Shown: positions 1 through 64,000 of the stretch, one piece after another | How positions within the stretch are numbered: the first letter of the stretch is position 1 | How the letters are laid out: each line of letters begins with the position of its first letter | Source of the DNA: a virus | Lineage: Duplodnaviria > Caudoviricetes | IMG/VR virus record: IMGVR_UViG_3300028628_000004 | Length of the DNA: 64,000 nt | Strand: one strand, 5' to 3' | Notes under the pieces: generated by a model | Databases searched by the model: none | Seen by the model: the letters and a program-made list of their open reading frames with translations, nothing else | Told to the model about the DNA's origin: nothing | Program-made: the position numbers and the translations under genes

Positions 1-3000
1 TACTTACTTGTTATCTTATTTATTTCCATGTATGCTGGTTTTATCTTTCTTACTTCGGATTTTATGAACTCGTTAATAGCTTCGGTGTTATCAGTACCAT
101 AAGTAGAATCGTCCCATTCTACATTAAATTTATTACTCTTGTACATCGTCGTGACACCGAATGGAGTGTGTTTGGTTATTTCTACCATGGATCTATTTCC
201 ATTTTCCTCTTCGGTGTACACAAAAGACTCTCCGCTGCTGAAGATCTTTTGAAGTATGTGCCTTCTCTGGTTTATTATTTGAATAGAATCCATCAACCAT
301 ACTGATATGAATTTATCAAATACATTTACTAGTTTATTATCCGATACAATGCTCATATCTGAATAATACATAGTTATTCTCTGACCTGACCACTGTGAGA
401 GCCTGACCCATATTGTTAGTGTGTCTTTATCTACATTAAATGTATCAGCATACCATTCTATTTCCGTGTTTGTTCCCTCTAAAGTAAAAGCAAAGGTTTT
501 ATTGTTTATGTCTATCTTAGAAAAATCAAATACAGATCTTCTTACTTCTTTATTATATGTGTTAGAAATGTTATAGCCAGTTCCTTGGAGGACTATGGGG
601 AATAATATATCTTCGTTAATATTATAGTTTAGATTATTAATGAGGATATTTCTCTTATAGGCAAAATTAGAATACTTTGATGTGCTAATATTAGAAAACT
701 CATTTTCTAATTCTGCCCAGGCGATATTTGAATGAATTCTATATACAGCCTCCGCATACATTTCGGCTTCATTGGGGGAGATATAATCCCTAACTTCCCA
801 GTATGTTAACGACCCACTGAAAGAATTCAAAGGATTGTGTGTGACAACATAAGTGTCGGAAGTGTCTTTAGTATATGATATGCCATTAACTAGCTCTCTG
901 CCATTGACATGTATGGAGTACTGCAAGGTATATTTTTTCGCACACCCAAAATCCAATTTTCGGAAGGTATTAACTGTAATTACATTAACAGTTTTAGTGC
1001 TAAGGTTATTCGTTGTAAACTCAAATGTAATTTTTTCTCCTGCCTCGTCGTTTATTGTTATATTCCACTTTTTTGAATTGAAGTTGTACTTAGCGTTAAC
1101 AGCGTCTTGTTGCATGTTTCCGTTGCAATGAATTCTAAATATTTCAACAAATGTGTCGAGATAATCAGTTTCATCGACTTCACAACCTGCGGGTGTGGTT
1201 AGGGATTTAGCGGAATCGTATATATTTTGCATCGTAATATGTTGATGTAACTGATTAAGTTCATCAAAATAACATGTGGATGCTGAAGTTCCAGTAGTCT
1301 CTACTGTTTCTATGCCTGTCGTTGATGGGGTTGAAGAAACACTGTCAGAATTAACGAAAAACCCCCAACTCGTGGAAAACTGATCTAAATCTTCGCTGAT
1401 GTCGTATGTAACTTTTGAGTATCCATGATTGAATATTTTTTGAGTTGGTGGACCCATATTGATTGTTTCAACACTATTGTCTAAGGTGATTATTTCTCTC
1501 GAAAAATCAAATTTATTTTCATTTGCTAACAGAGGATCAAAAGTTAAATAATTCCTGCTTGTGCATCTGTTCTTTATAACATGAACAGTACTATTGTTTA
1601 CTTTTGGTATGTCACAATCTTGGGGGTTTATATCATTCTTATTAATGTCACCTTCCCACAAATATATCATCTTTGAAACATTGTTGACTATTCGGCAATC
1701 TTCTGGTATATAGCCTATGAGAGTAAACAAGTCGTCTTGCTGTGTTGCTGTGTTGATATAGAAACGATCACGAATAAGAATATCTTGTTGGTCTGGAAGA
1801 TGAACTATTTTTGTGTTAGATATTCCTGAACTGATAAGAGAAAAGAAGTTACTGTTGATAAAGTCAAGGTCTAGATGTAAAACGTATGATGCCCAATAGT
1901 AGTTTTTATATCCGTATTTTTCTATATCGTCGGCGCTTGTATCAGTTAAAAACTTATTATAAAATATATAGAAGTTGTTATTGTTTGGTTTTTGTGAACT
2001 AAAAACATCTGTCATGAAGTTAGTTCCGATGAGCGAATCATAGTTTAGTGTATTGTCGGGATATTCATTTACGGCTGATGGTGGATTTGATGTAATTCCT
2101 ACGATACTAGAATCCGTTCCCGATACAGCATCGCTGTAGCAAACCGAAAAATTGGACAATACATTATCTGGCGCAGCCGTTATATTTGGAAGAATGCTTG
2201 ATATATCAATGTCAATATACTTGTTATTTGTTATTACTTTATCACGCTGAACTACAAGTAATTTAAATTTATTTTCTGAAAAGTAAAATATATTTGTTAA
2301 ATTATTATGTTCTATAACCTTATATATATTTTCGATTTGAAACTCTTGTGGTAAACTCTGTTCAAATTCTATCTCTTTATTGTTTTCCGATATTGTAGCG
2401 GTGAATAATCTAGCTAAAGACATTCTTCCTGACGTTCTACTAATAGGAATGGTTAGATCCTTTATAGTGAGGAAATAATCATAGTTGGTGTATATTTGTA
2501 AAGCCGGATCTTGAATGAAATCTATCTTTATCCATACTTTAAGATACTGACCCGGTGTTAGGAGAGTATTTGATGTTAGAGTGTCGGTCCATGTAGCATC
2601 GCTCAATAAGTTTGTGGAGTCTTCTTCATCATATAGAACTAGAGTGGACGTTGAAGTGAAGGCAGTATATATTCCTTCAGCAAATAGACTTACAGATACA
2701 GTTCCATTTACAGCGGGTAATCCGTTGTGGGAAATTGATGCTGAAATGTTTCCTAATATTTCGTTTTCGTTATATCTTTCGTCTGCGCCAATATACATGC
2801 AGCGGTATATTGTTATGCCATTTAAGAAATTATAGTCAGTTATGTCTTTGTAAAACCATCTTGATGATGAATTTAAGTTTCCATAGGCATAAGAGTAATA
2901 GTTCCCGCTATTGTTTGTATCGTTAGTTTTTATCTTTGGTATTGCCGATCCACCAATAGACTCACCGTACCAAATAGCATCAGACGTAATGCCGACTTTA

Positions 3001-3038
3001 TCAATGTTTCCTTCGGACGGTAAATAGGCAATAGCCAT
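1..3038 (-). CDS. Large virion structural protein (~1010 aa), probably baseplate/tail; runs to the window edge
   Basis: Absent from the ORF track because its stop is not in the window. Hand translation of both ends is in frame: MAIAYLPSEGNIDK... after a GGAG RBS and TATAAATA, and ...EVRKIKPAYMEINKITSK (KPA motif as in baseplate proteins). The middle was not fully translated. Confidence 0.7.
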   Translation of the reverse strand, partial: MAIAYLPSEGNIDKVGITSDAIWYGESIGGSAIPKIKTNDTNNSGNYYSYAYGNLNSSSRWFYKDITDYNFLNGITIYRCMYIGADERYNENEILGNISASISHNGLPAVNGTVSVSLFAEGIYTAFTSTSTLVLYDEEDSTNLLSDATWTDTLTSNTLLTPGQYLKVWIKIDFIQDPALQIYTNYDYFLTIKDLTIPISRTSGRMSLARLFTATISENNKEIEFEQSLPQEFQIENIYKVIEHNNLTNIFYFSENKFKLLVVQRDKVITNNKYIDIDISSILPNITAAPDNVLSNFSVCYSDAVSGTDSSIVGITSNPPSAVNEYPDNTLNYDSLIGTNFMTDVFSSQKPNNNNFYIFYNKFLTDTSADDIEKYGYKNYYWASYVLHLDLDFINSNFFSLISSGISNTKIVHLPDQQDILIRDRFYINTATQQDDLFTLIGYIPEDCRIVNNVSKMIYLWEGDINKNDINPQDCDIPKVNNSTVHVIKNRCTSRNYLTFDPLLANENKFDFSREIITLDNSVETINMGPPTQKIFNHGYSKVTYDISEDLDQFSTSWGFFVNSDSVSSTPSTTGIETVETTGTSASTCYFDELNQLHQHITMQNIYDSAKSLTTPAGCEVDETDYLDTFVEIFRIHCNGNMQQDAVNAKYNFNSKKWNITINDEAGEKITFEFTTNNLSTKTVNVITVNTFRKLDFGCAKKYTLQYSIHVNGRELVNGISYTKDTSDTYVVTHNPLNSFSGSLTYWEVRDYISPNEAEMYAEAVYRIHSNIAWAELENEFSNISTSKYSNFAYKRNILINNLNYNINEDILFPIVLQGTGYNISNTYNKEVRRSVFDFSKIDINNKTFAFTLEGTNTEIEWYADTFNVDKDTLTIWVRLSQWSGQRITMYYSDMSIVSDNKLVNVFDKFISVWLMDSIQIINQRRHILQKIFSSGESFVYTEEENGNRSMVEITKHTPFGVTTMYKSNKFNVEWDDSTYGTDNTEAINEFIKSEVRKIKPAYMEINKITSK

Positions 3039-3126
3039 TATGACTCCATATAATGTTGATTATACTATATTTATACTTTTTATCATTTAACAGTAATGGA
3101 AATGATAAATTGGAATGACTGACACA

Positions 3127-3348
3127 TTATTCGGGATATTGTGGAATAGAACTATCATCTCCTAGTGCAACCCCAAACTCCAAAAGTCGAGACTCCCATT
3201 CGACTTTATTGGTAAAAATCTCTAAGTTGGGTTGACCAGTTGATAATGTTTCTTTCTCGTTGGCTACACCATAATGAAATATATCGTTATTATTGTGTGC
3301 TATCCAGAATAAAGCATCTGCGGTGAAAATATGATTTTTTATACTCAT
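3127..3348 (-). CDS. Small hypothetical protein coupled to the large baseplate gene
   Basis: ATGA overlap with the stop of the upstream gene; MSIKNHIF... Confidence 0.65.
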   Translation of the reverse strand: MSIKNHIFTADALFWIAHNNNDIFHYGVANEKETLSTGQPNLEIFTNKVEWESRLLEFGVALGDDSSIPQYPE

Positions 3349-6300
3349 GGCGCAAGTCCCCCGTCTACTATTGTCCATCCCTTAGTTCCTGTCAAATACG
3401 ATCTAGCCGATGCTGCTGCTGCGCTATATTTTGATGCGGATTTTAATGGTACATTTGATTGGATGCCAGCGGGAGTTAATCCTTGGGCAGCAAAAGATAT
3501 TAAAGTTGCATCATAATTGTCTTGATTGGCTGAGCTATTGGGGTCATTAATATCTACTCCATTTAAAAAGTCACCCATGTGAGTTACATTTGGTATCTGC
3601 CACGCTGAGAAATCGTGTTTAAGGGCAACACATCCCTCAAATGTACCCTGAAAGCTTCTTGCTTTACTAACATCCCACCCAGTCATATCAGCATTAAATG
3701 CATAGTTCGATGTCCCTAGCATGCGGAACATACCTTGCATACCGACGCTTGGGTTAGTGCCTATCTGACTCATATTCCAAGTAAATGGAGCCTTCACTCC
3801 GGGTGGATATCCGTTATTAAACTTTACTGCGTTGCCAAAACAATACGCACATACTTTTAAGAGAGATGTATCCCATCCATTGAGATTTTGGTTGAAGTCG
3901 CTACAACCATAGAACATGTTAAATGGATTCCAAATTTTTGGTGTATTCCACTTTCCTATTGGTTGATTGAATTTTCCGCAACTCCGAAACATAAATGCCG
4001 TTGATCCCATCTTAGTGGTGTCCCAATTACTTATGTCAGCATTGAATATCGAACACCCTTCAAAAAAAAATCTAAAATCGTTTATGTTTCCAGTGGTGGT
4101 CCAGTTTCGTAGCCCATTTCCAATCATTTTTGAGCATGAGCGGAAGAACGATGTACCGTTAGTTATCTCAGAAAGATTTGGTTGATCTTCAGCCGTAAGA
4201 ATAAGATTATTACAACCATAAAAAACACCACTTGCATTTCCCGACTTCCACGGACCCCATTGTAAAATATCAATCAACTTTCTTCTGTCTCCACCGTTGT
4301 TAAATCTCCAACCATCAATAAGTCCAGTTATCGTAACTATATAAACGCCCGGATAAGCATAGGTATGGGTTTTTGCCGATGAGTTCCATTCTGTTATACG
4401 CTCAGATGTACCATCTCCCCAATCTACAGTAAACGAGTATTTTCCAGAGACGAGCGCAGGAACAGATTCGGTCTGTGGTGCCAAAGGCTCGCCAGCATAA
4501 GAATCAATATATGTACCAATTAAAGGTAATGTTATTTGATTTGATGCCGAAGATCCTGGCTGTGTGGTGTCCCAAACAGTAACAAATTCTGGATAATGCT
4601 CGCCAAACTCAACATGTATTCTATTTTCACCTTCCCATACATTTTTTATCTTTCTACTTGTATGCTCAAGGTATCTGTATATATGGTCATTATTGAATGT
4701 TAAGTCTCTAACATAAACAGAGTTATAAGACGTTAGATTTTCATTGCATACTAACATATTTGCAACTTCGTCTTCTACTGTCTTAATAATAACTTTATCT
4801 TCTATGACTATTATCTTATCGACAACAGCATTGTATTTGGCGACAGGACCGCCAACTGTTCTAAAGAATAAGCTATTACCTATCAATACAAGAATATTTC
4901 CATTATTTGTTTTCTTAACACTTCTAACTTCACCGTTCTCCCCATATACTCTTGAAATTTCTTCAAGTATATCAGTAAGATCCTTTGATTGAGTTGTGTC
5001 ACCAAATACAACTTCTCCTTGAATTGTAGAAGTATACTTGGCATTTCCAACATATGTCAACTCGTTATTAAAGAGCATTCCTGTCATTGTTCCTGTTGCT
5101 CTAAAATTCTTTACAAGATCCTCATTGAAGTTTTCTGCGACAAATGAAGCGTTCGTTTTCCCACCAAGAGTACTTGGGTAGGTGATGTCCATCTTCGAAA
5201 GACCAGTCACGAGATAAACAAGTTCTTCAAAGTCACCGTCCAAGTATCTATTGGAATCGGTTTGGGATATTGGATTGGTGAAATAATTTATAACCAATCT
5301 CTCAGGATCGTCTTTCTCGTTAAAAGTTACACGAATATACTCTGACCCGACAATTGTCTTCAATGTGTACCAAGTTCCCAGTTTTATATTTTTGGTGTCA
5401 TAGTCCCCAAATCCTGCTAGGAATGACTTGTCCATTTTTCCAGTTTCAACATTATATCTTGCAATTCCAAGTCCTATATCAAACCCATATACTCCAACAC
5501 CAACAAAGTAATATCCACCCAAAACTACCTTGTTTGTTATTGGGTCGTATATAGTATATGCTTTAACTATATGTTCAAATTTCTTACCAATGAAGTTTTT
5601 GTTCTTTCCTATTTCCTCATCGAAAATAAAATCAGTAGTAAAATCAAATATTGAATTGTTGTCATCAATAATGTATAGCTTATTGACATTTGGCTTCTCG
5701 GTTTTCGTTACATCTATTTCGTTATTGTTCTTAGTGACCTTACCAGTTTTCTTGTAGTCGAGGAAAAGAGAAGTATTGCTATTAATTGACTTAAAGCTAT
5801 TTTTTCCCTTGAAGTTAATTATGTCGTATGTCAAGTCATTTGATTCAAATACCAGAGAGCTACTTGGTTTTCTTAGCGATGCGGTGAATACTGTGTCGTC
5901 TACCGACTCAAATGGCAGCCACTTTAATCTCTCTATATCAGGATTAAAATTATCTTCTTTGACTCTCTTTTGGTTTTCGGCAAAGAATATATCGTAGAAG
6001 AAACTTCCACGAAGCTCTGCTCCAGCAAATATGCTACTATTCTCTGTTTTTGGAATAGTAATTGAAGTGTCCGAAGTCATTGTGTAAGATTCGTTACTAA
6101 TTCTAAAATTATTTAGGGTTATTTTATCAATGCTCTTTACCCAGTTTCTTAGTAAGTTTACATTTTCTGGAATTTCAAAGACACTAGATGAATTTGACTT
6201 TACAAATACTCTTGAGTCATCAAGAACTCTCCAGTCCATCGAATCTTCGTCAGCTATATTACTTGTGACGGTTATATTAGCTCCCGAATTTATAGTCAAT

Positions 6301-9300
6301 CCATCAAGAGTCACTAATTTATTAAAAAGCTTATATTTCGATGTAGGAACTTTTTCGGCAATAAACTCAATATCCATATTAGAAGCGAAAAGCGTGTTCC
6401 AATCTTCTATGTTCCATCCCTTTGTGGCAATTATAATTTGACCAGCAGAATCGGCATAGACATTATTTGGGTCGCTTGCCTGATTTATTAAATATGTCAT
6501 TAATCCATATGGGGTGAATGTTATAGACGCATCTCCAGTGCTTCCATTTATATAGTTAGCCCATTCTAATTCTTTGTTGTTTTTGACCTCATTTGAAGGA
6601 TACCATGAAATAGGAATATAAAATGTGTGGCATGACTTTACGGGGGATTGTTTATAATCATATGCTGGCGGAGAAGTTTCGTTTATTTTTACTTTATTAG
6701 CTTCCGATTCTGTCAATGCATTATCTGGGTTGCTAGTGATGAACGCATCATCGAAATTGAACCCCGAATAATCAAGTCTTACGTTTACTTTAGCATAATA
6801 CATCGTATCTAAAGACACATCACCGTCTAATAATGTAAACTTTAGAGCCGCTGGTTTACTTCCTTCCGAAAGCTTTATATTATAAAAATATTTTTCTATG
6901 GTCGAAAGAGCATTATGGTTTATATTTGATAGAATATCTTTCTGAATCTCTACTGGGTTTTTTGAGACGTCGCGTTTCATCCACACTTGATTTGGTGCCC
7001 ACCAAGAGAAATCTGCATCGTAGTCCAAAGTCGAGTTATTTGTGCAGTCGTTTGTATTTCTGCATGCTTCGGCTACTCCATTTAACAATTTCCTTGAGTT
7101 TGAATCAAGAACATATATGTTGGAAGATCCTGGGTGTGGATATACAGATGCCGCAAGTTTTATGTTGGTACTAAAGTGATATTTGCATAGCAAATCAAGT
7201 CTTGGGTTCTCGTAAGGATTTAAGCAATTATCAGGTAATTTTACTGTCTTTGCTTCCGAGTTAAAAATAACAGATGGGTTTCTTACATATATGCCCAAAA
7301 TACTTATTTTACACATGCCCTGATTGATGGCATCATGTAAGAAGGTAGTAGACAATCCATAGGTTCTACGAGTAGAATCAAGGACTCCAATTGGGAGAAA
7401 TATCTTTACTATATAAGAATTATTACTTCCTTCAGTTAAAGTTGTGTCATCTGGTCTAAACTTGAAGTATGCCTTATCCATCTCCAGAGAATAATGTCCC
7501 CACAAAAGAACGGGTATTTGTCCATCTAATGAATTAACGTCTATTAGCCTCTGAATGTCGTCACAATTCTTAAATCTTACTCCGGTGACTCTCTTCGAAC
7601 TTCCATTATAAACAATTGGACTGAATACTGGATTTTCCCACTTGGTATTATACTTAATAGTCCTTGCTCCGGTTATAGAAGTGAAAATTCCGGAGTCTGG
7701 GCAGACCTCTTGAAATACTCCACGGAGAGGAATTTCAAAGTTTGACAGCATGTATTGCTGCATTCTGTCGCTAAGCGTGAAAGTGAGCGAGGTATCATTT
7801 TCTCTGGTAAGCGAGGAAAATGCATCGTCTGGTTCGGTTTCGTAGTTGTCGAGTGGAACTGACTCGTTGTAGGCGAAAAGACCCGGTATGCGGATCACAT
7901 CTGATCCTGTTGTTGGTGTTGTCTCAACATCAGAAGACCCATAATAGTTCTTGAAAATACTCTTGTCAGTTGCGCGAATATCAGCTAAGAACCAATTTCT
8001 CTGATTTCCAAATGGAATAATAATTTTGCGAGATACTTCGGCAGAGTCCTTAAATCTACTCAACCATTCACTGTCGAAATTAACGATATACCTTGTAGCA
8101 ATATCTTCAGTTACCTTTATATTATTCATATATAAGAAGTTAAGAGATGCGGATCCACCTTCTTCTATGGTATATGTTTCAACTTCTGGATCATACGACT
8201 GACTTATCTGTTTTGTAAATGTTTCGTGATTGTTTATATCGTTATTAAATCTTAAATTAGTTGCTTTAATCCATTCCAGATACTTTGGTTTTATGTCAAG
8301 TTCTTTTTCAGCCGTAGTCCAAAGAGTTTCATCTGGATCAAGAATATTCACCGCTACATCTTTCAATTCCATTATACCATTCTTGCATCCTACGCCATAG
8401 TTACCACCCGTTTCTATTTCGGTGTATTGAATAGTAACTGCTTGGTTTCCCTCTTCATCAACAGTCTGAATCTTGACTGAATCCTTTTGTAATGATACGC
8501 CTTCAAATAATGTTATCCATTCGCCGCAGGCTTGTTGACCGTAAACAGATCCACCCGTTTCATTATTGACGTTATTGGATATTCTTGTTTCCATGTCGTT
8601 GAGGCGAACATATGCTGATACTAAACTACCAGATACTTGTAACTTAAATTCATAATAAGAGTCATCATTAAAGACATATGCTTCGCAGTTATTAACGACT
8701 GGCTTATTGTAGAGTGGCGAATCAGCAGTCCCAAGATTTATTTTTTGTATTATTGCTGTTTCATCAGAAGGATTCTTGACAACTCTTGACAATGACACCC
8801 ACGAATTTCTTGTGTTGATACTAAATCTATAGTATTCTCCAATATTTGCATAAAAATCACTGGAATTTTTTATACCCCTGAAAATAAAGAAAATTTCATT
8901 TTCAGAATATCTGAAGCTTTCTATGGTGTTTGGGTCGTTTATCTTTTTGAATGACCATACAACATTGGCATCAAAGTTCTTAACACTACGATTTGTGTTT
9001 GCTATTACAGATGATATAGTATTTTCTTCAGATAAAGCATATGACAGAGTTATTTTATCTCCATAATCTATCACATCTGGAGATACCTGTAGTATTCCGA
9101 GATTGGATGGGTCTTGCCTTACAGGAATATTCTCATCAAGTGTATATACAAATGGTTCTTGTTGATATGATTCTTCTTCAATTAGTAAGTTTCCATTATT
9201 GTTTCTTACATCGGTAACATATACGGGTTTCTTTTCAATTTCAAACTCGTACCAACCTTCTGTGCTACCGGACATAGTAACAGTAGCTACTTGATCAACA

Positions 9301-10283
9301 TCAAATTCGACCTTTTCTATTTGGTGATAGTTGTCTATTATTATAGAGTTTAGTGTTTTCTTTATCATTCCATTATCATTGGAGTTACCAACAACACGAA
9401 TGTCGTTCCACTTAAACCCGTGTTTGTTGTTCTCCACATCATAGTCAAGGAATAGTTCGTCAATAAGACCAACTGGAGTCTGTCCCCAATTCTTGGTCCA
9501 AAGCTCTATTGCCTTTCCATCTATACTGAAGAAACTTAAGAAAGAACTGATATCTTGATTAGTTCCTTTTTTACGAAATAACTCAGAGCTATGAATGAGG
9601 AATCTTCTAAAATAATTGATTTCCTTATCGGTTGCCTTATTTCTTGAAATTCTATCGTATATATCATATTCTTCGAAATTTCCAGATTCTTCTTCATTTT
9701 TATATCCCACTTTGGACGAATATAGTGAATCATGTCCAAGAGTTAGTGCTAGATATTCGAAGTAAAGAGGATTTATTTCATTAGCATCCCATAAGCTATA
9801 TAATGATTTGGTATCTTTGTAAATTCTTTCGAATAACTTTGCGGCTGATTTGTAAAAATCATCCGTTGCAACATTTTGCGTGTATGACCATGTTGGATTA
9901 AAATCATAGAAAAGCTTAAGAAACTTAGACTGAACGGTAACATCAATATATCCGCGAGTTTTAAAGTAGAAAACTCTCCCGTCTATGGTTAAAAATGGCT
10001 CTGACCATATCGTTAAGTAAACTTGGAATATTCCGCTATCAGAAAATTTGTAGCTAAGCGAATCATCCGAAAATGATTTTCCGTCACTTGTGTCCCATTG
10101 TATTTTGGATATTGATGTTACTATATAGTCTTCTGGGTTTATTTCGCTTTTTTCAACGTTTCCGTCTATTTCGAAATCAGATGGCAAAGACCCAACCGTA
10201 GAATTATTCGATACTATGAATAATTCGTTTGCATATATAAGAAGATTATGTGATATCTCTGGTATTGCTTTAAATGTTGCCAT
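3345..10283 (-). CDS. Baseplate wedge/tail protein (gp7/gpI-like N-terminus) with C-terminal PKD-like domain and BspA/DUF285 repeats
   Basis: YLALTLG...ELFRKKGT motif near N-terminus; VDWGDG..HTYAYPGVY; repeats FNADISNWDT, FNQPIGKWNT, FNQNLNGWDT; next to gp6. Confidence 0.75.
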   Translation of the reverse strand: MATFKAIPEISHNLLIYANELFIVSNNSTVGSLPSDFEIDGNVEKSEINPEDYIVTSISKIQWDTSDGKSFSDDSLSYKFSDSGIFQVYLTIWSEPFLTIDGRVFYFKTRGYIDVTVQSKFLKLFYDFNPTWSYTQNVATDDFYKSAAKLFERIYKDTKSLYSLWDANEINPLYFEYLALTLGHDSLYSSKVGYKNEEESGNFEEYDIYDRISRNKATDKEINYFRRFLIHSSELFRKKGTNQDISSFLSFFSIDGKAIELWTKNWGQTPVGLIDELFLDYDVENNKHGFKWNDIRVVGNSNDNGMIKKTLNSIIIDNYHQIEKVEFDVDQVATVTMSGSTEGWYEFEIEKKPVYVTDVRNNNGNLLIEEESYQQEPFVYTLDENIPVRQDPSNLGILQVSPDVIDYGDKITLSYALSEENTISSVIANTNRSVKNFDANVVWSFKKINDPNTIESFRYSENEIFFIFRGIKNSSDFYANIGEYYRFSINTRNSWVSLSRVVKNPSDETAIIQKINLGTADSPLYNKPVVNNCEAYVFNDDSYYEFKLQVSGSLVSAYVRLNDMETRISNNVNNETGGSVYGQQACGEWITLFEGVSLQKDSVKIQTVDEEGNQAVTIQYTEIETGGNYGVGCKNGIMELKDVAVNILDPDETLWTTAEKELDIKPKYLEWIKATNLRFNNDINNHETFTKQISQSYDPEVETYTIEEGGSASLNFLYMNNIKVTEDIATRYIVNFDSEWLSRFKDSAEVSRKIIIPFGNQRNWFLADIRATDKSIFKNYYGSSDVETTPTTGSDVIRIPGLFAYNESVPLDNYETEPDDAFSSLTRENDTSLTFTLSDRMQQYMLSNFEIPLRGVFQEVCPDSGIFTSITGARTIKYNTKWENPVFSPIVYNGSSKRVTGVRFKNCDDIQRLIDVNSLDGQIPVLLWGHYSLEMDKAYFKFRPDDTTLTEGSNNSYIVKIFLPIGVLDSTRRTYGLSTTFLHDAINQGMCKISILGIYVRNPSVIFNSEAKTVKLPDNCLNPYENPRLDLLCKYHFSTNIKLAASVYPHPGSSNIYVLDSNSRKLLNGVAEACRNTNDCTNNSTLDYDADFSWWAPNQVWMKRDVSKNPVEIQKDILSNINHNALSTIEKYFYNIKLSEGSKPAALKFTLLDGDVSLDTMYYAKVNVRLDYSGFNFDDAFITSNPDNALTESEANKVKINETSPPAYDYKQSPVKSCHTFYIPISWYPSNEVKNNKELEWANYINGSTGDASITFTPYGLMTYLINQASDPNNVYADSAGQIIIATKGWNIEDWNTLFASNMDIEFIAEKVPTSKYKLFNKLVTLDGLTINSGANITVTSNIADEDSMDWRVLDDSRVFVKSNSSSVFEIPENVNLLRNWVKSIDKITLNNFRISNESYTMTSDTSITIPKTENSSIFAGAELRGSFFYDIFFAENQKRVKEDNFNPDIERLKWLPFESVDDTVFTASLRKPSSSLVFESNDLTYDIINFKGKNSFKSINSNTSLFLDYKKTGKVTKNNNEIDVTKTEKPNVNKLYIIDDNNSIFDFTTDFIFDEEIGKNKNFIGKKFEHIVKAYTIYDPITNKVVLGGYYFVGVGVYGFDIGLGIARYNVETGKMDKSFLAGFGDYDTKNIKLGTWYTLKTIVGSEYIRVTFNEKDDPERLVINYFTNPISQTDSNRYLDGDFEELVYLVTGLSKMDITYPSTLGGKTNASFVAENFNEDLVKNFRATGTMTGMLFNNELTYVGNAKYTSTIQGEVVFGDTTQSKDLTDILEEISRVYGENGEVRSVKKTNNGNILVLIGNSLFFRTVGGPVAKYNAVVDKIIVIEDKVIIKTVEDEVANMLVCNENLTSYNSVYVRDLTFNNDHIYRYLEHTSRKIKNVWEGENRIHVEFGEHYPEFVTVWDTTQPGSSASNQITLPLIGTYIDSYAGEPLAPQTESVPALVSGKYSFTVDWGDGTSERITEWNSSAKTHTYAYPGVYIVTITGLIDGWRFNNGGDRRKLIDILQWGPWKSGNASGVFYGCNNLILTAEDQPNLSEITNGTSFFRSCSKMIGNGLRNWTTTGNINDFRFFFEGCSIFNADISNWDTTKMGSTAFMFRSCGKFNQPIGKWNTPKIWNPFNMFYGCSDFNQNLNGWDTSLLKVCAYCFGNAVKFNNGYPPGVKAPFTWNMSQIGTNPSVGMQGMFRMLGTSNYAFNADMTGWDVSKARSFQGTFEGCVALKHDFSAWQIPNVTHMGDFLNGVDINDPNSSANQDNYDATLISFAAQGLTPAGIQSNVPLKSASKYSAAAASARSYLTGTKGWTIVDGGLAP

Positions 10284-10284
10284 A

Positions 10285-13200
10285 TTATTCTTCTCTTTCA
10301 ATTATTACATCACCAAGTTTTGGGAACTCAAATTCAGATAGTTTAATATCTAAGGTGTAGTTCCATTCTCGTGTTCCGTCTATCTTAAGCGTGTCGAATA
10401 GAGGCTGAACAACCTTGACAAGAGACGGATCCTTTGCTATAAGAGACATTATTTTGTTTCTTCTTGCAATGTCAACGTCTACATCAGATTGGCGGAAGTT
10501 TATATCATAATCAGCCGCATTAAATTTATTATCAGGGTCTTTGTTTAACATGATTTCCACAGATTCAACATAATCTATTTGCATAAGGAAGATTATATCA
10601 GATGATCTAATAGTTTCTCCAAGAGTATGATTGTCTGGTGAGAAATAATCTTGGATATTCTTTCTCATTTCTGTTTCTATTTGCTCACCGCTTCCGAATT
10701 TTGACTTTTTGTATCTTATTGATACATCTATAGGTATCCATTTAGCAGCGGTCACTACATGCTCAGCACCTATCATCTTGAAAGTGGAGTTATCTAACTT
10801 TTTTATCATAGCGTCTGAAAGAGACTTTGATATTATGTTACTTCCGTCTTTATTTAACCCCACGACAAATATGTGATTGAACCAGTACTTTGATTGCTCG
10901 CTTTCAGGAATTAGTCCAGCGTCTTTAATTTCCTGATAGGTTAGTACTTTTGAAGTTTGGAGATAGTTACTGAATACTTCTCGAATGTATCTTTCATAAT
11001 CTGCCAACGAGACGTTTCTTTCTTGCGTTACAAAGGTATTTGTAATGTTTTGGCGTATTTCATCAACAGTTTCTATTTCATTTCCACCAAATGCTATCTT
11101 ATTCTGAATGATTGAAATATCACCTGTACGCAACGGCGTTTTTTCAGAATCTATTATCTTGGAAGATGGTGCGTTTCCGCTGAAGTAAAGAGATGACTTT
11201 AGTCCGACTAGGCTTACGAAGTTTTTCTCGAAGTTAATATTGGTATTATCATCACCAATTATGTACTTAGAAAGTACAACATCTTTACTTAAAGCGTTTT
11301 TTGCTATGTTTCCGTCTTTGCCAACCGATACAAGCCCAAATACGAAAATTTCTTTATCAATTACCGTGCTTCCCCATACTTCACCATCACCAAATTCAAT
11401 CATAGTCTTCTTGTCGGGGTTTACCTTCACATAATATACTTCATTACCAGGGGACGGATCGCCATCATATCCCGCCCCTGCCCTATCCCACTCATCCCAT
11501 GTTCCAGCAGTATTTTTGACAAATACCCTAATAGAATTCGTAGAAACAGTATCGTCATTTATAATTAATCTAACGTCATTCTGAAATACTCTTGTTGGAT
11601 CTACGCTCATATTAAGCTTATTGTTGTTATCATCTACAACGGTATTTGCGTTAATATAACTATATGATATTGTTCCCTGCATCAACCCATTTATTTCAAA
11701 TGTTTCGGGAATGTTATTGAAGTAAAGACCCGGTATTTGAAGCTCTGTACTGGTTTGACCACTGAAGTCAATTTCTCCGTGTTTTTGATATGTGTAGTCT
11801 GCGGCATTACTATCGACATACCAATCAATATCAATTGTCTGATCTGTATTTGGTTCTGCCTTTATTGTAAATCCACTACTTGATTTGTTTGAGTAGAATA
11901 CCCTAACGTTCTTATTTGGTACGAGTTGAATAGCATAGTTATTATCGTTAATTGGGACATTTAAATTTACAGGAACTCCGCTTTGTGCCTGGGCAGGAGA
12001 AAGAGTTATTTTTCCTGTTTGTCTATAAGCAGATGCTAATTCCACTGGAACCGAATCTGCGCCATAGTAGTTGAATATACTCCAACTTACCTTTCCAAAA
12101 AAGTCCTTTTCGGTGGCTATGGTAAATCCGTTTTCCGTAATGTTTTCGTACCAAACTTCCACATTATCATTTGGCGTCAATTGAATCATGTAGTTAGAAA
12201 CATCACCATCAACCGATACACCAAGCGGAACTGGGGTGTTAAATGAAACATCAACGCTAGTAGTTTTTAATCTTGATATCTTAGTCGCTGTCCAGCTAAT
12301 GTAACCCTCGAATTGTGTATTTGGCTCAACATATAAGTCAAACGAACGCTCGCTTTTATTCGAGTGCCATGTTCTTACATTTCCCTCTGGCGTAATATTT
12401 ATTGCATAATCGGTTGGAGATTCGCCGGGCTGTAAAACAAATGGCTTATCAAAAATAATACGCTGAAAGCGTGTGTCTCTTTCAAAATATACCCTGCTGC
12501 CCTTTTGTTCTGTTGTTAGTGCGCTATCATTTGCAACAAATTTAAGATCCCCAAACTTGTTGCCGGATGTAGTTTCAAGTGTTTTTGTTCCGGTTGCTCC
12601 GTCCGTATATTTTGTGTTTATTTTAGCTATAGTTACCTGATTACTTATTGGCTCCTGTGAAGTAACTATGAGTTGGGCGTTATAATTTGTTTCTGGGGAG
12701 TTTTCGTCACCTATTGCCAAATTTACATTATATTCTGATATACCAGAGTCCCAATAATTTGATGGTATTTTCTGAGATTGTATTGTTCCACTATTAAAAG
12801 TTAATATTTTTCCATTAACAAGAACCCCAAGAGGCGGCGAGCTTCCGTCTTTATTAATAACTAGCTTTATTCTTTCGACAGAATTTGTCGTTCCGCCAAG
12901 TGTATCATATTCCAATCTGCATGATTCAAGATTTTGAATTCCAGTTACTCCCACCATAAATCTTTGGTACGAATTCATGTCCACAACTTCTAATCTGTAA
13001 AATGTATTAGTATTATCGGTTGGAACTAATCTAAAAGTACATATAACATCGTCAAGCTTATCATTAATAACATTGTCCGACTCAGCGACAGTCATATATG
13101 GCGTCGATGTTGAAATGTCAAAGTTAAATATAAGAGAATAGATGATGTTTGGTAGGAGAGGATTGGCATATTCAAGGGTATTGACAGTTCTTACGAATGG

Positions 13201-13905
13201 CTGCCCTATGCTCTGATTGTCTGCTGGATTTGACTTGGGGTAATTTTCAACGTCAAATGGTCTATAATTATCACTTGAAGTTTTTACTATTATTGATAGT
13301 GGTTTAAGTAGAGATAGAGGCAAAGAAATTTTGGTTGGGTCAATGCCAATGACACTTCCACCAATATCGAAAAAGCTTGCCCTTGCTGTTGTTGGCATGG
13401 AATATCCGGCATATCTAAGATCGCTATCTTCTAGCTGTCTTATACCATAGCCCTTGGTTATGTATACAACTGGCTTTGGGTTGGTAAATGAAAACGATTT
13501 TCCATCTTTTGTTGGTGTATCAGAGGGGAAAATAGAATATGCTGGTATTTCAATATACTTTCCTATTTTTCCAAAAACATATTCTGGATTTAAAGACCCT
13601 ACCACATCTACTTCGGCAGACAGTCTTCCACGAGCGTTATATCTCAATGTGTTGCCGATTTTATTTAAGCTCTTATAAAGTTTAGCAGTTGGCTGAAAAA
13701 TTTCATTTGCGGCGGCGTGGTTGTAGTAGCTATTTTGCGATCCTATGGCAGCTATTTGTTCCAATAAAACACTGATGTTGGATCCTTCTATGTTGAAGTC
13801 CTTGTAGGTGCTTGTCTCTCGCAAGTTATTAGATATCTCATTTATAATTTCTTGGAAATCGAAATTAGTATATGATATAGTCTTCTTTTCTTTGGATTTA
13901 TCCAT
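10285..13905 (-). CDS. Baseplate wedge subunit, T4 gp6-like
   Basis: N-terminal DFQEI...YKDFNIEGS; FGDG; ETVDEIR...QERNVSLADY. Confidence 0.9.
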   Translation of the reverse strand: MDKSKEKKTISYTNFDFQEIINEISNNLRETSTYKDFNIEGSNISVLLEQIAAIGSQNSYYNHAAANEIFQPTAKLYKSLNKIGNTLRYNARGRLSAEVDVVGSLNPEYVFGKIGKYIEIPAYSIFPSDTPTKDGKSFSFTNPKPVVYITKGYGIRQLEDSDLRYAGYSMPTTARASFFDIGGSVIGIDPTKISLPLSLLKPLSIIVKTSSDNYRPFDVENYPKSNPADNQSIGQPFVRTVNTLEYANPLLPNIIYSLIFNFDISTSTPYMTVAESDNVINDKLDDVICTFRLVPTDNTNTFYRLEVVDMNSYQRFMVGVTGIQNLESCRLEYDTLGGTTNSVERIKLVINKDGSSPPLGVLVNGKILTFNSGTIQSQKIPSNYWDSGISEYNVNLAIGDENSPETNYNAQLIVTSQEPISNQVTIAKINTKYTDGATGTKTLETTSGNKFGDLKFVANDSALTTEQKGSRVYFERDTRFQRIIFDKPFVLQPGESPTDYAINITPEGNVRTWHSNKSERSFDLYVEPNTQFEGYISWTATKISRLKTTSVDVSFNTPVPLGVSVDGDVSNYMIQLTPNDNVEVWYENITENGFTIATEKDFFGKVSWSIFNYYGADSVPVELASAYRQTGKITLSPAQAQSGVPVNLNVPINDNNYAIQLVPNKNVRVFYSNKSSSGFTIKAEPNTDQTIDIDWYVDSNAADYTYQKHGEIDFSGQTSTELQIPGLYFNNIPETFEINGLMQGTISYSYINANTVVDDNNNKLNMSVDPTRVFQNDVRLIINDDTVSTNSIRVFVKNTAGTWDEWDRAGAGYDGDPSPGNEVYYVKVNPDKKTMIEFGDGEVWGSTVIDKEIFVFGLVSVGKDGNIAKNALSKDVVLSKYIIGDDNTNINFEKNFVSLVGLKSSLYFSGNAPSSKIIDSEKTPLRTGDISIIQNKIAFGGNEIETVDEIRQNITNTFVTQERNVSLADYERYIREVFSNYLQTSKVLTYQEIKDAGLIPESEQSKYWFNHIFVVGLNKDGSNIISKSLSDAMIKKLDNSTFKMIGAEHVVTAAKWIPIDVSIRYKKSKFGSGEQIETEMRKNIQDYFSPDNHTLGETIRSSDIIFLMQIDYVESVEIMLNKDPDNKFNAADYDINFRQSDVDVDIARRNKIMSLIAKDPSLVKVVQPLFDTLKIDGTREWNYTLDIKLSEFEFPKLGDVIIEREE

Positions 13906-13912
13906 TTGTCAC

Positions 13913-14311
13913 CTATATTTTCTGCAATGTGAAAGTAATCGAATCTCGTTCTTGTAGGTTTAATATTGTATATGTTATGTCTATTTGATAAACTTGAGTA
14001 TCTAAAAACATGTTGACATTTACATTATTAATACTTATTCTCGGTTCCCATCTTGATAGCGAATTACTAATATCGTTTCCTATAGAATTTCCAGTTTCTT
14101 CATCAAATGGCTCAAATAAGTAGCTCTCTATCATACAACCAAAGCTTGGGTTAAGATGACGGGATCCGCGTCTTGTATGTAAGATATTAAACATCGACTG
14201 TCTAATCGAATCCTTAAAATTCGTCACAGGTATGTCACCAGTGGCATCTAACTTCATATTAAATGGTAAATCGGAATATACACCGACTTTATCCTGCGTT
14301 CTTTTTGCCAT
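13913..14311 (-). CDS. Baseplate wedge subunit gp25 (GPW/gp25 family)
   Basis: SIRQSMFNILHTRRGSR..P.FG; RWEPRI. Confidence 0.92.
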   Translation of the reverse strand: MAKRTQDKVGVYSDLPFNMKLDATGDIPVTNFKDSIRQSMFNILHTRRGSRHLNPSFGCMIESYLFEPFDEETGNSIGNDISNSLSRWEPRISINNVNVNMFLDTQVYQIDITYTILNLQERDSITFTLQKI

Positions 14312-14346
14312 TTATTCCTCATTAGTATATTTATACAAATTATATA

Positions 14347-15981
14347 TTATACTTCTCTACCAAGGAATGTATCATTTTTAATAGTTGGTTGCTGCGGTGG
14401 AGGTCGCGATACAGAATTTCCTTGTTTGTCTTCGTAGGCTGGCGGGTTTGGCGGTTCTAGCGTTGTTTCTGTTCCTGCTACAAATTTGACCGGATCCGGA
14501 GGTATAGGCGGCTTAGGAGGTATTGGTGTTCCTGGGTATGGCATTGCAAATCCGGCTATTGGTCCAGGGAAAGCTCCTGGGTGGCGGGCATTTATCGTAT
14601 GTGAGCTACACATCTTGTCACCACCAAATCCAGCTTGATCTATTCTGAATGTGGATCCTGCGTTGACATGGAATCCACTTGGGGTACATGTGACGCTGTA
14701 TTGGGTACACTTGAAAGAAGTGTCGGATGATGAAGATATGTTTAGGGATGCGCCGGATTCGAAGTTTATATCACCAGCAGCTTTAAAGCTTATATTAGAA
14801 GAAGATTCTACGGAAAGATCCGAATTACATTTTATAGAGGTCTTTCCCACTGATTCAACTGTCAATTTACCCTCGACCTTTGCAGTTAAATCCTTTTCGA
14901 CATGAACTTGGGCATTTCCTTTGACGTTTAAATTTGTATTGCCCCCTGTATCTATATTGACATCCCCCGTTTCTACAACAATGTTAACATTGCCGTTTCT
15001 GGAAACAATTCCTATGTTTTTATTGGCATTTAACTGATAGTCGCCCTCTACTTGAATAGATTTACTTTTGTTTACAAATATTTCAAAATCGCCGCCTATA
15101 TGTAATTCATAATTATTGGCTACTAGGTTTTCTAAGTCATTTGCCTTTCCGGCATTGTTACTATCCTTGAATCCATTATTCCCCACCATTATCTTACGTT
15201 GACCGTTATGTTCTATATATTCAATAGTTCCCTTGTGAATTATGTAATGTTTCTCTAGGTTGTCTTTATTCACGATAATATGCGTAACACCACCGGGAGA
15301 TGTATAGCTTGTTATATGATAATTTTCAATATCGTCAATATTGAAAATTTCTATTTTTGGTTTTTCGTTGATTGTCTTTATCTTAGCGTTTTGAGTTGTG
15401 GTGAACTTTCCTTTATGTTCTTCTTTATCAATAAGTGGGTCAATGTTGTCTTGCCAAAACTTAACATTGTCCTTTTTGATTTTTATTTCATTTACGAGCT
15501 TATTTTTCTGTTTCACCCAGTCATCTTTTTTTGGTGCTAAAGACCAGTATTGTGGTCTGGTATGATCATTATTTTCAAAGAATACCCATACTTGTGATCC
15601 CTTACGGGGAGTAGTGTATATTCCACCAGTTCCGTCGCTTTCTTGTATAGGATCTACGAAAGATATAGTTAGATCGTCAGATGTTCGCTGCGGTGGGATA
15701 AAGTTGCTGCCACCACCCGGTTTATATCTATCAGAATCTTTGCCTGTTTTATTGTCAAGGTTCTTACCACCAGAATAATACATCGCTAAGCATGGTTCTG
15801 CCCACGGCAAATGATCGACCGGAGTCTCGTTAACATCAAGAGAGTGAATTCCAGATATTCTTACGCGAACTCTACCAAGCTGAAGAGGATCTTCGTTATC
15901 TTCTACTATGGCTCTGTAGTTGCCAGGAAAGTCGTAGTCTTCTTTCCCGAATGAATTTGCATCTATTTCGCTTGGCGTCAT
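14347..15981 (-). CDS. Baseplate hub/spike protein, gp5/VgrG-like (OB fold plus beta-helix)
   Basis: VEDNEDPLQLGRVRVRI..LPWA; P..GSQVWVFFEN.D..RP; C-terminal beta-helix repeats. Confidence 0.88.
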   Translation of the reverse strand: MTPSEIDANSFGKEDYDFPGNYRAIVEDNEDPLQLGRVRVRISGIHSLDVNETPVDHLPWAEPCLAMYYSGGKNLDNKTGKDSDRYKPGGGSNFIPPQRTSDDLTISFVDPIQESDGTGGIYTTPRKGSQVWVFFENNDHTRPQYWSLAPKKDDWVKQKNKLVNEIKIKKDNVKFWQDNIDPLIDKEEHKGKFTTTQNAKIKTINEKPKIEIFNIDDIENYHITSYTSPGGVTHIIVNKDNLEKHYIIHKGTIEYIEHNGQRKIMVGNNGFKDSNNAGKANDLENLVANNYELHIGGDFEIFVNKSKSIQVEGDYQLNANKNIGIVSRNGNVNIVVETGDVNIDTGGNTNLNVKGNAQVHVEKDLTAKVEGKLTVESVGKTSIKCNSDLSVESSSNISFKAAGDINFESGASLNISSSSDTSFKCTQYSVTCTPSGFHVNAGSTFRIDQAGFGGDKMCSSHTINARHPGAFPGPIAGFAMPYPGTPIPPKPPIPPDPVKFVAGTETTLEPPNPPAYEDKQGNSVSRPPPQQPTIKNDTFLGREV

Positions 15982-15991
15982 TTATTCCCCA

Positions 15992-16402
15992 TTAGTAAAA
16001 ATATACCTTCCATTTTCTTCTTGACTCAGTAACAGTGAATCCATGGAATATCCACTGTTCTTCTCTTGCTCGTCGGATAAGGTTGCGGTAAGCCTCTTTT
16101 GTCGAGGGTATTATTACAACTTCTCCAAACATCTCTCTTTTATTTATATTTAACAGAGATGTCGGATCATCTCCAACGATGAACATTATATCCTGCCAGC
16201 TACTTTGGAGTATATAGAATTCTTTGCTGTCTCTACTATCCCACATATACTTCAGTATGGTATTTTTACAACTACATTTATTATCTGCAATATATGAATC
16301 AACATAACTACTAAGCTGTGGAAAGTGGGCTATTATATCTTGTCTGAACGCTATATTTTCACGAATATAAACTAGTATTTCTGGATTAATTGTCTGTCCC
16401 AT
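15992..16402 (-). CDS. Hypothetical protein
   Basis: ORF track; TGnTATAAT immediately upstream. Confidence 0.7.
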   Translation of the reverse strand: MGQTINPEILVYIRENIAFRQDIIAHFPQLSSYVDSYIADNKCSCKNTILKYMWDSRDSKEFYILQSSWQDIMFIVGDDPTSLLNINKREMFGEVVIIPSTKEAYRNLIRRAREEQWIFHGFTVTESRRKWKVYFY

Positions 16403-16421
16403 CACTATATTATAACAATAA

Positions 16422-16453
16422 ATAAAAACCCACCCAAGTTAAACCTGGGTGGG
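16422..16453 (-). terminator. Intrinsic terminator
   Basis: CCCACCCAGG-TTTAA-CTTGGGTGGG followed by TTTTT. Confidence 0.75.
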
Positions 16454-16480
16454 AACTGTAATTTTAGTTTTTATTTTTAC

Positions 16481-16756
16481 TTATTCAGCGCCGACTACAG
16501 TCTGTATAGTCGCAGATGCCACATTTGGCAATGTGACCTTAACGCAACGGACAACTTCTCCGCCATAACGAAGACGAGCCTTCTGAGCGCGGTCATAAGA
16601 CTGCATTCTGATAGCCTGATTGCGGAATCCCTTTGCCCAGCGATACTTGGGCTGGTTGGCATTGACGCTGCTGCGCCTGCGGGCGAGATAAGCTCCACCG
16701 CTGGTGCGGTCACGCACAATGTAATATTCGCTGACGATAACTTTAGTGTTAGACAT
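16481..16756 (-). CDS. Small basic hypothetical protein
   Basis: AGGAG RBS before MSNTKV; followed by a terminator. Confidence 0.75.
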   Translation of the reverse strand: MSNTKVIVSEYYIVRDRTSGGAYLARRRSSVNANQPKYRWAKGFRNQAIRMQSYDRAQKARLRYGGEVVRCVKVTLPNVASATIQTVVGAE

Positions 16757-16840
16757 ATTTTTCTCCTGTGTTTTTATAATACCGAATGAACCTTTCATTC
16801 ATAACAATATCATACAATATTAATCGTATTAATCAATACC

Positions 16841-17662
16841 CTATTTTCCATCACAGTGACCGGATTTATAGTACTTGCACCAATTGCATAGTCTTTGTGG
16901 TTTTTTGACCCATTTATTCGAATCTTCAAGCTGTATGCCGTTTGTTTTTAATGTTTCTATAGCCCTTTTGACTCTATTTTCGGCGCGTATAATGTCAAAT
17001 TCTTCTAGGTTATAGTATTCCAAAACTTCATCTACGCTCGTTTGGTCTTCGAGACATAAATTAACAATCTCCCCCGTTGCTTCTACAATCTTTTTATCTT
17101 TGGTTGTCTTATTAATAACATAAAGATAAAATCCAAGCTGCTTGCTGTGATCTTTCTTCTTTTTTCCTGTTTTAAAATCTGTTATGAATAGTTTGTTGTT
17201 TATCTCATATATACCATCAACTTTTCCCTGAACATGAATATTCTTTCCATCTACGTTGTCAATATCATATAGATCAAACTGCTCTTCGTGTTTTATTCCC
17301 TTGCACTGTGGGTATCTTTTTGTCAAGTAAAAGTTAGTGTTGTATGCTGCCTTTGCAATCTTAGCTCTATATTCGGGATTTAACTTATTCCAGTATTTTT
17401 CCTTAAGATTTTCATCTTCTTTGAATAATTTTAATAATCCCTTTATTTCCTCGCCAGCACCGCCTTTATAGTTTTCGATTATTATGTGTAACATGCGCCC
17501 AAAAACCAATGCTGTTTGGTCATCTGGTACTTTTATCTTTGCTATATATTGAAGATAGTATTGATAGTGGCATTTTTCCATCGTATCAATAGATGAAGTA
17601 GAAAGAGTTATTCCTTCTTTTTGCTTCTTTCCGAATTTCTCTATTATTTGGTATTTTGACAT
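16841..17662 (-). CDS. PD-(D/E)XK exonuclease, Cas4/AddB-like
   Basis: S.SSI...KC..QY; GKVD...ITDFKTG; QL..Y; C-terminal CNWC....HC. Confidence 0.85.
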   Translation of the reverse strand: MSKYQIIEKFGKKQKEGITLSTSSIDTMEKCHYQYYLQYIAKIKVPDDQTALVFGRMLHIIIENYKGGAGEEIKGLLKLFKEDENLKEKYWNKLNPEYRAKIAKAAYNTNFYLTKRYPQCKGIKHEEQFDLYDIDNVDGKNIHVQGKVDGIYEINNKLFITDFKTGKKKKDHSKQLGFYLYVINKTTKDKKIVEATGEIVNLCLEDQTSVDEVLEYYNLEEFDIIRAENRVKRAIETLKTNGIQLEDSNKWVKKPQRLCNWCKYYKSGHCDGK

Positions 17663-17663
17663 T

Positions 17664-17924
17664 TTAAAATACTACATATACAGCTATTTTTTTGGGAGAA
17701 AGAGAGGACACGATATCGGAAAAAGCTTCTAACTGGCTCCATTCTATGATGATGGTGTCGTGTGAGAATGAAGATTCTTCGAAATCTGAATATTGGTCTG
17801 ATTCACATTCTACAAGATCCATTTCAACTATCTTTCCAAGAACTCTTGCAATATTATCTTCATCTCTATCAACACTGTGAACCCCAACAACAAAATCTTC
17901 ATCTTCATTGCAATAATATATCAT
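17664..17924 (-). CDS. Acidic hypothetical protein
   Basis: ORF track; tightly packed with neighbours. Confidence 0.7.
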   Translation of the reverse strand: MIYYCNEDEDFVVGVHSVDRDEDNIARVLGKIVEMDLVECESDQYSDFEESSFSHDTIIIEWSQLEAFSDIVSSLSPKKIAVYVVF

Positions 17925-18256
17925 TCATTATCTCCGTTTAGTGAATTTTGTATTTCTTTATTTTTCGGTCTTAGGCAGTCTCTACTGATAATCTCCACGA
18001 TGAAATCAACAGTTGAACTCATGATTGATTTCGTATAAATCAATTCTTCGTAATCAGTATAGTCCTTTTTAACCATTAATGGCTCGTAGGATACAACCAT
18101 GGTCTTCATATCTGGATAGTATTCTAAGACGCAATCTATCTGATCAAGTATTGCTAATTTTGGATGTAAGTAATGACGTGCCCCAGCTTTAAATATTCTA
18201 GGAACATTAGATGGGGGAATCCCATAATGATTTCTGGCGCGAAATGGTTTTGACAT
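17921..18256 (-). CDS. Hypothetical protein
   Basis: ORF track; start re-chosen at MSKPFRA. Confidence 0.65.
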   Translation of the reverse strand: MSKPFRARNHYGIPPSNVPRIFKAGARHYLHPKLAILDQIDCVLEYYPDMKTMVVSYEPLMVKKDYTDYEELIYTKSIMSSTVDFIVEIISRDCLRPKNKEIQNSLNGDNE

Positions 18257-18280
18257 AATGTTATTATATCGACATTTATA

Positions 18281-18316
18281 AAAAAACAAAGGCTACTTTG
18301 TAGTAGCCTTTGTTTT
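18281..18316. terminator. Bidirectional intrinsic terminator
   Basis: AAAACAAAGGCTAC...GTAGCCTTTGTTTT inverted repeat. Confidence 0.7.
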
Positions 18317-18954
18317 CACCAGAGGGATATTCCGTTTTCTTCGAGACACTTTATCCAGACATTCTTTTCTCTGGACTTAAATCCCTTCAAAGCTGCCATG
18401 ATCTTTTCCTCTTCGGTGAGGGCGCGAGGCTTGTTGGCAAGCTTGAATCCAAACTTCTCTTCGAATTCACGGAGAGAAAGGTTGTCCTTCGCGCTGTTGC
18501 AACGACGGCAGGCAGCAACAACGTTTTCTATAACGTCATTTCCACCCTTGCTTCGTGGTATAACATGGTCACGAGTTCCGGATCGCATTCCAATCTTGGC
18601 ACCACAGTATTGACAGGTGAAATTGTCCCTTATCAAGACATTTCGAAGCGAAGGAGCGTTTAGGCGGTTAGCCGAGTTCTTCTTCGTCTTTGTCCAGTAG
18701 GTTAGGCGCATGACGGCAGGAATACGATGTGTCCCACTGAACGAGCGGACATTTTCCGACTCGTCAAACCATGCCAGTACTTCCATCTTTGGAAGTCTCT
18801 TCATTTCCTTGGCATACTGTGGGAGAGAAGCATCGTTTGCAATGCTTTCGGGAATGTAGGTCTTGTTCAAAAGATTTAGAGCCTTGCGCCACTTGCGGAC
18901 GCAAAGAAACTCGTTTGATGCGTTAAGTATAAGGCAGCTTGGTATGTGTGCCAT
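18316..18954 (-). CDS. HNH endonuclease (McrA/HNH_5 type)
   Basis: LILNAS; RDNFTCQYCG...DHVIPRSKGG..ENVVAACRRCN..K. Confidence 0.9.
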   Translation of the reverse strand: MAHIPSCLILNASNEFLCVRKWRKALNLLNKTYIPESIANDASLPQYAKEMKRLPKMEVLAWFDESENVRSFSGTHRIPAVMRLTYWTKTKKNSANRLNAPSLRNVLIRDNFTCQYCGAKIGMRSGTRDHVIPRSKGGNDVIENVVAACRRCNSAKDNLSLREFEEKFGFKLANKPRALTEEEKIMAALKGFKSREKNVWIKCLEENGISLW

Positions 18955-19044
18955 GACTATATTCCTCTTCTGTATTTTTCAACTATACAGTTTATTTATA
19001 TTAAATCAAGAGTTATTTTTCCGTTAAAAACAGTGTATCACACA

Positions 19045-19551
19045 CTATCTTTTAAAGGATATTTTATGGGCTTTGTGAGCATTGGCATACTCAAGTCTCT
19101 CTTTTTCATCGTAAGAAAGCTGCACTTTTTTTATGTTCTCTGTTTTCTTATTAAATATATCAATATTAGGATGTGTATAGTTTTCAAAGTCCCACTTAAA
19201 AGTAAAATTTATATTTTCTGGTTCCAAAATATTTGACATTATCTTGGACCATGTATCAGATGTTAGATCTTGAATTACTCTCACGAATATTGCCGTTGGA
19301 CTCTTCCAGTCTCTTGGGAGTTTTTCGGCAAACCCTCTTACTGAATCAGTGCCATATTTTCCAGTATGGTCAAATATGATAACTGGAGTATATTTCGATA
19401 ATTTTGCCTTCACATCATCGACCGAATTACACCATAAAGTTTTTGCGTAAAATGTCTTATCAAGATAAGGAATCGACAAAACTGGAATAGAGATGAATTT
19501 AATCCCAGCATCGGCAAGTTCTTTTTTCCCAAATGCCCGAATATCAACCAT
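19045..19551 (-). CDS. Hypothetical protein
   Basis: ORF track. Confidence 0.7.
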   Translation of the reverse strand: MVDIRAFGKKELADAGIKFISIPVLSIPYLDKTFYAKTLWCNSVDDVKAKLSKYTPVIIFDHTGKYGTDSVRGFAEKLPRDWKSPTAIFVRVIQDLTSDTWSKIMSNILEPENINFTFKWDFENYTHPNIDIFNKKTENIKKVQLSYDEKERLEYANAHKAHKISFKR

Positions 19552-19832
19552 TATCCACCCCTAGCAACTGGACCAAGATTAGCAGTTATTTTAGGATGTA
19601 CTTCGACAAATGATTCTACTACGCACCACTGCCCCATAGTCATTTTTAAAGATGCACCAACTGCATTAGTAGTTTCTGTTATAGTTACGACGTCTTTTCC
19701 ATATCCAGTGATTTTTCCATCTGGAATGTTAAGTTGCTTAATAACATCCGATAAGTTCCAACCAGATATTTTTTCTTTAATCTCTGGTTTAAGATCCTCA
19801 CGCACATAGATGACAAAATTAGTTTTTGACAT
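19551..19832 (-). CDS. Hypothetical protein
   Basis: GAGG RBS before MSKTNF. Confidence 0.7.
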   Translation of the reverse strand: MSKTNFVIYVREDLKPEIKEKISGWNLSDVIKQLNIPDGKITGYGKDVVTITETTNAVGASLKMTMGQWCVVESFVEVHPKITANLGPVARGG

Positions 19833-19874
19833 ATTAATACCTCGTTGTTGAATATTATAACATAACAAATTATA

Positions 19875-20225
19875 TTATTTTATATCTTCCTTATATTTAA
19901 TCTTCTCTTCAATCCATATATCTATTGTCTTAATAGAATCTGAATATACATTTTCATTTACTTTAATTGTATGTTGTTTGTAATTCTTTTCGTGTGTTAT
20001 TTTATTATATAATATATGTAAACATGTTATATAAAATTTTCCATAGTGGCTAAAATAATAATTATCGTTCATTTCTTTGAATTTTGGCGATTTCCAAACT
20101 ATATTCTTGGCAGTTCTATACCAATTTTTATAGGCATATTTGCATTTTCTTTTTATTATAGAAAACTTCTTTAGTTCTTCTTTAATAAAGATTATTTTTT
20201 GTTTTCTTAAAGTATTGGAATCCAT
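19875..20225 (-). CDS. Basic hypothetical protein, probable paralog of 31927..32313
   Basis: F..E.K and TC.HI.Y pattern shared with that ORF. Confidence 0.6.
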   Translation of the reverse strand: MDSNTLRKQKIIFIKEELKKFSIIKRKCKYAYKNWYRTAKNIVWKSPKFKEMNDNYYFSHYGKFYITCLHILYNKITHEKNYKQHTIKVNENVYSDSIKTIDIWIEEKIKYKEDIK

Positions 20226-20381
20226 TTATATATTATGTATGTTTTTTATTATTTGTCAATCATTTATTAAAAAGTGTATGATACACTATGAAGAAACTAT
20301 TTGTTTATAGCTTGCGAGCTTTTATATTGCATTTGGAAATCGTGACAAAATTAGGAGTGGATATACACTCCATGATGTTAC

Positions 20382-21749
20382 TTAGATCTTAGCGATAGAT
20401 AACATCTTTTTCAAGATAGAATCTGCTGGTATTCCACCATTATCGCTATGAACTTGGTTCGCAAACCCTTTGAATATAGCTTCTCCCTGAGATGATGTTA
20501 TCTTTCCTGCTCTAACTGCTTCACCGACTTGGTTTGCTAGAGCATTGAATGGTTTGCTCATTTCCTCGACATTTCCGCTCATAGCTGCTTTTTGAATAGT
20601 CGTCTGGAGTGCCTCTGCTTTCGATGCTCCATAATTAGTGAACTTATTAAGGTCAGGAGCGGCTGCTACCTGGGCTTCTGGTGCCTTTGGTGCCTCTGGA
20701 GATTCCGGAGCTACTTCTGGAGCCACTTCTGGTTTTGCTTCAGGAGACACTCCTTGGACCGGAGTATCACCAGAGCGTGCAAGATTCAAATCAACGCTGC
20801 CTTCGGGATTATACATCTTCATGGCGTCCATTACGGCAATATCATTCATAATCCCACTTACTGCACTTGACGCTCCCCATGCCCCGAGAGCAACTTGGGA
20901 AACTGCTAATATGAGACGAGCAGCATTCTTTGGGTCTTTGGATTTCTTAATCCATTCGCCAACGCCAGCAATTCCCTTCTTGCCTTGTGCGAAATCTGCT
21001 GTCTTGATGAGTTCCTTAGATCCCTTATAGATTGAGAACAAACCAAGCAATCCCTTGATGGCACCAAATCCAACAGCAACCCAGCCGCCGATTGCAGCGG
21101 CTACAACGCCCAAAATAACCATAACAGCGCCAATAGCAAGAACCTTATAGGTTGCCTTTGTGGTTGCAACCTTCTTGACAATCTCACCAGTCTTCTTTAG
21201 GAATTCCTTTACCTTGGTCAAGAATCCTTTTTTCTTTTCTTCCTTTGACTTTATTTCACCGGGTTTAGCCCTTGATTGTGCCTTAGCATCGCCGCCGAAG
21301 TCACCCTTGCCACCAATACGAGCGTTGGGATCAAATTGGTCTGCGCCAGATGTGAAGTCCATTCCGCCACCCAAAGTCTTGTTGGGGTCGAATTCACCCT
21401 CAAGCTCAAGGATTACCTTGCAAGACTCGTTCAGCTTATTATTAAAAGTTTCCGGGTCTGTTTCAACGCGGGCGAAATGCTCTGCGATGGCGAAAGCGTC
21501 ATATGATTTCTTGAGGTTTCTAGCTGCTGCAAAGCTAATATGTAGAGTATTCATGATGTCTCTAGTAGAGACACTCATTGTGCGTATATTATCAATAACT
21601 GGCTTATTTTCTAAGAGGTAGCTTTCAGTAAGATGAGAGTATCTCTTTTTGGCTTCTGTCAAGTATCTCTTGTTAGATTCGGTTAGAGTAGTTGACCCAT
21701 TGATAGCAGCATACTTTGCTTTAAGATTCTCAAGAACAATATCACGCAT
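20382..21749 (-). CDS. Probable head-packaged/ejected membrane protein
   Basis: Several L-x-E motifs in the N-terminus, hydrophobic helices, TATAAATA promoter. Confidence 0.7.
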   Translation of the reverse strand: MRDIVLENLKAKYAAINGSTTLTESNKRYLTEAKKRYSHLTESYLLENKPVIDNIRTMSVSTRDIMNTLHISFAAARNLKKSYDAFAIAEHFARVETDPETFNNKLNESCKVILELEGEFDPNKTLGGGMDFTSGADQFDPNARIGGKGDFGGDAKAQSRAKPGEIKSKEEKKKGFLTKVKEFLKKTGEIVKKVATTKATYKVLAIGAVMVILGVVAAAIGGWVAVGFGAIKGLLGLFSIYKGSKELIKTADFAQGKKGIAGVGEWIKKSKDPKNAARLILAVSQVALGAWGASSAVSGIMNDIAVMDAMKMYNPEGSVDLNLARSGDTPVQGVSPEAKPEVAPEVAPESPEAPKAPEAQVAAAPDLNKFTNYGASKAEALQTTIQKAAMSGNVEEMSKPFNALANQVGEAVRAGKITSSQGEAIFKGFANQVHSDNGGIPADSILKKMLSIAKI

Positions 21750-21804
21750 ATTAAATACCCCTGATAGTGTTATTTATAGGAGTATGTGAGCGTAGTTTGA
21801 TTTT

Positions 21805-22005
21805 AAGATACTTGGGTTGGCTTCTTTCCTCTTTCAGAGGGAGGCGAGTTTTTGTTGTCGCTAAATTGAGTTCTCGAAGACAACACGGGGTTCAGTACGA
21901 AGACATAAGGTGTCAAATACACCCAGCCCATGTAAAGCTGCTACTGACGCACAATCATATAATGTGTCCCTGTTTCCCAATTCCACGACATCCCAAGAGT
22001 GTTTC
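21805..22005. ncRNA. Candidate structured RNA at the distal end of the array
   Basis: Intergenic, closed by CTTGGG/CCCAAG, several internal hairpins. Confidence 0.3.
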
Positions 22006-22039
22006 AATTGTTACATAAGAGGTTATAAATAATGATGTT

Positions 22040-22353
22040 ATGACTGATTCATCGCGAAAGTACGGGACCGATGAATATACAGCCACTCCGTCGCATTTAT
22101 TGCCAGCTATTAGTAAGAAAAGTAGCGGTTATATATGCCAAGTTTGCGGTCACTTAGAGCCATCTTTGGAAAAAATCCATTTGATGATCTATGCCCAAGG
22201 TGTGTTATTAGTGCCCTAAGAAAGATTGATGTTCCCCATATGGTCAAAATTTCTGAGTATTTAAGTGAGCGAGATGAGGCACTCGAACCAACCGTTAGAG
22301 TCGATAATAGACCAAATAGCGAGAAAACAACAGTCATCATTAAAAAGAAATAG
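22040..22353 (+). pseudogene. Zn-ribbon gene split by a -1 frameshift
   Basis: Frame 0 gives YICQVCGH, the -1 frame gives DDLCPRC; A6 run at 22170-22175; TATAAATA upstream. Confidence 0.55.
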
Positions 22354-22440
22354 TGGGGTATACGACGGGATTCGAACCCGCATTGCGCTCAAGGCGCTCA
22401 GAGTCACAATCTGATGTCCTGCCGTTGGACCTCGTACACC
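22354..22440 (-). tRNA. tRNA-His(GTG) with long variable arm
   Basis: TCAGA-TT-GTG-AC-TCTGA, G-1, CCA. Confidence 0.85.
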
Positions 22441-22445
22441 ATGAA

Positions 22446-22521
22446 TGGGGTGGATAGCGATACTTGCAATCGCTTATGGAGATTCACAGTCTCCCAGTTT
22501 ACTATATAACCTATACCCACC
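22446..22521 (-). tRNA. tRNA-His(GTG), variant elbow
   Basis: GGAGA-CT-GTG-AA-TCTCC, CCA. Confidence 0.8.
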
Positions 22522-22531
22522 GTGCTTAGAA

Positions 22532-22906
22532 TGGTGGAGATGTGCGGTGCTGCCCCGCAGTCCAAAATCACTTTCATATTCCGTCTACAAGTTTAGAAGT
22601 TTAGACTTAAACTCCAAAGATGCTTCTTGTTGATCGTCCTGGCACGGGACTAGGATAATAACGCATATCCGCAACTCACAGTTGTCTTAATCTTGGGTAA
22701 CTGTCAGTTACATTGCCAAGAAGCAACCCCTATGTTACAGAGTTTCCAAGTCGAGATATCCTTGGGACTCTGGCAAGGAGCGATTAAGCTGCCATTGCGT
22801 ATTCAACTGAGTCATCAGTTATTTTTTTACATGTTTTTTAAGTGACCACATGTTCCACTACTTGCAAGAGATACTTCCACGATCCTGTCGAATCTGTGTC
22901 ATCCCC
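22532..22906 (-). ncRNA. ssrA: tmRNA, tag (A)DDSVEYAMAA*
   Basis: 5' GGGGATGA..GATTCGAC, 3' TCTCCACCA with G3.U; ATAACT then tag ORF at 22816..22784. Confidence 0.93.
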
Positions 22907-22912
22907 ATAAAA

Positions 22913-22990
22913 TGGTGTGCATGAGAGGATTCGAACCTCCAACACTTACGCCCTCAACGTAATACCTCGTGCCAATTGGGTTACACGCAC
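22913..22990 (-). tRNA. tRNA-Leu(GAG), short variable loop
   Basis: TTACG-TT-GAG-GG-CGTAA, CCA. Confidence 0.85.
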
Positions 22991-23820
22991 ATATTTTTTT
23001 CTAGCCAATAACCTCTAGGGAATTTTGGAATATCAATCCCTAGTTTTTTGCATCTTTTGCGTATTGCATTATCACTAACACCGAACATTTTAGCTACGCT
23101 GGTTAACGGCATTTCGTTTATATACTTCGTCAAATCACATGAAGAAACATCAAACTTTTTATTATTTTCACTAATTATAAATTCACCGCATTTTCTATTT
23201 TCATTGTAGCATTTTGCACAAACTCCTTTACTTTTTTTCGACACCACACACCCGCACATTTTACACTTTTTTTCGAAGCGTAACTTCTGGTCGTTTTCCT
23301 TTAATAAATTTTTTTGTTTAGTATTCTGAAGTTTTCCTTTATTACCCCATGTCAATGTTTGTGAATGACAGTTTGGGCATAGAAATCTAAGGTTGTTTAT
23401 TCTATTATCATTATGAATGCCGTTAATGTGGTCTACTTGCAATGTTATCTTTTCGCCCATCCACGTGTCGCCGTTATTGCATTTTTCGCATTTATATTCT
23501 CTTCCATTTTCCAATAGACGCTTACTAATCATATAACCACTTGCGGGGGTTGAATTTTCGCAGAAAAAATCTTCGTCTGATTTTCTTACTCTTATAGCCT
23601 GCATTTTTATTCTCATATCAGTCAAGGAGGTTTTCCCGCGTGACCAAGCAGACCCAGTAAAATGAGATATATCTATATTGAAGTATCTAATTAAACTCTT
23701 TATATGATTATGATTTCCACCACTATATGCCAAACCCAGATTTGCTAAAACATTTGATATTGAGGTTGATTTTTTCACAACTTCTTCTAGTATTTCCTTG
23801 GTGTACTTTCGATGTCTCAT
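22981..23820 (-). CDS. HNH homing endonuclease
   Basis: CEKC..LQVDHING..NDNR..NLRFLCPNCHSQT; stop lies inside tRNA-Leu. Confidence 0.9.
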   Translation of the reverse strand: MRHRKYTKEILEEVVKKSTSISNVLANLGLAYSGGNHNHIKSLIRYFNIDISHFTGSAWSRGKTSLTDMRIKMQAIRVRKSDEDFFCENSTPASGYMISKRLLENGREYKCEKCNNGDTWMGEKITLQVDHINGIHNDNRINNLRFLCPNCHSQTLTWGNKGKLQNTKQKNLLKENDQKLRFEKKCKMCGCVVSKKSKGVCAKCYNENRKCGEFIISENNKKFDVSSCDLTKYINEMPLTSVAKMFGVSDNAIRKRCKKLGIDIPKFPRGYWLEKNMCV

Positions 23821-23864
23821 ACTGGCATCCTCCCTATATGTATTTATACACGAGGATGCCAGTA
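23820..23864 (-). promoter_or_regulatory. RBS-sequestering hairpin with a late promoter in its loop
   Basis: TACTGGCATCCTC-GTG-TATAAATA...-GAGGATGCCAGTA-TG. Confidence 0.8.
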
Positions 23865-23883
23865 ATACAAATAAAATATTAAC

Positions 23884-24330
23884 TTAAACAACTTGAGCGT
23901 TGACTGCTCTGATATCTGTTCCAGCTACTTCGGCTACTTCGGCAATCTTCTTGAGAGCCTGTAGTATATTCATAGCATTGTCAACTTTTGTCACCTTAGC
24001 ATAGATGCTTGCCATGTCACCACCGTCAGATAATGACTGTGACTCGACATTGGATACGAGCGATTCTATGCTGGACAATATGGTGGCAGGAGGCATTTTT
24101 CCACCATAGTCACCCAAGCCAAGCAAACTCTGAATCTTGCGGAATTTGCTCGTCTCAACAACAAACTTATAAGGCGAAGATCCGTTCATATTCCAATCTT
24201 CGAACATAACAACCATCATGCCAGTTGTTCTAATATCACTCTTTGGTGCCTTGGGAAACTCAAGAGGAATCTCTTCCTGTTTCTCCATAGCAATGTAAGT
24301 TTCTTTTAGCGACTCTAAGATGGTGTCCAT
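23884..24330 (-). CDS. Hypothetical late protein
   Basis: TATAAATA, AAGGA RBS, N-terminal ILES. Confidence 0.75.
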   Translation of the reverse strand: MDTILESLKETYIAMEKQEEIPLEFPKAPKSDIRTTGMMVVMFEDWNMNGSSPYKFVVETSKFRKIQSLLGLGDYGGKMPPATILSSIESLVSNVESQSLSDGGDMASIYAKVTKVDNAMNILQALKKIAEVAEVAGTDIRAVNAQVV

Positions 24331-24364
24331 ATGTATTCCTTATTATACCGAGTTATTTATAGAA

Positions 24365-24450
24365 TGGTAGGGGCGACAGGAATTGCACCTGCACGGGATT
24401 TCTCCCACAACGTTCTAAGCGTTGCATGGCTGCTGTTACATCACACCCCC
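24365..24450 (-). tRNA. tRNA-Leu(TAG)
   Basis: CAACG-CT-TAG-AA-CGTTG, long variable arm. Confidence 0.88.
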
Positions 24451-24460
24451 ATGATTTATT

Positions 24461-24550
24461 TGGCGGAAGATGAGGGATTCGAACCCCCGGTACCCGTTAA
24501 GGTACTTCAAGTTAGTAACTTGCTGCTATAGACCACTCAGCCAATCTTCC
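24461..24550 (-). tRNA. tRNA-Ser(ACT), rare A34 anticodon
   Basis: CAAG-TT-ACT-AA-CTTG in a canonical Ser body with G73. Confidence 0.85.
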
Positions 24551-24648
24551 GGATGGTCCCACTGCTATATCGTCTTATGCTGCGAATCGCTGCGATATTG
24601 CTTAATGTCCAGTTCGCTCGTACACAGTTGGGATGATACGCTGGACGC

Positions 24649-24732
24649 TGGTAGGCAAGGTGGGACTCGAACCCACAAAACGACCGTGTTTGAGACGGCA
24701 AACTGTGCCATTCGTTATAACGTCACTTGCCC
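24649..24732 (-). tRNA. tRNA-Leu(CAA), enlarged D arm and short variable loop
   Basis: GCCGT-CT-CAA-AC-ACGGT. Confidence 0.8.
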
Positions 24733-24788
24733 ATGATCAATTTCGTTACTTTAGCGCAACGGAGTAAGAAATTGTAAGAAAGCCGTTT

Positions 24789-24922
24789 TGGTGTTGAGAG
24801 AAGGAGTTGCACCTTCACAATACAGATTTTCTGTTTCCGTATTTCCTTTTATTCATAGGAAGTCTACTACAGATGTTACCTCTTCATAGGCAATCATTCG
24901 TTTCATTTAGTCACTACTCAAC
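24789..24922 (-). ncRNA. tRNA-derived RNA with bulged acceptor stem
   Basis: GTTGAG(T)AG/CTCTCAAC-ACCA, T arm, D-loop insertion. Confidence 0.6.
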
Positions 24923-24928
24923 ATGAGA

Positions 24929-25036
24929 TGGTGCCCCGCCGCTGACACGCTCAGCTATTACGGAAGGTCTTTTACCTTTCTAACCCCTCAAATCCTTTCG
25001 GATGCTGGAGAGAAGTCTGCTGTCCCCTACGAGGAC
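24929..25036 (-). ncRNA. Degenerate tRNA-like RNA
   Basis: ACCA end, imperfect acceptor, hairpin within the anticodon arm. Confidence 0.4.
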
Positions 25037-25078
25037 AGGTGAAGGTTGGCGGGGCGAGTTGTTTATCCAGCTTTGATT

Positions 25079-25196
25079 TGGTGTTGAGGGTAGGACTTGC
25101 ACCTACATACTTGGATGCATGCTGGTCCAAGTTCCCTCTAAAACGAGGGTGCGTCTACTACGGGAATTGAACCCGCTCTTTCCGCCACTACTCAAC
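25079..25196 (-). ncRNA. Leu-like tRNA-derived RNA with a second T arm in the D loop
   Basis: GTTGAG(T)AGTGGCGGAA..GCGGGTTCAATTCCCGT..GTAGACGCA; ACCA end. Confidence 0.65.
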
Positions 25197-25197
25197 G

Positions 25198-25339
25198 TGG
25201 TGTCGATGGTAGGATTCGCACCTACACGCTCAAGCGTCCATGAGTTGTTTCCTTCTCATTTTTGCTAAGCCCCAGGTTTGGACCATGCTTTCGTTTAGGT
25301 CTTCAGCCCAGTCCGTCTGCTCGTTGCGGCACATACGAC
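25198..25339 (-). ncRNA. tRNA-derived RNA with bulged acceptor and large insertions
   Basis: GTCG(T)ATG/CATCGAC-ACCA; T arm GTAGG-TGCGAAT-CCTAC. Confidence 0.55.
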
Positions 25340-25348
25340 AAGAAAACA

Positions 25349-25465
25349 TAAGTATGCTCGGGAGTCGAACCCGACATCATTGGGGTGCATGCAGCCCCTC
25401 CACCGTGGATATGCATCTCTGCATACGGTAGGATTCGAACCTACTAGCGACCATCGACATACTTA
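25349..25465 (-). ncRNA. RNA with two T arms and a 9-bp closing stem, no CCA
   Basis: TAAGTATGT/GCATACTTA; GTAGG-TTCGAAT-CCTAC and TCGGG-TTCGACT-CCCGA. Confidence 0.6.
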
Positions 25466-25468
25466 CTT

Positions 25469-25542
25469 TGGCACATGGGGAGAGAATCGAACTCCCATCT
25501 TTGGGTTTGGAATCCAAGGTACTACCATTGTACGACCCATGT
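25469..25542 (-). tRNA. tRNA-Trp(CCA)
   Basis: TTGGA-TT-CCA-AA-CCCAA, G73. Confidence 0.88.
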
Positions 25543-25550
25543 ATAAAATC

Positions 25551-25940
25551 TTTGTTGACCCATCCGGTGTGCTGTTACGCTAAAACGGTGGTTTGCTTTA
25601 CTATCTATTATACACCCACAATCACACATAATCCACTCGTGTGGACTTTGACGAGCAATAGATTGCTCTGCGTATGAAAGAGAGGCGGATTTCTTACGAA
25701 ACCAATCTTACTCGCCTCACTCGGTGGGAACCCCATACTTGGAGTTGATGTGACAAGTTACTCATACGCTGGCTACAAGTGGTTCTCGGTCTTCCTTTTT
25801 ATCGGCTGTCTTTATAGCTTGCTCTAAGGCTTGCTTTCAAGACTCCTTGTAGTAGTCGTATGCTTGCTCATTTCTATACAGCGCCCGTACTCTTTAAATG
25901 ATGGCTGCTTCTAAGCCGACATTTCGGTTCGGTCAACAAA
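25551..25940 (-). ncRNA. 390-nt RNA containing a split 23S rRNA H43/H44 (uL11-binding) mimic
   Basis: ATGTCGGCTTAGAAGCAGCCATCATTTAAAGAGT ... GCGTAACAGCACACCGG, closed by a 10-bp terminal stem. Confidence 0.75.
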
Positions 25941-26013
25941 ACTTGAGGTTTCTTAAAGTCGCTTATCCTCTTGCGACATGACAGTTTCAACTCCAACTCT
26001 GTCAAAGGGAAAA

Positions 26014-26112
26014 TGGTGCGGGCGACAGGATTTGAACCTGCGATTTCTTGCTCCCTGGCAGTTACTATTAGGTAACTAAAGCAAGCGGAATACCAGACTT
26101 TCCTACACCCAC
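26014..26112 (-). tRNA. tRNA-Pro(TGG)-like with a 22-nt GCCA-ended hairpin insert (26056..26077)
   Basis: CTTGC-TT-T[insert]GG-GA-GCAAG. Confidence 0.75.
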
Positions 26113-26144
26113 ATCAGAAACTATTATATCACATAAAAAGAAAA

Positions 26145-26219
26145 TGGTCTGGGCGGTTGGAGTCGCACCAACTTCTTCTCCCTTCCAAAAGGAGCCGTCT
26201 ACTGTTGACCTACGCCCAG
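26145..26219 (-). tRNA. tRNA-Pro(TGG)
   Basis: CTCCT-TT-TGG-AA-GGGAG, C1-G72. Confidence 0.85.
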
Positions 26220-26220
26220 G

Positions 26221-26931
26221 TTATATTTCAATTCCAAGAATTTTACATCTTTTTCTTATTGCATTATCAGACACCCCGTATTTTACACCTATTTTAGTCA
26301 TAGGCATTTTGCTAACATCATCCATTAACTGCTCTTTACTAACTTCAAATTTACGGCGTTTCTTACAAGAACATTTTAGACATTTATTGTTTTTATTTTT
26401 TGTTGTTACACACCCACATTCGTCACAGTTATGTCTTTTTGCGTGATATTGTTTATTTTTACCAGAAAAAGTAGAAGTTTGAGAGTGGCAGTTTGGGCAT
26501 AAGAAACATAGATTTTCTATTCTGTTATCATTATGTATTCCATTCTTATGTTCTAATTGAAGAGTTATTATCTTACCCAACCATACTCCATTGTTCCCAC
26601 AGCAACTACACTCGTATTTTAGTAATCCTTCATTGACCAATCTTTTTTTAAGATAATGTCTAGCGTATGATGAATTCTGGGTTAATACCTGTGATAATGG
26701 TTTCTTCTTGGCGTTAAATTTTCTACCTTTATTGGAACCTACGCCGAGTGCTATATGTGAAATATCTACTTTTTCTTCGATGCATCTATTTTTAATTGTC
26801 TTGTAATTTCCTCCTTTATTTTCCATTCCGACATATTTTAGTATTTCGCTTATAGTGTTAGATGATGCTACTAATCTAGCGAATTCTTCTTTTGGTATTT
26901 TCCAAATTATGCTTCTCTTTTTTCTTGTCAT
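26221..26931 (-). CDS. HNH homing endonuclease, paralog of 22981..23820
   Basis: LQLEHKNG..NDNRIENLCFLCPNCHSQT; shared GVSDNAIRKRCK tail. Confidence 0.9.
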   Translation of the reverse strand: MTRKKRSIIWKIPKEEFARLVASSNTISEILKYVGMENKGGNYKTIKNRCIEEKVDISHIALGVGSNKGRKFNAKKKPLSQVLTQNSSYARHYLKKRLVNEGLLKYECSCCGNNGVWLGKIITLQLEHKNGIHNDNRIENLCFLCPNCHSQTSTFSGKNKQYHAKRHNCDECGCVTTKNKNNKCLKCSCKKRRKFEVSKEQLMDDVSKMPMTKIGVKYGVSDNAIRKRCKILGIEI

Positions 26932-26940
26932 ATATTCTCC

Positions 26941-26986
26941 TTATCGGTAGTATATTATACCATGTATTTATATATCCTACCGATAA
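26941..26986 (-). promoter_or_regulatory. Hairpin abutting the RBS, with TATAAATA in its loop
   Basis: TTATCGGTAG...CTACCGATAA-GGAG. Confidence 0.7.
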
Positions 26987-26990
26987 AAAC

Positions 26991-27064
26991 TGGTTGGCTC
27001 ACTAGGTTCTGCCCCTAGACTAAAACGTTCAAAGCGTTGTATGCTGCTGTTACATCATGAGCCA
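26991..27064 (-). tRNA. tRNA-Gln(TTG), variant elbow
   Basis: AACG-CT-TTG-AA-CGTT, U1-A72. Confidence 0.82.
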
Positions 27065-27068
27065 ATGA

Positions 27069-27188
27069 TAGTTGGGAGTGAGGGATTCGAACCCCCACAG
27101 AGAGATCCTGGCGACTGTTTATGGACTTGAACCACATTGTTTCCTATAACAATCAAAGTCTCTCGTCCTACCATTAGACGAACCCCCA
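27069..27188 (-). tRNA. tRNA-Gln(TTG) with a 46-nt mini-tRNA insert (27109..27154)
   Basis: AGAGA-CT-TT[insert]G-GA-TCTCT; host tRNA ends in CTA rather than CCA. Confidence 0.8.
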
Positions 27189-27194
27189 ATGAAA

Positions 27195-27269
27195 TGGTTG
27201 GCACGGTAGGTGCTGCCCCTACTACGTCGGGTGTCAGAAACCCGCATTCTGCTGTTGAATTACGTGCCA
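27195..27269 (-). tRNA. tRNA-Gln(CTG)
   Basis: CGGGT-TT-CTG-AC-ACCCG. Confidence 0.85.
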
Positions 27270-27274
27270 GTAAC

Positions 27275-27712
27275 TTACTTCTTAATCGACTTAATCAACT
27301 TAGCAAACTTCCCAGGATTTACTGTGCATGCTTTTATGCCACCGAAGTAATCGGCAACATGGAAAGCAGCTACACATATCTCTGAGCATATCCACTTACT
27401 AGGATCTTCCTTTCTGAAGGGAAGAATCATGGAAAAGAAAATAGCTTTCCAGTCATATTTCTTATCTACTTGTGTCCAACAGAAAGCTTTAATCAACAAT
27501 TCTTTTTCTGGTGGAACATCAACTTCAACTATATCCCAATGCTGATGGAAGTACATCTTATATGTAAATTGTGTCTTAAAGGGAGAAGTGAGAGAAGTCC
27601 CAAATGAGGAACCGTCAGAAAATATAAGCTCGCAATGGGAATACTTTGAGAATGTCCAGAACTGGATGAGTCTGTCAAGTATTCCCGTTCCCTTTAAGAA
27701 TGCAACTTTCAT
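27275..27712 (-). CDS. Permuted papain-like (NlpC/P60, YiiX/YebB-like) enzyme
   Basis: YSHCEL...KYDW...WICSE. Confidence 0.8.
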   Translation of the reverse strand: MKVAFLKGTGILDRLIQFWTFSKYSHCELIFSDGSSFGTSLTSPFKTQFTYKMYFHQHWDIVEVDVPPEKELLIKAFCWTQVDKKYDWKAIFFSMILPFRKEDPSKWICSEICVAAFHVADYFGGIKACTVNPGKFAKLIKSIKK

Positions 27713-27749
27713 AGAGCCTCCATAAGTATTTATCCTACGGAGTAAAAAA

Positions 27750-27824
27750 TGGTGCCTGCCCCCGGTAACGCTCCGGGTTTGTCCGCTCTTCAGGCGGGTG
27801 CTTTACTATTTAAGCTAGACAGGC
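27750..27824 (-). tRNA. tRNA-Phe(GAA)
   Basis: CCGC-CT-GAA-GA-GCGG. Confidence 0.82.
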
Positions 27825-27827
27825 ATA

Positions 27828-27898
27828 TGCAGGATAGAGGAATCGAACCTCTGACTCCGGCTTAACTGCCGGTGTGATAACCACTTCACCAATCCCGC
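27828..27898 (-). tRNA. tRNA-like with a 6-nt anticodon loop, identity undetermined
   Basis: CCGGC-AGTTAA-GCCGG; intact D and T arms; no CCA. Confidence 0.55.
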
Positions 27899-27913
27899 TA
27901 GGTTTTTGCAGAA

Positions 27914-28066
27914 CCTTAACTGACTTTCTATCATTATAGTGGCGAAGATCATCCACTTTTAAGTAGCTTGGGGTACTACTTGTGTAGCATTCCGTAGCTA
28001 ACGGAGATGCCCTTTACCAACCCTCTATAATTATTGTGGCGGGGATCGTCCACAGTAAAGCAGCTT
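27914..28066 (-). repeat. Two diverged copies of a ~56-nt pseudoknot motif
   Basis: AAGCT.CTT.A..GTGGA.GATC..CGCCAC.ATAAT.ATAGA..GT..GT.AAGG at 27914-27969 and 28011-28066. Confidence 0.7.
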
Positions 28067-28089
28067 TGAGCGTCCTCATTGCCCTATCA

Positions 28090-28160
28090 AGTATCATTAC
28101 GGAATCGAACCGTTCCTCCCGCGTCATAAGCGGGTATGCATCCGTTACACCAAAGATACT
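28090..28160 (-). tRNA. tRNA-His(ATG), rare A34 anticodon, no CCA
   Basis: CCCGC-TT-ATG-AC-GCGGG. Confidence 0.7.
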
Positions 28161-28174
28161 CTTAGCTTCAAACT

Positions 28175-28251
28175 TGGCGACTCCAGTGGGGTTTGAACCC
28201 ACGACCTATTGCGTGACAAGCAATTGCTCTCCCAGGCTGAGCTATGGAGCC
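28175..28251 (-). tRNA. tRNA-Asp(GTC)
   Basis: ATTGC-TT-GTC-AC-GCAAT. Confidence 0.9.
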
Positions 28252-28255
28252 ATAA

Positions 28256-28330
28256 TGGCGGGTCTAGGGAGACTTGCGCTCCCCTTTTCGGATCGACAAT
28301 CCGATATGTCGCTATCTACATTTTAGACCC
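28256..28330 (-). tRNA. tRNA-Asp(GTC), variant elbow
   Basis: TCGGA-TT-GTC-GA-TCCGA. Confidence 0.82.
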
Positions 28331-28447
28331 AAAAGACCACACCGTTTCTGCATTGTTAAGAGGCTGGTATGGTGCTACTGAACGACCACTCATGGTTGAG
28401 CATCTTAGAGAGGCTTGAGTGGGGCGGAGCCGTTTCATGCTCCTTAT

Positions 28448-28526
28448 TGGTGGGCAAGGTGGGAATCGAACCCGACCTCAACAACTTTATCAGAGTTGCA
28501 CTAGCATACCAGCTAGACTCTTGCCC
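28448..28526 (-). tRNA. tRNA-Ile(GAT)
   Basis: CAACT-CT-GAT-AA-AGTTG. Confidence 0.82.
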
Positions 28527-28739
28527 AAAAATGTACCAACTTCACGCATCGGTCCATGAGCATTCAAATAAGGTTCTTCCATTGAAGGAAATGAATGATC
28601 TTATAGGAGACAGGGTGCTACCCTGGCTGAACAGCGGCGTTAAGGATCCCCTTCCGGGTCCAAGTGGATTTATTCTCCCCTCGACATGGAGATTTTGGTG
28701 GTGGATATATTTTAAGACCGCTACCGCCACACGGTCTGC

Positions 28740-28814
28740 TGGCACCCCAGGAAGGACTCGCACCTTTCATCTTCGGTTTCGTAGACCGACGTTCTTCTGT
28801 TATACTACCGGGGT
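28740..28814 (-). tRNA. tRNA-Arg(ACG)
   Basis: TCGGT-CT-ACG-AA-ACCGA. Confidence 0.85.
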
Positions 28815-28821
28815 ATGAGAA

Positions 28822-28892
28822 TGGCAGGCAATCGTGGTGCTTACCCACGCTGATCTTCGTTCGAAGCGATGATTGCTCTCGGAGCATTGCCC
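28822..28892 (-). tRNA. tRNA-Arg(TCG), reduced D arm
   Basis: TCG-CT-TCG-AA-CGA; GCCA end. Confidence 0.65.
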
Positions 28893-28904
28893 ATGAAAAA
28901 GATT

Positions 28905-29041
28905 GTAGCAAGACGGCTACATAAGCCGCATTCATCATCAAGATAACTACCCGTCCTGGGAACTTAATCGTGGGACTTCAACCCCCGTAGTTAGGCTCTT
29001 TATTTCCCCTTGATGTGTCTTTATGTTTAGACGATTGCTAC
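28905..29041 (-). ncRNA. tRNA-derived RNA with expanded anticodon arm
   Basis: GTAGCAA/TTGCTAC; D-like arm; CATCAAG/CTTGATG enclosing about 70 nt. Confidence 0.5.
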
Positions 29042-29042
29042 T

Positions 29043-29230
29043 TGGTGGGGGAGGTTGGATTCGAACCAACATGCCTCATCGGAACTTATCAGTTAAGTCC
29101 CACGCCTTACGCTCGTTGGGTAATTACTCCGTATGAGCATCGTGGGTTGAATTCTCTATTGTGAGTAACGTTATCTCTCACAGAAAATTCGTTTGTTCAA
29201 CGAGTCGCTTTGCCATTAGCGTACTCCCCC
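29043..29230 (-). ncRNA. Tyr-like tRNA body with ~110-nt structured insertion replacing the anticodon
   Basis: GGGGGAG/CTCCCCC-ACCA, canonical D and T arms. Confidence 0.65.
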
Positions 29231-29281
29231 AAAAGATGAAGGTTGCTTGCGTTAGTGGAAGCGAGCCTACAAACCTACGCA

Positions 29282-29355
29282 TGGTGGGCAATAAGGGAAT
29301 CAAACCCCTGTATTCTGAACGTCAATCAGATGTTCTATCATTGAACTAATCGCCC
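29282..29355 (-). tRNA. tRNA-Val(GAC)
   Basis: TCTGA-TT-GAC-GT-TCAGA. Confidence 0.87.
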
Positions 29356-29357
29356 AT

Positions 29358-29388
29358 AAATCAAACTACGCTATAGAGTTGTTAAACG
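29358..29388 (-). promoter_or_regulatory. boxA-like plus CGTAGTTTG leader motif (1 of 5 copies; others at 30810, 37357, 38257, 38751)
   Basis: GTTTAACAACTCTATAGCGTAGTTTGAT directly 5' of a tRNA. Confidence 0.65.
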
Positions 29389-29484
29389 AAGCATTCGCTT
29401 CGTGGCTCTACTATAAGAGGTCTTCTGTGTAATACAATAGGAGCGACACACATACATCAGGAGTGTATCACACAGAAGCTTTGC

Positions 29485-29573
29485 TGGCGGAATCACACTG
29501 AATCGAACAGTCCAGACCTTCAAGCCTGGGGACGGCTTTCGAAACCGATTGAACACCTTGTTCCCGTGACTCC
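29485..29573 (-). tRNA. tRNA-Ser(CGA), 8/4 fold
   Basis: CGGT-TT-CGA-AA-GCCG; 8-bp acceptor, 4-bp T stem. Confidence 0.8.
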
Positions 29574-29580
29574 AAAACTT

Positions 29581-29673
29581 TGGCGGATAGAGAGGGATTC
29601 GAACCCCCGGTGCCCGTTAAAAGGCACTTCGGTTTTCAAAACCGACGCAATCGACCTACTCTGCCATCTATCC
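29581..29673 (-). tRNA. tRNA-Ser(TGA)
   Basis: TCGGT-TT-TGA-AA-ACCGA. Confidence 0.92.
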
Positions 29674-29677
29674 ATGC

Positions 29678-30064
29678 CTACATCCATAATCTACCTAATC
29701 TTTTTTCAAATAGCTTTTGAGCCTTTAAAAACATCTTTGCGTCCTCCGCACATAAAGATGGATATACTTGAGGTTTCTCTTTACTAGGAAGACGAGTAAC
29801 AGTGGAGAAGCCATCTATCATTGCCTTCAAGTCCCTGACAAGTTTCTTGTCTTGCTTATCATCTGGATGCATCTTATGAAGATACATCTTGAGACGAGGA
29901 ACTATCCAGCTACAAAAGGCAACATCCAAGTTTATTATTTCTTCGGCTCGGATTGCTTTGTTGCTCACGATATCATCAGCGAGTTTGAGAAGGCTCTCAT
30001 TTTTTTCTCTGAGCTTCTCGTTTTCTTCTTCGAGTTGCTTGATGTATATCTTTTCCTGTGTCAT
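29678..30064 (-). CDS. Hypothetical protein (coiled-coil N-terminus; NLD..F..WI.PRL..Y phage-type motif)
   Basis: ORF track; TTGATA-N17-TATAAT promoter. Confidence 0.75.
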   Translation of the reverse strand: MTQEKIYIKQLEEENEKLREKNESLLKLADDIVSNKAIRAEEIINLDVAFCSWIVPRLKMYLHKMHPDDKQDKKLVRDLKAMIDGFSTVTRLPSKEKPQVYPSLCAEDAKMFLKAQKLFEKRLGRLWM

Positions 30065-30098
30065 ACACCTATTATAACTATGGTATATGATATATCAA

Positions 30099-30188
30099 TG
30101 GTGGAGTAAGGAGTAATCGAAACTCTGCCCCCTTGCGGCGACCTTTCGCTTTCCAGGCGAACGCATCTCCCCGATGCTTCTCTACTCC
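30099..30188 (-). tRNA. tRNA-Ser(GGA), 8/4 fold with bulged A
   Basis: TTCGC-CT-GGA-AA-GCGAA. Confidence 0.78.
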
Positions 30189-30194
30189 ATGAAA

Positions 30195-30476
30195 TTAACC
30201 GCCAAGTATCTTATCAAAATCAAACTTATCTTTGATAAACTTATGAAAAAACTGACCTTTACTTGGTGAAAATTTAAATTTATCTTTTAAGAATCTTGAT
30301 ATGTTGTTATAAGCATATACTACAGAAGGGTCGCCTTCAAACCTAATATACAATATTTTTTTCTTACGTGAATATCCAGATTGGATAATAGCAGTCGAAT
30401 CAACATTTGTTGGTGTTAAATTGGCTTCTTCAAGTTTCTTCCAAGTTTCTTGGAGATGTTTATGAATATTATCCAT
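30195..30476 (-). CDS. KTSC domain protein
   Basis: VDSTAI..SGY....ILYIRF....VYAY..I......SKGQFFHKFIK. Confidence 0.85.
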   Translation of the reverse strand: MDNIHKHLQETWKKLEEANLTPTNVDSTAIIQSGYSRKKKILYIRFEGDPSVVYAYNNISRFLKDKFKFSPSKGQFFHKFIKDKFDFDKILGG

Positions 30477-30495
30477 GTATTCATATTTATAAAAT

Positions 30496-30569
30496 TGGTG
30501 CTGCTCCAAGGAATCGAACCTTGTTTCCCTACATACCAAGCAGGTGTAATACCAGTATACTAGAGCAGC
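30496..30569 (-). tRNA. tRNA-Thr(GGT)
   Basis: CCTGC-TT-GGT-AT-GTAGG. Confidence 0.9.
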
Positions 30570-30574
30570 ATAAG

Positions 30575-30714
30575 ACCAGAGAAGAGATTGGGAGCAACAG
30601 TGTTTTTGCCGCTCTGCCGTTGAGCTACCTCACCGTTTGTGGTGAGGGTAGGATTCGAACCTACATCCTGCTCCTTATAATGGAAGTAACCGTCACAATG
30701 ACTACTTCTCTGGT
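30575..30714 (-). ncRNA. YrlA-type Y RNA
   Basis: Long closing stem; T arm, then closed acceptor-like hairpin, then D arm (permuted tRNA domain). Confidence 0.75.
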
Positions 30715-30716
30715 TT

Positions 30717-30807
30717 TGGTGGAAGGTGGGAGAATCGAACTCCATTCCCATTAAAGGGAACAATTTCTTTAGCAAAGAATTCCAGTACCACACTGGTTCT
30801 ACCTTCC
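30717..30807 (-). tRNA. tRNA-Ser(GCT), 8/4 fold with bulged A
   Basis: TTCT-TT-GCT-AA-AGAA. Confidence 0.8.
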
Positions 30808-30834
30808 ATAATCAAACTACGCTTATAATGTTGT

Positions 30835-30870
30835 AAAAAGAAAAACCCCGACTTTTTGAGTCAGGGTTTT
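30835..30870 (-). terminator. Attenuator A terminator
   Basis: AAAACCCTGACT-CAAAA-AGTCGGGGTTTTTCTTTTT. Confidence 0.85.
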
Positions 30871-30899
30871 CAGAGGGTGCCTATTTTTAGGTCTTTCTC

Positions 30900-31004
30900 T
30901 TACTTACCTGACTCCTGAGTAATAAAATCAGAGAGACGGCGACTCGACAACCATGATGGTTGGAGTTGCTGGACTGGCTGATGGGTGGGTAGGAGGTTAA
31001 TCAT
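30900..31004 (-). CDS. Leader peptide A, MINLLPTHQPVQQLQPSWLSSRRLSDFITQESGK*
   Basis: 34-codon ORF between TATAAATA (31018-31025) and the terminator; contains antiterminator GAGTCAGG. Confidence 0.75.
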   Translation of the reverse strand: MINLLPTHQPVQQLQPSWLSSRRLSDFITQESGK

Positions 31005-31106
31005 AATGTTCTATCTTTATTTATATGCGTATTCTAACATGTCCTGAGAAAAATACAATAAGTATTTTTACCATTGCGTAGTTTGTAATGTTTATAAGGA
31101 CTTACA

Positions 31107-31382
31107 TCAACTTTCCGAAAGGTCATCTTGAACTTCTTTACGAATAACTTCTTCGAGAAGACCATGCTCATCCTTCCACTTGGAAGCACAGCCAGGAATC
31201 TTATGCCCGTGGCATAACCCGCAGTCAGTACGACCACAGTCACAGGGATGCTTGACGGCAAGCCTATTTTTTTCATTTTCAAAATACTTAACTCGTTTCT
31301 TATCCGTTTCCTTCAAAAACTTTAAACGGTTGTCTGCAACTCGTTTCGTCTGTGATCTGCGCCATACTCGACTGCGTTTCAT
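31107..31382 (-). CDS. Small basic Cys-rich hypothetical protein
   Basis: AAGGAG RBS; CDC...CGLC. Confidence 0.7.
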   Translation of the reverse strand: MKRSRVWRRSQTKRVADNRLKFLKETDKKRVKYFENEKNRLAVKHPCDCGRTDCGLCHGHKIPGCASKWKDEHGLLEEVIRKEVQDDLSES

Positions 31383-31406
31383 GTAATTCTCCTTGTTAAT
31401 AAAGCT

Positions 31407-31481
31407 TGGTGCTACTTGAGAGATTTGAACTCCCGACCTTCTGTTTACAAAACAGATACACTACCACTGTGTTAAAGTAGC
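31407..31481 (-). tRNA. tRNA-Thr(TGT)
   Basis: TCTGT-TT-TGT-AA-ACAGA. Confidence 0.9.
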
Positions 31482-31485
31482 ATAA

Positions 31486-31560
31486 TGGTGCCCCCACCAC
31501 GACTCTCACATGGCTTTCCGGAGTACAAAACCGGTGTGTCGATATCTACACTTTAGGGGC
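31486..31560 (-). tRNA. tRNA-Thr(TGT), variant elbow
   Basis: CCGGT-TT-TGT-AC-TCCGG. Confidence 0.75.
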
Positions 31561-31592
31561 ATATGCCTCCCACTGAAGGGAGGTCTTGTAAT

Positions 31593-31922
31593 TTACTTCA
31601 AAAGCGACAGCTTACCGAAAATAGCTTTGGACACTTCGTTGTCGATGGGTTCAAAAGCAGTTGCGGTTTCTGCGTTAGACATATCGGGTTCTATGAAGGT
31701 GGTGTATGATAACTCCATTCTGTCATAGAGTGCCTTTATGCTTGCAATTTCGTTATCCGTTGCGGAGAGAAGAATCATTGTCTTGTGGTTGTTCACCCAA
31801 TCAATGACTTTGGGCTTCTGTCCGTGTTGTGCCATAAACTCGGCAGCCGCGTGGCTACTCTGTACAGCACAATGAGTTAACGGAAGTATATCTCGTCTGA
31901 TGAGGATGAACATCTTAAGCAT
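31593..31922 (-). CDS. Peptidyl-tRNA hydrolase, Pth2-like
   Basis: KMFILIRRD....CAVQSSHAAAE...W...KTMILL...FIEPD...ETATAFEP; GGAGG RBS. Confidence 0.8.
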   Translation of the reverse strand: MLKMFILIRRDILPLTHCAVQSSHAAAEFMAQHGQKPKVIDWVNNHKTMILLSATDNEIASIKALYDRMELSYTTFIEPDMSNAETATAFEPIDNEVSKAIFGKLSLLK

Positions 31923-31926
31923 TTTG

Positions 31927-32313
31927 CTATATACCTCCGGTGCCACAGGCACACTCGGGTATGAGAGCATCTTGTTTCTCCTTGACGTAATCTTCCATTC
32001 TCTTACGAATGATTTCAGAAGACTGAACATATTCTTTTTCTCTCTCTTCGTTTAAGTGGCACTTACCACGAACCTGTCCATACGCTATATGCATACAAGT
32101 AGTCCGGTACTTATCGTTGCGGATTGCGTTCTCTGCACACCACCAGTATTTTTCACCTGATGTATCGTAGGGGTAGGCATTGCCTGGAAGTCCAGTTGAT
32201 GCACTACGCTGGTTGCGGCGTAAAGCCTGTTTGTTGTGAGCAAGTCTCTCAGCGAGAGTCTTGATTTCGCTGCGGAAAAATTCCATTGCGAGTTTATGTT
32301 GGGTTATATCCAT
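31927..32313 (-). CDS. Hypothetical protein co-transcribed with Pth2
   Basis: AAGGA RBS; HIAYGQVRGK. Confidence 0.75.
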   Translation of the reverse strand: MDITQHKLAMEFFRSEIKTLAERLAHNKQALRRNQRSASTGLPGNAYPYDTSGEKYWWCAENAIRNDKYRTTCMHIAYGQVRGKCHLNEEREKEYVQSSEIIRKRMEDYVKEKQDALIPECACGTGGI

Positions 32314-32365
32314 GATTTTATTCCTTAAGGTTGATTGTTGAGTTTACGAACTACAGACAATCAGC

Positions 32366-32413
32366 TTATGGAGGACCACGAATCAGCTACCCATACTCTT
32401 TGTTCTAACGCAT
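32366..32413 (-). promoter_or_regulatory. Amber-interrupted leader M-R-*-N-K-E-Y-G-*-L-I-R-G-P-P-stop
   Basis: AAAGGA RBS, then ATG CGT TAG AAC AAA GAG TAT GGG TAG CTG ATT CGT GGT CCT CCA TAA. Confidence 0.7.
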
Positions 32414-32445
32414 AGCTATCCTTTCTTGTTGAGGTTAATACGACA

Positions 32446-32521
32446 TGGTGCTTCCGGTGGGATTTTAACCCACAACCAAGCGGTTTAGAATCGCTTGCTC
32501 TTTCATTTGAGCTACGGAGGC
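32446..32521 (-). tRNA. Amber suppressor tRNA (CTA)
   Basis: AGCGA-TT-CTA-AA-CCGCT, full cloverleaf, ACCA. Confidence 0.8.
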
Positions 32522-32526
32522 ATGAA

Positions 32527-32601
32527 TGGTGCCCATCTCTGGTAACGCTCCAGATTCTCTACGATACGAATGTAGTGCATCGCTTTTAATGCTTGATGGG
32601 C
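32527..32601 (-). tRNA. tRNA-Thr(CGT)
   Basis: CTACA-TT-CGT-AT-CGTAG. Confidence 0.8.
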
Positions 32602-32605
32602 AAAA

Positions 32606-32680
32606 TGGTCGTGGTGGTGGGAATCGAACCCACTAGGAGCGGCTTATGAAACCGCCGTCCATCCATTGAACTTCACCACG
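32606..32680 (-). tRNA. tRNA-Met/Ile2(CAT)
   Basis: GCGGT-TT-CAT-AA-GCCGC. Confidence 0.82.
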
Positions 32681-32966
32681 AGACGGGGTATGTTATTTCT
32701 TACATCTGCATACACCCCATGATATGCGGACTTCGATGTTACCTATAATAGATCCCTGACTTTGGCTTAGGGGGAGTAACATTTCCTCTAAGCCCACTGG
32801 CTTTTTGATAGGGTCAACCAGATGGGTAATAATTAGTAGGACAGTCACATGGCATGAGTAATGGGCAACCTAACTTGCCACCATGAATTACACTGAACTC
32901 TTTTTACGGGAAAGATAACCCATCATGTAAGTGTTACATCAACCCTACATTTGCCTTGCGGCTATA

Positions 32967-33041
32967 TGGCACCCAAACTAGGACTTGCACCTAGAAGAAT
33001 TCTTTAGGAAAGAATCAGTTTTCTATTTAGCTTATTCGGGC
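32967..33041 (-). tRNA. tRNA-Arg(CCT)
   Basis: ATTCT-TT-CCT-AA-AGAAT. Confidence 0.82.
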
Positions 33042-33349
33042 ATGATGAGGAAGCTTCGGGTGTATTCTATAGAATAGAAAACTTGTCCGAAGCGTCTATG
33101 CGGTTAGAAGAGTCCTCTTTCTCTACTAACTGTTCGCGATCCTAAACTCGTATCTCGGTCGTTACTCTCGGAGCCGCATATAAAGTGTCATTTAGGACAC
33201 GAGTCCACTTTACAGGAAGTTCCGTGAGTTGTTCATAGGAACTTCAGCTAATAACCCGTTTCAGTATGACCACATGGTGGTTCAAACCATATTTCTATGG
33301 CTACTTAACGAGCCAACCATATCAACTCATTCCGGTTGGGTTTGAGAAA

Positions 33350-33412
33350 GAGCCGAGATTAATCGCAACGGTGTGTTTTTCCAAAGAAGTAACCGTTACA
33401 TGACTGCGGTTC
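33350..33412 (-). ncRNA. Short Y-RNA-family stem RNA
   Basis: Shares AGTCA..GTAACGGTTACTTC...ACACCGT..AATCTC with 30575..30714. Confidence 0.6.
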
Positions 33413-33566
33413 AGGTGGTAATAGTATTCACTACAAGATTCGTTGGGCATTCCTATGCCTATCTTAGAACCTTCCACTCTCTCTGTGGCAATACTATTGG
33501 TAAGATGACAGGAGCTTCATATACTCTACTGTCTTTAAAAGTGTCTGTCCGACACTTATATGAAGG

Positions 33567-33652
33567 TGGAATCGCACGGGGGAGTCGAACCCCGGACCTT
33601 AACAGTTTTGCAGACTGCTCCCAGAAACCCTCTGAGATGAAGGGCATGCGAT
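33567..33652 (-). tRNA. tRNA-Cys(GCA), atypical D arm
   Basis: GCAGT-CT-GCA-AA-ACTGT, U73. Confidence 0.78.
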
Positions 33653-33950
33653 TATGCTGTGATACTTTCAAGAAAGCTATATCCTTGCCCACCAACACTG
33701 TTGGCTACTCAGACCTCTCTTGTTGCTTGTCACCCCTTAGTATCATAGAGGCTCGCTTAACGTTTGGGACCGTTTTCCAGATGAAAGACTGGTATGTACT
33801 TGCAGCGATTTCGCAATCCTTTGCGGTTTCACTTGCTCCAGATAAAGACCGCCTTTCACCTTCTAGTGGCGCGGCAATAATCTTCAAGTATTGCAAGAAT
33901 CCCCTTCAATCCTTGTACAGTCACAAGTAGTCCTTTTTCAAGGGACGAGT

Positions 33951-34026
33951 TGGTGCAGGTTGTCGGAATCGAACCGACGCCTTCTGATTGGAAGTCAGGC
34001 ATGCTACCACTGGACACCAAACCTGC
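33951..34026 (-). tRNA. tRNA-Gly(TCC)
   Basis: CTGA-CT-TCC-AA-TCAG. Confidence 0.88.
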
Positions 34027-34031
34027 ATAAA

Positions 34032-34143
34032 TGGTGCGCCGGGATGGAATTTAACCACCTTCCCCCTTAACTTACAGGCAACTCGCTACGCGCAGCTTGC
34101 TGCTAGTTTTTTGTAAGGCGCTCTAACGATGAGCTACCAACGC
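34032..34143 (-). ncRNA. tRNA-derived RNA with elongated anticodon hairpin
   Basis: GCGTTGG/CCGGCGC-ACCA; D and T arms; long hairpin in place of the loop. Confidence 0.6.
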
Positions 34144-34324
34144 ATATTTTTCTGTGTGTCTTCCATCCTTTTCTTTTAAGTGTTCTGACCAAACTTCGTC
34201 TCACACACCTTCCTGTTTCAAGGCACTCAATGACATAAGTATAGCCAAGTTAAGAGGAATGGACTTAGGGTTACGGATTGTCATATCTCAAACCAGAAGT
34301 AATGGGACATTCGTCACAGAAAAT

Positions 34325-34399
34325 TGGAGCAGTGTAAGGGAATTGAACCCTTGTATCCAGCTTGGAAGGCTGGCACATAAGCCTCTCTGTCAACACTGC
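34325..34399 (-). tRNA. tRNA-Gly(TCC)
   Basis: CCAGC-CT-TCC-AA-GCTGG. Confidence 0.88.
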
Positions 34400-34606
34400 A
34401 TAGGATCTACTATACGCGAGCTAGTAGATGTTTTATTTCTTTCTTTGAATACCACTCATCGTCCCTCGCATCGTAATGGGTGATATGAAATTTAGGCTAC
34501 TTGGGAATCTTGTTCGCAAAGGAACCACCCGATGCTACTAGAGACTCCTGTTCACACAGGGTACTTACTCGCCGCAACTGGTTAGGAATTAGCTTTCAAT
34601 ACCGTT

Positions 34607-34726
34607 TGGCTGGAAAGAAGGGATTCGAACCCCTGACCTAGTGATTATGGTGATGAGCGTAAGAGTTGAACTTACTGATTCCTTTGCCCATTACAGTCAC
34701 TTGCACTACCGCTGTGCTACTTTCCA
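34607..34726 (-). tRNA. tRNA-Asn(GTT) with a 45-nt mini-tRNA insert (34648..34692)
   Basis: AGTGA-CT-GT[insert]T-AA-TCACT. Confidence 0.8.
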
Positions 34727-34732
34727 ATGATT

Positions 34733-34830
34733 TGGCGTTCCCGGTAGGATTTGAACCTACGACCATTGGATTATGGCAGTGATTTGTTAATCACCGAAAT
34801 CCAAAGCTCTTCCAACTGAGCTACGAGAAC
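34733..34830 (-). tRNA. tRNA-Arg(TCT) with a 22-nt GCCA-ended hairpin insert (34774..34795)
   Basis: TTGGA-TT-TC[insert]T-AA-TCCAA. Confidence 0.82.
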
Positions 34831-34833
34831 ATG

Positions 34834-34912
34834 TGGCACCCATGGTAGGAGTTGAACCTACATGTATCCAGTTAGCTTTCTCCTGCTTAGAAGGCAGGCG
34901 GCATACATGGGC
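34834..34912 (-). tRNA. tRNA-Arg(TCT), D-arm-less with expanded variable region
   Basis: CCTGC-CT-TCT-AA-GCAGG. Confidence 0.75.
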
Positions 34913-34923
34913 ATGAAGAAATC

Positions 34924-34987
34924 GGGGAGATTAGGAGTTACGGTGTTTTGTTTCATAAGGTGAAGTAACCGTAACAATGACTGCCCC
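34924..34987 (-). ncRNA. Short Y-RNA-family stem RNA
   Basis: GGGGCAGTCATTGTTACGGTTACTTC...ACACCGTAAC..AATCTCCCC. Confidence 0.6.
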
Positions 34988-34995
34988 AAAGGATT

Positions 34996-35113
34996 GTGTT
35001 AGCATAGGGGGATTCGAACCCAGGCAACATAAGTCGCCTGTTTTACCCGCATGACATTTTAGTGACCGCTATTTGCAGTCTGTCGGATCTACCGCTGAGC
35101 TACACGCTAACAC
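34996..35113 (-). ncRNA. tRNA-like RNA with an 11-bp closing stem, no CCA
   Basis: GTGTTAGCGTG/TATGCTAACAC; TAGCTCAGCGGTAGA; GGGTTCGAATCCC. Confidence 0.5.
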
Positions 35114-35302
35114 GAAAAGGTGAGTCTCTAGTAGGCTGGCGAGAGGCTACGATGGTTAGTCGTATAAGCGACCTGAAAAAGTCGCTCCACGTTCACTACT
35201 AGGCACCCGAATTAAATTGGTGGACAGAATTACCTTTTACGATTAGCTGCCCGATCCTAATCAACCATTGTTAGATGGGGAAATGGTATCGAATAACCCC
35301 TT

Positions 35303-35378
35303 TGGTGGACACAAAGGGAGTCGAACCCTTCACAGATGCATTGCAAGTGCGTCTCGCCCCCACGGAACATGTGTGCCC
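35303..35378 (-). tRNA. tRNA-Ala(TGC)
   Basis: GCA-CT-TGC-AA-TGC, G3.U70. Confidence 0.82.
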
Positions 35379-35442
35379 AAAAATGGTGAAGCTGGTTTCT
35401 TTTTATGAGTGAAACACTTTGCCTCTAACAAAAGTTCTCGTA

Positions 35443-35518
35443 TGGTGGAATGATCCGGCTACGCTCCGGACGCCTCCTGCGTGCAAGGCAGGCGCTCTAC
35501 TGAATGAGCTATCACCCC
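35443..35518 (-). tRNA. tRNA-Ala(TGC), variant elbow
   Basis: CCTGC-CT-TGC-AC-GCAGG, G3.U70. Confidence 0.85.
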
Positions 35519-35599
35519 ATGGAAAGCTATATGTTTCTTTTTGTTGACAGGGAAAGAAACTTGTAGAGTCGCTTAGCTTCTACTAGAAAGAACCCACGA

Positions 35600-35675
35600 T
35601 GGATGCGGTGGGCTGGACTTGCACCAGCGATTCCCGCCTTATGAGGGCGGTGAGATGCTACTTCTCTACCCCGCA
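35600..35675 (-). tRNA. tRNA-Met(CAT), initiator-like body
   Basis: CCGCC-CT-CAT-AA-GGCGG. Confidence 0.8.
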
Positions 35676-35707
35676 ATGCTGAAGGTTATTAGATACCTAC
35701 AAACTTT

Positions 35708-35781
35708 TGGAAGCGCAGAAAGGAGTCGCACCTTTATCTATTGGTTATGAGCCAATTATGCTACTGTTACACCACCGCGCA
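35708..35781 (-). tRNA. tRNA-Met(CAT), 1:72 mismatch
   Basis: ATTGG-CT-CAT-AA-CCAAT. Confidence 0.8.
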
Positions 35782-36530
35782 GTGTTAATACGAATTCTAC
35801 CCTTTACAAATCCCATTTCTATATATTTGTTTATGTCATTTTTATTTATTCTAAAACATTCACCAGTTTGAAGATTCTTCACCCATATGAGTTGAGAATA
35901 TATTTTACCATATCTCTCTTTCATAGTGTTTGATAAGTTTTCTCTTGTTTCTTTCGATGACATTCTTTCTTTCATTTTTTGTGAAAGTAATGTCTTAGTT
36001 TCGTTACTTCCACATTCACTCTCTTTTTTGTATCTTTCTTTTACTGATAATGAGATTTTGTTTCTTACCTCATCATTTATATATCTTTTCTTTGCTCTAT
36101 CTGACATTTTCTTTCTCGTTTCATCTGATATAATTCTTGTCTTATTAGTATCTATCATTTTTTGTTTTGATTCTTTCGAGTAGGTTTTTGGTTTCTGACT
36201 TATTATGGAGAGCTTTCTTTTTGTCTCATCAGTGTGATTCTTTCCTCTAAACTTTGGTCCACCTTCGCCACCAACTGATATGTTATAAACATCTTTTCTT
36301 TTTATAAAATCTTCATTCACAATAAGTATTTCCATTTTATCCATTTGCTCTTCGTTGTCAAAAACATGGAGTATTTCTTTTGTAAAGTTACTTCTCCCAT
36401 ATTTCTTAACGGCAGCCTTTATATGATGTCCGGAACCTAAGTAATCATCGTTGATATTTTCGGTTTGGTGCTTCCCAATGTAAATCTTACCGTTTATCTT
36501 ATTAGTTATCTTGTATATGGTATAAAACAT
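35745..36530 (-). CDS. GIY-YIG homing endonuclease (Seg-like) with NUMOD3-type repeats
   Basis: TIYKITNKINGKIYIG; YNISVGGEG; HTDETKRKLS; GGAG RBS. Confidence 0.9.
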   Translation of the reverse strand: MFYTIYKITNKINGKIYIGKHQTENINDDYLGSGHHIKAAVKKYGRSNFTKEILHVFDNEEQMDKMEILIVNEDFIKRKDVYNISVGGEGGPKFRGKNHTDETKRKLSIISQKPKTYSKESKQKMIDTNKTRIISDETRKKMSDRAKKRYINDEVRNKISLSVKERYKKESECGSNETKTLLSQKMKERMSSKETRENLSNTMKERYGKIYSQLIWVKNLQTGECFRINKNDINKYIEMGFVKGRIRINTARWCNSSIIGS

Positions 36531-36667
36531 AATACTCCTATTATACCAGTATTTATATTTCATAACCAAACGATTTACTGCTTCTCTATCAAAAATGGGA
36601 GCCAACCTAACGCAAGCTAGGGACACTTTTTACGGCTATCACAACTTACATACGACACAGATGAATC

Positions 36668-36738
36668 AGGGAGATTATTAGCTACGGTGTTTTTTTTTCG
36701 TTTTATGTAAATGAAGTAACCGTAACAGTGACTGCCCT
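36668..36738 (-). ncRNA. Short Y-RNA-family stem RNA
   Basis: AGGGCAGTCACTGTTACGGTTACTTC...ACACCGTAGC..AATCTCCCT. Confidence 0.6.
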
Positions 36739-36741
36739 AAA

Positions 36742-36817
36742 TGGTACACCCACAGGGAATCGAACCCTGATTAAGAGAATGAAAGTCTCCTGTACTGAGC
36801 CATTATACTATGGGTGC
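36742..36817 (-). tRNA. tRNA-Glu(TTC)
   Basis: GGAGA-CT-TTC-AT-TCTCT. Confidence 0.88.
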
Positions 36818-36973
36818 ATGTGAGTTACAGAGCCAAATGTAACTCTTATTATATTTACATGGTCGGGTTGGTCCTCCATGGGTCGCTGACAACAGAATTG
36901 CTGTGCGAGCCAACTCTCCCTCTTGCGAGTTCTATGAGTTGCGCTATCTATTGCTTTGACCGTTCTATACAAC

Positions 36974-37049
36974 TGGTACTCCTTGAGAGACTTGCACTCT
37001 ACTTTATACGCTTGAAAGGCGTGTTTCTTACTACATAGAAGAAAGGAGC
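36974..37049 (-). tRNA. tRNA-Glu(TTC), variant elbow
   Basis: ACGC-CT-TTC-AA-GCGT. Confidence 0.8.
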
Positions 37050-37100
37050 ATGAACAGAGTTTTTCTTCCGCCAGGAAAAGGAAACTCCAAAACTTTGAGA

Positions 37101-37180
37101 TGGTCCGCGAGGCTGGATTCGAACCAGCTTGTATCCGTATAACCTTTCAACGATTTATAAGACCGAGGGTGTACTCGCGG
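37101..37180 (-). tRNA. tRNA-Ile(TAT), D-arm-less with expanded variable region
   Basis: CGGT-CT-TAT-AA-ATCG. Confidence 0.75.
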
Positions 37181-37276
37181 GTAACTTTTCCTCGCATTTC
37201 TGCGTTAGGGTCTAATAGGTTATCAATACAAAGAGATGTAGCAGCGTTTATAGTGAGTTATGCTGCGATCACATTC

Positions 37277-37351
37277 TGGTGGGTCGCCACGGGGTCGATC
37301 CGTGTTCCATGGTTTAAAAGACCATTGCATCAGCCCTAATGCTTGCAACCC
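37277..37351 (-). tRNA. tRNA-Lys(TTT)
   Basis: ATGGT-CT-TTT-AA-ACCAT. Confidence 0.85.
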
Positions 37352-37448
37352 ATAATACAAACTACGCTATACACTTGTGAAGTCGCTGGCATTGCTGCCG
37401 TTGATGATACCATCATACAGCCCCTTTCAGGAATGCAAGAGGTAATTT

Positions 37449-37534
37449 TGGTAGGGGTAGTCGGACTTGAACCGACACTCCGGTAAAGGAAGCGGATTTT
37501 AAATCCGATGCGGCTGCCATTACGCCATACCCCC
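37449..37534 (-). tRNA. tRNA-Leu(TAA)
   Basis: CGGA-TT-TAA-AA-TCCG, long variable arm. Confidence 0.88.
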
Positions 37535-37552
37535 ATTTTGTCAACAAGAAAT

Positions 37553-37629
37553 TGGTGGGTCCACTCGGTACTGCCCCGAGTCCCTCTGGTTAAGAGCCAG
37601 ATGCTTACCACTTTTAGAGCTTTGGACCC
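37553..37629 (-). tRNA. tRNA-Lys(CTT)
   Basis: TCTGG-CT-CTT-AA-CCAGA. Confidence 0.85.
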
Positions 37630-37700
37630 ATGCCTCCTGTTTATTCCCACTCCTTCGAGTGGACTCACAATGATGTGAGAGGATCAAGAGATTCCTTTGA

Positions 37701-37830
37701 TGGTGTCGTGTGTAAGATTTTCACTTACCTTGATATCTTAATTGGATATCGTATTTGACTGCTTTTTCTCCTTTTCGTCCTTGGGGGGATCCTTCACCAC
37801 CCCAGGTCAGAGAAATAATACGAACACGAC
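37701..37830 (-). ncRNA. tRNA-derived RNA with a large D-loop insertion
   Basis: GTCGTGT/ACACGAC-ACCA; GATATC-CAATTAA-GATATC; T arm. Confidence 0.55.
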
Positions 37831-37831
37831 T

Positions 37832-37906
37832 TGGTAGGCGAGGTAGGTGCTGCCCCTACTACTTCCTGCATGTAAAGCAGGCACTCTGCTGTTGAGTTAC
37901 GCGCCC
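37832..37906 (-). tRNA. tRNA-Val(TAC)
   Basis: CCTGC-TT-TAC-AT-GCAGG. Confidence 0.85.
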
Positions 37907-37963
37907 ATGTGTTGGGTTTTTCACTCTTGTGGAGTATAGAAAAACCGTAACAAAACTATTTTT

Positions 37964-38037
37964 TGGCTGCCCCAAAGGGAATCGAACCCCTATGATCTGA
38001 TTAACAGTCAGACATAATACCATTATATGACAGGGCA
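37964..38037 (-). tRNA. tRNA-Asn(GTT)
   Basis: TCTGA-CT-GTT-AA-TCAGA. Confidence 0.88.
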
Positions 38038-38041
38038 ATGC

Positions 38042-38161
38042 TGGTGGAGTTGATGGGATTCAAACCCATATTTGTCAAATGCCATTTAAGGCGTAAAGAT
38101 GACTGTCTTTGTCCTGTTATGTGATGTTGCAACATCCATAAACATTAGACGACTTAACCCC
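38042..38161 (-). ncRNA. tRNA-derived RNA with bulged acceptor and D/anticodon insertions
   Basis: GGGGTT(AA)G/CAACTCC-ACCA; ATGGG-TTTGAAT-CCCAT. Confidence 0.55.
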
Positions 38162-38165
38162 ATAT

Positions 38166-38253
38166 TGGTGGGACCGGTAGGAGTCTCACCTACGGAGCCA
38201 ATTAAGGCATCGGTTTTACAGACCGCGCTCGCCATCTACGAGCATACGTTCCC
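38166..38253 (-). tRNA. tRNA-Tyr(GTA)
   Basis: CGGT-CT-GTA-AA-ACCG, long variable arm. Confidence 0.82.
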
Positions 38254-38428
38254 ATGAATCAAACTACGTTTATATACTTGTAAAGTCATCAGTCAATCCT
38301 ATGAGAGTTTTAATGTCGCCTGCCGTGTCTTTAGCACGGAGTCTTATGGCTTGCTCTCAGCGGCTTGATGGGTATATCCTAACAGGTATTTTAGGAATGC
38401 AAGAAGTATTTTTTTGAATTCCTGTAAG

Positions 38429-38503
38429 TGGTACTCGTACAGAGACTTGCACTCTGTTTATCCGATTGAGAATCGGGGTTCTTACTACATAGAAGATACG
38501 AGC
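38429..38503 (-). tRNA. tRNA-Glu(CTC)
   Basis: CCGA-TT-CTC-AA-TCGG. Confidence 0.83.
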
Positions 38504-38505
38504 AT

Positions 38506-38586
38506 TAGAGCCTCTGACGGGGATTAGGCACCCCGCTTCCTCCGGTTTACAGTCCGGTGCTTTAAACTAATATAAGCTACAGAAGC
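38506..38586 (-). tRNA. Thr-like tRNA with irregular anticodon and T loops, identity undetermined
   Basis: CCGG-ACTGTAAA-CCGG; ends in CTA. Confidence 0.5.
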
Positions 38587-38667
38587 ATGGCTCCGAATTT
38601 GTTATTACGCTGAGTCTATCGGAATACTCTCAGATGCCGCTGTGTTAGAGAGGGGCGGCTCCCCTTA

Positions 38668-38745
38668 TGGTGCGGTAAACAGGACTTGAACCTGCAACAT
38701 CCACTATGGCAAAGTGGCGCTCTAATCCAATTGAGCTATTACCGC
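38668..38745 (-). tRNA. tRNA-Gly(GCC)
   Basis: CCACT-TT-GCC-AT-AGTGG. Confidence 0.9.
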
Positions 38746-38789
38746 ATACTACAAACTACGCTATAGAATTGTGAAAGACATCCGAAACG

Positions 38790-38818
38790 AAAAAAGCCTC
38801 TGGTTTGACCAGAGGCTT
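38790..38818 (-). terminator. Attenuator B terminator
   Basis: AAGCCTCTGGT-CAA-ACCAGAGGC-TTTTTT. Confidence 0.88.
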
Positions 38819-38846
38819 GTGTATCTCATGAAGAGATAGACAGCCT

Positions 38847-38912
38847 CTAGGAACCCACGCCTTCTGCGTTGGCTCTTTTATATCCTATCTTATTTGTTAA
38901 GCAAGTGGTCAT
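38847..38912 (-). CDS. Leader peptide B, MTTCLTNKIGYKRANAEGVGS*
   Basis: 21 codons, all different; AGGA upstream; TATAAATA at 38956-38963; stop overlaps antiterminator TAGAGGCT. Confidence 0.78.
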   Translation of the reverse strand: MTTCLTNKIGYKRANAEGVGS

Positions 38913-38947
38913 TGAAGGCGTGTTCCTAAGTGTGTGATACAGGGTTG

Positions 38948-39682
38948 CTATAAAGTATTTATATGGGATATTGTATCACACTTTAAATTTTTTCCTAAAC
39001 ATATTTTAAAGTAGCTTTCCGATACCTCATAGCCAACATACTCTCTGCCAAGTTTCTCACAGGATTCTGCGACTGTTCCTATGCCCATGAAAGGATCTAG
39101 GACAGTATCACCAGCATCAGTTGATAATTTAATACAGATTTCTGGTAACAATGGATGGAAGGGTGCTGGATGGTCCTTCTGCTTCTTCGGAGGCATGACC
39201 CAAACCTCTGACCGAAATTCTTTGGGTAGTCTGCTTTTGTATACCTTTGGCTTGCCCTTAGCTAACCAGAATATATATTCAGTGGTTGGAGTCAAAACAT
39301 CATTCCGTATATTAGGAGAGTTTCTTCTGTCAATAATTATAAGCTGATAGAGATTCCACTTTGTCTTGCTCACGATATCGTAGGGGTTGTAGCACTTGTT
39401 GCTCTTTCGACGCATCTTGTGGTTGTAAAACAAAGATCCATCGTCTTTAGTTTTTTCAAATATCTTATCAAGAATCTTTACTTGCCACTCTTGGTATTCA
39501 CTCTCTGGCATGTCATCGCCATATACATCATAGTCGATGTTGTGCTTTGACCATATCTGGTTTCCAGTTTTTACCTTCCCCAGCAATCCCTTCTTGTTAT
39601 AGGGCGGGGAGGTAATTGTAGTCTGGATGCTATTGTCTGATAGGCTTGAAATACCTTCAAGACAATCCATGTTATAAATCAT
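38948..39682 (-). CDS. DNA methyltransferase, beta class (SPPY, probably N4-C)
   Basis: TSPPY; HPAPF; VLDPFMGIGT. Confidence 0.9.
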   Translation of the reverse strand: MIYNMDCLEGISSLSDNSIQTTITSPPYNKKGLLGKVKTGNQIWSKHNIDYDVYGDDMPESEYQEWQVKILDKIFEKTKDDGSLFYNHKMRRKSNKCYNPYDIVSKTKWNLYQLIIIDRRNSPNIRNDVLTPTTEYIFWLAKGKPKVYKSRLPKEFRSEVWVMPPKKQKDHPAPFHPLLPEICIKLSTDAGDTVLDPFMGIGTVAESCEKLGREYVGYEVSESYFKICLGKNLKCDTISHINTL

Positions 39683-39718
39683 TAATGTATTCTATGACTT
39701 ATTTTTTGGAAGTCAACA

Positions 39719-42199
39719 TTAGCATTTTGAGTAGCCACATGCCTTACAAGTCTGACATCCTTCCATACGGATGATGTCCTTGCTACCGCAGCTTGGACAT
39801 GTTTCTCCGCTTACCTTTACTCCATTTTTAATATACTTCTTCAGGACTCGGCACATGACCTTGGTGAAGGATGCTATATTGTCGGTACGGACCTTTTCAA
39901 GTTGATGAACAAGATGCTCAAGAGGCGTTCCATGTCTCAACGAAATAGATACAAGACGGGTTACAAGCTCTTCTTCCTCTGTCTGGTCCTTCATGATGTT
40001 CTTGATAGTGAACCCATCATCAAATTCAACGTCATAGTGACCTTTTGCTTTCTTGACAAGCTTTCCATTGACATACTTCTTGTCAATGGTTCCGTTTTCG
40101 AAAACGAATAGTTCGTATGGCTCTCCACCTTCGAACAGACCAACGACCGCACAGTATTCTATTGAGCGAACCTTGTCAAGTTTCTTGCTGAGCTTCACAT
40201 GGTGTACTTCGCACTTGAGAGAAGTGGGACGCTTTGGGGCTGTTGTTTTAGTGATGGTAATAGCGTCTCTTCCGGATTTTTCCTTTGTTTCCTTTGGTTT
40301 ATCGTCAACGAGAACACCAGTACGACAGCCATCACGATAGATGGTAAAGCCCTTGCAGCCGCTTTCCCATGCCTTCATGTAAATCTCGGATACAAGTTCC
40401 TTGGTAGCAGAGTTTGGTAGGTTACAGGTCTTGCTGATAGAGTGACTTACCCACTTCTGTGCTGCTGCCTGAAGATCCACGGAAGCGACCCAATCAATCT
40501 CGTTTGAGGTTGCTTTGAAGTATGGGGAGTCTTCTATTTTTTCTTTTCCGGTTACTTCCATCCACTTGCGGAAGCCGTGGTGATAAACAGGAAACTCTTG
40601 CCACTTGTCACCCATGTCATCAACAAAATCAACTTTAGCAGATTTATCGTTTGGATTTATTTTCTTACGACGAGTGTACTTAAGAAGGAACGAAGGTTCG
40701 ATTCCAGAGGTAGTCTGTGTCATGGTAGAAACAGATCCAACTGGAGCCGTGGTAGTGGTCGATATGTTTCTACGACCATGCTTCTTGTAAAGGGTCTTGA
40801 GTTCGGGGTCAGATTCCAATAGCCTCTCTATAAATGGATGACCCCTCTCAAGCTTAGCGTCGAATATCGGGAATGTTCCACGATCACGCGCCATCATACA
40901 CGATGCCTTCTCGGAGTTGATGGCAAGTGCCTTGTATATTTCTTCAGTTTTCTTGATGGATTCTTTGGAGCCATAGCGAATATTTAAGGCGGCGAGGGCG
41001 TCACCAAGGGCAGTGATGCCAAGCCCTGTTCTACGACCATTGATGCATGCATTCTTGATGTTATTCCAGAGGTCAATTTCTATCTTCTTAACATTCTCTG
41101 GCTCAATATCGGCATGTATCTTCTTTAGAATCTTATCTATCTGCTCAAGCTCAATATCAATCATATCGTCCATAAGCCGCTGGGCTACTTGAGTAACTTC
41201 CGCGAACTTGACGAAATCAAACTCTGCTTTGTCAGTAAACGCATCATTGACAAACGAATTCAGATTGACAACCATAAGTCTGCAACTGTCGTATGGAGAA
41301 AGAGTTATCTCACCACATGGATTTGTTGAAGTGGATTTATATGATTCGTATATATCTGCTGGACCGTTATTTACGACATTATCCCAGAAAAGGATTCCAG
41401 GCTCAGCGGATTCCCAAGCAGCCTGAATAATCTCGCTCCAGATTTCTCTTGCATTTACCATTTCACTAATAGATGGCGTCTTGCTATCTACAGGAAAGCG
41501 CAACTCAACTTGTTTGTCCTGCTTGACTGCCTTCATGAACTCGTCAGTCATACGGATTGAAATGTTAGCACCAGTTACCTTCTTTTTGTCGCGCTTGATG
41601 TTGATGAAAGTTCTTATCTCGGGATGGTGACATGATATAGATAACATTAGAGCGCCTCTGCGCCCGTTCTGTGCAACTTCGCGACATGTATTCGAAAATC
41701 TTTCCATGAACACGCCGATACCGTCAGTGGTACGAGCAGCGTTCTTGGTTGATAGTCCCTTTGGACGAATATTGGATATATCGAATCCAACTCCACCACG
41801 ACGCTTCATAACTTGAGCCTGCTCTTGGTCTGTATGTAATATACCACCATACGAGTCAAGCGGCGAAGGAATCACGAAGCAGTTTGATGCAGACTGAATC
41901 TGATACGGATTTCCTATGGCTGACATAGGAGAACCCTGTGGAACTATATACTTGAAATTCTTGAAGTAAGAATATATCTCATCTTCTGACAATGGGTTTG
42001 GATACTTCTTTTCAATTCTGGCAAATTCTTTTGCTATTCTTCTGTGGGCTTGGTCGGGGGAACTTTCGAGTAGTTCATGTTTTTCGTTTCTGAGCGCATA
42101 CTTTCCTACGAATACTGAGGCTGCTAGTTCGTCACCATTGAAATATTCTACTGACTCCTTAGTTGCTTCTTCGTGGGTGTAAATTCTCTTATTTGTCAT
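39719..42199 (-). CDS. nrdJ: Class II adenosylcobalamin-dependent ribonucleotide reductase
   Basis: SNCFV; RRGA; TNPCGE; SISKTCN; C-terminal Zn ribbon ...CGYSKC. Confidence 0.9.
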   Translation of the reverse strand: MTNKRIYTHEEATKESVEYFNGDELAASVFVGKYALRNEKHELLESSPDQAHRRIAKEFARIEKKYPNPLSEDEIYSYFKNFKYIVPQGSPMSAIGNPYQIQSASNCFVIPSPLDSYGGILHTDQEQAQVMKRRGGVGFDISNIRPKGLSTKNAARTTDGIGVFMERFSNTCREVAQNGRRGALMLSISCHHPEIRTFINIKRDKKKVTGANISIRMTDEFMKAVKQDKQVELRFPVDSKTPSISEMVNAREIWSEIIQAAWESAEPGILFWDNVVNNGPADIYESYKSTSTNPCGEITLSPYDSCRLMVVNLNSFVNDAFTDKAEFDFVKFAEVTQVAQRLMDDMIDIELEQIDKILKKIHADIEPENVKKIEIDLWNNIKNACINGRRTGLGITALGDALAALNIRYGSKESIKKTEEIYKALAINSEKASCMMARDRGTFPIFDAKLERGHPFIERLLESDPELKTLYKKHGRRNISTTTTAPVGSVSTMTQTTSGIEPSFLLKYTRRKKINPNDKSAKVDFVDDMGDKWQEFPVYHHGFRKWMEVTGKEKIEDSPYFKATSNEIDWVASVDLQAAAQKWVSHSISKTCNLPNSATKELVSEIYMKAWESGCKGFTIYRDGCRTGVLVDDKPKETKEKSGRDAITITKTTAPKRPTSLKCEVHHVKLSKKLDKVRSIEYCAVVGLFEGGEPYELFVFENGTIDKKYVNGKLVKKAKGHYDVEFDDGFTIKNIMKDQTEEEELVTRLVSISLRHGTPLEHLVHQLEKVRTDNIASFTKVMCRVLKKYIKNGVKVSGETCPSCGSKDIIRMEGCQTCKACGYSKC

Positions 42200-42281
42200 C
42201 GTTGTCTCCAGATTTTATTTTAGTGGGTTATTGTATTTATCAATACCCAATCATGTCATTTTTGATAAAAATATTATACTC

Positions 42282-42878
42282 TTACACAGATAAATAATCA
42301 TTCTTTTTTTGAAACACTAAGAAATATGAATGATATTTTCTTGCGTGTTTTTGTTTAGTTGTATTATGTGTAGTCATTCTGTGTTTTGCAGTTAAGATAA
42401 ATAGATCAACGTTCTCAAATCCATATTTCTCAGCCATGTTACAAATAAAAACATGTGACAAATGATTGCGACCACCTGAGACTATATCCTGACACTTGAC
42501 GATTAAATGTCCTTTCTTACTGATGACGCGATTGAATTCTTTAAGCGAGTCATCATAGAACTGCCATAGTTCTTTCATCGTCTTGTATGACGAGAAACGA
42601 TTACCTATAACAGACTCCTTACCGTGTGCAACAATGAATGGTGGGTCATACATCATCGACTTTACAATACCATTAGTTATCGGAAGTTTCCTGCAATCGG
42701 CTTGAATAACATCGGGTCTATTGGTTGGTGGACAGATGTCGAACTTTAGGGTTGGCTCATCCAATCCCTTCCAAAACGCGCCCTTCGAGAATGTAACATC
42801 ACACTGGATGTTGCCAGTATAGAGGGTTTGTATATTCTTGATAATTTCAAGCTGAGAGTCTGATATTGACTTAATCAT
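42282..42878 (-). CDS. Small DNA adenine methyltransferase
   Basis: DVTFSKG; ADCRKLP; YDPPF; KCQD. Confidence 0.8.
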   Translation of the reverse strand: MIKSISDSQLEIIKNIQTLYTGNIQCDVTFSKGAFWKGLDEPTLKFDICPPTNRPDVIQADCRKLPITNGIVKSMMYDPPFIVAHGKESVIGNRFSSYKTMKELWQFYDDSLKEFNRVISKKGHLIVKCQDIVSGGRNHLSHVFICNMAEKYGFENVDLFILTAKHRMTTHNTTKQKHARKYHSYFLVFQKKNDYLSV

Positions 42879-42960
42879 TATTTTTCCTAGTTTATATGGA
42901 CTTGTTGGGTGCTTCTTGGTTTTATCTTACTGTCATCTCTATATGAATCAATATTTTATA

Positions 42961-44136
42961 CTATTCAATATATATTGGAAAAAGGTTTAGAAGCTCTGTT
43001 TTTGATAATTGAGTATTCCCCGTGATATGCTTGATTGCTTTTAAATTTTTTGGCGATGATAATTGCTTTAGAAGCCACTGAAGTGATAAACGACACTTAT
43101 CACCGCATGTTATTACATTAACATGATTTTCAGTAACGTATTTAATATCGCTCACCAGACAACATCGTAATTTTGCATTCTTCCCGCAGCCAGTTATTCT
43201 ATTAACCACTATACAAGGCGAAGTATTAAAGGAATTAACTTTTATGTATTGTTTTCTTTTAGTATTATTGTTTAAAGTTAACTTATCTTGTATATTGTGT
43301 GCCCAAATTAAGGTTACATCGGAAGCGTCGTCGGACAGAATATTCTTATTTTGATTCCACACCACATTTCCGGTAGCAACTTCAAACCCAGCATCTTTTA
43401 ACGATATTGCACCTTCATATAATTTTTCAATTTCTTTTACATCTTCAGTGAAGATGGTTATGCCATTGCGCTTGAACACATATCTTCCACTGTTAGTCGT
43501 CTTTTTGAGTATTAGTATTTGTACTGTTTGTGATGCGTCGTCAAATTCATTTGGATTTAAGACTTTAAGAAAGACAATATCACACGTCTTTACAATATAT
43601 TCCCTCAATTTCCTAAAGTAAGACCCATTGTTCATCGAAGGAGGAACTACAAGGGCAATATATCCTTCCTTTTTTGTTACATCAATTGATTTTTTTATGA
43701 AAAGGGAATATATATTCACTCTTCCGCATATGACATCTTTGAATTTTTCTCTGGTGGTTTTATCTGGAGTGAATTCAAAATATGGGGGATTTCCTATAGT
43801 ATAGTCAAAATATTCTTTCTTGTCCAACAAAAGAGAATTGATACATTCGCTTTCTTTTATGTTTTTATATGTTTCTTTACATATATTAACCATGTTATTA
43901 TCAGTGTCATAAGCGTATATTTCGGGGGTGTTGAACGCAGTTTGAAATGATAATATAAATTCTCCCGTTCCGCAATTTAACTCACATACTTTGTAGTTAA
44001 TATGTGTTTTATCTATGGGGAGGTTATCGAATAATATATCTCTTACGTATTTCTTGGTGAAATATTGTCCCATCTTTTTTCTATAGGCAATATCAACTGA
44101 TTTCAAATACTCAGATGTTTCTTTGGTATAATCCAT
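42961..44136 (-). CDS. N6-adenine DNA methyltransferase, gamma class (Eco57I/TaqI-like)
   Basis: GQYFT; CGTGEF; GNPPY; C-terminal TRD. Confidence 0.88.
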   Translation of the reverse strand: MDYTKETSEYLKSVDIAYRKKMGQYFTKKYVRDILFDNLPIDKTHINYKVCELNCGTGEFILSFQTAFNTPEIYAYDTDNNMVNICKETYKNIKESECINSLLLDKKEYFDYTIGNPPYFEFTPDKTTREKFKDVICGRVNIYSLFIKKSIDVTKKEGYIALVVPPSMNNGSYFRKLREYIVKTCDIVFLKVLNPNEFDDASQTVQILILKKTTNSGRYVFKRNGITIFTEDVKEIEKLYEGAISLKDAGFEVATGNVVWNQNKNILSDDASDVTLIWAHNIQDKLTLNNNTKRKQYIKVNSFNTSPCIVVNRITGCGKNAKLRCCLVSDIKYVTENHVNVITCGDKCRLSLQWLLKQLSSPKNLKAIKHITGNTQLSKTELLNLFPIYIE

Positions 44137-44173
44137 GATGTTATTATATGACATGGATTGTATAAAACAACCA

Positions 44174-45301
44174 TTAATTAAATATATCGGCATTTCCTAT
44201 TATATTTAACTTCGGTGTCCCTGCTTTAGAGCTTGTGACTCCCCAGCCGCCTCTTATTGGTATGTCTATTTTTGATCCAAGCTTATTTACTATGATGATT
44301 GAAAATCCAGATTCTTTTTCTTTATGCTCTGCCGAAATATATACTCCCTCTCTTATTTTATTTAAAAGTTCTTTAAAATTCTCGCTACTGTTGGAACTAT
44401 ATAATTTGACATTATTTGCTTTACCAACGGCTACATATATATTTTCTGTTTTGTCAAAATTAAATCCACAAACATCAAGGAAATTTTTTATAAAAGTTTG
44501 ATCTTTTCCGTGCTTATTTATTATATTTGCCATTAAGTTAGATATTGCTTGTCGATATGTGTCTATATCATTTTCGTTGTTTTGTTTCTTAGCTTCTGCT
44601 GCTAATTTTAAATATTTAAGTAGATCTAAAAAAAATGGATCATCTCCCATTTTTTGTTTAACTAACTCTAGCCATTCTCTCCGATTTTTCCCTTTATAAT
44701 CAACAAATAGCTTTAAAAATGCCGTGCCCGTGGAGCTATAAGGTGTAAATGTTTTTGATGCCATAGATTTAAGAGAGTACTCTAATGTTTTTATAACATC
44801 CTCTCTATATTTTTTCTTAACACTTATAGTTATGTCTGCTCTAACTCCGGGTTTTCCTGTTCTCTGAACTTCAATATGTGATATAAAAAGAAAATCTTCT
44901 ATTTTTCTCATTTCATCGAATATAGCCTCTGCTATTAGAGATGCGGATTCTTCTCCGCGTATAATATCTGTTTCGGATATTCCTTTGTTTTTTACTTTTT
45001 GAATGACAGAATCGTTTACGTTTGTTGTTACATTAATATGATTAATTTTTCCGTCTATAAATTTATTGACTATCTTAAATACCGAGAGGACTTCAACATA
45101 TTCTCCGTATGTATATGAGTCCCCATGTCCCTCAGTTAGAGTTTTTGGTATATGTATTACTATTTTCTTATTCCACCCAAATGGAATATTTTTTAAATTT
45201 TTGGTAAATTTTCTGAAGTATTCTTTTATTTTATCAATATTACGATCTATATGGAGTTCCCCCAATAAAATCGCTTCCATTATCCTTCTAACTTCATTCA
45301 T
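44174..45301 (-). CDS. Possible PD-(D/E)XK nuclease
   Basis: E...RADITI...EYSLK. Confidence 0.5.
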   Translation of the reverse strand: MNEVRRIMEAILLGELHIDRNIDKIKEYFRKFTKNLKNIPFGWNKKIVIHIPKTLTEGHGDSYTYGEYVEVLSVFKIVNKFIDGKINHINVTTNVNDSVIQKVKNKGISETDIIRGEESASLIAEAIFDEMRKIEDFLFISHIEVQRTGKPGVRADITISVKKKYREDVIKTLEYSLKSMASKTFTPYSSTGTAFLKLFVDYKGKNRREWLELVKQKMGDDPFFLDLLKYLKLAAEAKKQNNENDIDTYRQAISNLMANIINKHGKDQTFIKNFLDVCGFNFDKTENIYVAVGKANNVKLYSSNSSENFKELLNKIREGVYISAEHKEKESGFSIIIVNKLGSKIDIPIRGGWGVTSSKAGTPKLNIIGNADIFN

Positions 45302-46569
45302 GCTAAATCCCCTATATCAATCGTAAGTAACTGGGTCTTTCTTTGCGTCTTAATATTATACTCAAGTCGAGGAACAACTCTAAAGATAAGCTTCTTGGAG
45401 CCATCAATATTTATGCCGATAAAGTTTACAATGCCGTTTGGTTCTGATTCTACCTTTACAACATACTCATACTTCATATTCTCAATGTCAGCCTTCTTAA
45501 TCTCTTTTATGTCGCTGTCGGTTACGTGTATATATTCTGCTATATCGGTTCCGAATATCTCTCGCTGAATAAAGTCAAAAGTCTTAGACGCAAAAAGACG
45601 AGCATGTGGATCTGTTGTAAACACATCGCTATCAATGCCTTTGATATCACGGGTGAAGGCTACTATAAATTTCTTAAGAAGTGTCTTCAGGTGTGTAAGC
45701 TCAGCCGTCATTTGCTGAACTCTTCTTTCTGACCCACCACCTTCAAACTCATCGTCTTTCTTACTTAGGAACGAATCCTGAATAAGTAGATACTTTCTTA
45801 GGTACGATATAAAGTGTTCTTCATCTGCCCACTTGTCAGGATGCTCGTAGACAAGCTTTTGAGTATCTTTATACTTTCCTGTAAACTCAGTGTCTTTATT
45901 GATGTCGCTTACGAAATCAAGGTCGTAATGCTGTCCCATCTTTAGTATTCCACCGAAGATACTAAGGTTGCTTACGGTCTTGGTATCTGTGCCGGTTTTC
46001 AGAGAAAACGATAGAGTCCCTTTTATTTCCTGTGGAATGCTCGTCTTGGTTCTTGCGTGGATGTCAAGTTTTACATCACCCTTGATCAAGCCGCCTTTGG
46101 TTGCAGATGCTTCGCTACCATCAGCGATTACAACGAACTCTATATCATCTGGCTTGTTGTTGGTCAATATATCAACAATGAAGCTTTGGATTTTCTTTAT
46201 GGTTGATAGATTGGGAACTTTGTTTACGACTGACGCAACCAATGCATCCACTTTTGTATTTGGCTCCAAGTCATCGCCAAACATGCCACCGACATTCTTG
46301 GGGCGTAGGTTTATTTCGACGCTGACTGTAATCTTGTCTTCGGGATCTGCCTGTATGCCAATCAAGTTTGCGTTGTTGGCTGTATTAGACTGAATCGAAA
46401 CTTTCCCTTTGCCACCTTTGAAGTTGGGTGAGGATCTTATGCTGTTAATAGTGTCTGTATCCAACTTACCGTTGGCTATATATGCCCCAACCGCTATAGC
46501 AAATATTCCCTCCATGGTTTCGCCCATGTTGAGTGCTTCATTGAGGACACAGAATGACGAAAAACTCAT
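45298..46569 (-). CDS. Possible PD-(D/E)XK-like protein
   Basis: GETMEGIFA; KGDVKL...SFSLK; N-terminal F..F..LNEA. Confidence 0.5.
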   Translation of the reverse strand: MSFSSFCVLNEALNMGETMEGIFAIAVGAYIANGKLDTDTINSIRSSPNFKGGKGKVSIQSNTANNANLIGIQADPEDKITVSVEINLRPKNVGGMFGDDLEPNTKVDALVASVVNKVPNLSTIKKIQSFIVDILTNNKPDDIEFVVIADGSEASATKGGLIKGDVKLDIHARTKTSIPQEIKGTLSFSLKTGTDTKTVSNLSIFGGILKMGQHYDLDFVSDINKDTEFTGKYKDTQKLVYEHPDKWADEEHFISYLRKYLLIQDSFLSKKDDEFEGGGSERRVQQMTAELTHLKTLLKKFIVAFTRDIKGIDSDVFTTDPHARLFASKTFDFIQREIFGTDIAEYIHVTDSDIKEIKKADIENMKYEYVVKVESEPNGIVNFIGINIDGSKKLIFRVVPRLEYNIKTQRKTQLLTIDIGDLA

Positions 46570-46746
46570 TTATTTCCTTCCGCAGCCGCAGCCGCCTTTT
46601 TTCTTAGCTGGGGTGTTTGGTTTTGGTAATGGGACTGGTGGTGTATTGTTTGGTTTCGCTACTTGCTTTTTAGCAGGCGTTGCTTCTTTGGGTTTGTTAT
46701 CAGATGTAGGTAACGGGCGTCCGTTAATATATCTTTTTATAATCAT
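46570..46746 (-). CDS. 58-aa Pro/Lys-rich protein ending GGCGCGRK
   Basis: Below the ORF-track cutoff; fills the gap exactly (ATGA overlap upstream, TAA-ATG downstream). Confidence 0.7.
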   Translation of the reverse strand: MIIKRYINGRPLPTSDNKPKEATPAKKQVAKPNNTPPVPLPKPNTPAKKKGGCGCGRK

Positions 46747-49700
46747 TGGGCTTGTTGATTTCCTATGGCTTTTATTATTTTATCATCGTATGGATTATCT
46801 TTAACACGATTAATCCAATTGTTTATCGTTCTTGCAGATAGCTTGGTTTTGTCCTTTATTTCTTTTATGTCTATCTTCTTCTTTACAGTTAGGTAGAGGC
46901 GCGATAAACTGTCTAAAGCATCGTTGATGGTTTCTTCAGCTAAGAAATAAGAATCCATTTCTCCTGTTGCAGTTATTTCCTTGAGCTTCGTGACTCTATC
47001 TGCTGGCATATGGAGGGGCGAAGCAATATTACCCTTTAGTTCTATGAGGTTATTCTTTATTACTTCGTCTTGATCGCCACTATCAACCATTTCACTTAAA
47101 TATGGATATGTTGTCTCCCCCGAACCTAAGAGATATTTCTTTATTGCGGTAACGATATTTTTCTCGCTTTCGGCATACTTTGGGTCTTTGGAATTTGTTG
47201 CCGACTGAATAAGCGTATCATAGTTTGGTATTGTCTTTTTCAACTCGGCAATAAACTTCGAATCTATTCTTCCGGTAGACTTTTTCCACTTATCCAACGC
47301 CTGTTTCAGTTGCTTAGCGTCAGAGTTCTTCTTGAGGTCTTCAATATTTCTCTTTTCACGAGCGGCTTTTATTAGATCATCTGGGTTCTTACCAGCAGCC
47401 TTTGCTTTGTTGACTATTTCATTGTATGTTCTTTCCATAGTCTTTTCACTTTGCTGTAACTTACGGAAAGAAGACTTCAACTCTTTATTCATCTCATCGG
47501 CGTTAGATTGTCCCTTTTTAACTAAATCATTAATCTTATCCAACCCTCTCGCAATACCACCATTAAAGGCAGATAATACGCTTCCTGCTTTTTCATTTTC
47601 TTTTGAAACTACCCACGCTACCATTGATAATGCGGTTTTGAAAATAGTGCTAAGGTCAGATATTACATCGGGATTACCCATCATAGAAGCATATGGTTCT
47701 GGTTTCTTATTTTCCGGAAGTTCCTCTGTGGGATTAATTTCTTTTGTCTCAACATCAACTGGTTTATCTTTATCAGGCAATTTTGTTGCTTCTGATTTCA
47801 AATACTTTAGGGCTTCAATGACATCCTTCTTCTTACTGGGATCCTTCTTTATCATATCATCAATGCTTTGGATTATCTTTTGTAGTTCTATATCACTTGC
47901 TTGAAGTTCATTAATAACTTTGAATACTTTTTCATTGAAGGTTTTTCTCATCAAAGTGTTATATTTTTTGGAGTTAAATTCTGCTTGCGAAGCAGAAACA
48001 GAAGTTATCTCGTCTTTTGCTTGGTCAAGAATATGCTGTATAGCCCCATCAGTATCGGGGGTATGCTTAAATTGATTATTTTCCGCTTCTATATCTTGCT
48101 GAATACTCTTTAAATCCAGGGGTTCCTTATTCTGTGCTTTCTTAAGAATTATTTTCTTAATCATATCAGCGGTCCCACCATCAATATTTGTAACTTTAAT
48201 AGAATTGAGTTTATCTTCTAGCTTCTTATTTTGTTCCTGTTTATTCTTCTCAGGATCAACCGCATCCCCAGCGGTTCCTTGGGGAACAGGAGTGTCATTT
48301 TTATCGGACTGCGGCGAATCGCTGCCAAGTTTCTTAATAATATCATCTATGTTTTCAGGAGATAACTTTCTTTCTTTATCTATGGCGTCTGCTAAGGCAA
48401 TAACTTCGGGAGTAAATTCCTGCTTTGGTTCTTCTTGTTTTGGATTTTCTGGCTTAGGTGGCTCTGCTGGTTTATTGGTGTCTGCTGGTGGATTAGCTGG
48501 AGCAGGTTCGGCTTCTACAAGTTTACATGAAAACTTGGATCTTACCAGCGACTCAACAGCTTCTTTCTTGTCGATATTGAGCTTATTATAGATGTCATTA
48601 TACATTTCTATTACCTCATTGTCTTTAAGAGCATGTGGAGGACATACATTTGCCACCCATGTTTGGAAATCTGTTGTCTTAGCCGATTCTCTGGCGGCGG
48701 TTCCGCTCATAACTCTTGGAGTCTGGATGAACGCAACTGCCGAAGTTCCTCTGTCATTTACTTTGAGTGGCAAAGAAGCATGGTCCTGAACCCATAGGTT
48801 GGCATTGAATCTAGCTACATCTTTCTTATAGTCTTCTATTCTGTCTTCACCGGCGAGCCAGCCCGCGACATACATCTTGAGAGGCTCTATTCTTGCCCAT
48901 ATGGCTGATGATGTTGAGGTTGGCAACGGAACTGGAGCCACTGATACGGCTGGATCATTCTTATATATTGCCTGAATAAGTTGCTTCTGTTCTGCTTCAT
49001 TGAGTGGGTTGTCTTCTTTATTCTTGGATGTCTCTCCGCCCTTGACGATGAAGATAAGAACCTTTTCAGCGCCAACTTCTTTGAGTTTGTCCTTAGCAAG
49101 TTGAATCATAGCGTCATGACCACGGTGCCAAGGCTGCGCTCTACCATTCCAGAGTATTACTGGTGTCTGACCTTCGTAATACTTACTGAAGTCGGTTGTT
49201 GGTTTGTTCATGTGAGCAGCGGCGTAAGTGTTCAAGCGTCTTTCCAAGAAGAACTTGAGAATGTAAATCTGGAATATTTCTGGTGGTATGTCTGTTTGAA
49301 TAGCTTCTTCAATCTTTTGGAACTTGTCAATGACAATTTCAATAGCTTTGGTTGTCTTACGGCGGGTGTCTGGATCCAGTGACTTTGCATTTGCTTTGAA
49401 AGCATCTATAATCTTTGTAAGTTCTTCCGTGGCACTCTCAAATACAGCATTTACTTTCTGCTTGGTTTCCTCTGGAGAAGACATTGCCCCAGCGTCTTTG
49501 AGTGACTCGTATAACTTGAAGAGAAACTGAAGTTCCTTCTTCTCAGCGTCTTTTTCGTCACTGGTGAACGACTGAGCGAGCTTCTTAATAGCATTATTCA
49601 GAGCGGCTGGCTGGGCTGTACTCAGCCCAAGAGCATCCTTCAAGAATCTTCCATCGGTTACTTCTTCTAACGACCCAAGATCCATACGAGTTGCCCAAGT

Positions 49701-50633
49701 CTGCTTCTTGAGTTCATCAAATGCCTTGGAGGTTCCTTTGACTTCGAAGATGCTGCCATCAGCTTGCTTGAGACGAAGAACAACGCCTTCTATGGGTGAC
49801 TTTTCGCCAGCCTTGGAGAATATAGATGAAGTCTTCTCCGCATAGGCATCAAGAACACTCTGTAGTTTATCTTTGGCGTCACGAATGGCGTTCTTCAAGT
49901 GAGCCTTCATGGTGGTATTGCCACGGGACTTGAGAACTGTGAGAGCCTCGTCAATTCCTTCTTCAGTTGACAGCATCTCATCAAGGTTATCAATCTTGAA
50001 TTCTATATTTCCAGATAGCTTCGCGTGCTTTTCGTTGGTGTAAATTCTCCAATCAGCGGAATCTGCTGTTTCTATGGCAGCTATAAGCTTATGGTTGGTC
50101 TTTGGATCTGGGCGCTTCCATTGAGCGTTTTCGTCTTTTATCCATGACTTGAATACAACGAACGCTCCGTTCTTACCAAATTTGTTCTTGTCGTAGCGAG
50201 TAGCTACAAAGGTTATATAACCAGTATCGTCGCCAGTGTGGGTCAATACAGGGAATATTTCGGCATCGTAACGGATGGGACCAAACTTGGCTGATATCTT
50301 CTTGAGGGCATTCTGAAGTATAGTGTTCCCAAGGAGAGACTCAAAGCTTGCCTTAAAGTCCCCGAAGAAGTACTCATTGGAAAACTTCTGTCTGTAATTA
50401 TCTACAGTGACTTCTCCCGAGTTCGATGTCTCTATGAAAAATGTCCCATGGTCGTTTATTCCGAAATGACAGAACGCAGAATCCATCTTCTCAACGACAT
50501 CAATGTTCTTGACTTTACTGAGGTCTATCTTTCCCGCCTTTACATAAGGTAATAGTTCTTTGAAAATTTCAAGGAACTCAACATCAGAGTATTCACTCTT
50601 TCCTGAAAATCTGCCTATTCCCTCACGTGGCAT
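46743..50633 (-). CDS. Fusion of RNA-ligase-like domain, cytidyltransferase-like domain and helical C-terminus
   Basis: EKMDS, DAEIF, EGVVLR, EVK; GRAQPWHRGH, NPL, GEDR, MSGT. Confidence 0.7.
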   Translation of the reverse strand: MPREGIGRFSGKSEYSDVEFLEIFKELLPYVKAGKIDLSKVKNIDVVEKMDSAFCHFGINDHGTFFIETSNSGEVTVDNYRQKFSNEYFFGDFKASFESLLGNTILQNALKKISAKFGPIRYDAEIFPVLTHTGDDTGYITFVATRYDKNKFGKNGAFVVFKSWIKDENAQWKRPDPKTNHKLIAAIETADSADWRIYTNEKHAKLSGNIEFKIDNLDEMLSTEEGIDEALTVLKSRGNTTMKAHLKNAIRDAKDKLQSVLDAYAEKTSSIFSKAGEKSPIEGVVLRLKQADGSIFEVKGTSKAFDELKKQTWATRMDLGSLEEVTDGRFLKDALGLSTAQPAALNNAIKKLAQSFTSDEKDAEKKELQFLFKLYESLKDAGAMSSPEETKQKVNAVFESATEELTKIIDAFKANAKSLDPDTRRKTTKAIEIVIDKFQKIEEAIQTDIPPEIFQIYILKFFLERRLNTYAAAHMNKPTTDFSKYYEGQTPVILWNGRAQPWHRGHDAMIQLAKDKLKEVGAEKVLIFIVKGGETSKNKEDNPLNEAEQKQLIQAIYKNDPAVSVAPVPLPTSTSSAIWARIEPLKMYVAGWLAGEDRIEDYKKDVARFNANLWVQDHASLPLKVNDRGTSAVAFIQTPRVMSGTAARESAKTTDFQTWVANVCPPHALKDNEVIEMYNDIYNKLNIDKKEAVESLVRSKFSCKLVEAEPAPANPPADTNKPAEPPKPENPKQEEPKQEFTPEVIALADAIDKERKLSPENIDDIIKKLGSDSPQSDKNDTPVPQGTAGDAVDPEKNKQEQNKKLEDKLNSIKVTNIDGGTADMIKKIILKKAQNKEPLDLKSIQQDIEAENNQFKHTPDTDGAIQHILDQAKDEITSVSASQAEFNSKKYNTLMRKTFNEKVFKVINELQASDIELQKIIQSIDDMIKKDPSKKKDVIEALKYLKSEATKLPDKDKPVDVETKEINPTEELPENKKPEPYASMMGNPDVISDLSTIFKTALSMVAWVVSKENEKAGSVLSAFNGGIARGLDKINDLVKKGQSNADEMNKELKSSFRKLQQSEKTMERTYNEIVNKAKAAGKNPDDLIKAAREKRNIEDLKKNSDAKQLKQALDKWKKSTGRIDSKFIAELKKTIPNYDTLIQSATNSKDPKYAESEKNIVTAIKKYLLGSGETTYPYLSEMVDSGDQDEVIKNNLIELKGNIASPLHMPADRVTKLKEITATGEMDSYFLAEETINDALDSLSRLYLTVKKKIDIKEIKDKTKLSARTINNWINRVKDNPYDDKIIKAIGNQQAQ

Positions 50634-50634
50634 A

Positions 50635-52095
50635 TTATTCTCCCTTCCATTCTACGCCAAGTATTTCAGAGATTGTCTTCATGCCAGTGTTGTAGTCTTC
50701 AATATCAATAGTTCCCTTCTGCTGATCCATCATACGACTGAAGCTTTCCCATATTGCGGGAATCTTGTCGGGCATGGTTTCTTTTACTTTCTCTGCAATC
50801 TTTACTGCCGATGTAAGTTCGTCTTCAGTTGCGCCGGGAATGATAAATGACGCGAGCTTATTGATGTCTGAGAAATCGACAAGGGGCTTCTCATTCAGTT
50901 TTATGGTCTTGCGGGTCTTGACGCCTTCCTTGAACAAATCAATGACTACATATACCCCACCCTTGCCCAACTGGAATCTTCCCGGCTCAAGCGATGTATC
51001 ACCATGTCTGCCAGGAACCCATCCCTTCTTAGCCAGAGTCAGATACTCTTCGTTCTTCTTAAGAGCATCTTTGACCATCTTCTTTTCATTCTCGGTCAGT
51101 TCTCTTTCCCCCAACACCGCACGCATAAGCCACTTCTGAAGTGCCCCCTTGACGCCACGAGAAAGGTCAACAAACGAGCTTGACTGCATAAAGCTTACTT
51201 CACCCGCGTCCGCACCGCCGCCTTTTACGAGGTCAATCTGAATGGTCTTTCCATCTTCCCATACATAAGCCATGAGAATCTCTTCGGCTGATATCTTCGA
51301 CTTGCGATATGCTACCTTGGTTGGATACTTCTGCGAGAGGTATTCACCAATTTGTCGAAGCTCAACGCCTTCCTTGGGAACTATATCAATGTCCAAGTCG
51401 CCATATGACTTCTTTGCTTGTGTGGCTTTTGCCATTATTTGTGGATCTTCTGACTTAAGAAGCTTTACTTCTCTACCAGAGACATATGCGGCGAGACGAG
51501 TTGAACCAAGCCCGAAAGTTGTCTTGTATGATGGATCTAAGAACGGAGATATCTCTTTGAGAAGAGGTTCAACAATTTCATTGAAGACGGCTTTTATTTG
51601 ATCAGAAGGTATTCTGATGTAATGAACATTGGTTGCTCCAGCGGCTTCGAGCTTCTGGATAAGCTCATTCTTCACTGCATTGCCACCTTCTAATAAAACA
51701 GATTCCTTAAGCTTTTTATGAGAGTCAAGATTTTTAATTGCTCTCTTCCATGTTATGTTTCCATTTTTATGAAGGAATCTACTTGTCTTAACAAGTTTCT
51801 TAGTCTTAAGATTGACGGGTAGCAGTTCCTCGTTCGCCCCCCTAAAAAGACCATAGCGAGCGCCATTTTTTCCATGAAGAATATATGTTGGTCCAAACTT
51901 ACCGGATTCCTTGACCTTTTCGTAATGATACTTTCTCTTACCAACTTGGACGCACTTCATTCCTTCACGTGCTGGTTTTCTCCAACGCTCAACGAGAGCT
52001 TCTGGTTGAGAAAGCCATACTTGTATGTCTGACTCAAGTCTGCTCTCAAGAAGCTGTTCTGTTGTTTTAGTGATATTAAAAAATCTCATGGTCAT
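50635..52095 (-). CDS. Pol-beta superfamily nucleotidyltransferase
   Basis: LLEGGNA; LGS; GDLDID; QIDL. Confidence 0.7.
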   Translation of the reverse strand: MTMRFFNITKTTEQLLESRLESDIQVWLSQPEALVERWRKPAREGMKCVQVGKRKYHYEKVKESGKFGPTYILHGKNGARYGLFRGANEELLPVNLKTKKLVKTSRFLHKNGNITWKRAIKNLDSHKKLKESVLLEGGNAVKNELIQKLEAAGATNVHYIRIPSDQIKAVFNEIVEPLLKEISPFLDPSYKTTFGLGSTRLAAYVSGREVKLLKSEDPQIMAKATQAKKSYGDLDIDIVPKEGVELRQIGEYLSQKYPTKVAYRKSKISAEEILMAYVWEDGKTIQIDLVKGGGADAGEVSFMQSSSFVDLSRGVKGALQKWLMRAVLGERELTENEKKMVKDALKKNEEYLTLAKKGWVPGRHGDTSLEPGRFQLGKGGVYVVIDLFKEGVKTRKTIKLNEKPLVDFSDINKLASFIIPGATEDELTSAVKIAEKVKETMPDKIPAIWESFSRMMDQQKGTIDIEDYNTGMKTISEILGVEWKGE

Positions 52096-52156
52096 AGCAT
52101 AGCTCCATAAACTATGCCTTTATTTATATTAATATCTATTTCTGTCCGTGTAATAG

Positions 52157-52828
52157 CTAATTGTTTATATTTCCGTATTTTCTAACTTTATTTAGGTAGT
52201 TTCTGGCATTGGAATCCAGCGATCCCCAAGGACCAGCATTATACATCATCACGGTCGTGTTCCAATTTTTATTACCTCTTCCGTTGTATATATACACAAG
52301 ATACATACAAGCTACTTCTTCATTAAGCTTTGTATCATTTTGCATTTCTTCGTATCTGCGACCACGTAGAGAATCTGGGTATTTTTGCTTCATGTGATTG
52401 AAGGCTATTCGCAAAATTTGAAAAGGACCAATAGCACCCTTTTTGTTATTATTGCCTCCCCTTTTTTTACTAACATACTTTATAGAACCGTCTTCGTTAT
52501 ATGAAGATGAGGATTCTGTCATAAGCTGCCCACGTCTAATCCACAGAGGAACTTTATCTTTAAAGCTATCGTTGTGTTGTTCTATGGCTGCCTGTTTTAC
52601 CCATTGCGGCGTATTTGGGTTGTCTATTTGCAGAATATCGTAATAAAAATCGGGGACATCTAAGTTGTTTCGTATCCTGAAATTATAAGCGTCTTTGATG
52701 AAATCGCTATATGAGTGTTCTAATACCACATAAGTATAACTATCAGTATTCTTAATTCCGTTGTTTGTAAATGACGCTACCATCAAGAGTAATGGAAGAA
52801 TTGCTATGTTAAAAAACAGTTTTTTCAT
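52157..52828 (-). CDS. Secreted SLT-like lytic transglycosylase
   Basis: Signal peptide; TESS; AIGPFQI; YNAGP. Confidence 0.78.
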   Translation of the reverse strand: MKKLFFNIAILPLLLMVASFTNNGIKNTDSYTYVVLEHSYSDFIKDAYNFRIRNNLDVPDFYYDILQIDNPNTPQWVKQAAIEQHNDSFKDKVPLWIRRGQLMTESSSSYNEDGSIKYVSKKRGGNNNKKGAIGPFQILRIAFNHMKQKYPDSLRGRRYEEMQNDTKLNEEVACMYLVYIYNGRGNKNWNTTVMMYNAGPWGSLDSNARNYLNKVRKYGNINN

Positions 52829-52949
52829 ATTTAGGTTTCTATATTGAATTAAGTTATATTTTATGTTATAATAAAGTTTATGACAATGTTATGTATCGTG
52901 AATAGGTATTTATCATATATGTTGGTAAAATAAAGTCAAGGGGTAAATT

Positions 52950-53678
52950 ATGAAGATAGGAATAGGGATTATTTCATACAAAAGACCCGAAGAATGTCTA
53001 TCTGTTTGTCAAGGGGTTTTGAGTACAATTGATAAATCTGTACATAACTATAAGCTAATATGCAGTATTGATCAGGAAGATATCTCAGAATACAAGGAAG
53101 TGTTGAAGATTTTCCCTGTTGTAAATGGTAAGAACGGCGGAGTTGCAGTAAATAAAAATAGAGCATTGTGGAATTTGAGGGATTGTGATGTTATATTTTT
53201 ACTTGAAGATGATTTTAAACCAATATATACTGGATGGGTTGAGTTATACTTAACAGCGTTGAAAGAATCTGGTATGAGACATCTTAATCATATTAGATTG
53301 GACCATAGGGATTTATTGTATAAGGTTATTAGATTGCCATCTGTTACTTTAGGTATATACCAAAGAAACACAGCGCAACTTATGGTGATGACAAAAGAAG
53401 TTATTGAGAAGATAGGAGCTTTTGATATTAGCTATGGAAAGTTTGGATATGAGCATAGTGACTACACAAGAAGGTGTAAGTTGGCTGGACTTTGCTCACC
53501 GGCAAATCACGATGCCCATCCATTTGTGATTGAATCCGACATATACTTTAAAGACCTTGGAACTGCGCCATGTTTCAGTGAAGAAGAAAGAAAGAAATAT
53601 TCCGAAGAAGCTAATAAAATATATATGAAATTTGATCCCAATAAAATATACATACCATTCACAAAGGAGATATTATGA
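52950..53678 (+). CDS. Glycosyltransferase family 2
   Basis: IISYKR; LLEDD; FGYEHSDY. Confidence 0.85.
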   Translation: MKIGIGIISYKRPEECLSVCQGVLSTIDKSVHNYKLICSIDQEDISEYKEVLKIFPVVNGKNGGVAVNKNRALWNLRDCDVIFLLEDDFKPIYTGWVELYLTALKESGMRHLNHIRLDHRDLLYKVIRLPSVTLGIYQRNTAQLMVMTKEVIEKIGAFDISYGKFGYEHSDYTRRCKLAGLCSPANHDAHPFVIESDIYFKDLGTAPCFSEEERKKYSEEANKIYMKFDPNKIYIPFTKEIL

Positions 53679-53866
53679 AGATTATCAATAGACCACAAGC
53701 AGTCGTGACCTTAGAAGATGCTCAGAAGTTACTAACTAAGTTTCTCGAAAAAAAGACGGGAAAAAAGGTAGTTTCTATTGATGTGCCAGAAGCAGCGAGG
53801 GGAATATCATTCACGATTAACTTCGAAGAAGAAATAAGCGATTTCGAGGAATCTAAGAATGCCTAA
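53675..53866 (+). CDS. Small hypothetical protein
   Basis: Overlaps both neighbouring genes. Confidence 0.7.
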   Translation: MKIINRPQAVVTLEDAQKLLTKFLEKKTGKKVVSIDVPEAARGISFTINFEEEISDFEESKNA

Positions 53867-54605
53867 GCCACTTATTGGTATCGGGCTTATAACTTACAAT
53901 AGATCAGCAGCGGCTACGGATGTAGCTGAGTCGATTGTAAACACTCTCGACCGTGACCGTTATGATTACAAGCTTGTTTGTTCGCTGGACCAAACCGACA
54001 CAACCGGATACGAAAAGGTATCACAGTTGATGAATCTAATTCCACATCGCAATTTGGGAATATCTATTAATAAAAGTATTGCCATGATGCATCTTCAAGA
54101 ATGCGATCATCTATTTTTGTTTGAGGATGACTTCAAACCTACGAGAGTTGGATGGGACACTCTATACTTAAATGTCCACCGTGAAACTGGTGTTGGTTTG
54201 TTTAACTACTGTCCAAAGTGGGTTTCAGATAACGAGAAGCGACCAAAGAAGATTATCAAGGTTCCATCTGGGACTGTGATATTCGAACATACACACGTCG
54301 CACAGATAATGTCAATCACAAAGCAGACATTGAGCAAGGTTGGTGCTTTAGATCCCGATTACATAGGGTATGGATTTGAACATTGTGATTATACTCGCAG
54401 ATGTATTTTAGCGGGTGAATTCCCTCGACATGGGTTTCCGTTTATCAAGGAGACATGGGATTACACACAGATGCTTGATGTCCCAAATACAACAAGCGAC
54501 GAGGACAGAAAGCCGCAGATTGACCATAACGGCAGGGTGTATGGGAGAGGCGTCGGGAGAATTTTGATACCATTTACAGAAATAGAAAATAGATTAAGGG
54601 GCTAA
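53859..54605 (+). CDS. Glycosyltransferase family 2, paralog of 52950..53678
   Basis: ITYNR; LFEDD; YGFEHCDY. Confidence 0.85.
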   Translation: MPKPLIGIGLITYNRSAAATDVAESIVNTLDRDRYDYKLVCSLDQTDTTGYEKVSQLMNLIPHRNLGISINKSIAMMHLQECDHLFLFEDDFKPTRVGWDTLYLNVHRETGVGLFNYCPKWVSDNEKRPKKIIKVPSGTVIFEHTHVAQIMSITKQTLSKVGALDPDYIGYGFEHCDYTRRCILAGEFPRHGFPFIKETWDYTQMLDVPNTTSDEDRKPQIDHNGRVYGRGVGRILIPFTEIENRLRG

Positions 54606-54607
54606 TA

Positions 54608-55390
54608 ATGTCAAAGTATGATTTAAGAGACACTACATTTATCATGCCTGTTAGAGTCGAATCACAAGATAGAGCCAATAATATCTTAACAAGTGTTTCG
54701 TATCTTTTACATCATCTTGATACTAATATTATAATCCTTGAAGATGATAAGGTTTCCAAGGTTCCCACGATACTGGGAAGTAAGATAAATCAGGTAAAAT
54801 ACATATTCAATAAAAACGAAGAATACTTGTTTTGGAAAACTAAGCATTTAAATACGATGGCTCGTCAAGTTACCACTCCTATAATGGTCATGTATGATTG
54901 TGATATCATCATGGAACCAGATGGGTATGAAAAGACAAGAAATATGATAACGAAGGATGGATTTGAGTATATAGTTGGGTTTGGTGATTTGATGAGAGTT
55001 AATCAGAATCAACATTATGTTCTTAGGGGATCAATGAATCCTTTGCTTTTTGCAGATAATGGAAAGATGGCGGCTGCTGTTGGTTCTCCTGCCTGGGTGC
55101 TGACTAACAAATACATGGAAGCTGGAATGGAAAACGAGTTCTTCAAGTCGTGGGGATTTGAGGATAATGAAAGGCACTGGAGATTTATCAGAATGGGACT
55201 TAAACATCGTTACGGCGAAGGAAAATTGTGGCATCTTGAACATTGCAGAGTCTCTAATAACTTTAACTCCAATCCCCATTTAGATGCAAACGCAAAGTTG
55301 TTTCATGCCGTGGAATGTGAGTCGCCTGAACAAACAAGAGAAAGAGTTAAGACATTTCCGTGGCTTAGGGAATATGGAATAATAAAATGA
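54608..55390 (+). CDS. GT2/GT7-like galactosyltransferase
   Basis: YDCD; GMENE.F.SWGFED.ER. Confidence 0.85.
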   Translation: MSKYDLRDTTFIMPVRVESQDRANNILTSVSYLLHHLDTNIIILEDDKVSKVPTILGSKINQVKYIFNKNEEYLFWKTKHLNTMARQVTTPIMVMYDCDIIMEPDGYEKTRNMITKDGFEYIVGFGDLMRVNQNQHYVLRGSMNPLLFADNGKMAAAVGSPAWVLTNKYMEAGMENEFFKSWGFEDNERHWRFIRMGLKHRYGEGKLWHLEHCRVSNNFNSNPHLDANAKLFHAVECESPEQTRERVKTFPWLREYGIIK

Positions 55391-56013
55391 TACCTAAGAT
55401 AATACATCAAATATGGGTTGGTGATCAAAATAAGAAACCATTTAAGATGATGGAAACTTGGAAGAACATGAATCCAAGTTGGGAATATATGCTGTGGACA
55501 GATGCAAATCTTCCACCAATGATTAATCGCCGTCACTTTGACGCATACTCACCATTTCACGGAAAAGCTGATATATTGCGTTACGAAATACTCAAGCAGT
55601 ACGGTGGGTTCTATATTGATGCTGATTCTGATTGCATTAAACCATTGGAAGATTTTTTAGTTGATAATGACTCGTTTGCGTGTTTTGAAAGCGAGCAGCA
55701 TAGACCGGGGCTAATAGCTAATGGATACTTAGCCGGTGTTAAGAATTGCCAGTTATTTGACATATTGATACAGAAGATATCCAGAATGAACCCGCAGCAT
55801 ATGAACGGGATGGCTCCCCCATGGATTTTAACAGGTCCGACTCTTTTGACCAATAGTATCAGAGAACACAACTATACAAAGATTAAAGTATATCCTTCAC
55901 ATTATTTTATTCCTAATCATTTTTGTGGTGGTTCTTACACGGGATCTGATCACGTGTTTTGTCGGCAATATTGGGGATCAACACACGATAGTTACGGGAA
56001 CCTGGGAAGATGA
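55387..56013 (+). CDS. Glycosyltransferase family 32 (DXD)
   Basis: IPKIIHQIW; ADILRY; YGGFYIDAD; TGP. Confidence 0.9.
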   Translation: MIPKIIHQIWVGDQNKKPFKMMETWKNMNPSWEYMLWTDANLPPMINRRHFDAYSPFHGKADILRYEILKQYGGFYIDADSDCIKPLEDFLVDNDSFACFESEQHRPGLIANGYLAGVKNCQLFDILIQKISRMNPQHMNGMAPPWILTGPTLLTNSIREHNYTKIKVYPSHYFIPNHFCGGSYTGSDHVFCRQYWGSTHDSYGNLGR

Positions 56014-56765
56014 AACACAACTTAAAAAATATAACATTTAATATGCCAATGTTAGTCGATTCCAACGACAGAGTTGAAAATATAGACTTATGTATTGATT
56101 ATATTTTGCATCACTTTGATACAAATATATCAGTTTGTGAAATGGGAACCGAAAGTAAATATAAGAATCCTTTTGGTGTTGAGTATGAGTTTATAAAAAC
56201 AGACAGTGATAAAAATCATAAGACAAAAATTCTAAATATTTTAGCAAGAAAATGCAAAACTGAGTTTCATTCCACTTATGACGTAGATGTATTGTTACCA
56301 GTTAAAGCCTACATAGATGGGTATAATATGCTATCAAGCGGTAATTACGATATGGTATTTCCGTTTGACGGTAGATTTTTTGGAGTCGGTAGAAACCACT
56401 ATGGTATTTTAAGACAGAATAAAAATACAGATGTATTAATTTCTGGTATGTTTTATCCTATTGTTTCGGATTCTGTTGGTGGCTGTGTATTTTGGAACAC
56501 AAAATCATTTATATCATCGGGAATGGAAAATGAAAATTTCTCTGGGTGGGGCTACGAAGACACAGAAAGATATCATAGAAGTGTAAAACTTGGATTACGC
56601 ATAGGTAGGACTTCATATCCAATATTTCACGTAGACCATTTCAGGGGACCAAATAGCAGTCACGGAGAAATGTATTGGAGAAATAAGTCTATATACGATT
56701 CAATTACGAGAATGAATGCTGATGAGTTAAGAAGACATATATCAGAATGGAAATGGTCTAAATAG
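56010..56765 (+). CDS. GT2/GT7-like galactosyltransferase
   Basis: YDVD; SVGG; GMENENFSGWGYED. Confidence 0.85.
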   Translation: MKHNLKNITFNMPMLVDSNDRVENIDLCIDYILHHFDTNISVCEMGTESKYKNPFGVEYEFIKTDSDKNHKTKILNILARKCKTEFHSTYDVDVLLPVKAYIDGYNMLSSGNYDMVFPFDGRFFGVGRNHYGILRQNKNTDVLISGMFYPIVSDSVGGCVFWNTKSFISSGMENENFSGWGYEDTERYHRSVKLGLRIGRTSYPIFHVDHFRGPNSSHGEMYWRNKSIYDSITRMNADELRRHISEWKWSK

Positions 56766-57569
56766 TTATCTTAATATTATTGGCATCTCAAAGTGTGGTG
56801 ATATAAAATTAGTATTTTCTATGTTGGCGTTTATATACATTCTCTTACCATTTAGATATTCATTTAATATGTAATCTTCCGAAATATTGGAATGCGGAGT
56901 ATCGTTGTTATTATGAACTCTGTTTATTGGATTGTTAAATAGTCTAGACTTCTTATAACATAACATATACGGTTGGTTAAGATAATTTATACTTAAATTA
57001 TATTCAAATAGAGTTGGATTATTAAAAGGTATTCTTTCTATTATGGGAAGAATGTCAGAAGTCCTAAATATATGACCATCAACCGACATTGGGTATCCCC
57101 AATCTCCCTCACACCCATGCCATCTCCATGTTCCATTTTCTAGTTTAGGTATATTTCTGTATTTTATTCTAGCCGGATGACAATAACTCATTCCCTCATT
57201 CATTCTAAGTGAAACACATAGTATTTCTTTATTAGTCACCAGGGATTTAATTTCGTTATCGTCTTCTGAGAAGTTTTCTTTAATAACTATATCGTCCACA
57301 AGAAAAAAAGTATGATTTTTTTGTCTGTCAATAGTAGATAGTGTCAGTTCTTTAAAGTTTTTGCTGGTGTTATTTTCACATATGAAATTTATTTCACTGT
57401 GTTCATTTATGAGTTTTTCGTAGCCAATCTTATGGTTGTTATTTTTAAATTTATAAATGACATTTATTTTGTTATCTTTATAATTGGTGAAATGCGCCTT
57501 TAGTGTTCTTAAAAGTTGATCTAACTGACATGCTCTGTCTTTACTGAAAATAGTTATATTAAAACTCAT
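56766..57569 (-). CDS. GT-A fold glycosyltransferase-like protein
   Basis: IFSKDRACQL; FLVDD. Confidence 0.7.
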   Translation of the reverse strand: MSFNITIFSKDRACQLDQLLRTLKAHFTNYKDNKINVIYKFKNNNHKIGYEKLINEHSEINFICENNTSKNFKELTLSTIDRQKNHTFFLVDDIVIKENFSEDDNEIKSLVTNKEILCVSLRMNEGMSYCHPARIKYRNIPKLENGTWRWHGCEGDWGYPMSVDGHIFRTSDILPIIERIPFNNPTLFEYNLSINYLNQPYMLCYKKSRLFNNPINRVHNNNDTPHSNISEDYILNEYLNGKRMYINANIENTNFISPHFEMPIILR

Positions 57570-57571
57570 GG

Positions 57572-58360
57572 TTATTTCTTGACCCCAAATAGATAATTTT
57601 GGTTTCCAATATGCTCAATCGGTATGTTATACCATTTTATTTCTGATATGCTGCTGCTCATATAGTTGAAGAATTCGTTATTATTGACCCCCTCAAAAGA
57701 CCCCTGATACGCTATGAGAAAATTAGATGCCTTTATACCACCTAAGAAATCCTCTCTAATATTACGGGGCGCTTCGCTTAATGACCAAGTAGCTACCAAT
57801 AGATCATATTGTCTATTTTCTAAAGTTTGTATAGTATTACAAAACTTCGTATCGGATATATTGTTTTCGTTTAAATAATATCTTTGCAAGAGATTAAATT
57901 CCTCAAAGTCAAATATAGTATAATCTATTTCATTGTTTTGGTTTTTTATAACTTTGCACATGTTACCAAATCCGCCGCCAAATTCAATTACTGATTTAAA
58001 TGACTTTAAATTTACTCCGGTAACATCGGTGAATCTTTGTATATGATATAACATATGAATAGTATTGGAACATACTCCGTTATACAATGTTTCGTGTTTT
58101 AGTTTGTTTTTAGAAGTGTTTTTAAGATATTCTTTGTCTTTTATATAATCATATTCATTCTTAACATAGCCATGTATATTTGATACATACATTGTTTTAT
58201 TAATCTCGTCCCAAGAAGCAAAATCGCTAATATCATCATTGACTATTTTTCTTAGAACTGCTGACCTTATAGAGTCCCAAAAACAACTACTATAGGAGTT
58301 TCTGCTTGATACTATCCTGGCTTCATCTTTTATTTGTGTTTTTAACATTATATTTTCCAA
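57572..58360 (-). CDS. Putative sugar O-methyltransferase
   Basis: IEFGGGFG; ATWSLSE. Confidence 0.75.
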   Translation of the reverse strand: MENIMLKTQIKDEARIVSSRNSYSSCFWDSIRSAVLRKIVNDDISDFASWDEINKTMYVSNIHGYVKNEYDYIKDKEYLKNTSKNKLKHETLYNGVCSNTIHMLYHIQRFTDVTGVNLKSFKSVIEFGGGFGNMCKVIKNQNNEIDYTIFDFEEFNLLQRYYLNENNISDTKFCNTIQTLENRQYDLLVATWSLSEAPRNIREDFLGGIKASNFLIAYQGSFEGVNNNEFFNYMSSSISEIKWYNIPIEHIGNQNYLFGVKK

Positions 58361-58367
58361 TTAGTTA

Positions 58368-59216
58368 TTATTGTATCATATATTTTTGTAGTATGTGAGG
58401 GGGAATTACTTTTTGCAATGCTATTAATATACTATTTTCACATACCTGAAATTCCTTACATCTTATAAAGTTTTCTTCTATGGCTGACATTCTTCCATAA
58501 TAATCCGACTCCCCTACTGTATCTAATATTTCCTCCAAATCTTCTGTTTTTTCAAATACAATCATGCCCCTCGTATCGAATAGATTATATACTGATTCAC
58601 ATCCCCAGTATATTGGGACTGTTCCTGTGCTAAAACAATCAATTAATTTTTCACTGAAATAATTATTTATTCTAAAATTTTCAATAACCAAAGAATAGCG
58701 AAAATCCCTCAATGCATAAATTTTGTTGGGTATCTCGGAATACCCTCTGCCACATATTAAATCAATTTTGTGTTTAAATTTTTTTATTATTTCATGTCGC
58801 AACTTATGCCCCGAATGTTCGTTTTTGCTACTACTTATTATTGATGTATTTTTAGACTTGCTATGTATTTTTATATCTGGCGGATTTATCCAGCATCCCC
58901 CTAAATAATATTTAATTACGTTGTCGCCTATATCTAATAATCTTTGATCAAATGTCATTATATAATTGAATTTCTTTCTGTTATTAATGTCAAAAAAATA
59001 TTGATATAAGTTTGGTGTGACAATGGGAGATTCTATTAATAACGCTATTCTTATTTTTCCACAATTAGCACTATCAAAATTATTAGTGTAAAAAACTAAA
59101 TCATCATTCGATTCTACTTCTCTATCCCATATTATATTTTGATCTAAGTATGATAGAGTACTTGCCGAGTGGTTATGAGAAAAAAACGAATCTATTATTT
59201 TTAGTTTATATTTCAT
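58368..59216 (-). CDS. Glycosyltransferase family 10 (fucosyltransferase-like)
   Basis: YSLVIEN....YFSEKLID....TVPIYWG. Confidence 0.85.
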   Translation of the reverse strand: MKYKLKIIDSFFSHNHSASTLSYLDQNIIWDREVESNDDLVFYTNNFDSANCGKIRIALLIESPIVTPNLYQYFFDINNRKKFNYIMTFDQRLLDIGDNVIKYYLGGCWINPPDIKIHSKSKNTSIISSSKNEHSGHKLRHEIIKKFKHKIDLICGRGYSEIPNKIYALRDFRYSLVIENFRINNYFSEKLIDCFSTGTVPIYWGCESVYNLFDTRGMIVFEKTEDLEEILDTVGESDYYGRMSAIEENFIRCKEFQVCENSILIALQKVIPPHILQKYMIQ

Positions 59217-59271
59217 AGAATGTCTTAATTAATACAGATAGATATGATAGTAGAAATATATTTTATATTCA

Positions 59272-60084
59272 TTACGCCCTCCTGATTATATCATCTACAA
59301 GACCTTCCTTATTTTTATTGAAATGAGTCACACATCCAGCGAAATTAACACTTTCATCGTGGAATAGTGGATGACCTATCATTCTCGGGTGGTTTTCTAT
59401 TATGAATACCTTGCAGTTGCTATGGCAGCACAGTTGCGAAACCATTGATCCACCTGACATTGAACCCATGAAGAATCTACAATTCTTGTTGTTTAACAAT
59501 GTGGCATAGTCACGAAGACCAACACCAAAGACATTTCTATTGTTAATTAACGGATCGGTATTCTCGCCAAAAATATAGCATTTCATCTTGAAGTGATTGG
59601 TTAGTTTATTAACCGAATTTACCCAAAAGTCAAGGGGGAAGTTTCTTTCGGGACACCAGTTCCTATATCTAGCATGCATTACAAAGAAGGGTTCGGTTTC
59701 TTGTATGCTTGAGTAGTTAATATTATGTATTAAATGTTTGTCTTCGTTATAGAATCTATACTTACCATTGTAGTATCCCTGATCGGCAGTTACTTTTAAG
59801 TAGTCACTGCAAGATTTTGTCAGGTCAATAAAATTGTCTGGTCTTGGTTGCTTGACGAAATCCTTATAGTGTATGGTCTTGCACACATTCTCATACAAGA
59901 AAGCTCGGTCTGTACTAACAACCAAAAAGTCTTCACTTGGATTTATTTGGTTTGTCGATATCATTCTTTTCGCCTGAAGGTGTGTTATGGATAACTCCCA
60001 CCCCAACTCGAAAAATCTTGAAGTGTCCCAATCTAGCGACACGCAAGACTTTTCCATATCACAACTAACTTTTATGTATTTCAT
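59272..60084 (-). CDS. Hypothetical, possibly GT-B glycosyltransferase
   Basis: RNFP..FW; FMGSMSG; cluster context. Confidence 0.55.
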   Translation of the reverse strand: MKYIKVSCDMEKSCVSLDWDTSRFFELGWELSITHLQAKRMISTNQINPSEDFLVVSTDRAFLYENVCKTIHYKDFVKQPRPDNFIDLTKSCSDYLKVTADQGYYNGKYRFYNEDKHLIHNINYSSIQETEPFFVMHARYRNWCPERNFPLDFWVNSVNKLTNHFKMKCYIFGENTDPLINNRNVFGVGLRDYATLLNNKNCRFFMGSMSGGSMVSQLCCHSNCKVFIIENHPRMIGHPLFHDESVNFAGCVTHFNKNKEGLVDDIIRRA

Positions 60085-61046
60085 ATGAATCCTTTCAGTG
60101 AGCTTAACCAAACGTTTAAAATGTCTAATTCTTCTTTCTTAACTATATTGTTGTTAGCAAGTTCTGTGTATACTTTTATTAAGTTACTTTGCTTTGAAGA
60201 CGTAAACCGTATCTTATCAAGAATGTTTATTGTCTTCAATACATTAGTGTAGAGAGGAATCTCATCAACAAAGTCTCTCATATAGTCTGTACGGAATCTG
60301 TCTTGGAATACTATAGACTTTCTAAACCCAAGTTTGAACCCATCCTGCCATAGCAATCTTTGAGTGATGTAGGATCTTAGTATATCTGAGAATCTCCAAG
60401 ACACCGTTGAAGGGAAATACATATAAATGAAGCATTCTTTGTTCCAGAAGGTGCTTTGTGAGTTGAATGGGGCATAGACCCCCTCAGTCAATGCAAACGA
60501 TTCCCTCACATCGAAATTGATAGGCTTATTGATCGTTAATCTGTATATAGCATCAACATCTGGGTCATGGTCTATAAGCGTCTGCCACACACCAACAGAA
60601 GCCAAACGGGATTCTATCTTATGATCTATTGGCTTATTAATATATTCAAGAGGAAATCCACGCGCCCATATCTTCTCTCCCGATAGGTATGAGTATATAT
60701 TGGCAAACTTTTCACTACTATTCAAAACCTTAGACACTTCAAAATTTTCAAAATCCCAGAAGGCATATGGTATGTTGTCATCATCTGTCTCATATATTAT
60801 ATTGGCACCAGACTTTATAGCGTCAATATACCCTATATTCTTTCTGCAATATGAATTAACAGGCAGTACCTTAGATATATCGTATTTTCCATCTTGCTCG
60901 GGATATGGGATGAAGTTGATTTTATCATCTTTATAGTTTGGCGTTTTCTTGTCACCAACTAGGGTCAGGGTCCACCCGTCTATATCTTTAAACTTTCTGA
61001 CGGCTTCGGTTTCTGGGTTTATTGTAGTAATGATTATTTTATTCAT
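60081..61046 (-). CDS. STELLO/DUF288-like glycosyltransferase
   Basis: VGDKKTP; RKNIGY; ETDDDN; DPDVDAIYRL. Confidence 0.82.
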   Translation of the reverse strand: MNKIIITTINPETEAVRKFKDIDGWTLTLVGDKKTPNYKDDKINFIPYPEQDGKYDISKVLPVNSYCRKNIGYIDAIKSGANIIYETDDDNIPYAFWDFENFEVSKVLNSSEKFANIYSYLSGEKIWARGFPLEYINKPIDHKIESRLASVGVWQTLIDHDPDVDAIYRLTINKPINFDVRESFALTEGVYAPFNSQSTFWNKECFIYMYFPSTVSWRFSDILRSYITQRLLWQDGFKLGFRKSIVFQDRFRTDYMRDFVDEIPLYTNVLKTINILDKIRFTSSKQSNLIKVYTELANNNIVKKEELDILNVWLSSLKGFI

Positions 61047-61984
61047 TTTCTGAAGTTATCCTGATTTTTGAGGAACCATTCGTAAGTTATTTGGACGCCT
61101 TCCTCGAAGGTGTGCTTGGCTTTCCACCCAAGATTGTTTATCTTTGACACATCCAAAAGCTTCCGTATAGTTCCATCTGGCTTGCTTGTATCAAACGAGA
61201 AGGTTCCGCTATATCCTATAACCTTACTGACTATTTCATAAATCTCTACTATTGAATAGTCGTTTCCAGTTCCAATGTTTATTGGGGTTGTGCCGTTGTA
61301 GTTATCCATCAGAAACACACATGCTTCTGCTAAGTCATCTGAAAATAGTACCTCTCTTCTAGCCTTACCTGTTCCCCAAATCTTAAGTTCATTTGTTCCA
61401 TTCATCTTCGCCTCATGAATTCTTCGAATCAATGCGGGTATGAGATGGCTATTTTCGAAATGGAAATTATCATTTAAACCATATAAGTTACAAGGCATAG
61501 CAGATATAAAGCTATCATTGTATTGCTTGCAATACGACTCACACATCTTGACCCCGAGAATTTTTGCAAGGGCGTAGATTTCGTTTGTCTTTTCGAGTTC
61601 ACATGATAATAGATATTCTTCTTTTATAGGCTGTGGGCATTCTTTTGGGTATATACAGTTGGATCCAAGGAATAAAAGCTTCTTAACTCCATTGACATGT
61701 GCCGCATTAAGAACATTTAATTGAATCATACCGTTTATATAACCAAATTCAACAGGGAATGTGGAATTGGCATGGATTCCACCCACCTTAGCGGCAGACA
61801 GTAGAACATACTCTGGCTTTTCTACTGCGAAAAAAGCATCGACTTGTTCTTGTTTGGTTAGGTCTAGCTCTTTTTTCGATTTAACTATTATGTTACTATA
61901 ACCATTCGCCATCAAGTATCTATGAAGAGCATTGCCAACCAGACCATTATGACCAGCCACGAATATTTTTGAGTCTTTGTTCAT
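61043..61984 (-). CDS. fcl: GDP-L-fucose synthase
   Basis: AGHNGLVG; AAKVGGI; YALAK; WGTG. Confidence 0.93.
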   Translation of the reverse strand: MNKDSKIFVAGHNGLVGNALHRYLMANGYSNIIVKSKKELDLTKQEQVDAFFAVEKPEYVLLSAAKVGGIHANSTFPVEFGYINGMIQLNVLNAAHVNGVKKLLFLGSNCIYPKECPQPIKEEYLLSCELEKTNEIYALAKILGVKMCESYCKQYNDSFISAMPCNLYGLNDNFHFENSHLIPALIRRIHEAKMNGTNELKIWGTGKARREVLFSDDLAEACVFLMDNYNGTTPINIGTGNDYSIVEIYEIVSKVIGYSGTFSFDTSKPDGTIRKLLDVSKINNLGWKAKHTFEEGVQITYEWFLKNQDNFRK

Positions 61985-62328
61985 TGATCCTCGCTTTTGT
62001 ATATTTTTACATTATCTTCGACAAGAGACTTTCCTTCAACAACAGACTTTTCTATTAGCTTATTTATTGCTTCGATAAGCTTTGGTCTTTTCTGTTTGAA
62101 GCAGATATCTAGCTTTCTCTTGACGGTTGCTAGGTCAGCATCGCTGATATTCTTATGAATAGTATCCTCAAGCATCCAGGCTCTTATATGGACAATTATG
62201 AGCTTATCCAAAACTTCTCCGATATTGTCTGTTTCAATAAACGAAATATCTTCGGGTATTGCTTTCTTTTCGCATACTTCCTTGACATATTCTTTTATAT
62301 GGGCATCTATCAGTTCGTTTATTTTCAT
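61981..62328 (-). CDS. Hypothetical helical protein (DUF4254-like)
   Basis: GEVLDKL.I.HIR.W.LED. Confidence 0.6.
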   Translation of the reverse strand: MKINELIDAHIKEYVKEVCEKKAIPEDISFIETDNIGEVLDKLIIVHIRAWMLEDTIHKNISDADLATVKRKLDICFKQKRPKLIEAINKLIEKSVVEGKSLVEDNVKIYKSEDQ

Positions 62329-62340
62329 ATGAATTCCTTA

Positions 62341-63417
62341 CTATGGGTTGAGCATATCTTTAACAAGACGATGGAAATCAAACTTTGGTTTCCATCCAAG
62401 TTCCTTCTGTGCTTTGGTGGCATCGCCAAGTAGCACTTCAACTTCTGAGGGTCTGAAATATTTGGGATTGACAACTACTAGAGGTAATCCATCGACGGGG
62501 GTTCCGAATGTATTCCAAACGAGCTTCTCGTTAAGTCCATCACCTTCCCAATGCATGTGCTGTGAATCGCCCCCCATCCACTCAAGCTGGGTAAAGCACT
62601 CGTTGATGAATTCCTTTACGGAATAAGTCTTGTTGGTTGCTATAACATAATCCTTCGGTTCTGACTGTTGTAGCATGAGCCACATTGCCTCTACATAGTC
62701 CTTAGCATGTCCCCAATCCCTTTTTGCATTAAGATTGCCAAGTTCCAACGGCGGCAGTTCCCAACAACTTGACCTAAAACTCTGACTTACAAACTTCTGC
62801 ATCCAGTTTGTTATTTTCTTAGTTACAAATGTATCGCCTCTACGGGGACTCTCGTGGTTGAACAATATTCCGTTACATGCAAACATTCCATATGCTTCTC
62901 TATAGTTCTTCACAATCCATAACCCATACATCTTGGCGCATCCATAAGGCGACCGTGGGTGCATGGGAGATTCTTCTGTATAGCCTGTTTCTGGCATGTT
63001 ATATCCCATCCCACCATAAAGCTCACTCGTAGATGCCTGATAAAACCTTGCCTTTGGGCAGTGGTTCCGTATTGCCTCAATCATATTGAGGGTTCCAATA
63101 GCATCTGTTTGGGCAGTATAGTAAGGCAACTCGAAAGATACCTTTACATGAGACTGAGCCGCAAGATTGTAAACCTCATCTGGCTGTATAGATGTTACAA
63201 GTTGATTAATATTGACCGGATCTGTAACATCCCCATAGTGTATAAAGAGTGTTTTGTTATAGATATTAATATCTGTCATAAGGTGGTCAATCCTACCTGT
63301 ATTAAATACAGATGACCTTCTTATGACGCCATGAACTTCATATCCCTTCTCAAGTAAAAATTCGAGTAGATACGATCCGTCTTGACCGTTCGCGCCAGTG
63401 ACTAATGCTTTTTTCAT
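62341..63417 (-). CDS. gmd: GDP-mannose 4,6-dehydratase
   Basis: TGANGQDGSYL; AAQSHV; NHESPRRG. Confidence 0.95.
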   Translation of the reverse strand: MKKALVTGANGQDGSYLLEFLLEKGYEVHGVIRRSSVFNTGRIDHLMTDINIYNKTLFIHYGDVTDPVNINQLVTSIQPDEVYNLAAQSHVKVSFELPYYTAQTDAIGTLNMIEAIRNHCPKARFYQASTSELYGGMGYNMPETGYTEESPMHPRSPYGCAKMYGLWIVKNYREAYGMFACNGILFNHESPRRGDTFVTKKITNWMQKFVSQSFRSSCWELPPLELGNLNAKRDWGHAKDYVEAMWLMLQQSEPKDYVIATNKTYSVKEFINECFTQLEWMGGDSQHMHWEGDGLNEKLVWNTFGTPVDGLPLVVVNPKYFRPSEVEVLLGDATKAQKELGWKPKFDFHRLVKDMLNP

Positions 63418-63430
63418 GCAACATATTATA

Positions 63431-64000
63431 TCACAGTAACTTCAATTTTGTGTAGCCCAATTTCCCGTGATATGTATTCTCATTAATGAAACTTTCTGGT
63501 ATCTCATCGACATTTAGATGTGAAAGTAGGTCATTAGTGTCTTTACATGGAGTTCCTTTGGGGAATACGAAGCAACTTTCTCCCATATGAAGTAGCTTCT
63601 CAGTCATTTCTCTTCCTGTTTTATCGGTCCAATAGTTATCGAATGACCAAATAACATCTTTAAATTTCTTGTGTACACCTGATATATAAAACTTACTGAT
63701 TCTTGCGCCACCAGTGCCAAGTCCCTGTTTTCCAAATGCAAGGGCACTTAGAGTTCCTTCCGACATGAATACTGGTTTTTCCGGATCTGCCCGCCATAAT
63801 CCGAATATTGGCTTGGCAAGATTTTCAATTCCTGCTGCGGTATCTTTAAGAAAAAGATATTTCTCTTGGTCTTCTTGGGTCTTTGATTTGAATAGTATTC
63901 TTCCCTGTATATGAAGTAAATTCATTTTCTTTGCGTCCCACATAGGTATACCAATATAGCCACGCAATTGACCTTCGAAAATAAAGAAAAACTCTGACCA
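63431..64000 (-). CDS. DNA primase (gp61-like), C-terminal Toprim part, truncated by the window
   Basis: QGR; FMSEG; FDN..DKTG; KDTND; frame open to the window end. Confidence 0.75.
   Translation of the reverse strand, partial: WSEFFFIFEGQLRGYIGIPMWDAKKMNLLHIQGRILFKSKTQEDQEKYLFLKDTAAGIENLAKPIFGLWRADPEKPVFMSEGTLSALAFGKQGLGTGGARISKFYISGVHKKFKDVIWSFDNYWTDKTGREMTEKLLHMGESCFVFPKGTPCKDTNDLLSHLNVDEIPESFINENTYHGKLGYTKLKLL

What the first reader, a model, noticed from the sequence alone, without database searches (positions are those of the whole stretch)
25551..25940. Phage RNA carrying a split mimic of the 23S rRNA GTPase-associated centre
Seen: the - strand reads CCGAAATGTCGGCTTAGAAGCAGCCATCATTTAAAGAGT, then about 305 nt closed by ACGG/CCGT, then AGCGTAACAGCACACCGG, all within a 10-bp stem (TTTGTTGACC/GGTCAACAAA). 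Established, from memory: 23S nt ~1051-1108 (GCCAGGATGTTGGCTTAGAAGCAGCCATCATTTAAAGAAAGCGTAATAGCTCACTGGT) is the uL11/thiostrepton site at the uL10 stalk base, and uL11 loss (relC) blunts RelA activation. Both halves are retained in order around an insert, with no other rRNA nearby. Inference: it could titrate uL11/uL10 to damp the stringent response, act as a decoy for GAC-targeting toxins, or recruit translational GTPases.
Basis: partly seen in the sequence, partly recalled or inferred. Interest (0 to 1): 0.9.

Follow-up and report, generated by a model that had tools for sequence, protein, structure and literature searches.

The report
Phage RNA copying ribosomal uL11 site
Inside its tRNA gene array, this phage encodes a roughly 390-nt non-coding RNA whose two ends fold into a close copy of the piece of 23S ribosomal RNA that binds protein uL11 and meets translation factors; it belongs to a large phage RNA family that I could not find described, and it most likely imitates that ribosomal site away from the ribosome.

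Summary
On the minus strand, 25551-25940, a 10-bp stem encloses both halves of the 23S GTPase-associated centre (H42 tip, H43, H44). They match real E. coli 23S at 43 of 48 positions and are split between nt 1090 and 1091 by a 308-nt insert. This is not an rRNA relic or an intron. I collected 127 non-identical relatives from phage contigs, cultured jumbo phages (Cronobacter GAP32, Pectobacterium CBB, Serratia BF and others) and a chromosomal tRNA array. All keep both halves, a UUU(G/A) linker and A1101. Covariation preserves the rRNA fold, including the 1082:1086 pair. All 354 tRNA genes within 3 kb lie on the element's strand. About 8% of relatives also carry a sarcin-ricin-loop copy in the insert; this window does not. 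Its insert has one 93%-identical relative, whose substitutions preserve predicted helices. Rfam 15 and ten literature searches gave no description. Earlier notes of this scan report the same family on other DNA. Best reading: a stable RNA, processed with the tRNAs, that acts off the ribosome as a mimic of the uL11-binding stalk base, probably capturing host uL11. The physiological effect is untested.

The parts
25551..25940 (-). Whole GAC-mimic RNA element, from the 5' strand to the 3' strand of the closing stem
   Evidence: MFE is -118.2 kcal/mol with z = -4.5 against shuffles. The MFE reproduces the outer stem, H43 and the H44 tip.
25931..25940 (-). 5' strand of the 10-bp closing stem, an extension of H42
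   Evidence: In relatives this stem differs in sequence but stays paired.
25551..25560 (-). 3' strand of the 10-bp closing stem
25923..25927 (-). H42 tip, 5' strand (nt 1052-1056): CCG pairs with CGG at 25564-25566. A1055 faces C1104 and A1056 faces A1103.
   Evidence: L383 has A1055-U1104.
25898..25922 (-). H43 copy (nt 1057-1081), including the 1067 loop; A1067 is at 25912
   Evidence: Identical to E. coli except at 1061. Family covariation at 1057:1081 and 1058:1080.
25889..25897 (-). The 1082-1086 turn (UUAAA) and the 5' strand of the H44 base (GAGU, nt 1087-1090)
   Evidence: 1082:1086 covaries as UA, CG and AU in the family. A1084, A1085, G1087 and A1088 are invariant.
25585..25888 (-). 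Insert domain (304 nt) closed by ACGG/CCGU. It is highly structured and includes a GNRA-capped hairpin.
   Evidence: Compared with L383, 9 of 16 touched pairs are kept, 2 through changes on both sides. No SRL module and no significant rRNA similarity.
25581..25584 (-). UUUA linker between the insert and G1091; the family-wide form is UUU(G/A)
25563..25580 (-). H44 tip and 3' strands (nt 1091-1108): GCGUAACAGC-ACAC-CGGA. A1095 is at 25576 and the family-specific A1101 at 25570.
26014..26112 (-). Upstream tRNA-Thr(AGU) gene, same strand, carrying a 25-nt insertion in the anticodon loop
25469..25542 (-). Downstream tRNA-Trp gene, same strand, beginning about 9 nt (ARAGORN call) after the closing stem ends; the likely RNase P site would define the 3' side
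   Evidence: The same neighbour is found in relative L383.

Best explanation
The element is a gene for a stable non-coding RNA. It is transcribed with the phage's tRNA array and released by the tRNA-processing enzymes. Its two ends fold into a free-standing copy of the uL11-binding domain of 23S rRNA (tip of H42, H43, the 1082-1086 turn, H44). A structured insert projects from a three-way junction engineered into H44, formed by the U1090-A1101 pair and the UUUR linker. The RNA acts away from the ribosome as an imitation of the stalk base. Its most likely direct ligand is host uL11, which recognises exactly this fold. Capturing uL11, or offering a second uL11-RNA surface, would change how the infected cell's ribosomes deal with uL11-dependent partners such as RelA. 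Shown: the sequence, the family, the conserved fold, the strand and the tRNA-array context. Inferred: the transcript ends, uL11 binding and the physiological effect.
For: (1) The core matches real E. coli 23S at 43/48 positions. The MFE fold reproduces the rRNA helices with z = -4.5.
(2) The family has 127 non-identical members, and every genuine 5' half has a 3' half.
(3) Covariation keeps the rRNA fold. 1058:1080 occurs as UA 41, GC 19, AU 13 and CG 4. 1057:1081 occurs as AU 74 and CG 7. 1082:1086 occurs as UA 46, CG 23 and AU 10. H42 pairs occur in all four types. The fraction paired is 0.82, against 0.30-0.46 when partners are shifted. The rRNA's non-canonical juxtapositions (1056.1103, 1060.1078) are kept as non-pairs. 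The tertiary partners U1060 and A1088, the pair G1059-C1079, and A1077 are invariant.
(4) The exposed loop bases are less constrained (A1067 86%, A1095 94%, 1096/1097 free) than the fold-forming core. That is the pattern expected if fold and uL11 recognition, rather than factor contact, are selected.
(5) uL11 is reported to use H43's apical hairpin and basal nucleotides (PMC1635324), and these are all retained.
(6) All 354 tRNAs within 3 kb of 81 elements lie on the same strand, and 46 of 81 elements have a tRNA within 300 nt. In the window there is no local promoter, terminator or ORF.
(7) Five near-complete genomes of phages that carry the element encode no uL11, uL10, translational GTPase or RelA/SpoT homologue, while the controls were positive. 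A protein partner would therefore be a host protein.
(8) The closest relative, L383, restores the 1055:1104 pair and preserves helices in the insert.
Against: No binding, expression or phenotype data exist for any member. To matter, uL11 titration would need the RNA to be abundant relative to ribosomes and uL11 to exchange in vivo. A pure uL11 sponge does not explain three things: why an insert is nearly always present, why inserts are so diverse (27-445 nt), or why about 8% of relatives add a sarcin-ricin loop. The window's A1055.C1104 mismatch slightly weakens the H42 tip. According to PMC5829649, A1067 changes do not strongly affect RelA activation by starved complexes, so the RNA surface itself is not RelA's key determinant.
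Confidence: 0.45

Rival explanations
1. Target decoy. The RNA soaks up or inhibits host or competitor weapons aimed at the ribosome's factor-binding site: rRNA ADP-ribosyltransferases, nucleases, N-glycosidases or thiopeptides. This would protect translation during infection, in the same way the surrounding tRNA array is thought to buffer tRNA-directed attack.
For: Toxins that hit exactly these RNAs exist. Tre23 ADP-ribosylates H44 at 1095-1098, and VapC-mt20/26 cleave the SRL (PMC8661411). The element lives among translation-supply and repair genes: 35 tRNAs, tmRNA and PTH2 in the window, and CCA-adding enzyme, PNK-like kinase and phosphoesterase in relatives. An abiF antitoxin-like RNA motif sits in the same array. 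A subset of relatives adds a second toxin target, the SRL.
Against: No defence system aimed at the GAC is known from phage-host conflicts. Positions 1096/1097 inside the Tre23 target loop vary freely, and A1067 and A1095 are not invariant. A decoy must compete with tens of thousands of ribosomes against a catalytic enzyme.
Confidence: 0.2
2. Miniature factor- or tRNA-docking platform. The RNA, with or without uL11, binds translational GTPases or the elbow of A-site-entering tRNA, and so modulates elongation, initiation or RelA.
For: Isolated GAC and SRL oligonucleotides bind EF-G (Munishkin and Wool 1997, cited in PMC5829649). A1067 stacks on the tRNA elbow and the SRL touches the acceptor stem of the A/R tRNA (same paper). 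Ten of 127 relatives carry a near-exact SRL on a covarying stem: 6/6 pairs change on both sides and 0/500 shuffles reach the observed score.
Against: This window has no SRL module; the best model hit has E = 2.6 and lies outside the element. 92% of the family also lacks it. The factor-contacting bases are the least conserved part of the core. Sequestering elongation factors would harm the phage's own translation.
Confidence: 0.12
3. Scaffold plus cargo. The GAC fold, perhaps protected by uL11, is a stable, nuclease-resistant chassis, and the variable insert is the working part. On this view the window's function lies in its unique 308-nt insert.
For: The frame and insertion point are constant (1090/1091, UUUR, A1101), while the inserts are very diverse and modular. 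They range from 27 to 445 nt and include a class A module, a YUAGAG-framed class and the SRL. Insert-less versions are rare, only 3 loci, and they keep U1101. The window's insert is under structural selection.
Against: Some inserts are only 27-45-nt hairpins with no conserved sequence, so the frame alone seems sufficient for retention. The frame copies a specific functional rRNA site very exactly, which a mere scaffold would not require.
Confidence: 0.13
4. The insert is a self-splicing or otherwise excised intron and the flanks are its exons, or the whole element is a decaying fragment of a host 23S gene carried along by recombination.
For: The insertion lies in a region of 23S where rRNA introns are known (from memory). 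Homing endonuclease genes are scattered through this array (HNH twice, GIY-YIG). Two tRNA genes nearby carry short insertions at the intron position.
Against: No intron or rRNA model matches even at E <= 10. Inserts go down to 27 nt and share no common core. The flanks stop at a self-closing stem that covaries, with no further rRNA sequence. The family signatures GAGU, A1101 and UUUR are shared across phages of unrelated hosts and differ from enterobacterial 23S. In relatives the insert carries conserved functional-looking modules (SRL).
Confidence: 0.04

Closest known systems
GTPase-associated centre of bacterial 23S rRNA (tip of H42, H43, H44; E. coli nt 1051-1108; the 58-nt uL11/thiostrepton-binding domain)
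   Same: Near-identical sequence (43/48 over nt 1057-1104). The same helices are maintained by covariation, with the same non-canonical juxtapositions and the same tertiary partners (U1060/A1088, 1082:1086, C1072 with C1092-G1099).
   Different: The element is not part of an rRNA. It is closed by its own stem after about 10 bp of H42, and H44 is interrupted between 1090 and 1091 by a 27-445-nt insert (308 nt here). U1101 is replaced by A. It is encoded by phages inside tRNA arrays.
Ribosomal-protein autoregulatory leaders that mimic rRNA binding sites (for example the rplJ/L10 leader and the L1 and S15 leaders)
   Same: They use the same principle: an RNA outside the ribosome imitates an rRNA site so that a ribosomal protein binds it.
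   Different: Those leaders are cis-acting mRNA segments upstream of ribosomal-protein genes and usually resemble the rRNA only loosely. This element is a stand-alone RNA gene between tRNAs with no ribosomal-protein gene nearby, it is nearly identical to the rRNA, and no Rfam leader model matches it.
'Ribosome-in-pieces' oligonucleotides: synthetic SRL and thiostrepton-domain RNAs that bind EF-G (Munishkin and Wool 1997, cited in PMC5829649)
   Same: They are free RNA copies of the same rRNA elements, and they show that such fragments can fold and bind their ligands off the ribosome.
   Different: They are laboratory constructs. Here nature encodes the fragment, adds an insert and conserves it across phages.
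Phage-encoded RNA mimics used against host systems (for example pseudo-ToxI antitoxin RNA; tRNA arrays as counter-defence)
   Same: They are phage-borne structured RNAs that imitate or replace a host RNA, and they sit in the same kind of genomic neighbourhood.
   Different: The imitated molecule here is a domain of ribosomal RNA, for which I found no precedent.
Large ornate phage-associated RNAs found next to tRNA genes (GOLLD, ROOL)
   Same: They are long structured non-coding RNAs of phages, frequently adjacent to tRNAs, with unknown function.
   Different: There is no sequence or model similarity: the Rfam models for these families do not match. They do not imitate rRNA.

Membership tests
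Phage GAC-mimic RNA family (undescribed; defined here from 127 members) | 5' half (nt 1057-1090, ending GAGU) and 3' half (GCGUANNAGC-ACAY) occur in order on one strand | tested here: met
Phage GAC-mimic RNA family (undescribed; defined here from 127 members) | The insert lies between 1090 and 1091, is closed by its own helix, and is followed by a UUU(G/A) linker; position 1101 is A | tested here: met
   ACGG/CCGU, then UUUA; A1101 is at 25570
Phage GAC-mimic RNA family (undescribed; defined here from 127 members) | The element is self-closed by an H42-like stem with no further rRNA sequence | tested here: met
   10-bp stem plus CCG/CGG; no rRNA in the window
Phage GAC-mimic RNA family (undescribed; defined here from 127 members) | Same-strand tRNA-array context | tested here: met
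   It lies between tRNA-Thr and tRNA-Trp, with 11 same-strand tRNAs within 3 kb
GAC + SRL composite subclass of that family | A sarcin-ricin-type hairpin (AGUACGAGAGGA on a stem) lies inside the insert | tested here: not met
   No regex match at up to 3 mismatches. Covariance model R1 with filters off gives a best E of 2.6, outside the element.
23S rRNA gene or gene fragment (Rfam LSU_rRNA_bacteria) | Continuity with neighbouring 23S helices, and a match to the LSU model | tested here: not met
   No LSU match at gathering threshold or at E <= 10. The flanks are tRNAs and the stem closes the domain.
uL11-binding RNA (functional class) | Retains the H43 stem minor-groove surface, the U1060-A1088 tertiary pair, the 1082:1086 pair and a compact three-helix fold | tested here: met
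   Sequence and covariation. Which nucleotides uL11 uses is taken from PMC1635324.
uL11-binding RNA (functional class) | Actually binds uL11 | not testable with these tools
   This needs a binding assay.
uL10-(bL12)n-binding RNA | Helix 42 nearly complete, with its conserved core | tested here: inconclusive
   Only about 10 generic base pairs of upper H42 are kept; pairing fades beyond 1047:1112. Because uL10 contacts are mainly to the backbone (PMC1635324), binding is not excluded.
Group I / group II intron (for the insert) | A match to intron covariance models; a conserved catalytic core; adequate length | tested here: not met
   No Rfam match at E <= 10. Family inserts go down to 27 nt and share no core.
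Ribosomal-protein leader (cis-regulatory rRNA mimic) | Lies in the 5' UTR of a ribosomal-protein gene | tested here: not met
   It is flanked by tRNA genes, the only ORFs on its strand are 43 aa or shorter, and no ribosomal-protein gene lies nearby.

The most novel reading that the evidence does not exclude
Many phages, and some tRNA-array-bearing mobile elements, make a free-standing RNA imitation of the ribosome's stalk base, extended in some lineages by a sarcin-ricin loop into a copy of the whole factor-docking site. On this reading it is a previously unrecognised class of viral RNA that captures host uL11, translation factors or ribosome-directed toxins in order to reprogram or shield translation during infection.
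Probability: 0.5. Interest if true: 0.92.

Novelty: categorically new. Interest (0 to 1): 0.85.

Why it matters
Phages are known to carry tRNAs, tmRNA and a few ribosomal proteins. A conserved, widespread RNA gene that copies a functional centre of ribosomal RNA would be a new way for a virus to intervene in translation. It bears on several open questions: why jumbo phages carry translation-related gene islands, whether phages manipulate the stringent response through uL11, and whether ribosomal RNA is a battlefield in phage-host conflict. Because cultured, tractable phages (GAP32, CBB, BF and the Erwinia pEa_SNUABM phages) carry members, the question is directly testable. The fold is also a natural, compact uL11/thiopeptide-binding RNA with a tolerated insertion site, which may be useful as an RNA scaffold.

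Tried and rejected
- Rfam 15, at gathering threshold and at E <= 10, finds nothing in the tRNA-Thr/tRNA-Trp spacer.
- BLAST of the element and its 4-kb surroundings against 50,697 phage records gives only 37-nt rRNA-like hits and homing-endonuclease hits. There is no close cultured relative of this phage.
- Relatives found through the neighbouring 145-aa ORF (14 loci, 27-38% identity) carry no GAC element in the DNA fetched.
- A pattern for the window's variant of the class A insert module (AGUAAAG, 11 nt, UUUR-GCGUA) returned 31 matches in viral contigs, all chance.
- Inserts compared with the E. coli 16S, 23S and 5S rRNAs are no better than shuffled controls, except at the SRL. The window's best hit (E about 4) falls just upstream of the SRL at 23S 2624-2661, but the SRL covariance model does not support it, so I treat it as chance.
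- My remembered resemblance of the class A motif GAAGUAG to 23S H91 was dropped. In the rRNA that string is a hairpin loop, and BLAST did not recover it.
- ORF clustering across 127 loci shows no obligate protein neighbour: at most 16 of 113 locus groups share a family, and that family is HNH endonucleases.
- Pseudomonas phage PA5oct's RNA-seq-defined ncRNA001, 002 and 004 are not family members; ncRNA003 was not checked.
- Microcystis phage PhiMa05 encodes uL11, but the paper gives no link to such an RNA.
- Ten literature searches found no description of the family.

Full report
**What is there**

A 10-bp stem (25940-25931 with 25560-25551) encloses, in order:
- a short H42-like tip (CCG/CGG);
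- a copy of 23S helix 43 with its 1067 loop;
- the 1082-1086 turn;
- the first four nucleotides of helix 44 (GAGU, ending at U1090 = 25889);
- a 308-nt insert (25888-25581) that opens with ACGG, closes with CCGU and ends in UUUA;
- the rest of helix 44 and the returning H42 strand (25580-25563).

I fetched a real E. coli rrn operon (L222). Against it the window matches 31/32 over nt 1057-1088 and 12/14 over nt 1091-1104, or 43/48 overall. The 18-nt core occurs once in the window, against 0.02 expected by chance. Thermodynamic folding of the element gives -118.2 kcal/mol with z = -4.5 against shuffles. It reproduces the outer stem, H43 and the H44 tip without any constraint.

**Setting**

No whole genome is held for the window. 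The 64 kb look like a large tailed phage: baseplate hub/lysozyme, ribonucleotide reductase, methyltransferases and homing endonucleases. The minus strand from about 22.3 to 38.8 kb carries 35 tRNA genes and a tmRNA. It also encodes a PTH2-type peptidyl-tRNA hydrolase.

The element fills the spacer between tRNA-Thr (26014-26112) and tRNA-Trp (25469-25542). The spacer has no sigma-70-like promoter, no intrinsic terminator, and no ORF above 43 aa on the element's strand. Rfam 15 finds no rRNA anywhere in the window. Within the spacer it finds nothing, even at E <= 10.

**It is a family, not an accident**

A viral-contig scan for the 5' half followed by a non-G gave nine loci. All nine had the 3' half after inserts of 91-215 nt, and their closing stems differed in sequence but stayed paired. 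Ninety of the 125 sequences then held had a GAC 5' half upstream.

An independent scan ascertained on the 5' half also hit its limit. It gave 99 elements with a 3' half. The 13 full-length cases without one were unrelated coding sequence.

Merged, this makes 149 loci and 127 non-identical elements, with inserts of 27-445 nt and a median of 131 nt.

Cultured members exist: Cronobacter phage GAP32, Pectobacterium CBB, Serratia BF, six Erwinia pEa_SNUABM phages, Erwinia phage Kaldavass, Xanthomonas XbC2 and, more weakly, Yersinia fHe-Yen9-04. In those records the locus is unannotated or called a hypothetical protein.

A scan of prokaryote genomes returned 108 ordinary contiguous 23S genes and 11 split elements. 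One split element lies in a complete Acidithiobacillus chromosome, between tRNA-Val and tRNA-Trp inside a 38-tRNA array.

**The rRNA fold is what is conserved**

Positions are anchored on E. coli numbering.
- 1058:1080 occurs as UA 41, GC 19, AU 13 and CG 4.
- 1057:1081 occurs as AU 74 and CG 7.
- The 1082:1086 pair occurs as UA 46, CG 23 and AU 10.
- 1054:1105 occurs as GC 58, AU 21 and UA 2.
- The outer H42 pairs occur in all four Watson-Crick types.
- The variable pairs are 82% paired, against 30-46% when partners are shifted by 1-3 nt.

The rRNA's non-canonical juxtapositions (G/A1056.A1103, U1060.U1078) stay unpaired. G1059-C1079, U1060, A1077, A1084, A1085, G1087 and A1088 are invariant.

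In the sample ascertained only on the 5' half, the 3' half reads UUU(G/A)-GCGUA(A/G)N-AGC-ACA(C/U). One member shows a compensatory 1092:1099 C-G to U-A change.

The exposed bases that meet factors, tRNA and thiostrepton on the ribosome are less constrained than this core. A1067 is A in 70/81 and A1095 in 93/99, and 1096/1097 vary.

**Family-specific features**

All split members have A at 1101, where E. coli has U. This allows a U1090-A1101 pair beneath the junction. All have the UUUR linker. Three insert-less, self-closed 'minis' exist in viral contigs, of two distinct types. They keep the rRNA-type U1101 and have no tRNAs nearby. So A1101 goes with the insert, which suggests an adaptation to a three-way junction.

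The signatures GAGU, A1101 and UUUR are shared by phages of unrelated hosts, and they differ from enterobacterial 23S. That argues for a vertically evolving RNA gene rather than repeated capture of host rDNA.

**Context across the family**

All 354 tRNA genes within 3 kb of 81 elements lie on the element's strand. Forty-six of the 81 elements have a tRNA within 300 nt, often only 2-15 nt away. This fixes the strand and implies co-transcription with the tRNAs and release by tRNA-processing enzymes.

No protein family accompanies the element in more than 16 of 113 locus groups. The recurrent neighbours are HNH endonucleases, a CCA-adding enzyme, a PNK-like kinase and a metallophosphoesterase.

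Five near-complete genomes of phages that carry the element encode no uL11, uL10, EF-Tu-type GTPase or RelA/SpoT domain, with positive controls in cellular genomes. One encodes a bL12 C-terminal domain.

**The inserts**

Every insert is closed by its own covarying helix. About a quarter (30 of 127) share a 'class A' 3' module at a fixed offset: GAAGUR ... CAC-[CCN-tetraloop-N'GG]-UAAGG. The window has AGUAAAG at the same offset, a weak resemblance only.

Nine long inserts, plus one more found by the model, contain a near-exact sarcin-ricin-loop core. Chance expectation is about 0.8 hits at up to 3 mismatches and 0.06 at up to 2, and 7 of the 9 have 2 or fewer. The core sits on a stem that aligns column for column with E. 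coli H95. That stem covaries strongly: 6/6 pairs change on both sides, 92.6% of cells are paired against 24-52% when partners are slid, and 0/500 shuffles reach the observed score. The SRL is the only rRNA-like module in the inserts that rises above shuffled controls.

The window's insert has no SRL module: the best model hit has E = 2.6 and lies outside the element. It does not align with the SRL-bearing group and has no relative in IMG/VR.

One metagenome contig, L383, carries a 93%-identical element in the same tRNA order. It turns the window's A1055.C1104 mismatch into an A-U pair. Of 16 predicted pairs touched by substitutions, 9 remain paired, 2 through changes on both sides; random single changes would keep 18.5%. 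A GNRA-capped hairpin changes from GGUUUC-GUAA-GAAAUC to AGUCUC-GAAA-GAAACU.

**How it most likely works**

Shown: a conserved RNA gene on the tRNA strand that preserves the three-dimensional determinants of the uL11-binding domain.

Inferred: a stable RNA of about 0.4 kb that acts off the ribosome as an imitation of the stalk base.

The conservation pattern, with the fold-forming core ahead of the factor-contacting tips, fits host uL11 as the primary ligand. So does the reported uL11 footprint on H43 (PMC1635324). Captured uL11 could lower uL11 occupancy on ribosomes and so blunt uL11-dependent processes such as RelA activation. That last step rests on established knowledge of relC mutants and is not tested here.

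uL10 binding is open. Its site covers nearly all of H42, and only about 10 generic pairs of H42 remain.

The rivals are as follows.
- A decoy for weapons aimed at the GAC or SRL. Tre23 modifies 1095-1098 and VapC toxins cut the SRL (PMC8661411).
- A miniature factor/tRNA docking platform. Isolated GAC and SRL RNAs bind EF-G, and A1067 and the SRL contact the A/R tRNA (PMC5829649).
- A scaffold-plus-cargo design in which the insert is the working part.
- An intron or pseudogene origin, which the data largely exclude.

**Novelty**

Rfam 15 has no model for the family. Ten full-text searches, including two large surveys of phage structured RNAs, found no description.

Earlier notes of this same scan report the family, with and without the SRL, on other genomes, and likewise found no description. 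I reached the family, its covariation and the SRL subset from my own searches before reading the SRL notes.

This window adds five things:
- a member with a new insert type;
- proof from L383 that the insert is structurally constrained;
- the link between A1101 and presence of the insert;
- the absence of uL11, uL10, GTPase and RelA genes in carrier genomes;
- a setting next to tmRNA, PTH2 and an abiF-like RNA motif.

Noticed in passing
window 28385-28422 (-): A match to Rfam abiF RNA (RF03085) at 41.6 bits, against a gathering score of 37, lies inside the phage tRNA array. A phage copy of an AbiF-associated, antitoxin-like RNA could be an anti-defence mimic, in line with a decoy theme for this array.
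   Followed up: no
window 26017-26112 (-), 27072-27188 (-), 34610-34726 (-): These tRNA genes score well with the tRNA model but carry extra sequence. For the first two the alignment shows the insertion just 3' of the anticodon, at the canonical intron position (25 nt and 48 nt). The third is 117 nt long and its alignment was not inspected. The insertions are too short for group I introns. ARAGORN misses the two 117-nt genes.
   Followed up: partly
window 22532-22906 (-) and 31593-32030 (-): A phage tmRNA (108.7 bits) and a PTH2-type peptidyl-tRNA hydrolase ORF (E = 2e-8) share the array with 35 tRNAs and the GAC mimic. Together they look like a translation supply and rescue island.
   Followed up: partly
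window 32446-32521 (-); 24461-24550, 28089-28160, 26014-26112 (-): A CUA-anticodon (amber-suppressor type) tRNA, called 'Pyl' by ARAGORN. Also tRNAs with A34 anticodons that are unusual for bacteria: Ser-ACU, His-AUG and Thr-AGU. Relative L383 also carries the Ser-ACU tRNA.
   Followed up: no
L048, L056, L076, L129, L136, L182, L189, L195, L205 (and weaker L133): These are family members whose inserts of more than 300 nt carry a near-exact sarcin-ricin-loop copy on a covarying stem. They are framed by GUAAG ... UUAAC and by a shared insert base, UGCGAG ... GGAGCA-UUUG.
   Followed up: yes
L376:4887-4908, L377:332-353, L378:1793-1814: Rare insert-less, self-closed GAC 'minis' in viral contigs. 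They keep the rRNA-type U1101 and have no tRNAs nearby. L376 and L377 also have C at 1067 and U at 1072.
   Followed up: partly
L325 (Acidithiobacillus sp. M4-SHS-6 chromosome, NZ_CP175559.1), element at about 3550-3860: A family member sits between tRNA-Val and tRNA-Trp in a 38-tRNA array on a complete bacterial chromosome. The family therefore also travels with tRNA arrays that are integrated in, or borne on, cellular genomes.
   Followed up: partly
G005 (record of L157), 207889-208059 (+): One element-bearing 323-kb phage encodes an ORF that matches the bL12 C-terminal domain at 33.6 bits, above the curated cut-off. The other four genomes tested have no match above the cut-off; one (G003) has a weak sub-threshold match.
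   Followed up: no
window 22981-23820, 26221-26931, 35745-36626 (-): Two HNH and one GIY-YIG homing-endonuclease genes are interspersed among the tRNA genes. HNH genes are also the commonest neighbours of the element in other phages.
   Followed up: partly

Follow-up and report, generated by a model that had tools for sequence, protein, structure and literature searches.

The tRNAs of Lak megaphages carry introns that were described as 'enigmatic', one of which 'may encode a tRNA' (Devoto et al. 2019, PMC6784885). These introns were found to be identical across cohorts and variably present, and in those listed in Table S6 of that study, which are 79-114 nt long, a short hairpin and an A-rich spacer precede a cloverleaf-like element (PMC6784885). 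More recently, tRNA introns were counted in 262 recoded jumbo phages, with the remark that they 'could encode another tRNA' (PMC13037316, 2026); neither PMC6784885 nor PMC13037316 offered a mechanism. Group I introns also interrupt tRNA anticodon loops, namely in cyanobacteria, plastids and some proteobacteria (reviewed in PMC3984707). A full-text search of the literature found no inserts ending in NCCA, no mechanism and no RNase P-dependent splicing. The tRNA introns of bacteria and their viruses are generally regarded as exclusively self-splicing. Here we describe a group of phage tRNA genes in which a conserved and precisely bounded mimic of a tRNA end lies inside the anticodon loop and, judging from comparison of related genes, is very probably an intron.

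The window analysed, a stretch of 64,000 nt with a G+C content of 38.6%, belongs to a large tailed phage. Pfam and PHROG scans of its larger ORFs identified T4-like baseplate proteins (gp25, gp6/J and gp5-like), a ribonucleotide reductase, DNA methylases and sugar-modifying genes, and a megablast search with 20 kb of the window gave no match among deposited phages. Sequences of this phage are nevertheless present in more than 30 public assemblies, such as JGI 3300028635 and SRR8476363. The minus strand carries, from approximately 22.3 to 38.8 kb, an array of about 40 tRNA genes and a tmRNA, with genes for HNH and GIY-YIG endonucleases and a PTH2-type peptidyl-tRNA hydrolase scattered through it. 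Own CCA ends are encoded by 31 of the 35 tRNA genes called by ARAGORN in the window, and the host must therefore process CCA-bearing precursors. The array also holds odd tRNA-like genes, one of which is D-armless and others of which have loops of 6 and 9 nt. When bacterial genomes were searched with the Gln anticodon arm, matches fell in many phyla and were uninformative as to the host.

Four tRNA genes of the array, for Gln, Asn, Arg and Pro, are split by short inserts in the anticodon loop (Table 1), and their exons score between 48.8 and 59 bits against the Rfam tRNA model. In the Gln gene, which ends in A-CTA with no CCA encoded, this model spans the gene from end to end and leaves 48 unaligned bases in the anticodon loop. 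The insert reads, in order, as a first helix strand, an 11-nt linker, a T arm, the second helix strand, a G and CCA; the helix has 7 bp, including one G.U, and the T arm combines a 5-bp stem with a 7-nt loop that has the canonical T-loop bases (U54 U55 C56 A57 A58). Once the insert is taken out, the 7-nt loop CU-UUG-GA results, and the same loop is found in a related phage (L216), where Gln(UUG) is uninterrupted. The boundary slides by one base at a repeated G, which places the insert at either 35/36 or 36/37. This split gene is the only canonical Gln tRNA called in the window, as is its counterpart in the L001-type contigs of a second lineage described below. A composite tRNA made of the 5' exon and the insert, proposed by ARAGORN at low threshold, was rejected: its acceptor strands do not pair.

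The Gln and Asn inserts both consist of an acceptor-type helix and a canonical T arm, without a D arm or an anticodon arm, whereas those of Arg and Pro are reduced to a helix and N-CCA alone. When the inserts are taken alone, the Rfam tRNA model gives no match to them. A covariance model (R1) made from the three larger inserts scores the Gln insert at 54.4 bits, the Gln insert being one of its three training sequences; the Asn insert is another, so that its R1 score (Table 1) is not independent either. The identity of the split Asn gene rests on G73 and a short variable loop, and that of Arg and Asn together on a gene order in common with L001; the D arm and anticodon stem of the split Pro(UGG) are the same as in the insert-less Pro(UGG) of L216. 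Given the mature loop of insert-less homologues, boundaries are unambiguous for the Asn and Arg inserts and for both Pro inserts (that of the window and that of L001), and each of these four extends exactly from the helix through CCA.

Table 1. Split tRNA genes of the window, their parts and their intact paralogues.
Feature	Positions	Strand	Basis or remark
tRNA-Gln(UUG) gene with insert	27072..27188	-	Rfam tRNA 48.8 bits; ARAGORN with introns
Gln 5' exon: acceptor 5' strand, D arm, anticodon stem 5' strand, loop bases 32-35	27155..27188	-	34/34 identical to L001
Gln 46-nt insert, resembling the top half of a mini-tRNA	27109..27154	-	sequence reading, fold, covariance model R1
Gln 3' exon: loop bases 36-38, anticodon stem 3' strand, variable loop, T arm, acceptor 3' strand, discriminator	27072..27108	-	36/37 identical to L001
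tRNA-Asn(GUU) gene with insert	34607..34726	-	Rfam 57.3 bits
Asn 45-nt insert: A.C plus 6-bp helix, 10-nt linker, T arm, A-CCA	34648..34692	-	sequence, fold, R1 57.4 bits
Intact paralogue tRNA-Asn(GUU)	37964..38037	-	ARAGORN/Rfam
tRNA-Arg(UCU) gene with insert	34733..34830	-	Rfam 59 bits
Arg 22-nt insert: 7-bp helix, tetraloop, G-CCA, between bases 35/36	34774..34795	-	sequence, fold (z = -4.9)
tRNA-Pro(UGG) gene with insert	26014..26112	-	Rfam 50.7 bits
Pro 22-nt insert: 6-bp helix, 6-nt loop CTAATA, G-CCA, between bases 34/35	26056..26077	-	sequence, fold
Intact paralogue tRNA-Pro(UGG), just downstream of split Pro	26145..26219	-	same arrangement in L001

Together with the relatives, eight distinct inserts from three related lineages are available for comparison: Gln, Asn, Arg and Pro in the window, Gln, Pro and Thr in the L001-type phages, and Gly in the L142-type. 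All eight follow one design, in which a helix starts with the first base of the insert (in Asn the first pair is mismatched), one further base follows the helix, and CCA forms the last three bases; in all eight, the bases left behind make up a 7-nt loop that has U33, a purine at position 37 and a sensible anticodon. The three larger inserts stack 7 and 5 bp into a 12-bp unit with a canonical T-loop. In shuffles of the loop-plus-insert region, a helix of at least 6 bp from base 1 or 2, followed by N and CCA and with a 7-nt loop restored, arose in 84-170 of 200,000 sequences per insert (about 5 in 10,000), and the minimum free energy structure contains the insert helix in all seven pre-tRNAs that were folded (7/7). 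The tail is RCCA in six of the eight inserts and UCCA in two. The first base of the insert is G in five of the eight, and the base preceding it is U in six, an observation whose weight is lessened by the U-richness of anticodon loops in general.

These results bear out most of what the initial annotation had read from the window. It had described the 46-nt Gln insert with its 7-bp stem, linker, T arm and G-CCA, which both our reading of the sequence and the Rfam alignment support; it had stated that exact removal yields the loop CU-UUG-GA, as is indeed found intact in Gln(UUG) of L216; and it had pointed to similarly built inserts in the Asn, Arg and Pro genes, to which the relatives add four more (Gln, Pro, Thr and Gly). 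Its placement of the insert at 35/36 holds for Gln, with the slide to 36/37, and for Arg, but does not generalise, as the sites across the set range from 33/34 to 36/37.

The annotation had further considered the inserts too short for group I introns and free of bulge-helix-bulge motifs, and here too we agree, on the grounds of their length of 22-46 nt and of their predicted folds. A group I intron was rejected on this length and on the lack of any Rfam intron family at either gathering or E-value thresholds. For a bulge-helix-bulge intron, the minimum free energy folds give a different arrangement, which is an anticodon stem, an asymmetric internal loop and the insert helix, and no EndA-like gene was found among the larger window ORFs scanned or among Pfam matches in approximately 41 kb upstream. 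Small self-cleaving ribozymes (hammerhead, twister, HDV-like and others) were likewise discarded: Rfam gave no match to them in 20000-42000 or in 27040-27220, and this reading is excluded because a 22-nt hairpin cannot hold any known core.

How the inserts behave over evolutionary time can be followed in two sets of relatives. The closer one (L142/L217) was reached via the reductase, which is 93% identical, and via PTH2. The more distant lineage, comprising L001/L002 from IMG/VR and L134/L135 from metagenomes (one of them a 127-kb contig), surfaced in a pattern scan that demanded no particular insert. Between the window and L001, the exons of the split Gln gene are identical at 70 of 71 positions and the inserts at 31 of 46, and the flanks do not align. 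All seven pairs of the Gln insert helix are replaced in L001 by other standard pairs, with the linker, the T-loop and G-CCA kept. The Pro insert of L001 has another 6-bp helix, the same 6-nt loop, T-CCA and a site at 33/34, and without it the gene again reads UU-UGG-GA; the split and the intact Pro gene are kept side by side in two lineages. In L142/L217, the Asn insert is identical to that of the window and the Arg insert differs by one A-to-G change, which turns U-A into U.G. The same two contigs carry a Gly(UCC) gene with a 35-nt insert, made of a helix and A-CCA, whose boundaries slide over three positions; Gly(UCC) at the corresponding place in the window is insert-less, and the two genes are not simple orthologues. 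Conservation of CCA among homologous inserts had been named beforehand as a test of the proposal, and what we find is G-CCA in both Gln inserts and G-CCA versus T-CCA in the Pro inserts, so that the proposal is not refuted on this point. Overall, the comparisons indicate that the inserts are conserved as structure and not as sequence, with N-CCA kept.

Inserts are present in some relatives and absent from others. In the second lineage (L137), Thr(UGU) carries a 22-nt insert composed of a helix and T-CCA; Thr(UGU) of L220 is insert-less, with exons identical to those of L137 at 70 of 73 positions and with the differences compensatory in the T stem. Presence likewise varies for Pro (window and L001 versus L216) and for Arg and Asn (window versus L001), the latter two being insert-less in L001 in the same adjacent Arg-Asn order as in the window. 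The insert-less comparison for Pro is a more distant one than that for Thr. Looking further afield, the R1 model detected no further copies in 317 kb of related DNA; its other matches scored no higher than 27 bits and were the 3' halves of ordinary tRNAs. Searching IMG/VR with the linker and T-loop pattern gave 119 matches, of which L001 and L002 were real and the others due to chance, and a metagenome scan for split Gln genes recovered the L001-type phage alone again. Among 78 loci of relatives anchored on the ribonucleotide reductase, L142 was the only one with a tRNA array. Furthermore, no insert was seen among 48 phage Pro tRNAs with the same T arm, 45 of which have plain 7-nt loops and three of which the stem finder left unresolved; this points to inserts that are lineage-restricted and, as far as these scans reach, confined to few lineages.

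One exception to the common design deserves attention. A Pro gene on contig L245 has a 21-nt insert with a 5-bp helix, a tetraloop and A-CCA, and its 7-nt loop is restored only if the insert takes one or two bases beyond the helix and CCA. The contig was binned into a Bacteroidota MAG and is probably phage, because it has 15 (Rfam) or 16 (ARAGORN) tRNAs within a few kb. The rule that the insert runs from the first helix base to CCA is strict in the group of the window (8/8) and not universal, as L245 illustrates.

Variable presence is also what would be expected of selfish or accidental DNA insertions, possibly spread together with the homing endonucleases of the array, in redundant tRNA copies that are now pseudogenes. 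HNH and GIY-YIG genes are indeed interspersed in the array, and in linker and T-loop the Asn insert of the window is closer to the L001 Gln insert than the two Gln inserts are to each other, which hints at an exchange of inserts between genes and could be taken as a sign of movement. Pseudogenes, however, would decay, whereas the exons here are near-identical across lineages whose flanks do not align, and the insert helices stay paired through complete sequence turnover. Mobility is, moreover, compatible with splicing, mobile introns being typically spliced. We therefore regard the insertion reading as very unlikely.

The same comparisons bear on whether the inserts leave the RNA at all. Removal is favoured because the restored 7-nt loops match uninterrupted homologues, because the exons are near constant while inserts and flanks diverge, because the split gene is the sole canonical Gln tRNA called in two lineages, and because two lineages have retained a split Pro gene next to an intact one. 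A different possibility is that the inserts are never removed and form a stable display of helix and NCCA, or that RNase P and 3' trimming release the mini-helix alone and destroy the tRNA, such that either product would serve to titrate, as a decoy or sponge, those enzymes or toxins that are directed at acceptor ends or anticodon loops. Intact Asn and Pro paralogues beside or near the split copies would fit such a role, as would the many other odd tRNA-like genes in the array, and a hairpin with NCCA is what enzymes targeting acceptor ends see. Because of these intact paralogues, the split Asn and Pro genes need not be essential. In a decoy, nevertheless, the split loop bases would not have to be maintained, yet in all eight cases 7-nt loops like those of insert-less homologues remain; its exons would not have to be as strongly constrained as tRNAs as they are (70/71 in Gln); and in two lineages no canonical Gln tRNA other than the split one was called. 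We consider a decoy function improbable. Removal of the inserts at the RNA level, on the other hand, is in our judgement well supported by the conservation pattern and probable, and it is likely, with slightly less confidence, that some form of protein-dependent splicing would be responsible.

As to how splicing might proceed, we propose that these are true tRNA introns which would be taken out by proteins or ribonucleoproteins and not by self-splicing. Each intron would mimic the acceptor end of a tRNA: a helix, to which some introns add a stacked T arm, leads to a discriminator base and CCA. Host RNase P would cut directly 5' of the helix and leave a 3'-OH on the 5' exon; a CCA-respecting endonuclease, be it of the RNase Z/BN type or another enzyme, would cut after CCA and leave a 5'-phosphate on the 3' exon; and the two halves, held together by the tRNA body, would be sealed by an ATP-dependent RNA ligase of the phage, most plausibly of the Rnl1 type. 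As the anticodon would be unreadable before splicing, the intron could time or shield the tRNAs. This route, with RNase P, a 3' nuclease and a phage ligase reading the intron as the top half of a tRNA, is tentative, and we would place it somewhat short of an even chance. The fuller version, in which splicing by tRNA-end processing keeps phage tRNAs anticodon-less, and perhaps immune to anticodon nucleases, until they are processed, is more speculative.

The individual steps differ in how well they can be argued. Bacterial RNase P recognises the start of the helix, the T-arm stack and RCCA, prefers U before the cut and G as the first base, and cuts just 5' of the helix to give a 3'-OH and a 5'-phosphate. 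The inserts carry the features of RNase P minihelix and hairpin substrates, that is, a helix at the cut site, an RCCA tail (6/8) and an optional T arm. Cutting after CCA is the weakest step of the route. RNase Z of Thermotoga cuts after CCA and RNase BN of E. coli spares it; we know of no bacterial enzyme for which an exact cut behind an internal CCA is established across all hosts, and the usual exonucleolytic trimming of 3' ends would destroy the 3' exon, which counts against the route. For the final step, the two cuts would leave a folded tRNA that is nicked in its anticodon loop and has 3'-OH and 5'-phosphate ends there, which is the natural substrate of T4 Rnl1.

Comparison with other phages cuts both ways. 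L245 counts against exact excision from helix to CCA, as its sequence would then give no 7-nt loop, and the 5' hairpin and spacer of the Lak introns are not removable by RNase P alone, which is a further point against the route. The 3' ends of Lak introns speak in its favour: in the 114-nt predicted intron, the Rfam tRNA match ends at base 113, and the authors themselves call the prediction one base off (PMC6784885). By our reading of Table S6, all four Lak introns can be placed so that their last base is the one that follows the inner acceptor stem, with no CCA, and an intron end that coincides with the inner tRNA end would be consistent with the 3' boundary proposed here.

The sealing step led us to the ligases of this phage. 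Neither Pfam nor PHROGs identified a nuclease or a ligase inside the window, and ligase-like motifs at the N-terminus of a 1296-aa protein (46743-50633) had no support from Pfam or from a PDB sequence search. The genome could be followed approximately 41 kb upstream along contigs whose overlaps are 100% identical. A gene for an Rnl1-family ligase (L225:415-1620; PF09511, E 1.1e-10, 42.3 bits against a cut-off of 28.3) is located about 31 kb ahead of the window start, and near it are a P-loop kinase (AAA_33, E 1e-25), two genes of the PF09414 ligase family and two metallophosphoesterases, which places these ligase, kinase and phosphoesterase genes approximately 28-40 kb away on the same phage genome. 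The phage ligases make the sealing step plausible and discriminate little, because RNA ligase kits are common in large phages and also occur in insert-less relatives, such as L216, where a PF09414 ligase is present and no inserts were seen.

The same gene neighbourhood lends itself to another scheme, in which a dedicated endonuclease of the phage or the host would read the helix and its single-stranded tail, and a kinase, a phosphoesterase and a ligase would then heal cyclic-phosphate and 5'-OH ends with no part for RNase P or RNase Z. Such a route would be modelled on tRNA splicing of the fungal and plant type or on the T4 repair of PrrC damage. A P-loop gene resembling polynucleotide kinase and two metallophosphoesterases close to three ligase-family genes speak for it, as no ends other than cyclic-phosphate and 5'-OH ones call for healing enzymes. 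It is also favoured by the Pro insert of L245 and by the hairpins at the 5' side of Lak introns, neither of which fits simple cutting by RNase P, and the evidence for exact excision applies to it equally. It gives, however, no obvious reason for the T arm or for the exactness of N-CCA, both characteristic of the way tRNA ends are recognised, and no EndA, RNase or HEPN family was detected in the larger window ORFs (Pfam/PHROG) or in the approximately 41 kb upstream (Pfam). Repair kits, in addition, do not call for introns as an explanation, since defence against the anticodon nucleases of the host accounts for them. The kinase and phosphoesterases fit this cyclic-phosphate route as well as they fit the RNase P route, and they provide no choice between the two. 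Taking these points together, we hold a dedicated endonuclease to be unlikely, though a stronger contender than decoys or selfish insertions.

If the RNase P-based route is correct, it would amount to a new pathway of tRNA splicing beside the self-splicing one and the one that depends on the bulge-helix-bulge endonuclease. It would also give the widespread RNA ligases of phages a housekeeping substrate and would explain the 'enigmatic' introns of megaphages known since 2019. The 22-nt inserts made of a helix and N-CCA are the smallest and cleanest test objects so far, with determinants that could be tested on short synthetic transcripts. Besides this form, the window contributes a single array with four inserts, clean comparisons with compensatory variants and insert-less genes of relatives, and a ligase set verified for the same genome. 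There is also a practical implication: ARAGORN without its intron mode mislabels the split genes as Thr, Pro, Tyr or Leu, and as standard bacterial tRNA finders miss or mislabel such genes, inventories of phage tRNAs, and arguments from codon usage, are biased.

How do these inserts relate to systems already described? The initial annotation had spoken of a new intron class, which was an overstatement, and the claim of a wholly new class has to be tempered because tRNA-like introns had been reported earlier, albeit without a mechanism, from Lak phages (PMC6784885) and from jumbo phages (PMC13037316). As in those cases, the inserts sit in the anticodon loop of a phage tRNA whose exons form a normal tRNA, are too short for self-splicing, vary among relatives and belong to no Rfam family. 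A further likeness to the Lak introns, on our reading of Table S6, is that the inner tRNA would end at, or within one base of, the 3' end of the intron. The Lak introns, however, comprise a 5' hairpin, an A-rich spacer and a full cloverleaf-like element with no CCA end, whereas the window inserts amount to the top half alone, at 45-46 nt, or to no more than a bare helix, at 22 nt, and run from the first base of the helix to N-CCA.

Group I introns resemble the inserts in that the anticodon loop of a bacterial-type tRNA is interrupted, in that both can be mobile and in that homing endonucleases are often associated with them. They are ribozymes of approximately 200 nt or more with a P1-P9 core, in contrast to 22-46 nt here. 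The tRNA introns of archaea and eukaryotes are closer in size, being likewise short and located in or near the anticodon loop, and protein-based splicing with an RNA ligase is what we propose in the present case; they differ by their 3-4-3 bulge-helix-bulge and their site at 37/38, whereas the group of the window has no such motif, uses sites from 33/34 to 36/37 and belongs to a bacterial and phage setting.

With regard to the presumed signal, minihelices and hairpins with RCCA are model substrates of RNase P, and tRNA-like elements serve as processing signals in the tRNA punctuation of mitochondria and in mascRNA at the 3' end of MALAT1. The inserts share with the model substrates an acceptor-type helix, with or without a T arm, and a 3' RCCA, and such substrates are cut at the first base of the helix. 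In mascRNA and in tRNA punctuation, the tRNA-like element is a signal for cutting and the flanks are not rejoined, whereas here it lies inside a tRNA and the flanks would need ligation. Such ligation has a parallel in the PrrC/Pnkp/Rnl1 system of T4, where the anticodon loop of tRNA-Lys is broken beside the wobble base and Rnl1 seals the break. Common to T4 and the present phage are an anticodon-loop break next to the wobble base, which in our case is a proposed one, and an Rnl1-family ligase in the genome; the T4 break, however, is damage inflicted by a host nuclease, whereas the one suggested here would be the excision of an encoded insert. Overall, tRNA-like introns of phages are a kind already known, and it is the bare 22-nt form, a helix followed directly by NCCA, that is new here.

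Other phages, too, have various tRNA genes interrupted by short inserts (contigs L029, L054 and L108); these measure about 35-49 nt and lie in the anticodon region. They have conserved sequence blocks in common and a 3' end without CCA, and appear to form a second family of short phage-tRNA inserts, unrelated to the first, the helix-NCCA type of the window's Gln, Asn, Arg and Pro tRNAs (a helix from the first base, one nucleotide, then CCA). An outlier is found in a tRNA-Pro of contig L245, the 21-nt insert of which consists of a hairpin and ACCA, with boundaries that deviate by 1-2 bases from the rule that excision from the first helix base through CCA restores a 7-nt anticodon loop. This contig is rich in tRNAs and was binned as a Bacteroidota MAG; it looks like a phage.

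Features considered in this section, with their positions
Feature	Position	Strand	Remark
tRNA genes with anticodon-region inserts	L029:6902-7030, L054:8171-8861, L108:72-200		contigs of IMG/VR sample 3300045988
tRNA-Pro with insert	L245:10842-10937	minus	same gene as L228:2839-2937
tRNA-like gene, enlarged anticodon region	window 29043-29230	minus	counterpart L220:12583-12774
Odd tRNA-like genes of the array	window 34837-34912, 27828-27898, 31489-31560, 38508-38586	minus	
tRNA, amber-reading anticodon CUA	window 32446-32521	minus	
Rfam abiF RNA motif match	window 28385-28422	minus	41.6 bits
RNA repair cluster, same genome	L226:1717-2805, 7321-7938, 6626-7270, 7977-8735; L225:415-1620, 2792-3241		
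1296-aa protein gene	window 46743-50633	minus	
Ribonucleotide reductase gene	window 39719-42199		compared with L142:2184-5597 and L217

In the tRNA-like gene with the enlarged anticodon region, the acceptor stem and the D and T arms are normal and CCA is present, but the anticodon region is about 115 bases too long. This extra block is kept in a relative, with variation in the bases flanking the anticodon stem; it had no match in Rfam, its design is not that of the helix-NCCA type, and a search of the gene for a 7-nt anticodon loop gave no convincing placement. Among the odd genes of the array, one with anticodon UCU has its D arm reduced to about 8 bases, while its variable region measures 20 nt; this gene adjoins, directly upstream, the split Arg(UCU) gene with its 22-nt insert. 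Another has an anticodon loop of only 6 nt, and a further one a 9-nt loop that includes UUG. Despite the CUA tRNA, the standard code leaves the window's long ORFs open. The abiF match, flanked by tRNA genes, just exceeds the gathering score of 37 bits.

Upstream of the window, at a distance of about 28-40 kb from its start, the same genome carries an RNA repair cluster of three ligase-family genes, one P-loop kinase and two metallophosphoesterases, with ClpS and ClpP close by. Within the window, residues 496-578 of the 1296-aa protein form a cytidylyltransferase-like (HxGH) domain, and the protein's N-terminal stretch of 330 residues is conserved in more than 50 proteins of large uncultured phages; inspection by eye found ligase-like motifs in this stretch, and Pfam and PDB sequence searches lent a ligase-like N-terminus no support. 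Finally, the ribonucleotide reductase gene is about 930 bases longer in the close relatives L142 and L217 than in the window, the L217 gene having intein and HNH domain matches and the window copy being uninterrupted.

Follow-up and report, generated by a model that had tools for sequence, protein, structure and literature searches.

A short leader before a giant-phage tRNA block resembles a ribosome-mediated transcription attenuator that samples the block's codons

A leader region within a phage tRNA array

The DNA analysed here is a stretch of 64,000 nt (the window) belonging to a giant phage that has not been cultured; near-identical DNA is present in many activated-sludge sequencing runs. 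Its genes lie almost entirely on the minus strand and include a class II ribonucleotide reductase, homing and HNH endonucleases and a baseplate-wedge-like protein weakly similar to T4-like cyanophages. An array of ~16 kb contains some 45 tRNA or tRNA-like genes along with tmRNA. Phage records yielded no cultured relative: a DNA search with 1.1 kb around the element returned tRNA matches only, and tblastn with the neighbouring 91-aa protein as query gave no match. Contigs from four sequencing runs are short and identical or near-identical to the window; one of these runs is marked 'RNA?' and is probably DNA.

Only two strong minus-strand terminators are found in the 18-kb tRNA region, one (38818-38794) preceding the first tRNA of the array and the other (30871-30841) preceding tRNA-Ser(GCT), which starts at 30807. 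They mark a natural division of the array in two: block B, at 38745-31407, and block A, at 30807-22354. Each terminator is itself preceded by a short ORF, referred to here as leader B and leader A, and the features of both are as follows.

31018-31025, minus strand: TATAAATA box, T4-late-promoter-like, 13 nt 5' of the leader A ATG
5 nt upstream of the leader A TATAAATA, minus strand: TAGAAT, a -10-like hexamer
30900-31004, minus strand: leader A ORF, ATG, 34 codons and TAA
30907-30914, minus strand: antiterminator 5' arm GAGTCAGG, within codons 31-33, 5-12 nt before the stop
30841-30871, minus strand: intrinsic terminator, a 13-pair stem with a CAAAA loop, then CTTTTT; stem and T tract extend to 30835
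30865-30858, minus strand: terminator 5' arm CCTGACTC, exact complement of GAGTCAGG, common to terminator and antiterminator
30808-30838, minus strand: repeated motif TTnACAA-n6/7-AGCGTAGTTTG-n5/6, ending at the tRNA 5' end
22354-30807, minus strand: tRNA block A, the presumed regulated unit, with Ser-GCT, Thr-GGT, Ser-TGA, Val-GAC, Arg-ACG, Ile-GAT, Asp, His, Phe, Gln-TTG, Pro-TGG, Trp, Leu-CAA/TAG/GAG and Ser-ACT; non-tRNA content is a YrlA-like RNA, tmRNA and HNH endonuclease genes
38847-38912, minus strand: leader B ORF, 21 codons and TAG, preceded by TATAAATA
38794-38850, minus strand: leader B switch, antiterminator arm and terminator
38850-38842, minus strand: CTAGAGGCT, overlapping the TAG stop of leader B
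38817-38809, minus strand: AGCCTCTGG, terminator arm complementary to CTAGAGGCT
38818-38794, minus strand: 11-pair terminator of leader B
31407-38745, minus strand: tRNA block B, with Gly-GCC/TCC, Tyr, Asn, Val-TAC, Lys-CTT/TTT, Leu-TAA, Glu, three to four Met/Ile-CAT, Ala, Arg-TCT/CCT, Thr-TGT and an amber suppressor (CTA)

The tRNA content was compiled from ARAGORN, Rfam and a hand parse of cloverleaves, the last because ARAGORN at relaxed thresholds is unreliable for unusual tRNAs. In several of the tRNAs the anticodon loop is interrupted by an insert of 22-46 nt, and since a few anticodons hinge on where the insert is placed, all statistics were rerun under three tRNA assignments. Of the tRNAs that a preliminary description of this DNA listed for the block at 30807-22354, four (Ser-GGA, Ser-CGA, Gln-CTG and a block-A Arg-TCG) were found by neither ARAGORN nor Rfam nor the hand parse. 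What lies at 30716-30575 is no tRNA but a YrlA-like Y RNA.

The TATAAATA box, the 34-aa ORF, the complementarity of GAGTCAGG and CCTGACTC and the terminator, all of them reported earlier, were reproduced, and the peptide reads exactly as first quoted. Also borne out was the caveat that no Shine-Dalgarno sequence precedes the leader A ATG, although most genes in the window do have one, and this is the chief weakness of any translation-dependent model for the leader. The start codon falls in a stretch of the RNA fold that is predicted to be unpaired, and the 5' UTR would be shorter than 10 nt if transcription began from a TATAAATA-type start.

The TATAAATA box itself occurs 14 times in the window, 13 times on the coding (minus) strand, and nearly all copies lie 15-45 nt before start codons, from which a Shine-Dalgarno sequence usually separates them. 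This is the placement of a T4-type late promoter, and we regard the box as a putative promoter. Upstream of the leader B copy lies another -10-like hexamer, TACAAT, and the spacing between hexamer and box is 5-6 nt in both leaders.

Between the terminator and tRNA-Ser(GCT), the preliminary description had placed a boxA-like motif. It corresponds to the first half of a ~30-nt tRNA-proximal motif that occurs in five full copies on the minus strand (29362, 30813, 37358, 38260 and 38752), only before tRNAs. Its core, AGCGTAGTTTG, has seven matches in the window against 0.69 expected. Each full copy ends 5-6 nt before a tRNA 5' end, and the same holds in the three near relatives described below. 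The boxA consensus is GCTCTTTAACAA-like; the copy at 29362 carries the boxA-like TTTAACAA exactly, and the remaining copies read CTTTCACAA, CTTTACAA, CTTCACAA and CTTTTTACAA.

Codon content and conservation of the leaders

Codons were scored by strict wobble pairing, and a codon was called informative if it is read by one block only. Block A provides 15 distinct decoding species (anticodons GCT/ACT, GGT, TGA, GAC, ACG, GAT, GTC, GTG/ATG, GAA, TTG, TGG, TAG, CCA, CAA and GAG) and block B provides 15 as well (GCC, GTA, GTT, TAC, CTT, TAA, TTT, TTC, CAT, TGC, TCT, TCG or TCT, TCC, CCT and TGT). In leader A, 26 codons are decoded by block A alone and 4 by block B alone; the corresponding counts in leader B are 2 and 15. 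Cross-scored against both blocks, each leader avoids the codons that belong to the other block. The split is significant in the ORF frames (Fisher's exact P = 5e-7) and is lost in shifted frames (P = 0.2-0.5) and in reverse-strand frames. In a partition test that keeps the leaders fixed and divides the tRNA species at random, none of 100,000 partitions fitted both leaders as well as the real one (P < 1e-5), under all three tRNA assignments. The earlier proposal that the two leaders divide the genetic code in the same way as the two blocks is upheld by these counts.

Against a background of 24 long genes, in which block A accounts for 43% of informative codons, the enrichment in leader A has a binomial P of 9.5e-7 (background 0.43). 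It ranks first among the 595 short ATG ORFs of the window for block-A enrichment and is matched by none of 11,325 windows of 33 codons from real genes; leader B ranks second of the 595 in the opposite direction (P = 0.0065). The coverage of species, or inventory, is a sharper signal than the enrichment. All 15 block-A species are called upon within codons 2-27 of leader A (P = 3.5e-5 for random codons; 0/11,325 real windows), and this coverage stays unusual even when 27 codons are drawn from block-A codons only (P = 0.007). Similarly, leader B covers 13 of the 15 block-B species, all 20 of its post-start codons being different, with inventory P values of 2.6e-4 (random codons), 8.6e-5 (real windows), 0.002 (draw from its own block) and 0.006.

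The count of 29 of the 33 post-start codons of leader A assigned to its own block was reproduced as 26 strictly block-A codons, CCC and TCT by codon box, and TTG, which is shared. The four exceptions are AAC, GAG, GGT and AAG, as described previously. The last three lie in or beside the antiterminator arm, where pairing dictates the sequence and a stall could not signal; at the position of AAC, both relatives that carry leader A have the block-A codon ACC. Base composition, in the form of a C-rich, rut-like stretch, was considered as the full cause of the match and rejected: enrichment is only mild in the other frames of leader A (16:10 and 18:8) and lacking in those of leader B, so that composition is not the main cause of the frame-specific match.

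For conservation we compared three near relatives (L002, L005 and L006) and one distant relative (L003); the neighbour protein has two further relatives, P0002 and P0003. Close relatives are thus few. Only two carry leader A, namely L005 (1.3 kb, recovered via the neighbouring 91-aa gene) and L006 (a 6.3-kb metagenome contig), and one, L002 (a 13-kb viral contig), carries leader B. Viral contigs scanned with the promoter-plus-tRNA junction, the ORF core, the terminator and the nearby Pth2-like protein gave no match, as did species-representative genomes scanned with the neighbour protein; of two scans of metagenome contigs, the first gave no match and the second yielded L006.

Identity across the leader A ORF is 97% in both L005 and L006, against 75% for the neighbouring gene. 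In L005, 102 of its 105 positions agree with the window, compared with 75% identity in the adjacent gene, 81% in the upstream intergenic region and 71% in the terminator. In L006 the following tRNA-Ser is strongly diverged, but leader A is not. The reading frame is kept in both relatives, with three substitutions and no indels, although the flanks do carry indels; across both leaders these fall in the 5' UTR, after the leader B stop codon and in the terminator loop, and never inside either ORF. The TATAAATA boxes and the -10-like hexamers are conserved in the relatives, including the leader A TATAAATA in L005 and L006. Leader B differs in L002 by two substitutions, both synonymous, beside a methyltransferase gene that is 80% identical.

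Synonymous divergence (pS) amounts to 0.04-0.08 for leader A, whereas the 91-aa gene reaches 0.76-0.83 (P < 1e-11); for leader B the value is 0.14, compared with 0.74 for the methyltransferase gene (P = 4e-6). Synonymous and replacement sites are equally conserved, unlike in an ordinary peptide gene, which fits selection on nucleotides or codons. Third-position changes that preserve the decoding species (Y/Y or R/R) are almost absent, though they would be free under a pure inventory model. A GTC to GTA change in L005 and L006, which abolishes the sole Val-GAC codon of leader A, also speaks against the codon-sensing reading. The rarity of species-preserving changes makes the conservation stricter than the inventory model needs, and an additional constraint at the RNA level, such as a pause, a structure or an action of the released leader in trans, is probable.

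The switch elements also covary. The terminator stem CCCTGACT/AGTCGGGG is replaced in L005 by CCCTGGCT/AGCCAGGG, a compensatory change, and an A to G substitution in the arm that terminator and antiterminator share still pairs with both partners, forming G-U with the unchanged GAGTCAGG. The distant relative L003 (20 kb; neighbour protein 61% identical) has a terminator module clearly homologous to that of leader A, preceded by an unrelated ORF of 16 codons, MRRTYIASVQGKEGTA, that ends in TAG. Directly 3' of this stop lies CAGGGTTGA, a complement to another portion of the arm, TCAACCCTG. The antiterminator thus appears to have evolved independently on a shared terminator, an argument for selection on the switch as such. 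The codons of the L003 leader are mostly NNA, and 13 of 15 are read by tRNAs downstream (Tyr, Thr-TGT, Ala, Lys, Ile-TAT, Glu, Gln-TTG, Arg-TCT, Gly, Val-TAC and Ser-TGA); taken alone this match is weakly significant (P ~0.02-0.04), the other frames giving 11 and 12.

Folding of the switch, proposed mechanism and alternatives

Nascent transcripts were cut just before the terminator 3' arm and folded, with a ribosome represented by a 28-nt footprint. The antiterminator helix is the minimum-energy nascent fold in leader A, where GAGTCAGG and CCTGACTC form 8 bp, as well as in leader B and in the L003 leader. In the computed folds, a footprint on the stop codon removes the antiterminator and the full transcript forms the terminator, whereas a footprint at codon 8 or in the middle of the ORF leaves the antiterminator helix in place. 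With no ribosome the nascent RNA also folds as the antiterminator, so the logic of the design would be termination only after complete translation. When the 110 nt upstream are searched, the sequence that best complements the terminator arm begins, relative to the stop codon, at -11, -1 and +4 nt in leader A, leader B and L003, respectively, with shuffle P values of 0.03, 0.006 (0.0055) and 0.05 when arms are limited to the stem, which is conservative. A protector (1:2) element is visible only as a weak 5-bp CUCCU/AGGAG pairing in the full-length fold, and a classic 1:2 hairpin is not evident.

The feature set of a leader-peptide attenuator, comprising an ORF, a terminator, a mutually exclusive antiterminator pairing and matched codons, is therefore found at this locus. 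On this basis we consider it fairly likely that leader A is a trp-style, ribosome-mediated transcription attenuator sensing the decoding of the block-A codon set, as the preliminary description had suggested; at sequence level the interpretation is supported by the folding, the covariation, the codon split and the frame, all of which agree with what it predicts. Transcription would initiate in the putative promoter region of TATAAATA and TAGAAT, and the 34-codon ORF would be translated as RNA polymerase advances. If decoding is fast, the ribosome would reach the TAA and mask GAGTCAGG, the terminator would form and a leader RNA of ~165 nt would be released. A stall at any of codons 2 to ~27 would leave GAGTCAGG free to pair with the emerging CCTGACTC, so that no terminator forms and the polymerase would enter the tRNA block. 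The phage would thus probably make the tRNA block when the leader codons are read slowly. As its codons call on every species of the block, leader A would be a negative-feedback sensor of decoding capacity for the codon set of that block, and leader B would act likewise for block B.

A broader reading, to which we give an even balance of belief and doubt, is a homeostat of the tRNA pool in giant phages, in which a block-specific leader ORF lists codons and the loss of any one species switches on the block that replaces it. Such losses could be caused by host anticodon nucleases, late decay of host tRNAs or a mismatch in codon usage.

The tRNA-proximal motif offers an alternative, that of a plain junction between terminator and promoter, at which the hairpin ends the upstream unit (block B and the 91-aa gene), the motif is the promoter of block A and the ORF has no regulatory role. 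We regard this as unlikely. The motif stands 5-6 nt before five tRNA 5' ends, with TAGTTT at -10 distance and a conserved box near -30, and the lack of a Shine-Dalgarno sequence at leader A would be no surprise for such an ORF. The junction nevertheless leaves unexplained the frame-specific codon match, the full species coverage and the partition test. Nor does it account for an ORF so much better conserved than the gene beside it, for the promoter-like boxes conserved directly 5' of the 34 codons, or for a complement to the terminator arm at the stop codon of three unrelated leaders.

The motif can be read in two ways. It may be a promoter starting at the tRNA +1, with TAGTTT at -12 to -7 and the box near -30, a geometry that recalls the activator-dependent middle promoters of T4. 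Alternatively, it may be a boxA/boxC-like RNA signal that makes polymerases that have passed the attenuator processive through the untranslated array. The internal copies of the motif, which have promoter-like sites and small hairpins within ~100 nt upstream, were counted for the boxA/boxC reading. Like the boxA/boxC elements of rrn operons, the motif joins a TTTAACAA-like sequence to a GT-rich element at the head of long untranslated RNA arrays; in contrast to rrn boxA, only one of its five copies matches the core well, and the spacing of 5-6 nt to the tRNA fits a promoter or processing at least equally. The fixed distance to the tRNA end slightly favours the promoter. If the motif is a separate promoter, the attenuator would gate no more than a part of block transcription, adding conditional read-through to it. 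A sigma-70 candidate from a consensus scan, TTTACA-18-GATTAT, was rejected, as its start would fall inside the tRNA.

No more probable than the junction is a generic translation-rate attenuator, similar to those of erm and cat, that reports overall ribosome speed or availability and not the tRNA set of the block. The switch geometry needs just a ribosome that arrives late at the stop codon, an untranslated leader would give read-through by default according to the folds, and leader A holds 25 different codons with no species dominating. A generic sensor, however, needs no codon partition, and the one observed follows the blocks and extends to avoidance of the other block's codons.

Somewhat less probable again is a small RNA comparable to rnTrpL of Sinorhizobium: the terminated transcript would act in trans or bind a factor, with an incidental or secondary part left to the ORF. 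Near-total nucleotide conservation that includes sites neutral in the codon model, a fold z-score of -3.3 and the presence of its own promoter-like boxes and terminator are all consistent with such a role. On the other hand, Rfam at E up to 0.1 gave no match in 30810-31025, the T-box covariance model included, and a small RNA alone predicts neither the frame-specific match to the tRNAs nor the stop-codon placement common to the three leaders. It is compatible with the attenuator, as an added role and not as a replacement. Least probable, and in our view very improbable, is a functional 34-aa small protein with the hairpin merely as its terminator, since, for all that the ORF has a promoter box at the usual distance, is intact in three genomes and is followed by a terminator, its pS pattern is not that of peptide-level selection, it lacks a Shine-Dalgarno sequence, and an exhaustive HMMER search of 1.84 billion representatives returned no relatives of the peptide, the two matches being of low complexity and in long proteins.

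Relation to known attenuators

Leader-peptide attenuation is textbook knowledge for amino-acid operons. Like leader A, the enterobacterial attenuators (ilvGMEDA for Ile, Leu and Val; thr for Thr and Ile; trpL, hisL and pheL) have a short ORF and a terminator 5' arm that can pair beside the leader stop codon, and in both, as proposed here for leader A, a ribosome at the stop leads to termination and an upstream stall to read-through. The distance from stop codon to terminator in leader A (~60 nt) resembles that of trpL. Leader A differs in that the genes it would regulate are tRNAs and not biosynthetic enzymes, in a phage genome; in that it has no codon run, with ~1-2 codons for each of 15 tRNA species instead; and in having neither a clear 1:2 protector hairpin nor a Shine-Dalgarno sequence. 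In the pheM leader of E. coli pheST (Phe-tRNA synthetase), leader-peptide attenuation acts on a component of the decoding apparatus and not on amino-acid synthesis, as is proposed for leader A. Unlike leader A, pheM has a single amino-acid specificity, controls a synthetase and not tRNA genes, and has no codon inventory.

T-box riboswitches share with the mechanism proposed for leader A the sensing of tRNA state and a choice between terminator and antiterminator before translation-related genes, but they bind uncharged tRNA directly, with no ribosome or ORF. Leader A is not a T-box, given the Rfam result. In ermC, cat and the mef/mel attenuator (PMC4335068), a ribosome slowed on a leader ORF remodels the RNA structure downstream. 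These systems resemble the attenuator proposed here in that translation is sensed and not a metabolite; their stall is caused by a drug together with a specific nascent peptide, whereas in leader A the information would lie in a codon choice matched downstream.

Full-text literature searches found no description of leader-peptide attenuation for tRNA genes or arrays, or of a leader that samples a codon set, and a genome-wide survey of attenuators does not mention tRNA genes. What would set the proposed attenuator apart is tRNA genes as the regulated genes, the sensing of a whole codon set and the phage setting; its mechanism would be that of known leader-peptide attenuators. If the attenuator interpretation is true, phage tRNA arrays would be a regulated, self-correcting supply and not constitutive cargo, a point relevant both to the near-complete tRNA sets of large phages and to the way phages cope with host defences that target tRNAs (for context, see PMC11555353). 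The order of tRNA genes in the array would also be shaped by it, as block membership and leader codons must co-evolve. For synthetic biology, the leaders would represent a natural design for a multi-input sensor. The hypothesis is directly testable with short reporter constructs.

The stop codon may itself be part of the list held by a leader. TAG is the stop codon of leader B and of the L003 leader, both of which precede blocks with an amber suppressor, while leader A ends in TAA and precedes a block without one.

Structured RNAs and rescue genes of the tRNA arrays

Block A, the tRNA block that follows the short codon-matched ORF leader A, contains an RNA resembling the Y RNA YrlA, with a weak Rfam match (32 bits). 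Matches to other RNA families lie in the tRNA arrays of this phage and of its distant relative L003.

30575-30716, minus strand: YrlA-like Y RNA
28385-28422, minus strand, and L003 14499-14535: abiF RNA family (Rfam; 41.6 and 49.6 bits)
L003 10936-11121: group I intron match (57 bits)
25881-25922, minus strand: short match to bacterial 23S rRNA (23 bits)
22532-22906, minus strand, and L003 12986-13358: phage-encoded tmRNA at the end of block A (109 bits)
31593-32030: Pth2-like hydrolase gene

In the YrlA-like RNA, a closing helix of 9 bp (CCAGAGAAG/CTTCTCTGG) surrounds a tRNA-like module of permuted order, which runs from T arm through acceptor 3' strand, loop and acceptor 5' strand to D arm. 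The acceptor helix covaries between the window and the near relative L005, being GGTGAGG/CCTCACC in the former and GGGAAAG/CTTTTCC in the latter. Both abiF matches exceed the gathering score of 37, and the intron match lies between protein genes of L003. The sub-threshold 23S rRNA match, sited in a gap between tRNAs, spans rRNA positions 1098-1143, in the region of the GTPase-associated centre. With the tmRNA and the Pth2-like hydrolase, two ribosome-rescue functions adjoin the tRNA arrays.

tRNAs of unusual form

Several tRNAs depart from the standard form, five of them through inserts in the anticodon loop.

26014-26112, 27071-27188, 34035-34143, 34607-34726 and 34733-34830, minus strand: tRNAs with anticodon-loop inserts
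27828-27898 and 38508-38586, minus strand: tRNA-like genes with anticodon loops of 6 and 8 nt (ARAGORN)
34837-34912, minus strand, and L003 9828-9903: odd Arg-TCT tRNA, detected only by Rfam

The inserts are 22-46 nt long, too short for group I introns, and have GCCA- or ACCA-like sequence at their ends. The anticodon assigned to such a tRNA shifts with the choice of insert boundaries, giving for instance TAG or TGG, TCG or TCT, and GTA or GTT. The two tRNA-like genes, given two-letter anticodons by ARAGORN, might serve in frameshift decoding or represent decayed copies. The Arg-TCT tRNA, kept in both phages, has a clear anticodon loop (CTTCTAA), lacks a normal D arm and carries additional sequence 3' of the anticodon stem.

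Amber suppressor and leader stop codons

32446-32521, minus strand, and L003 14830-14904 and 15285-15358: amber-suppressor tRNA, anticodon CTA

Leader B, the counterpart ORF before block B, and the unrelated leader of L003 both end in TAG and have a CTA tRNA in their block; leader A ends in TAA. The codon following the leader B stop, AGG, is decoded by Arg-CCT, one of two block-B species unsampled within the ORF. In the near relative L002, a 1-nt insertion turns this codon into GAG, and an additional Glu-CTC tRNA is present; the correspondence may be coincidence.

Plus-strand copies of the motif core

21789-21845, plus strand: AGCGTAGTTTG core with terminator-like hairpin
31075-31085, plus strand: second AGCGTAGTTTG core

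At the first copy of this core, otherwise found just before tRNA 5' ends, the hairpin (21820-21845) lies 20 nt downstream; the pair could define a tiny transcript. The second, kept in L005 and L006, faces the 91-aa gene upstream of leader A in antisense orientation.
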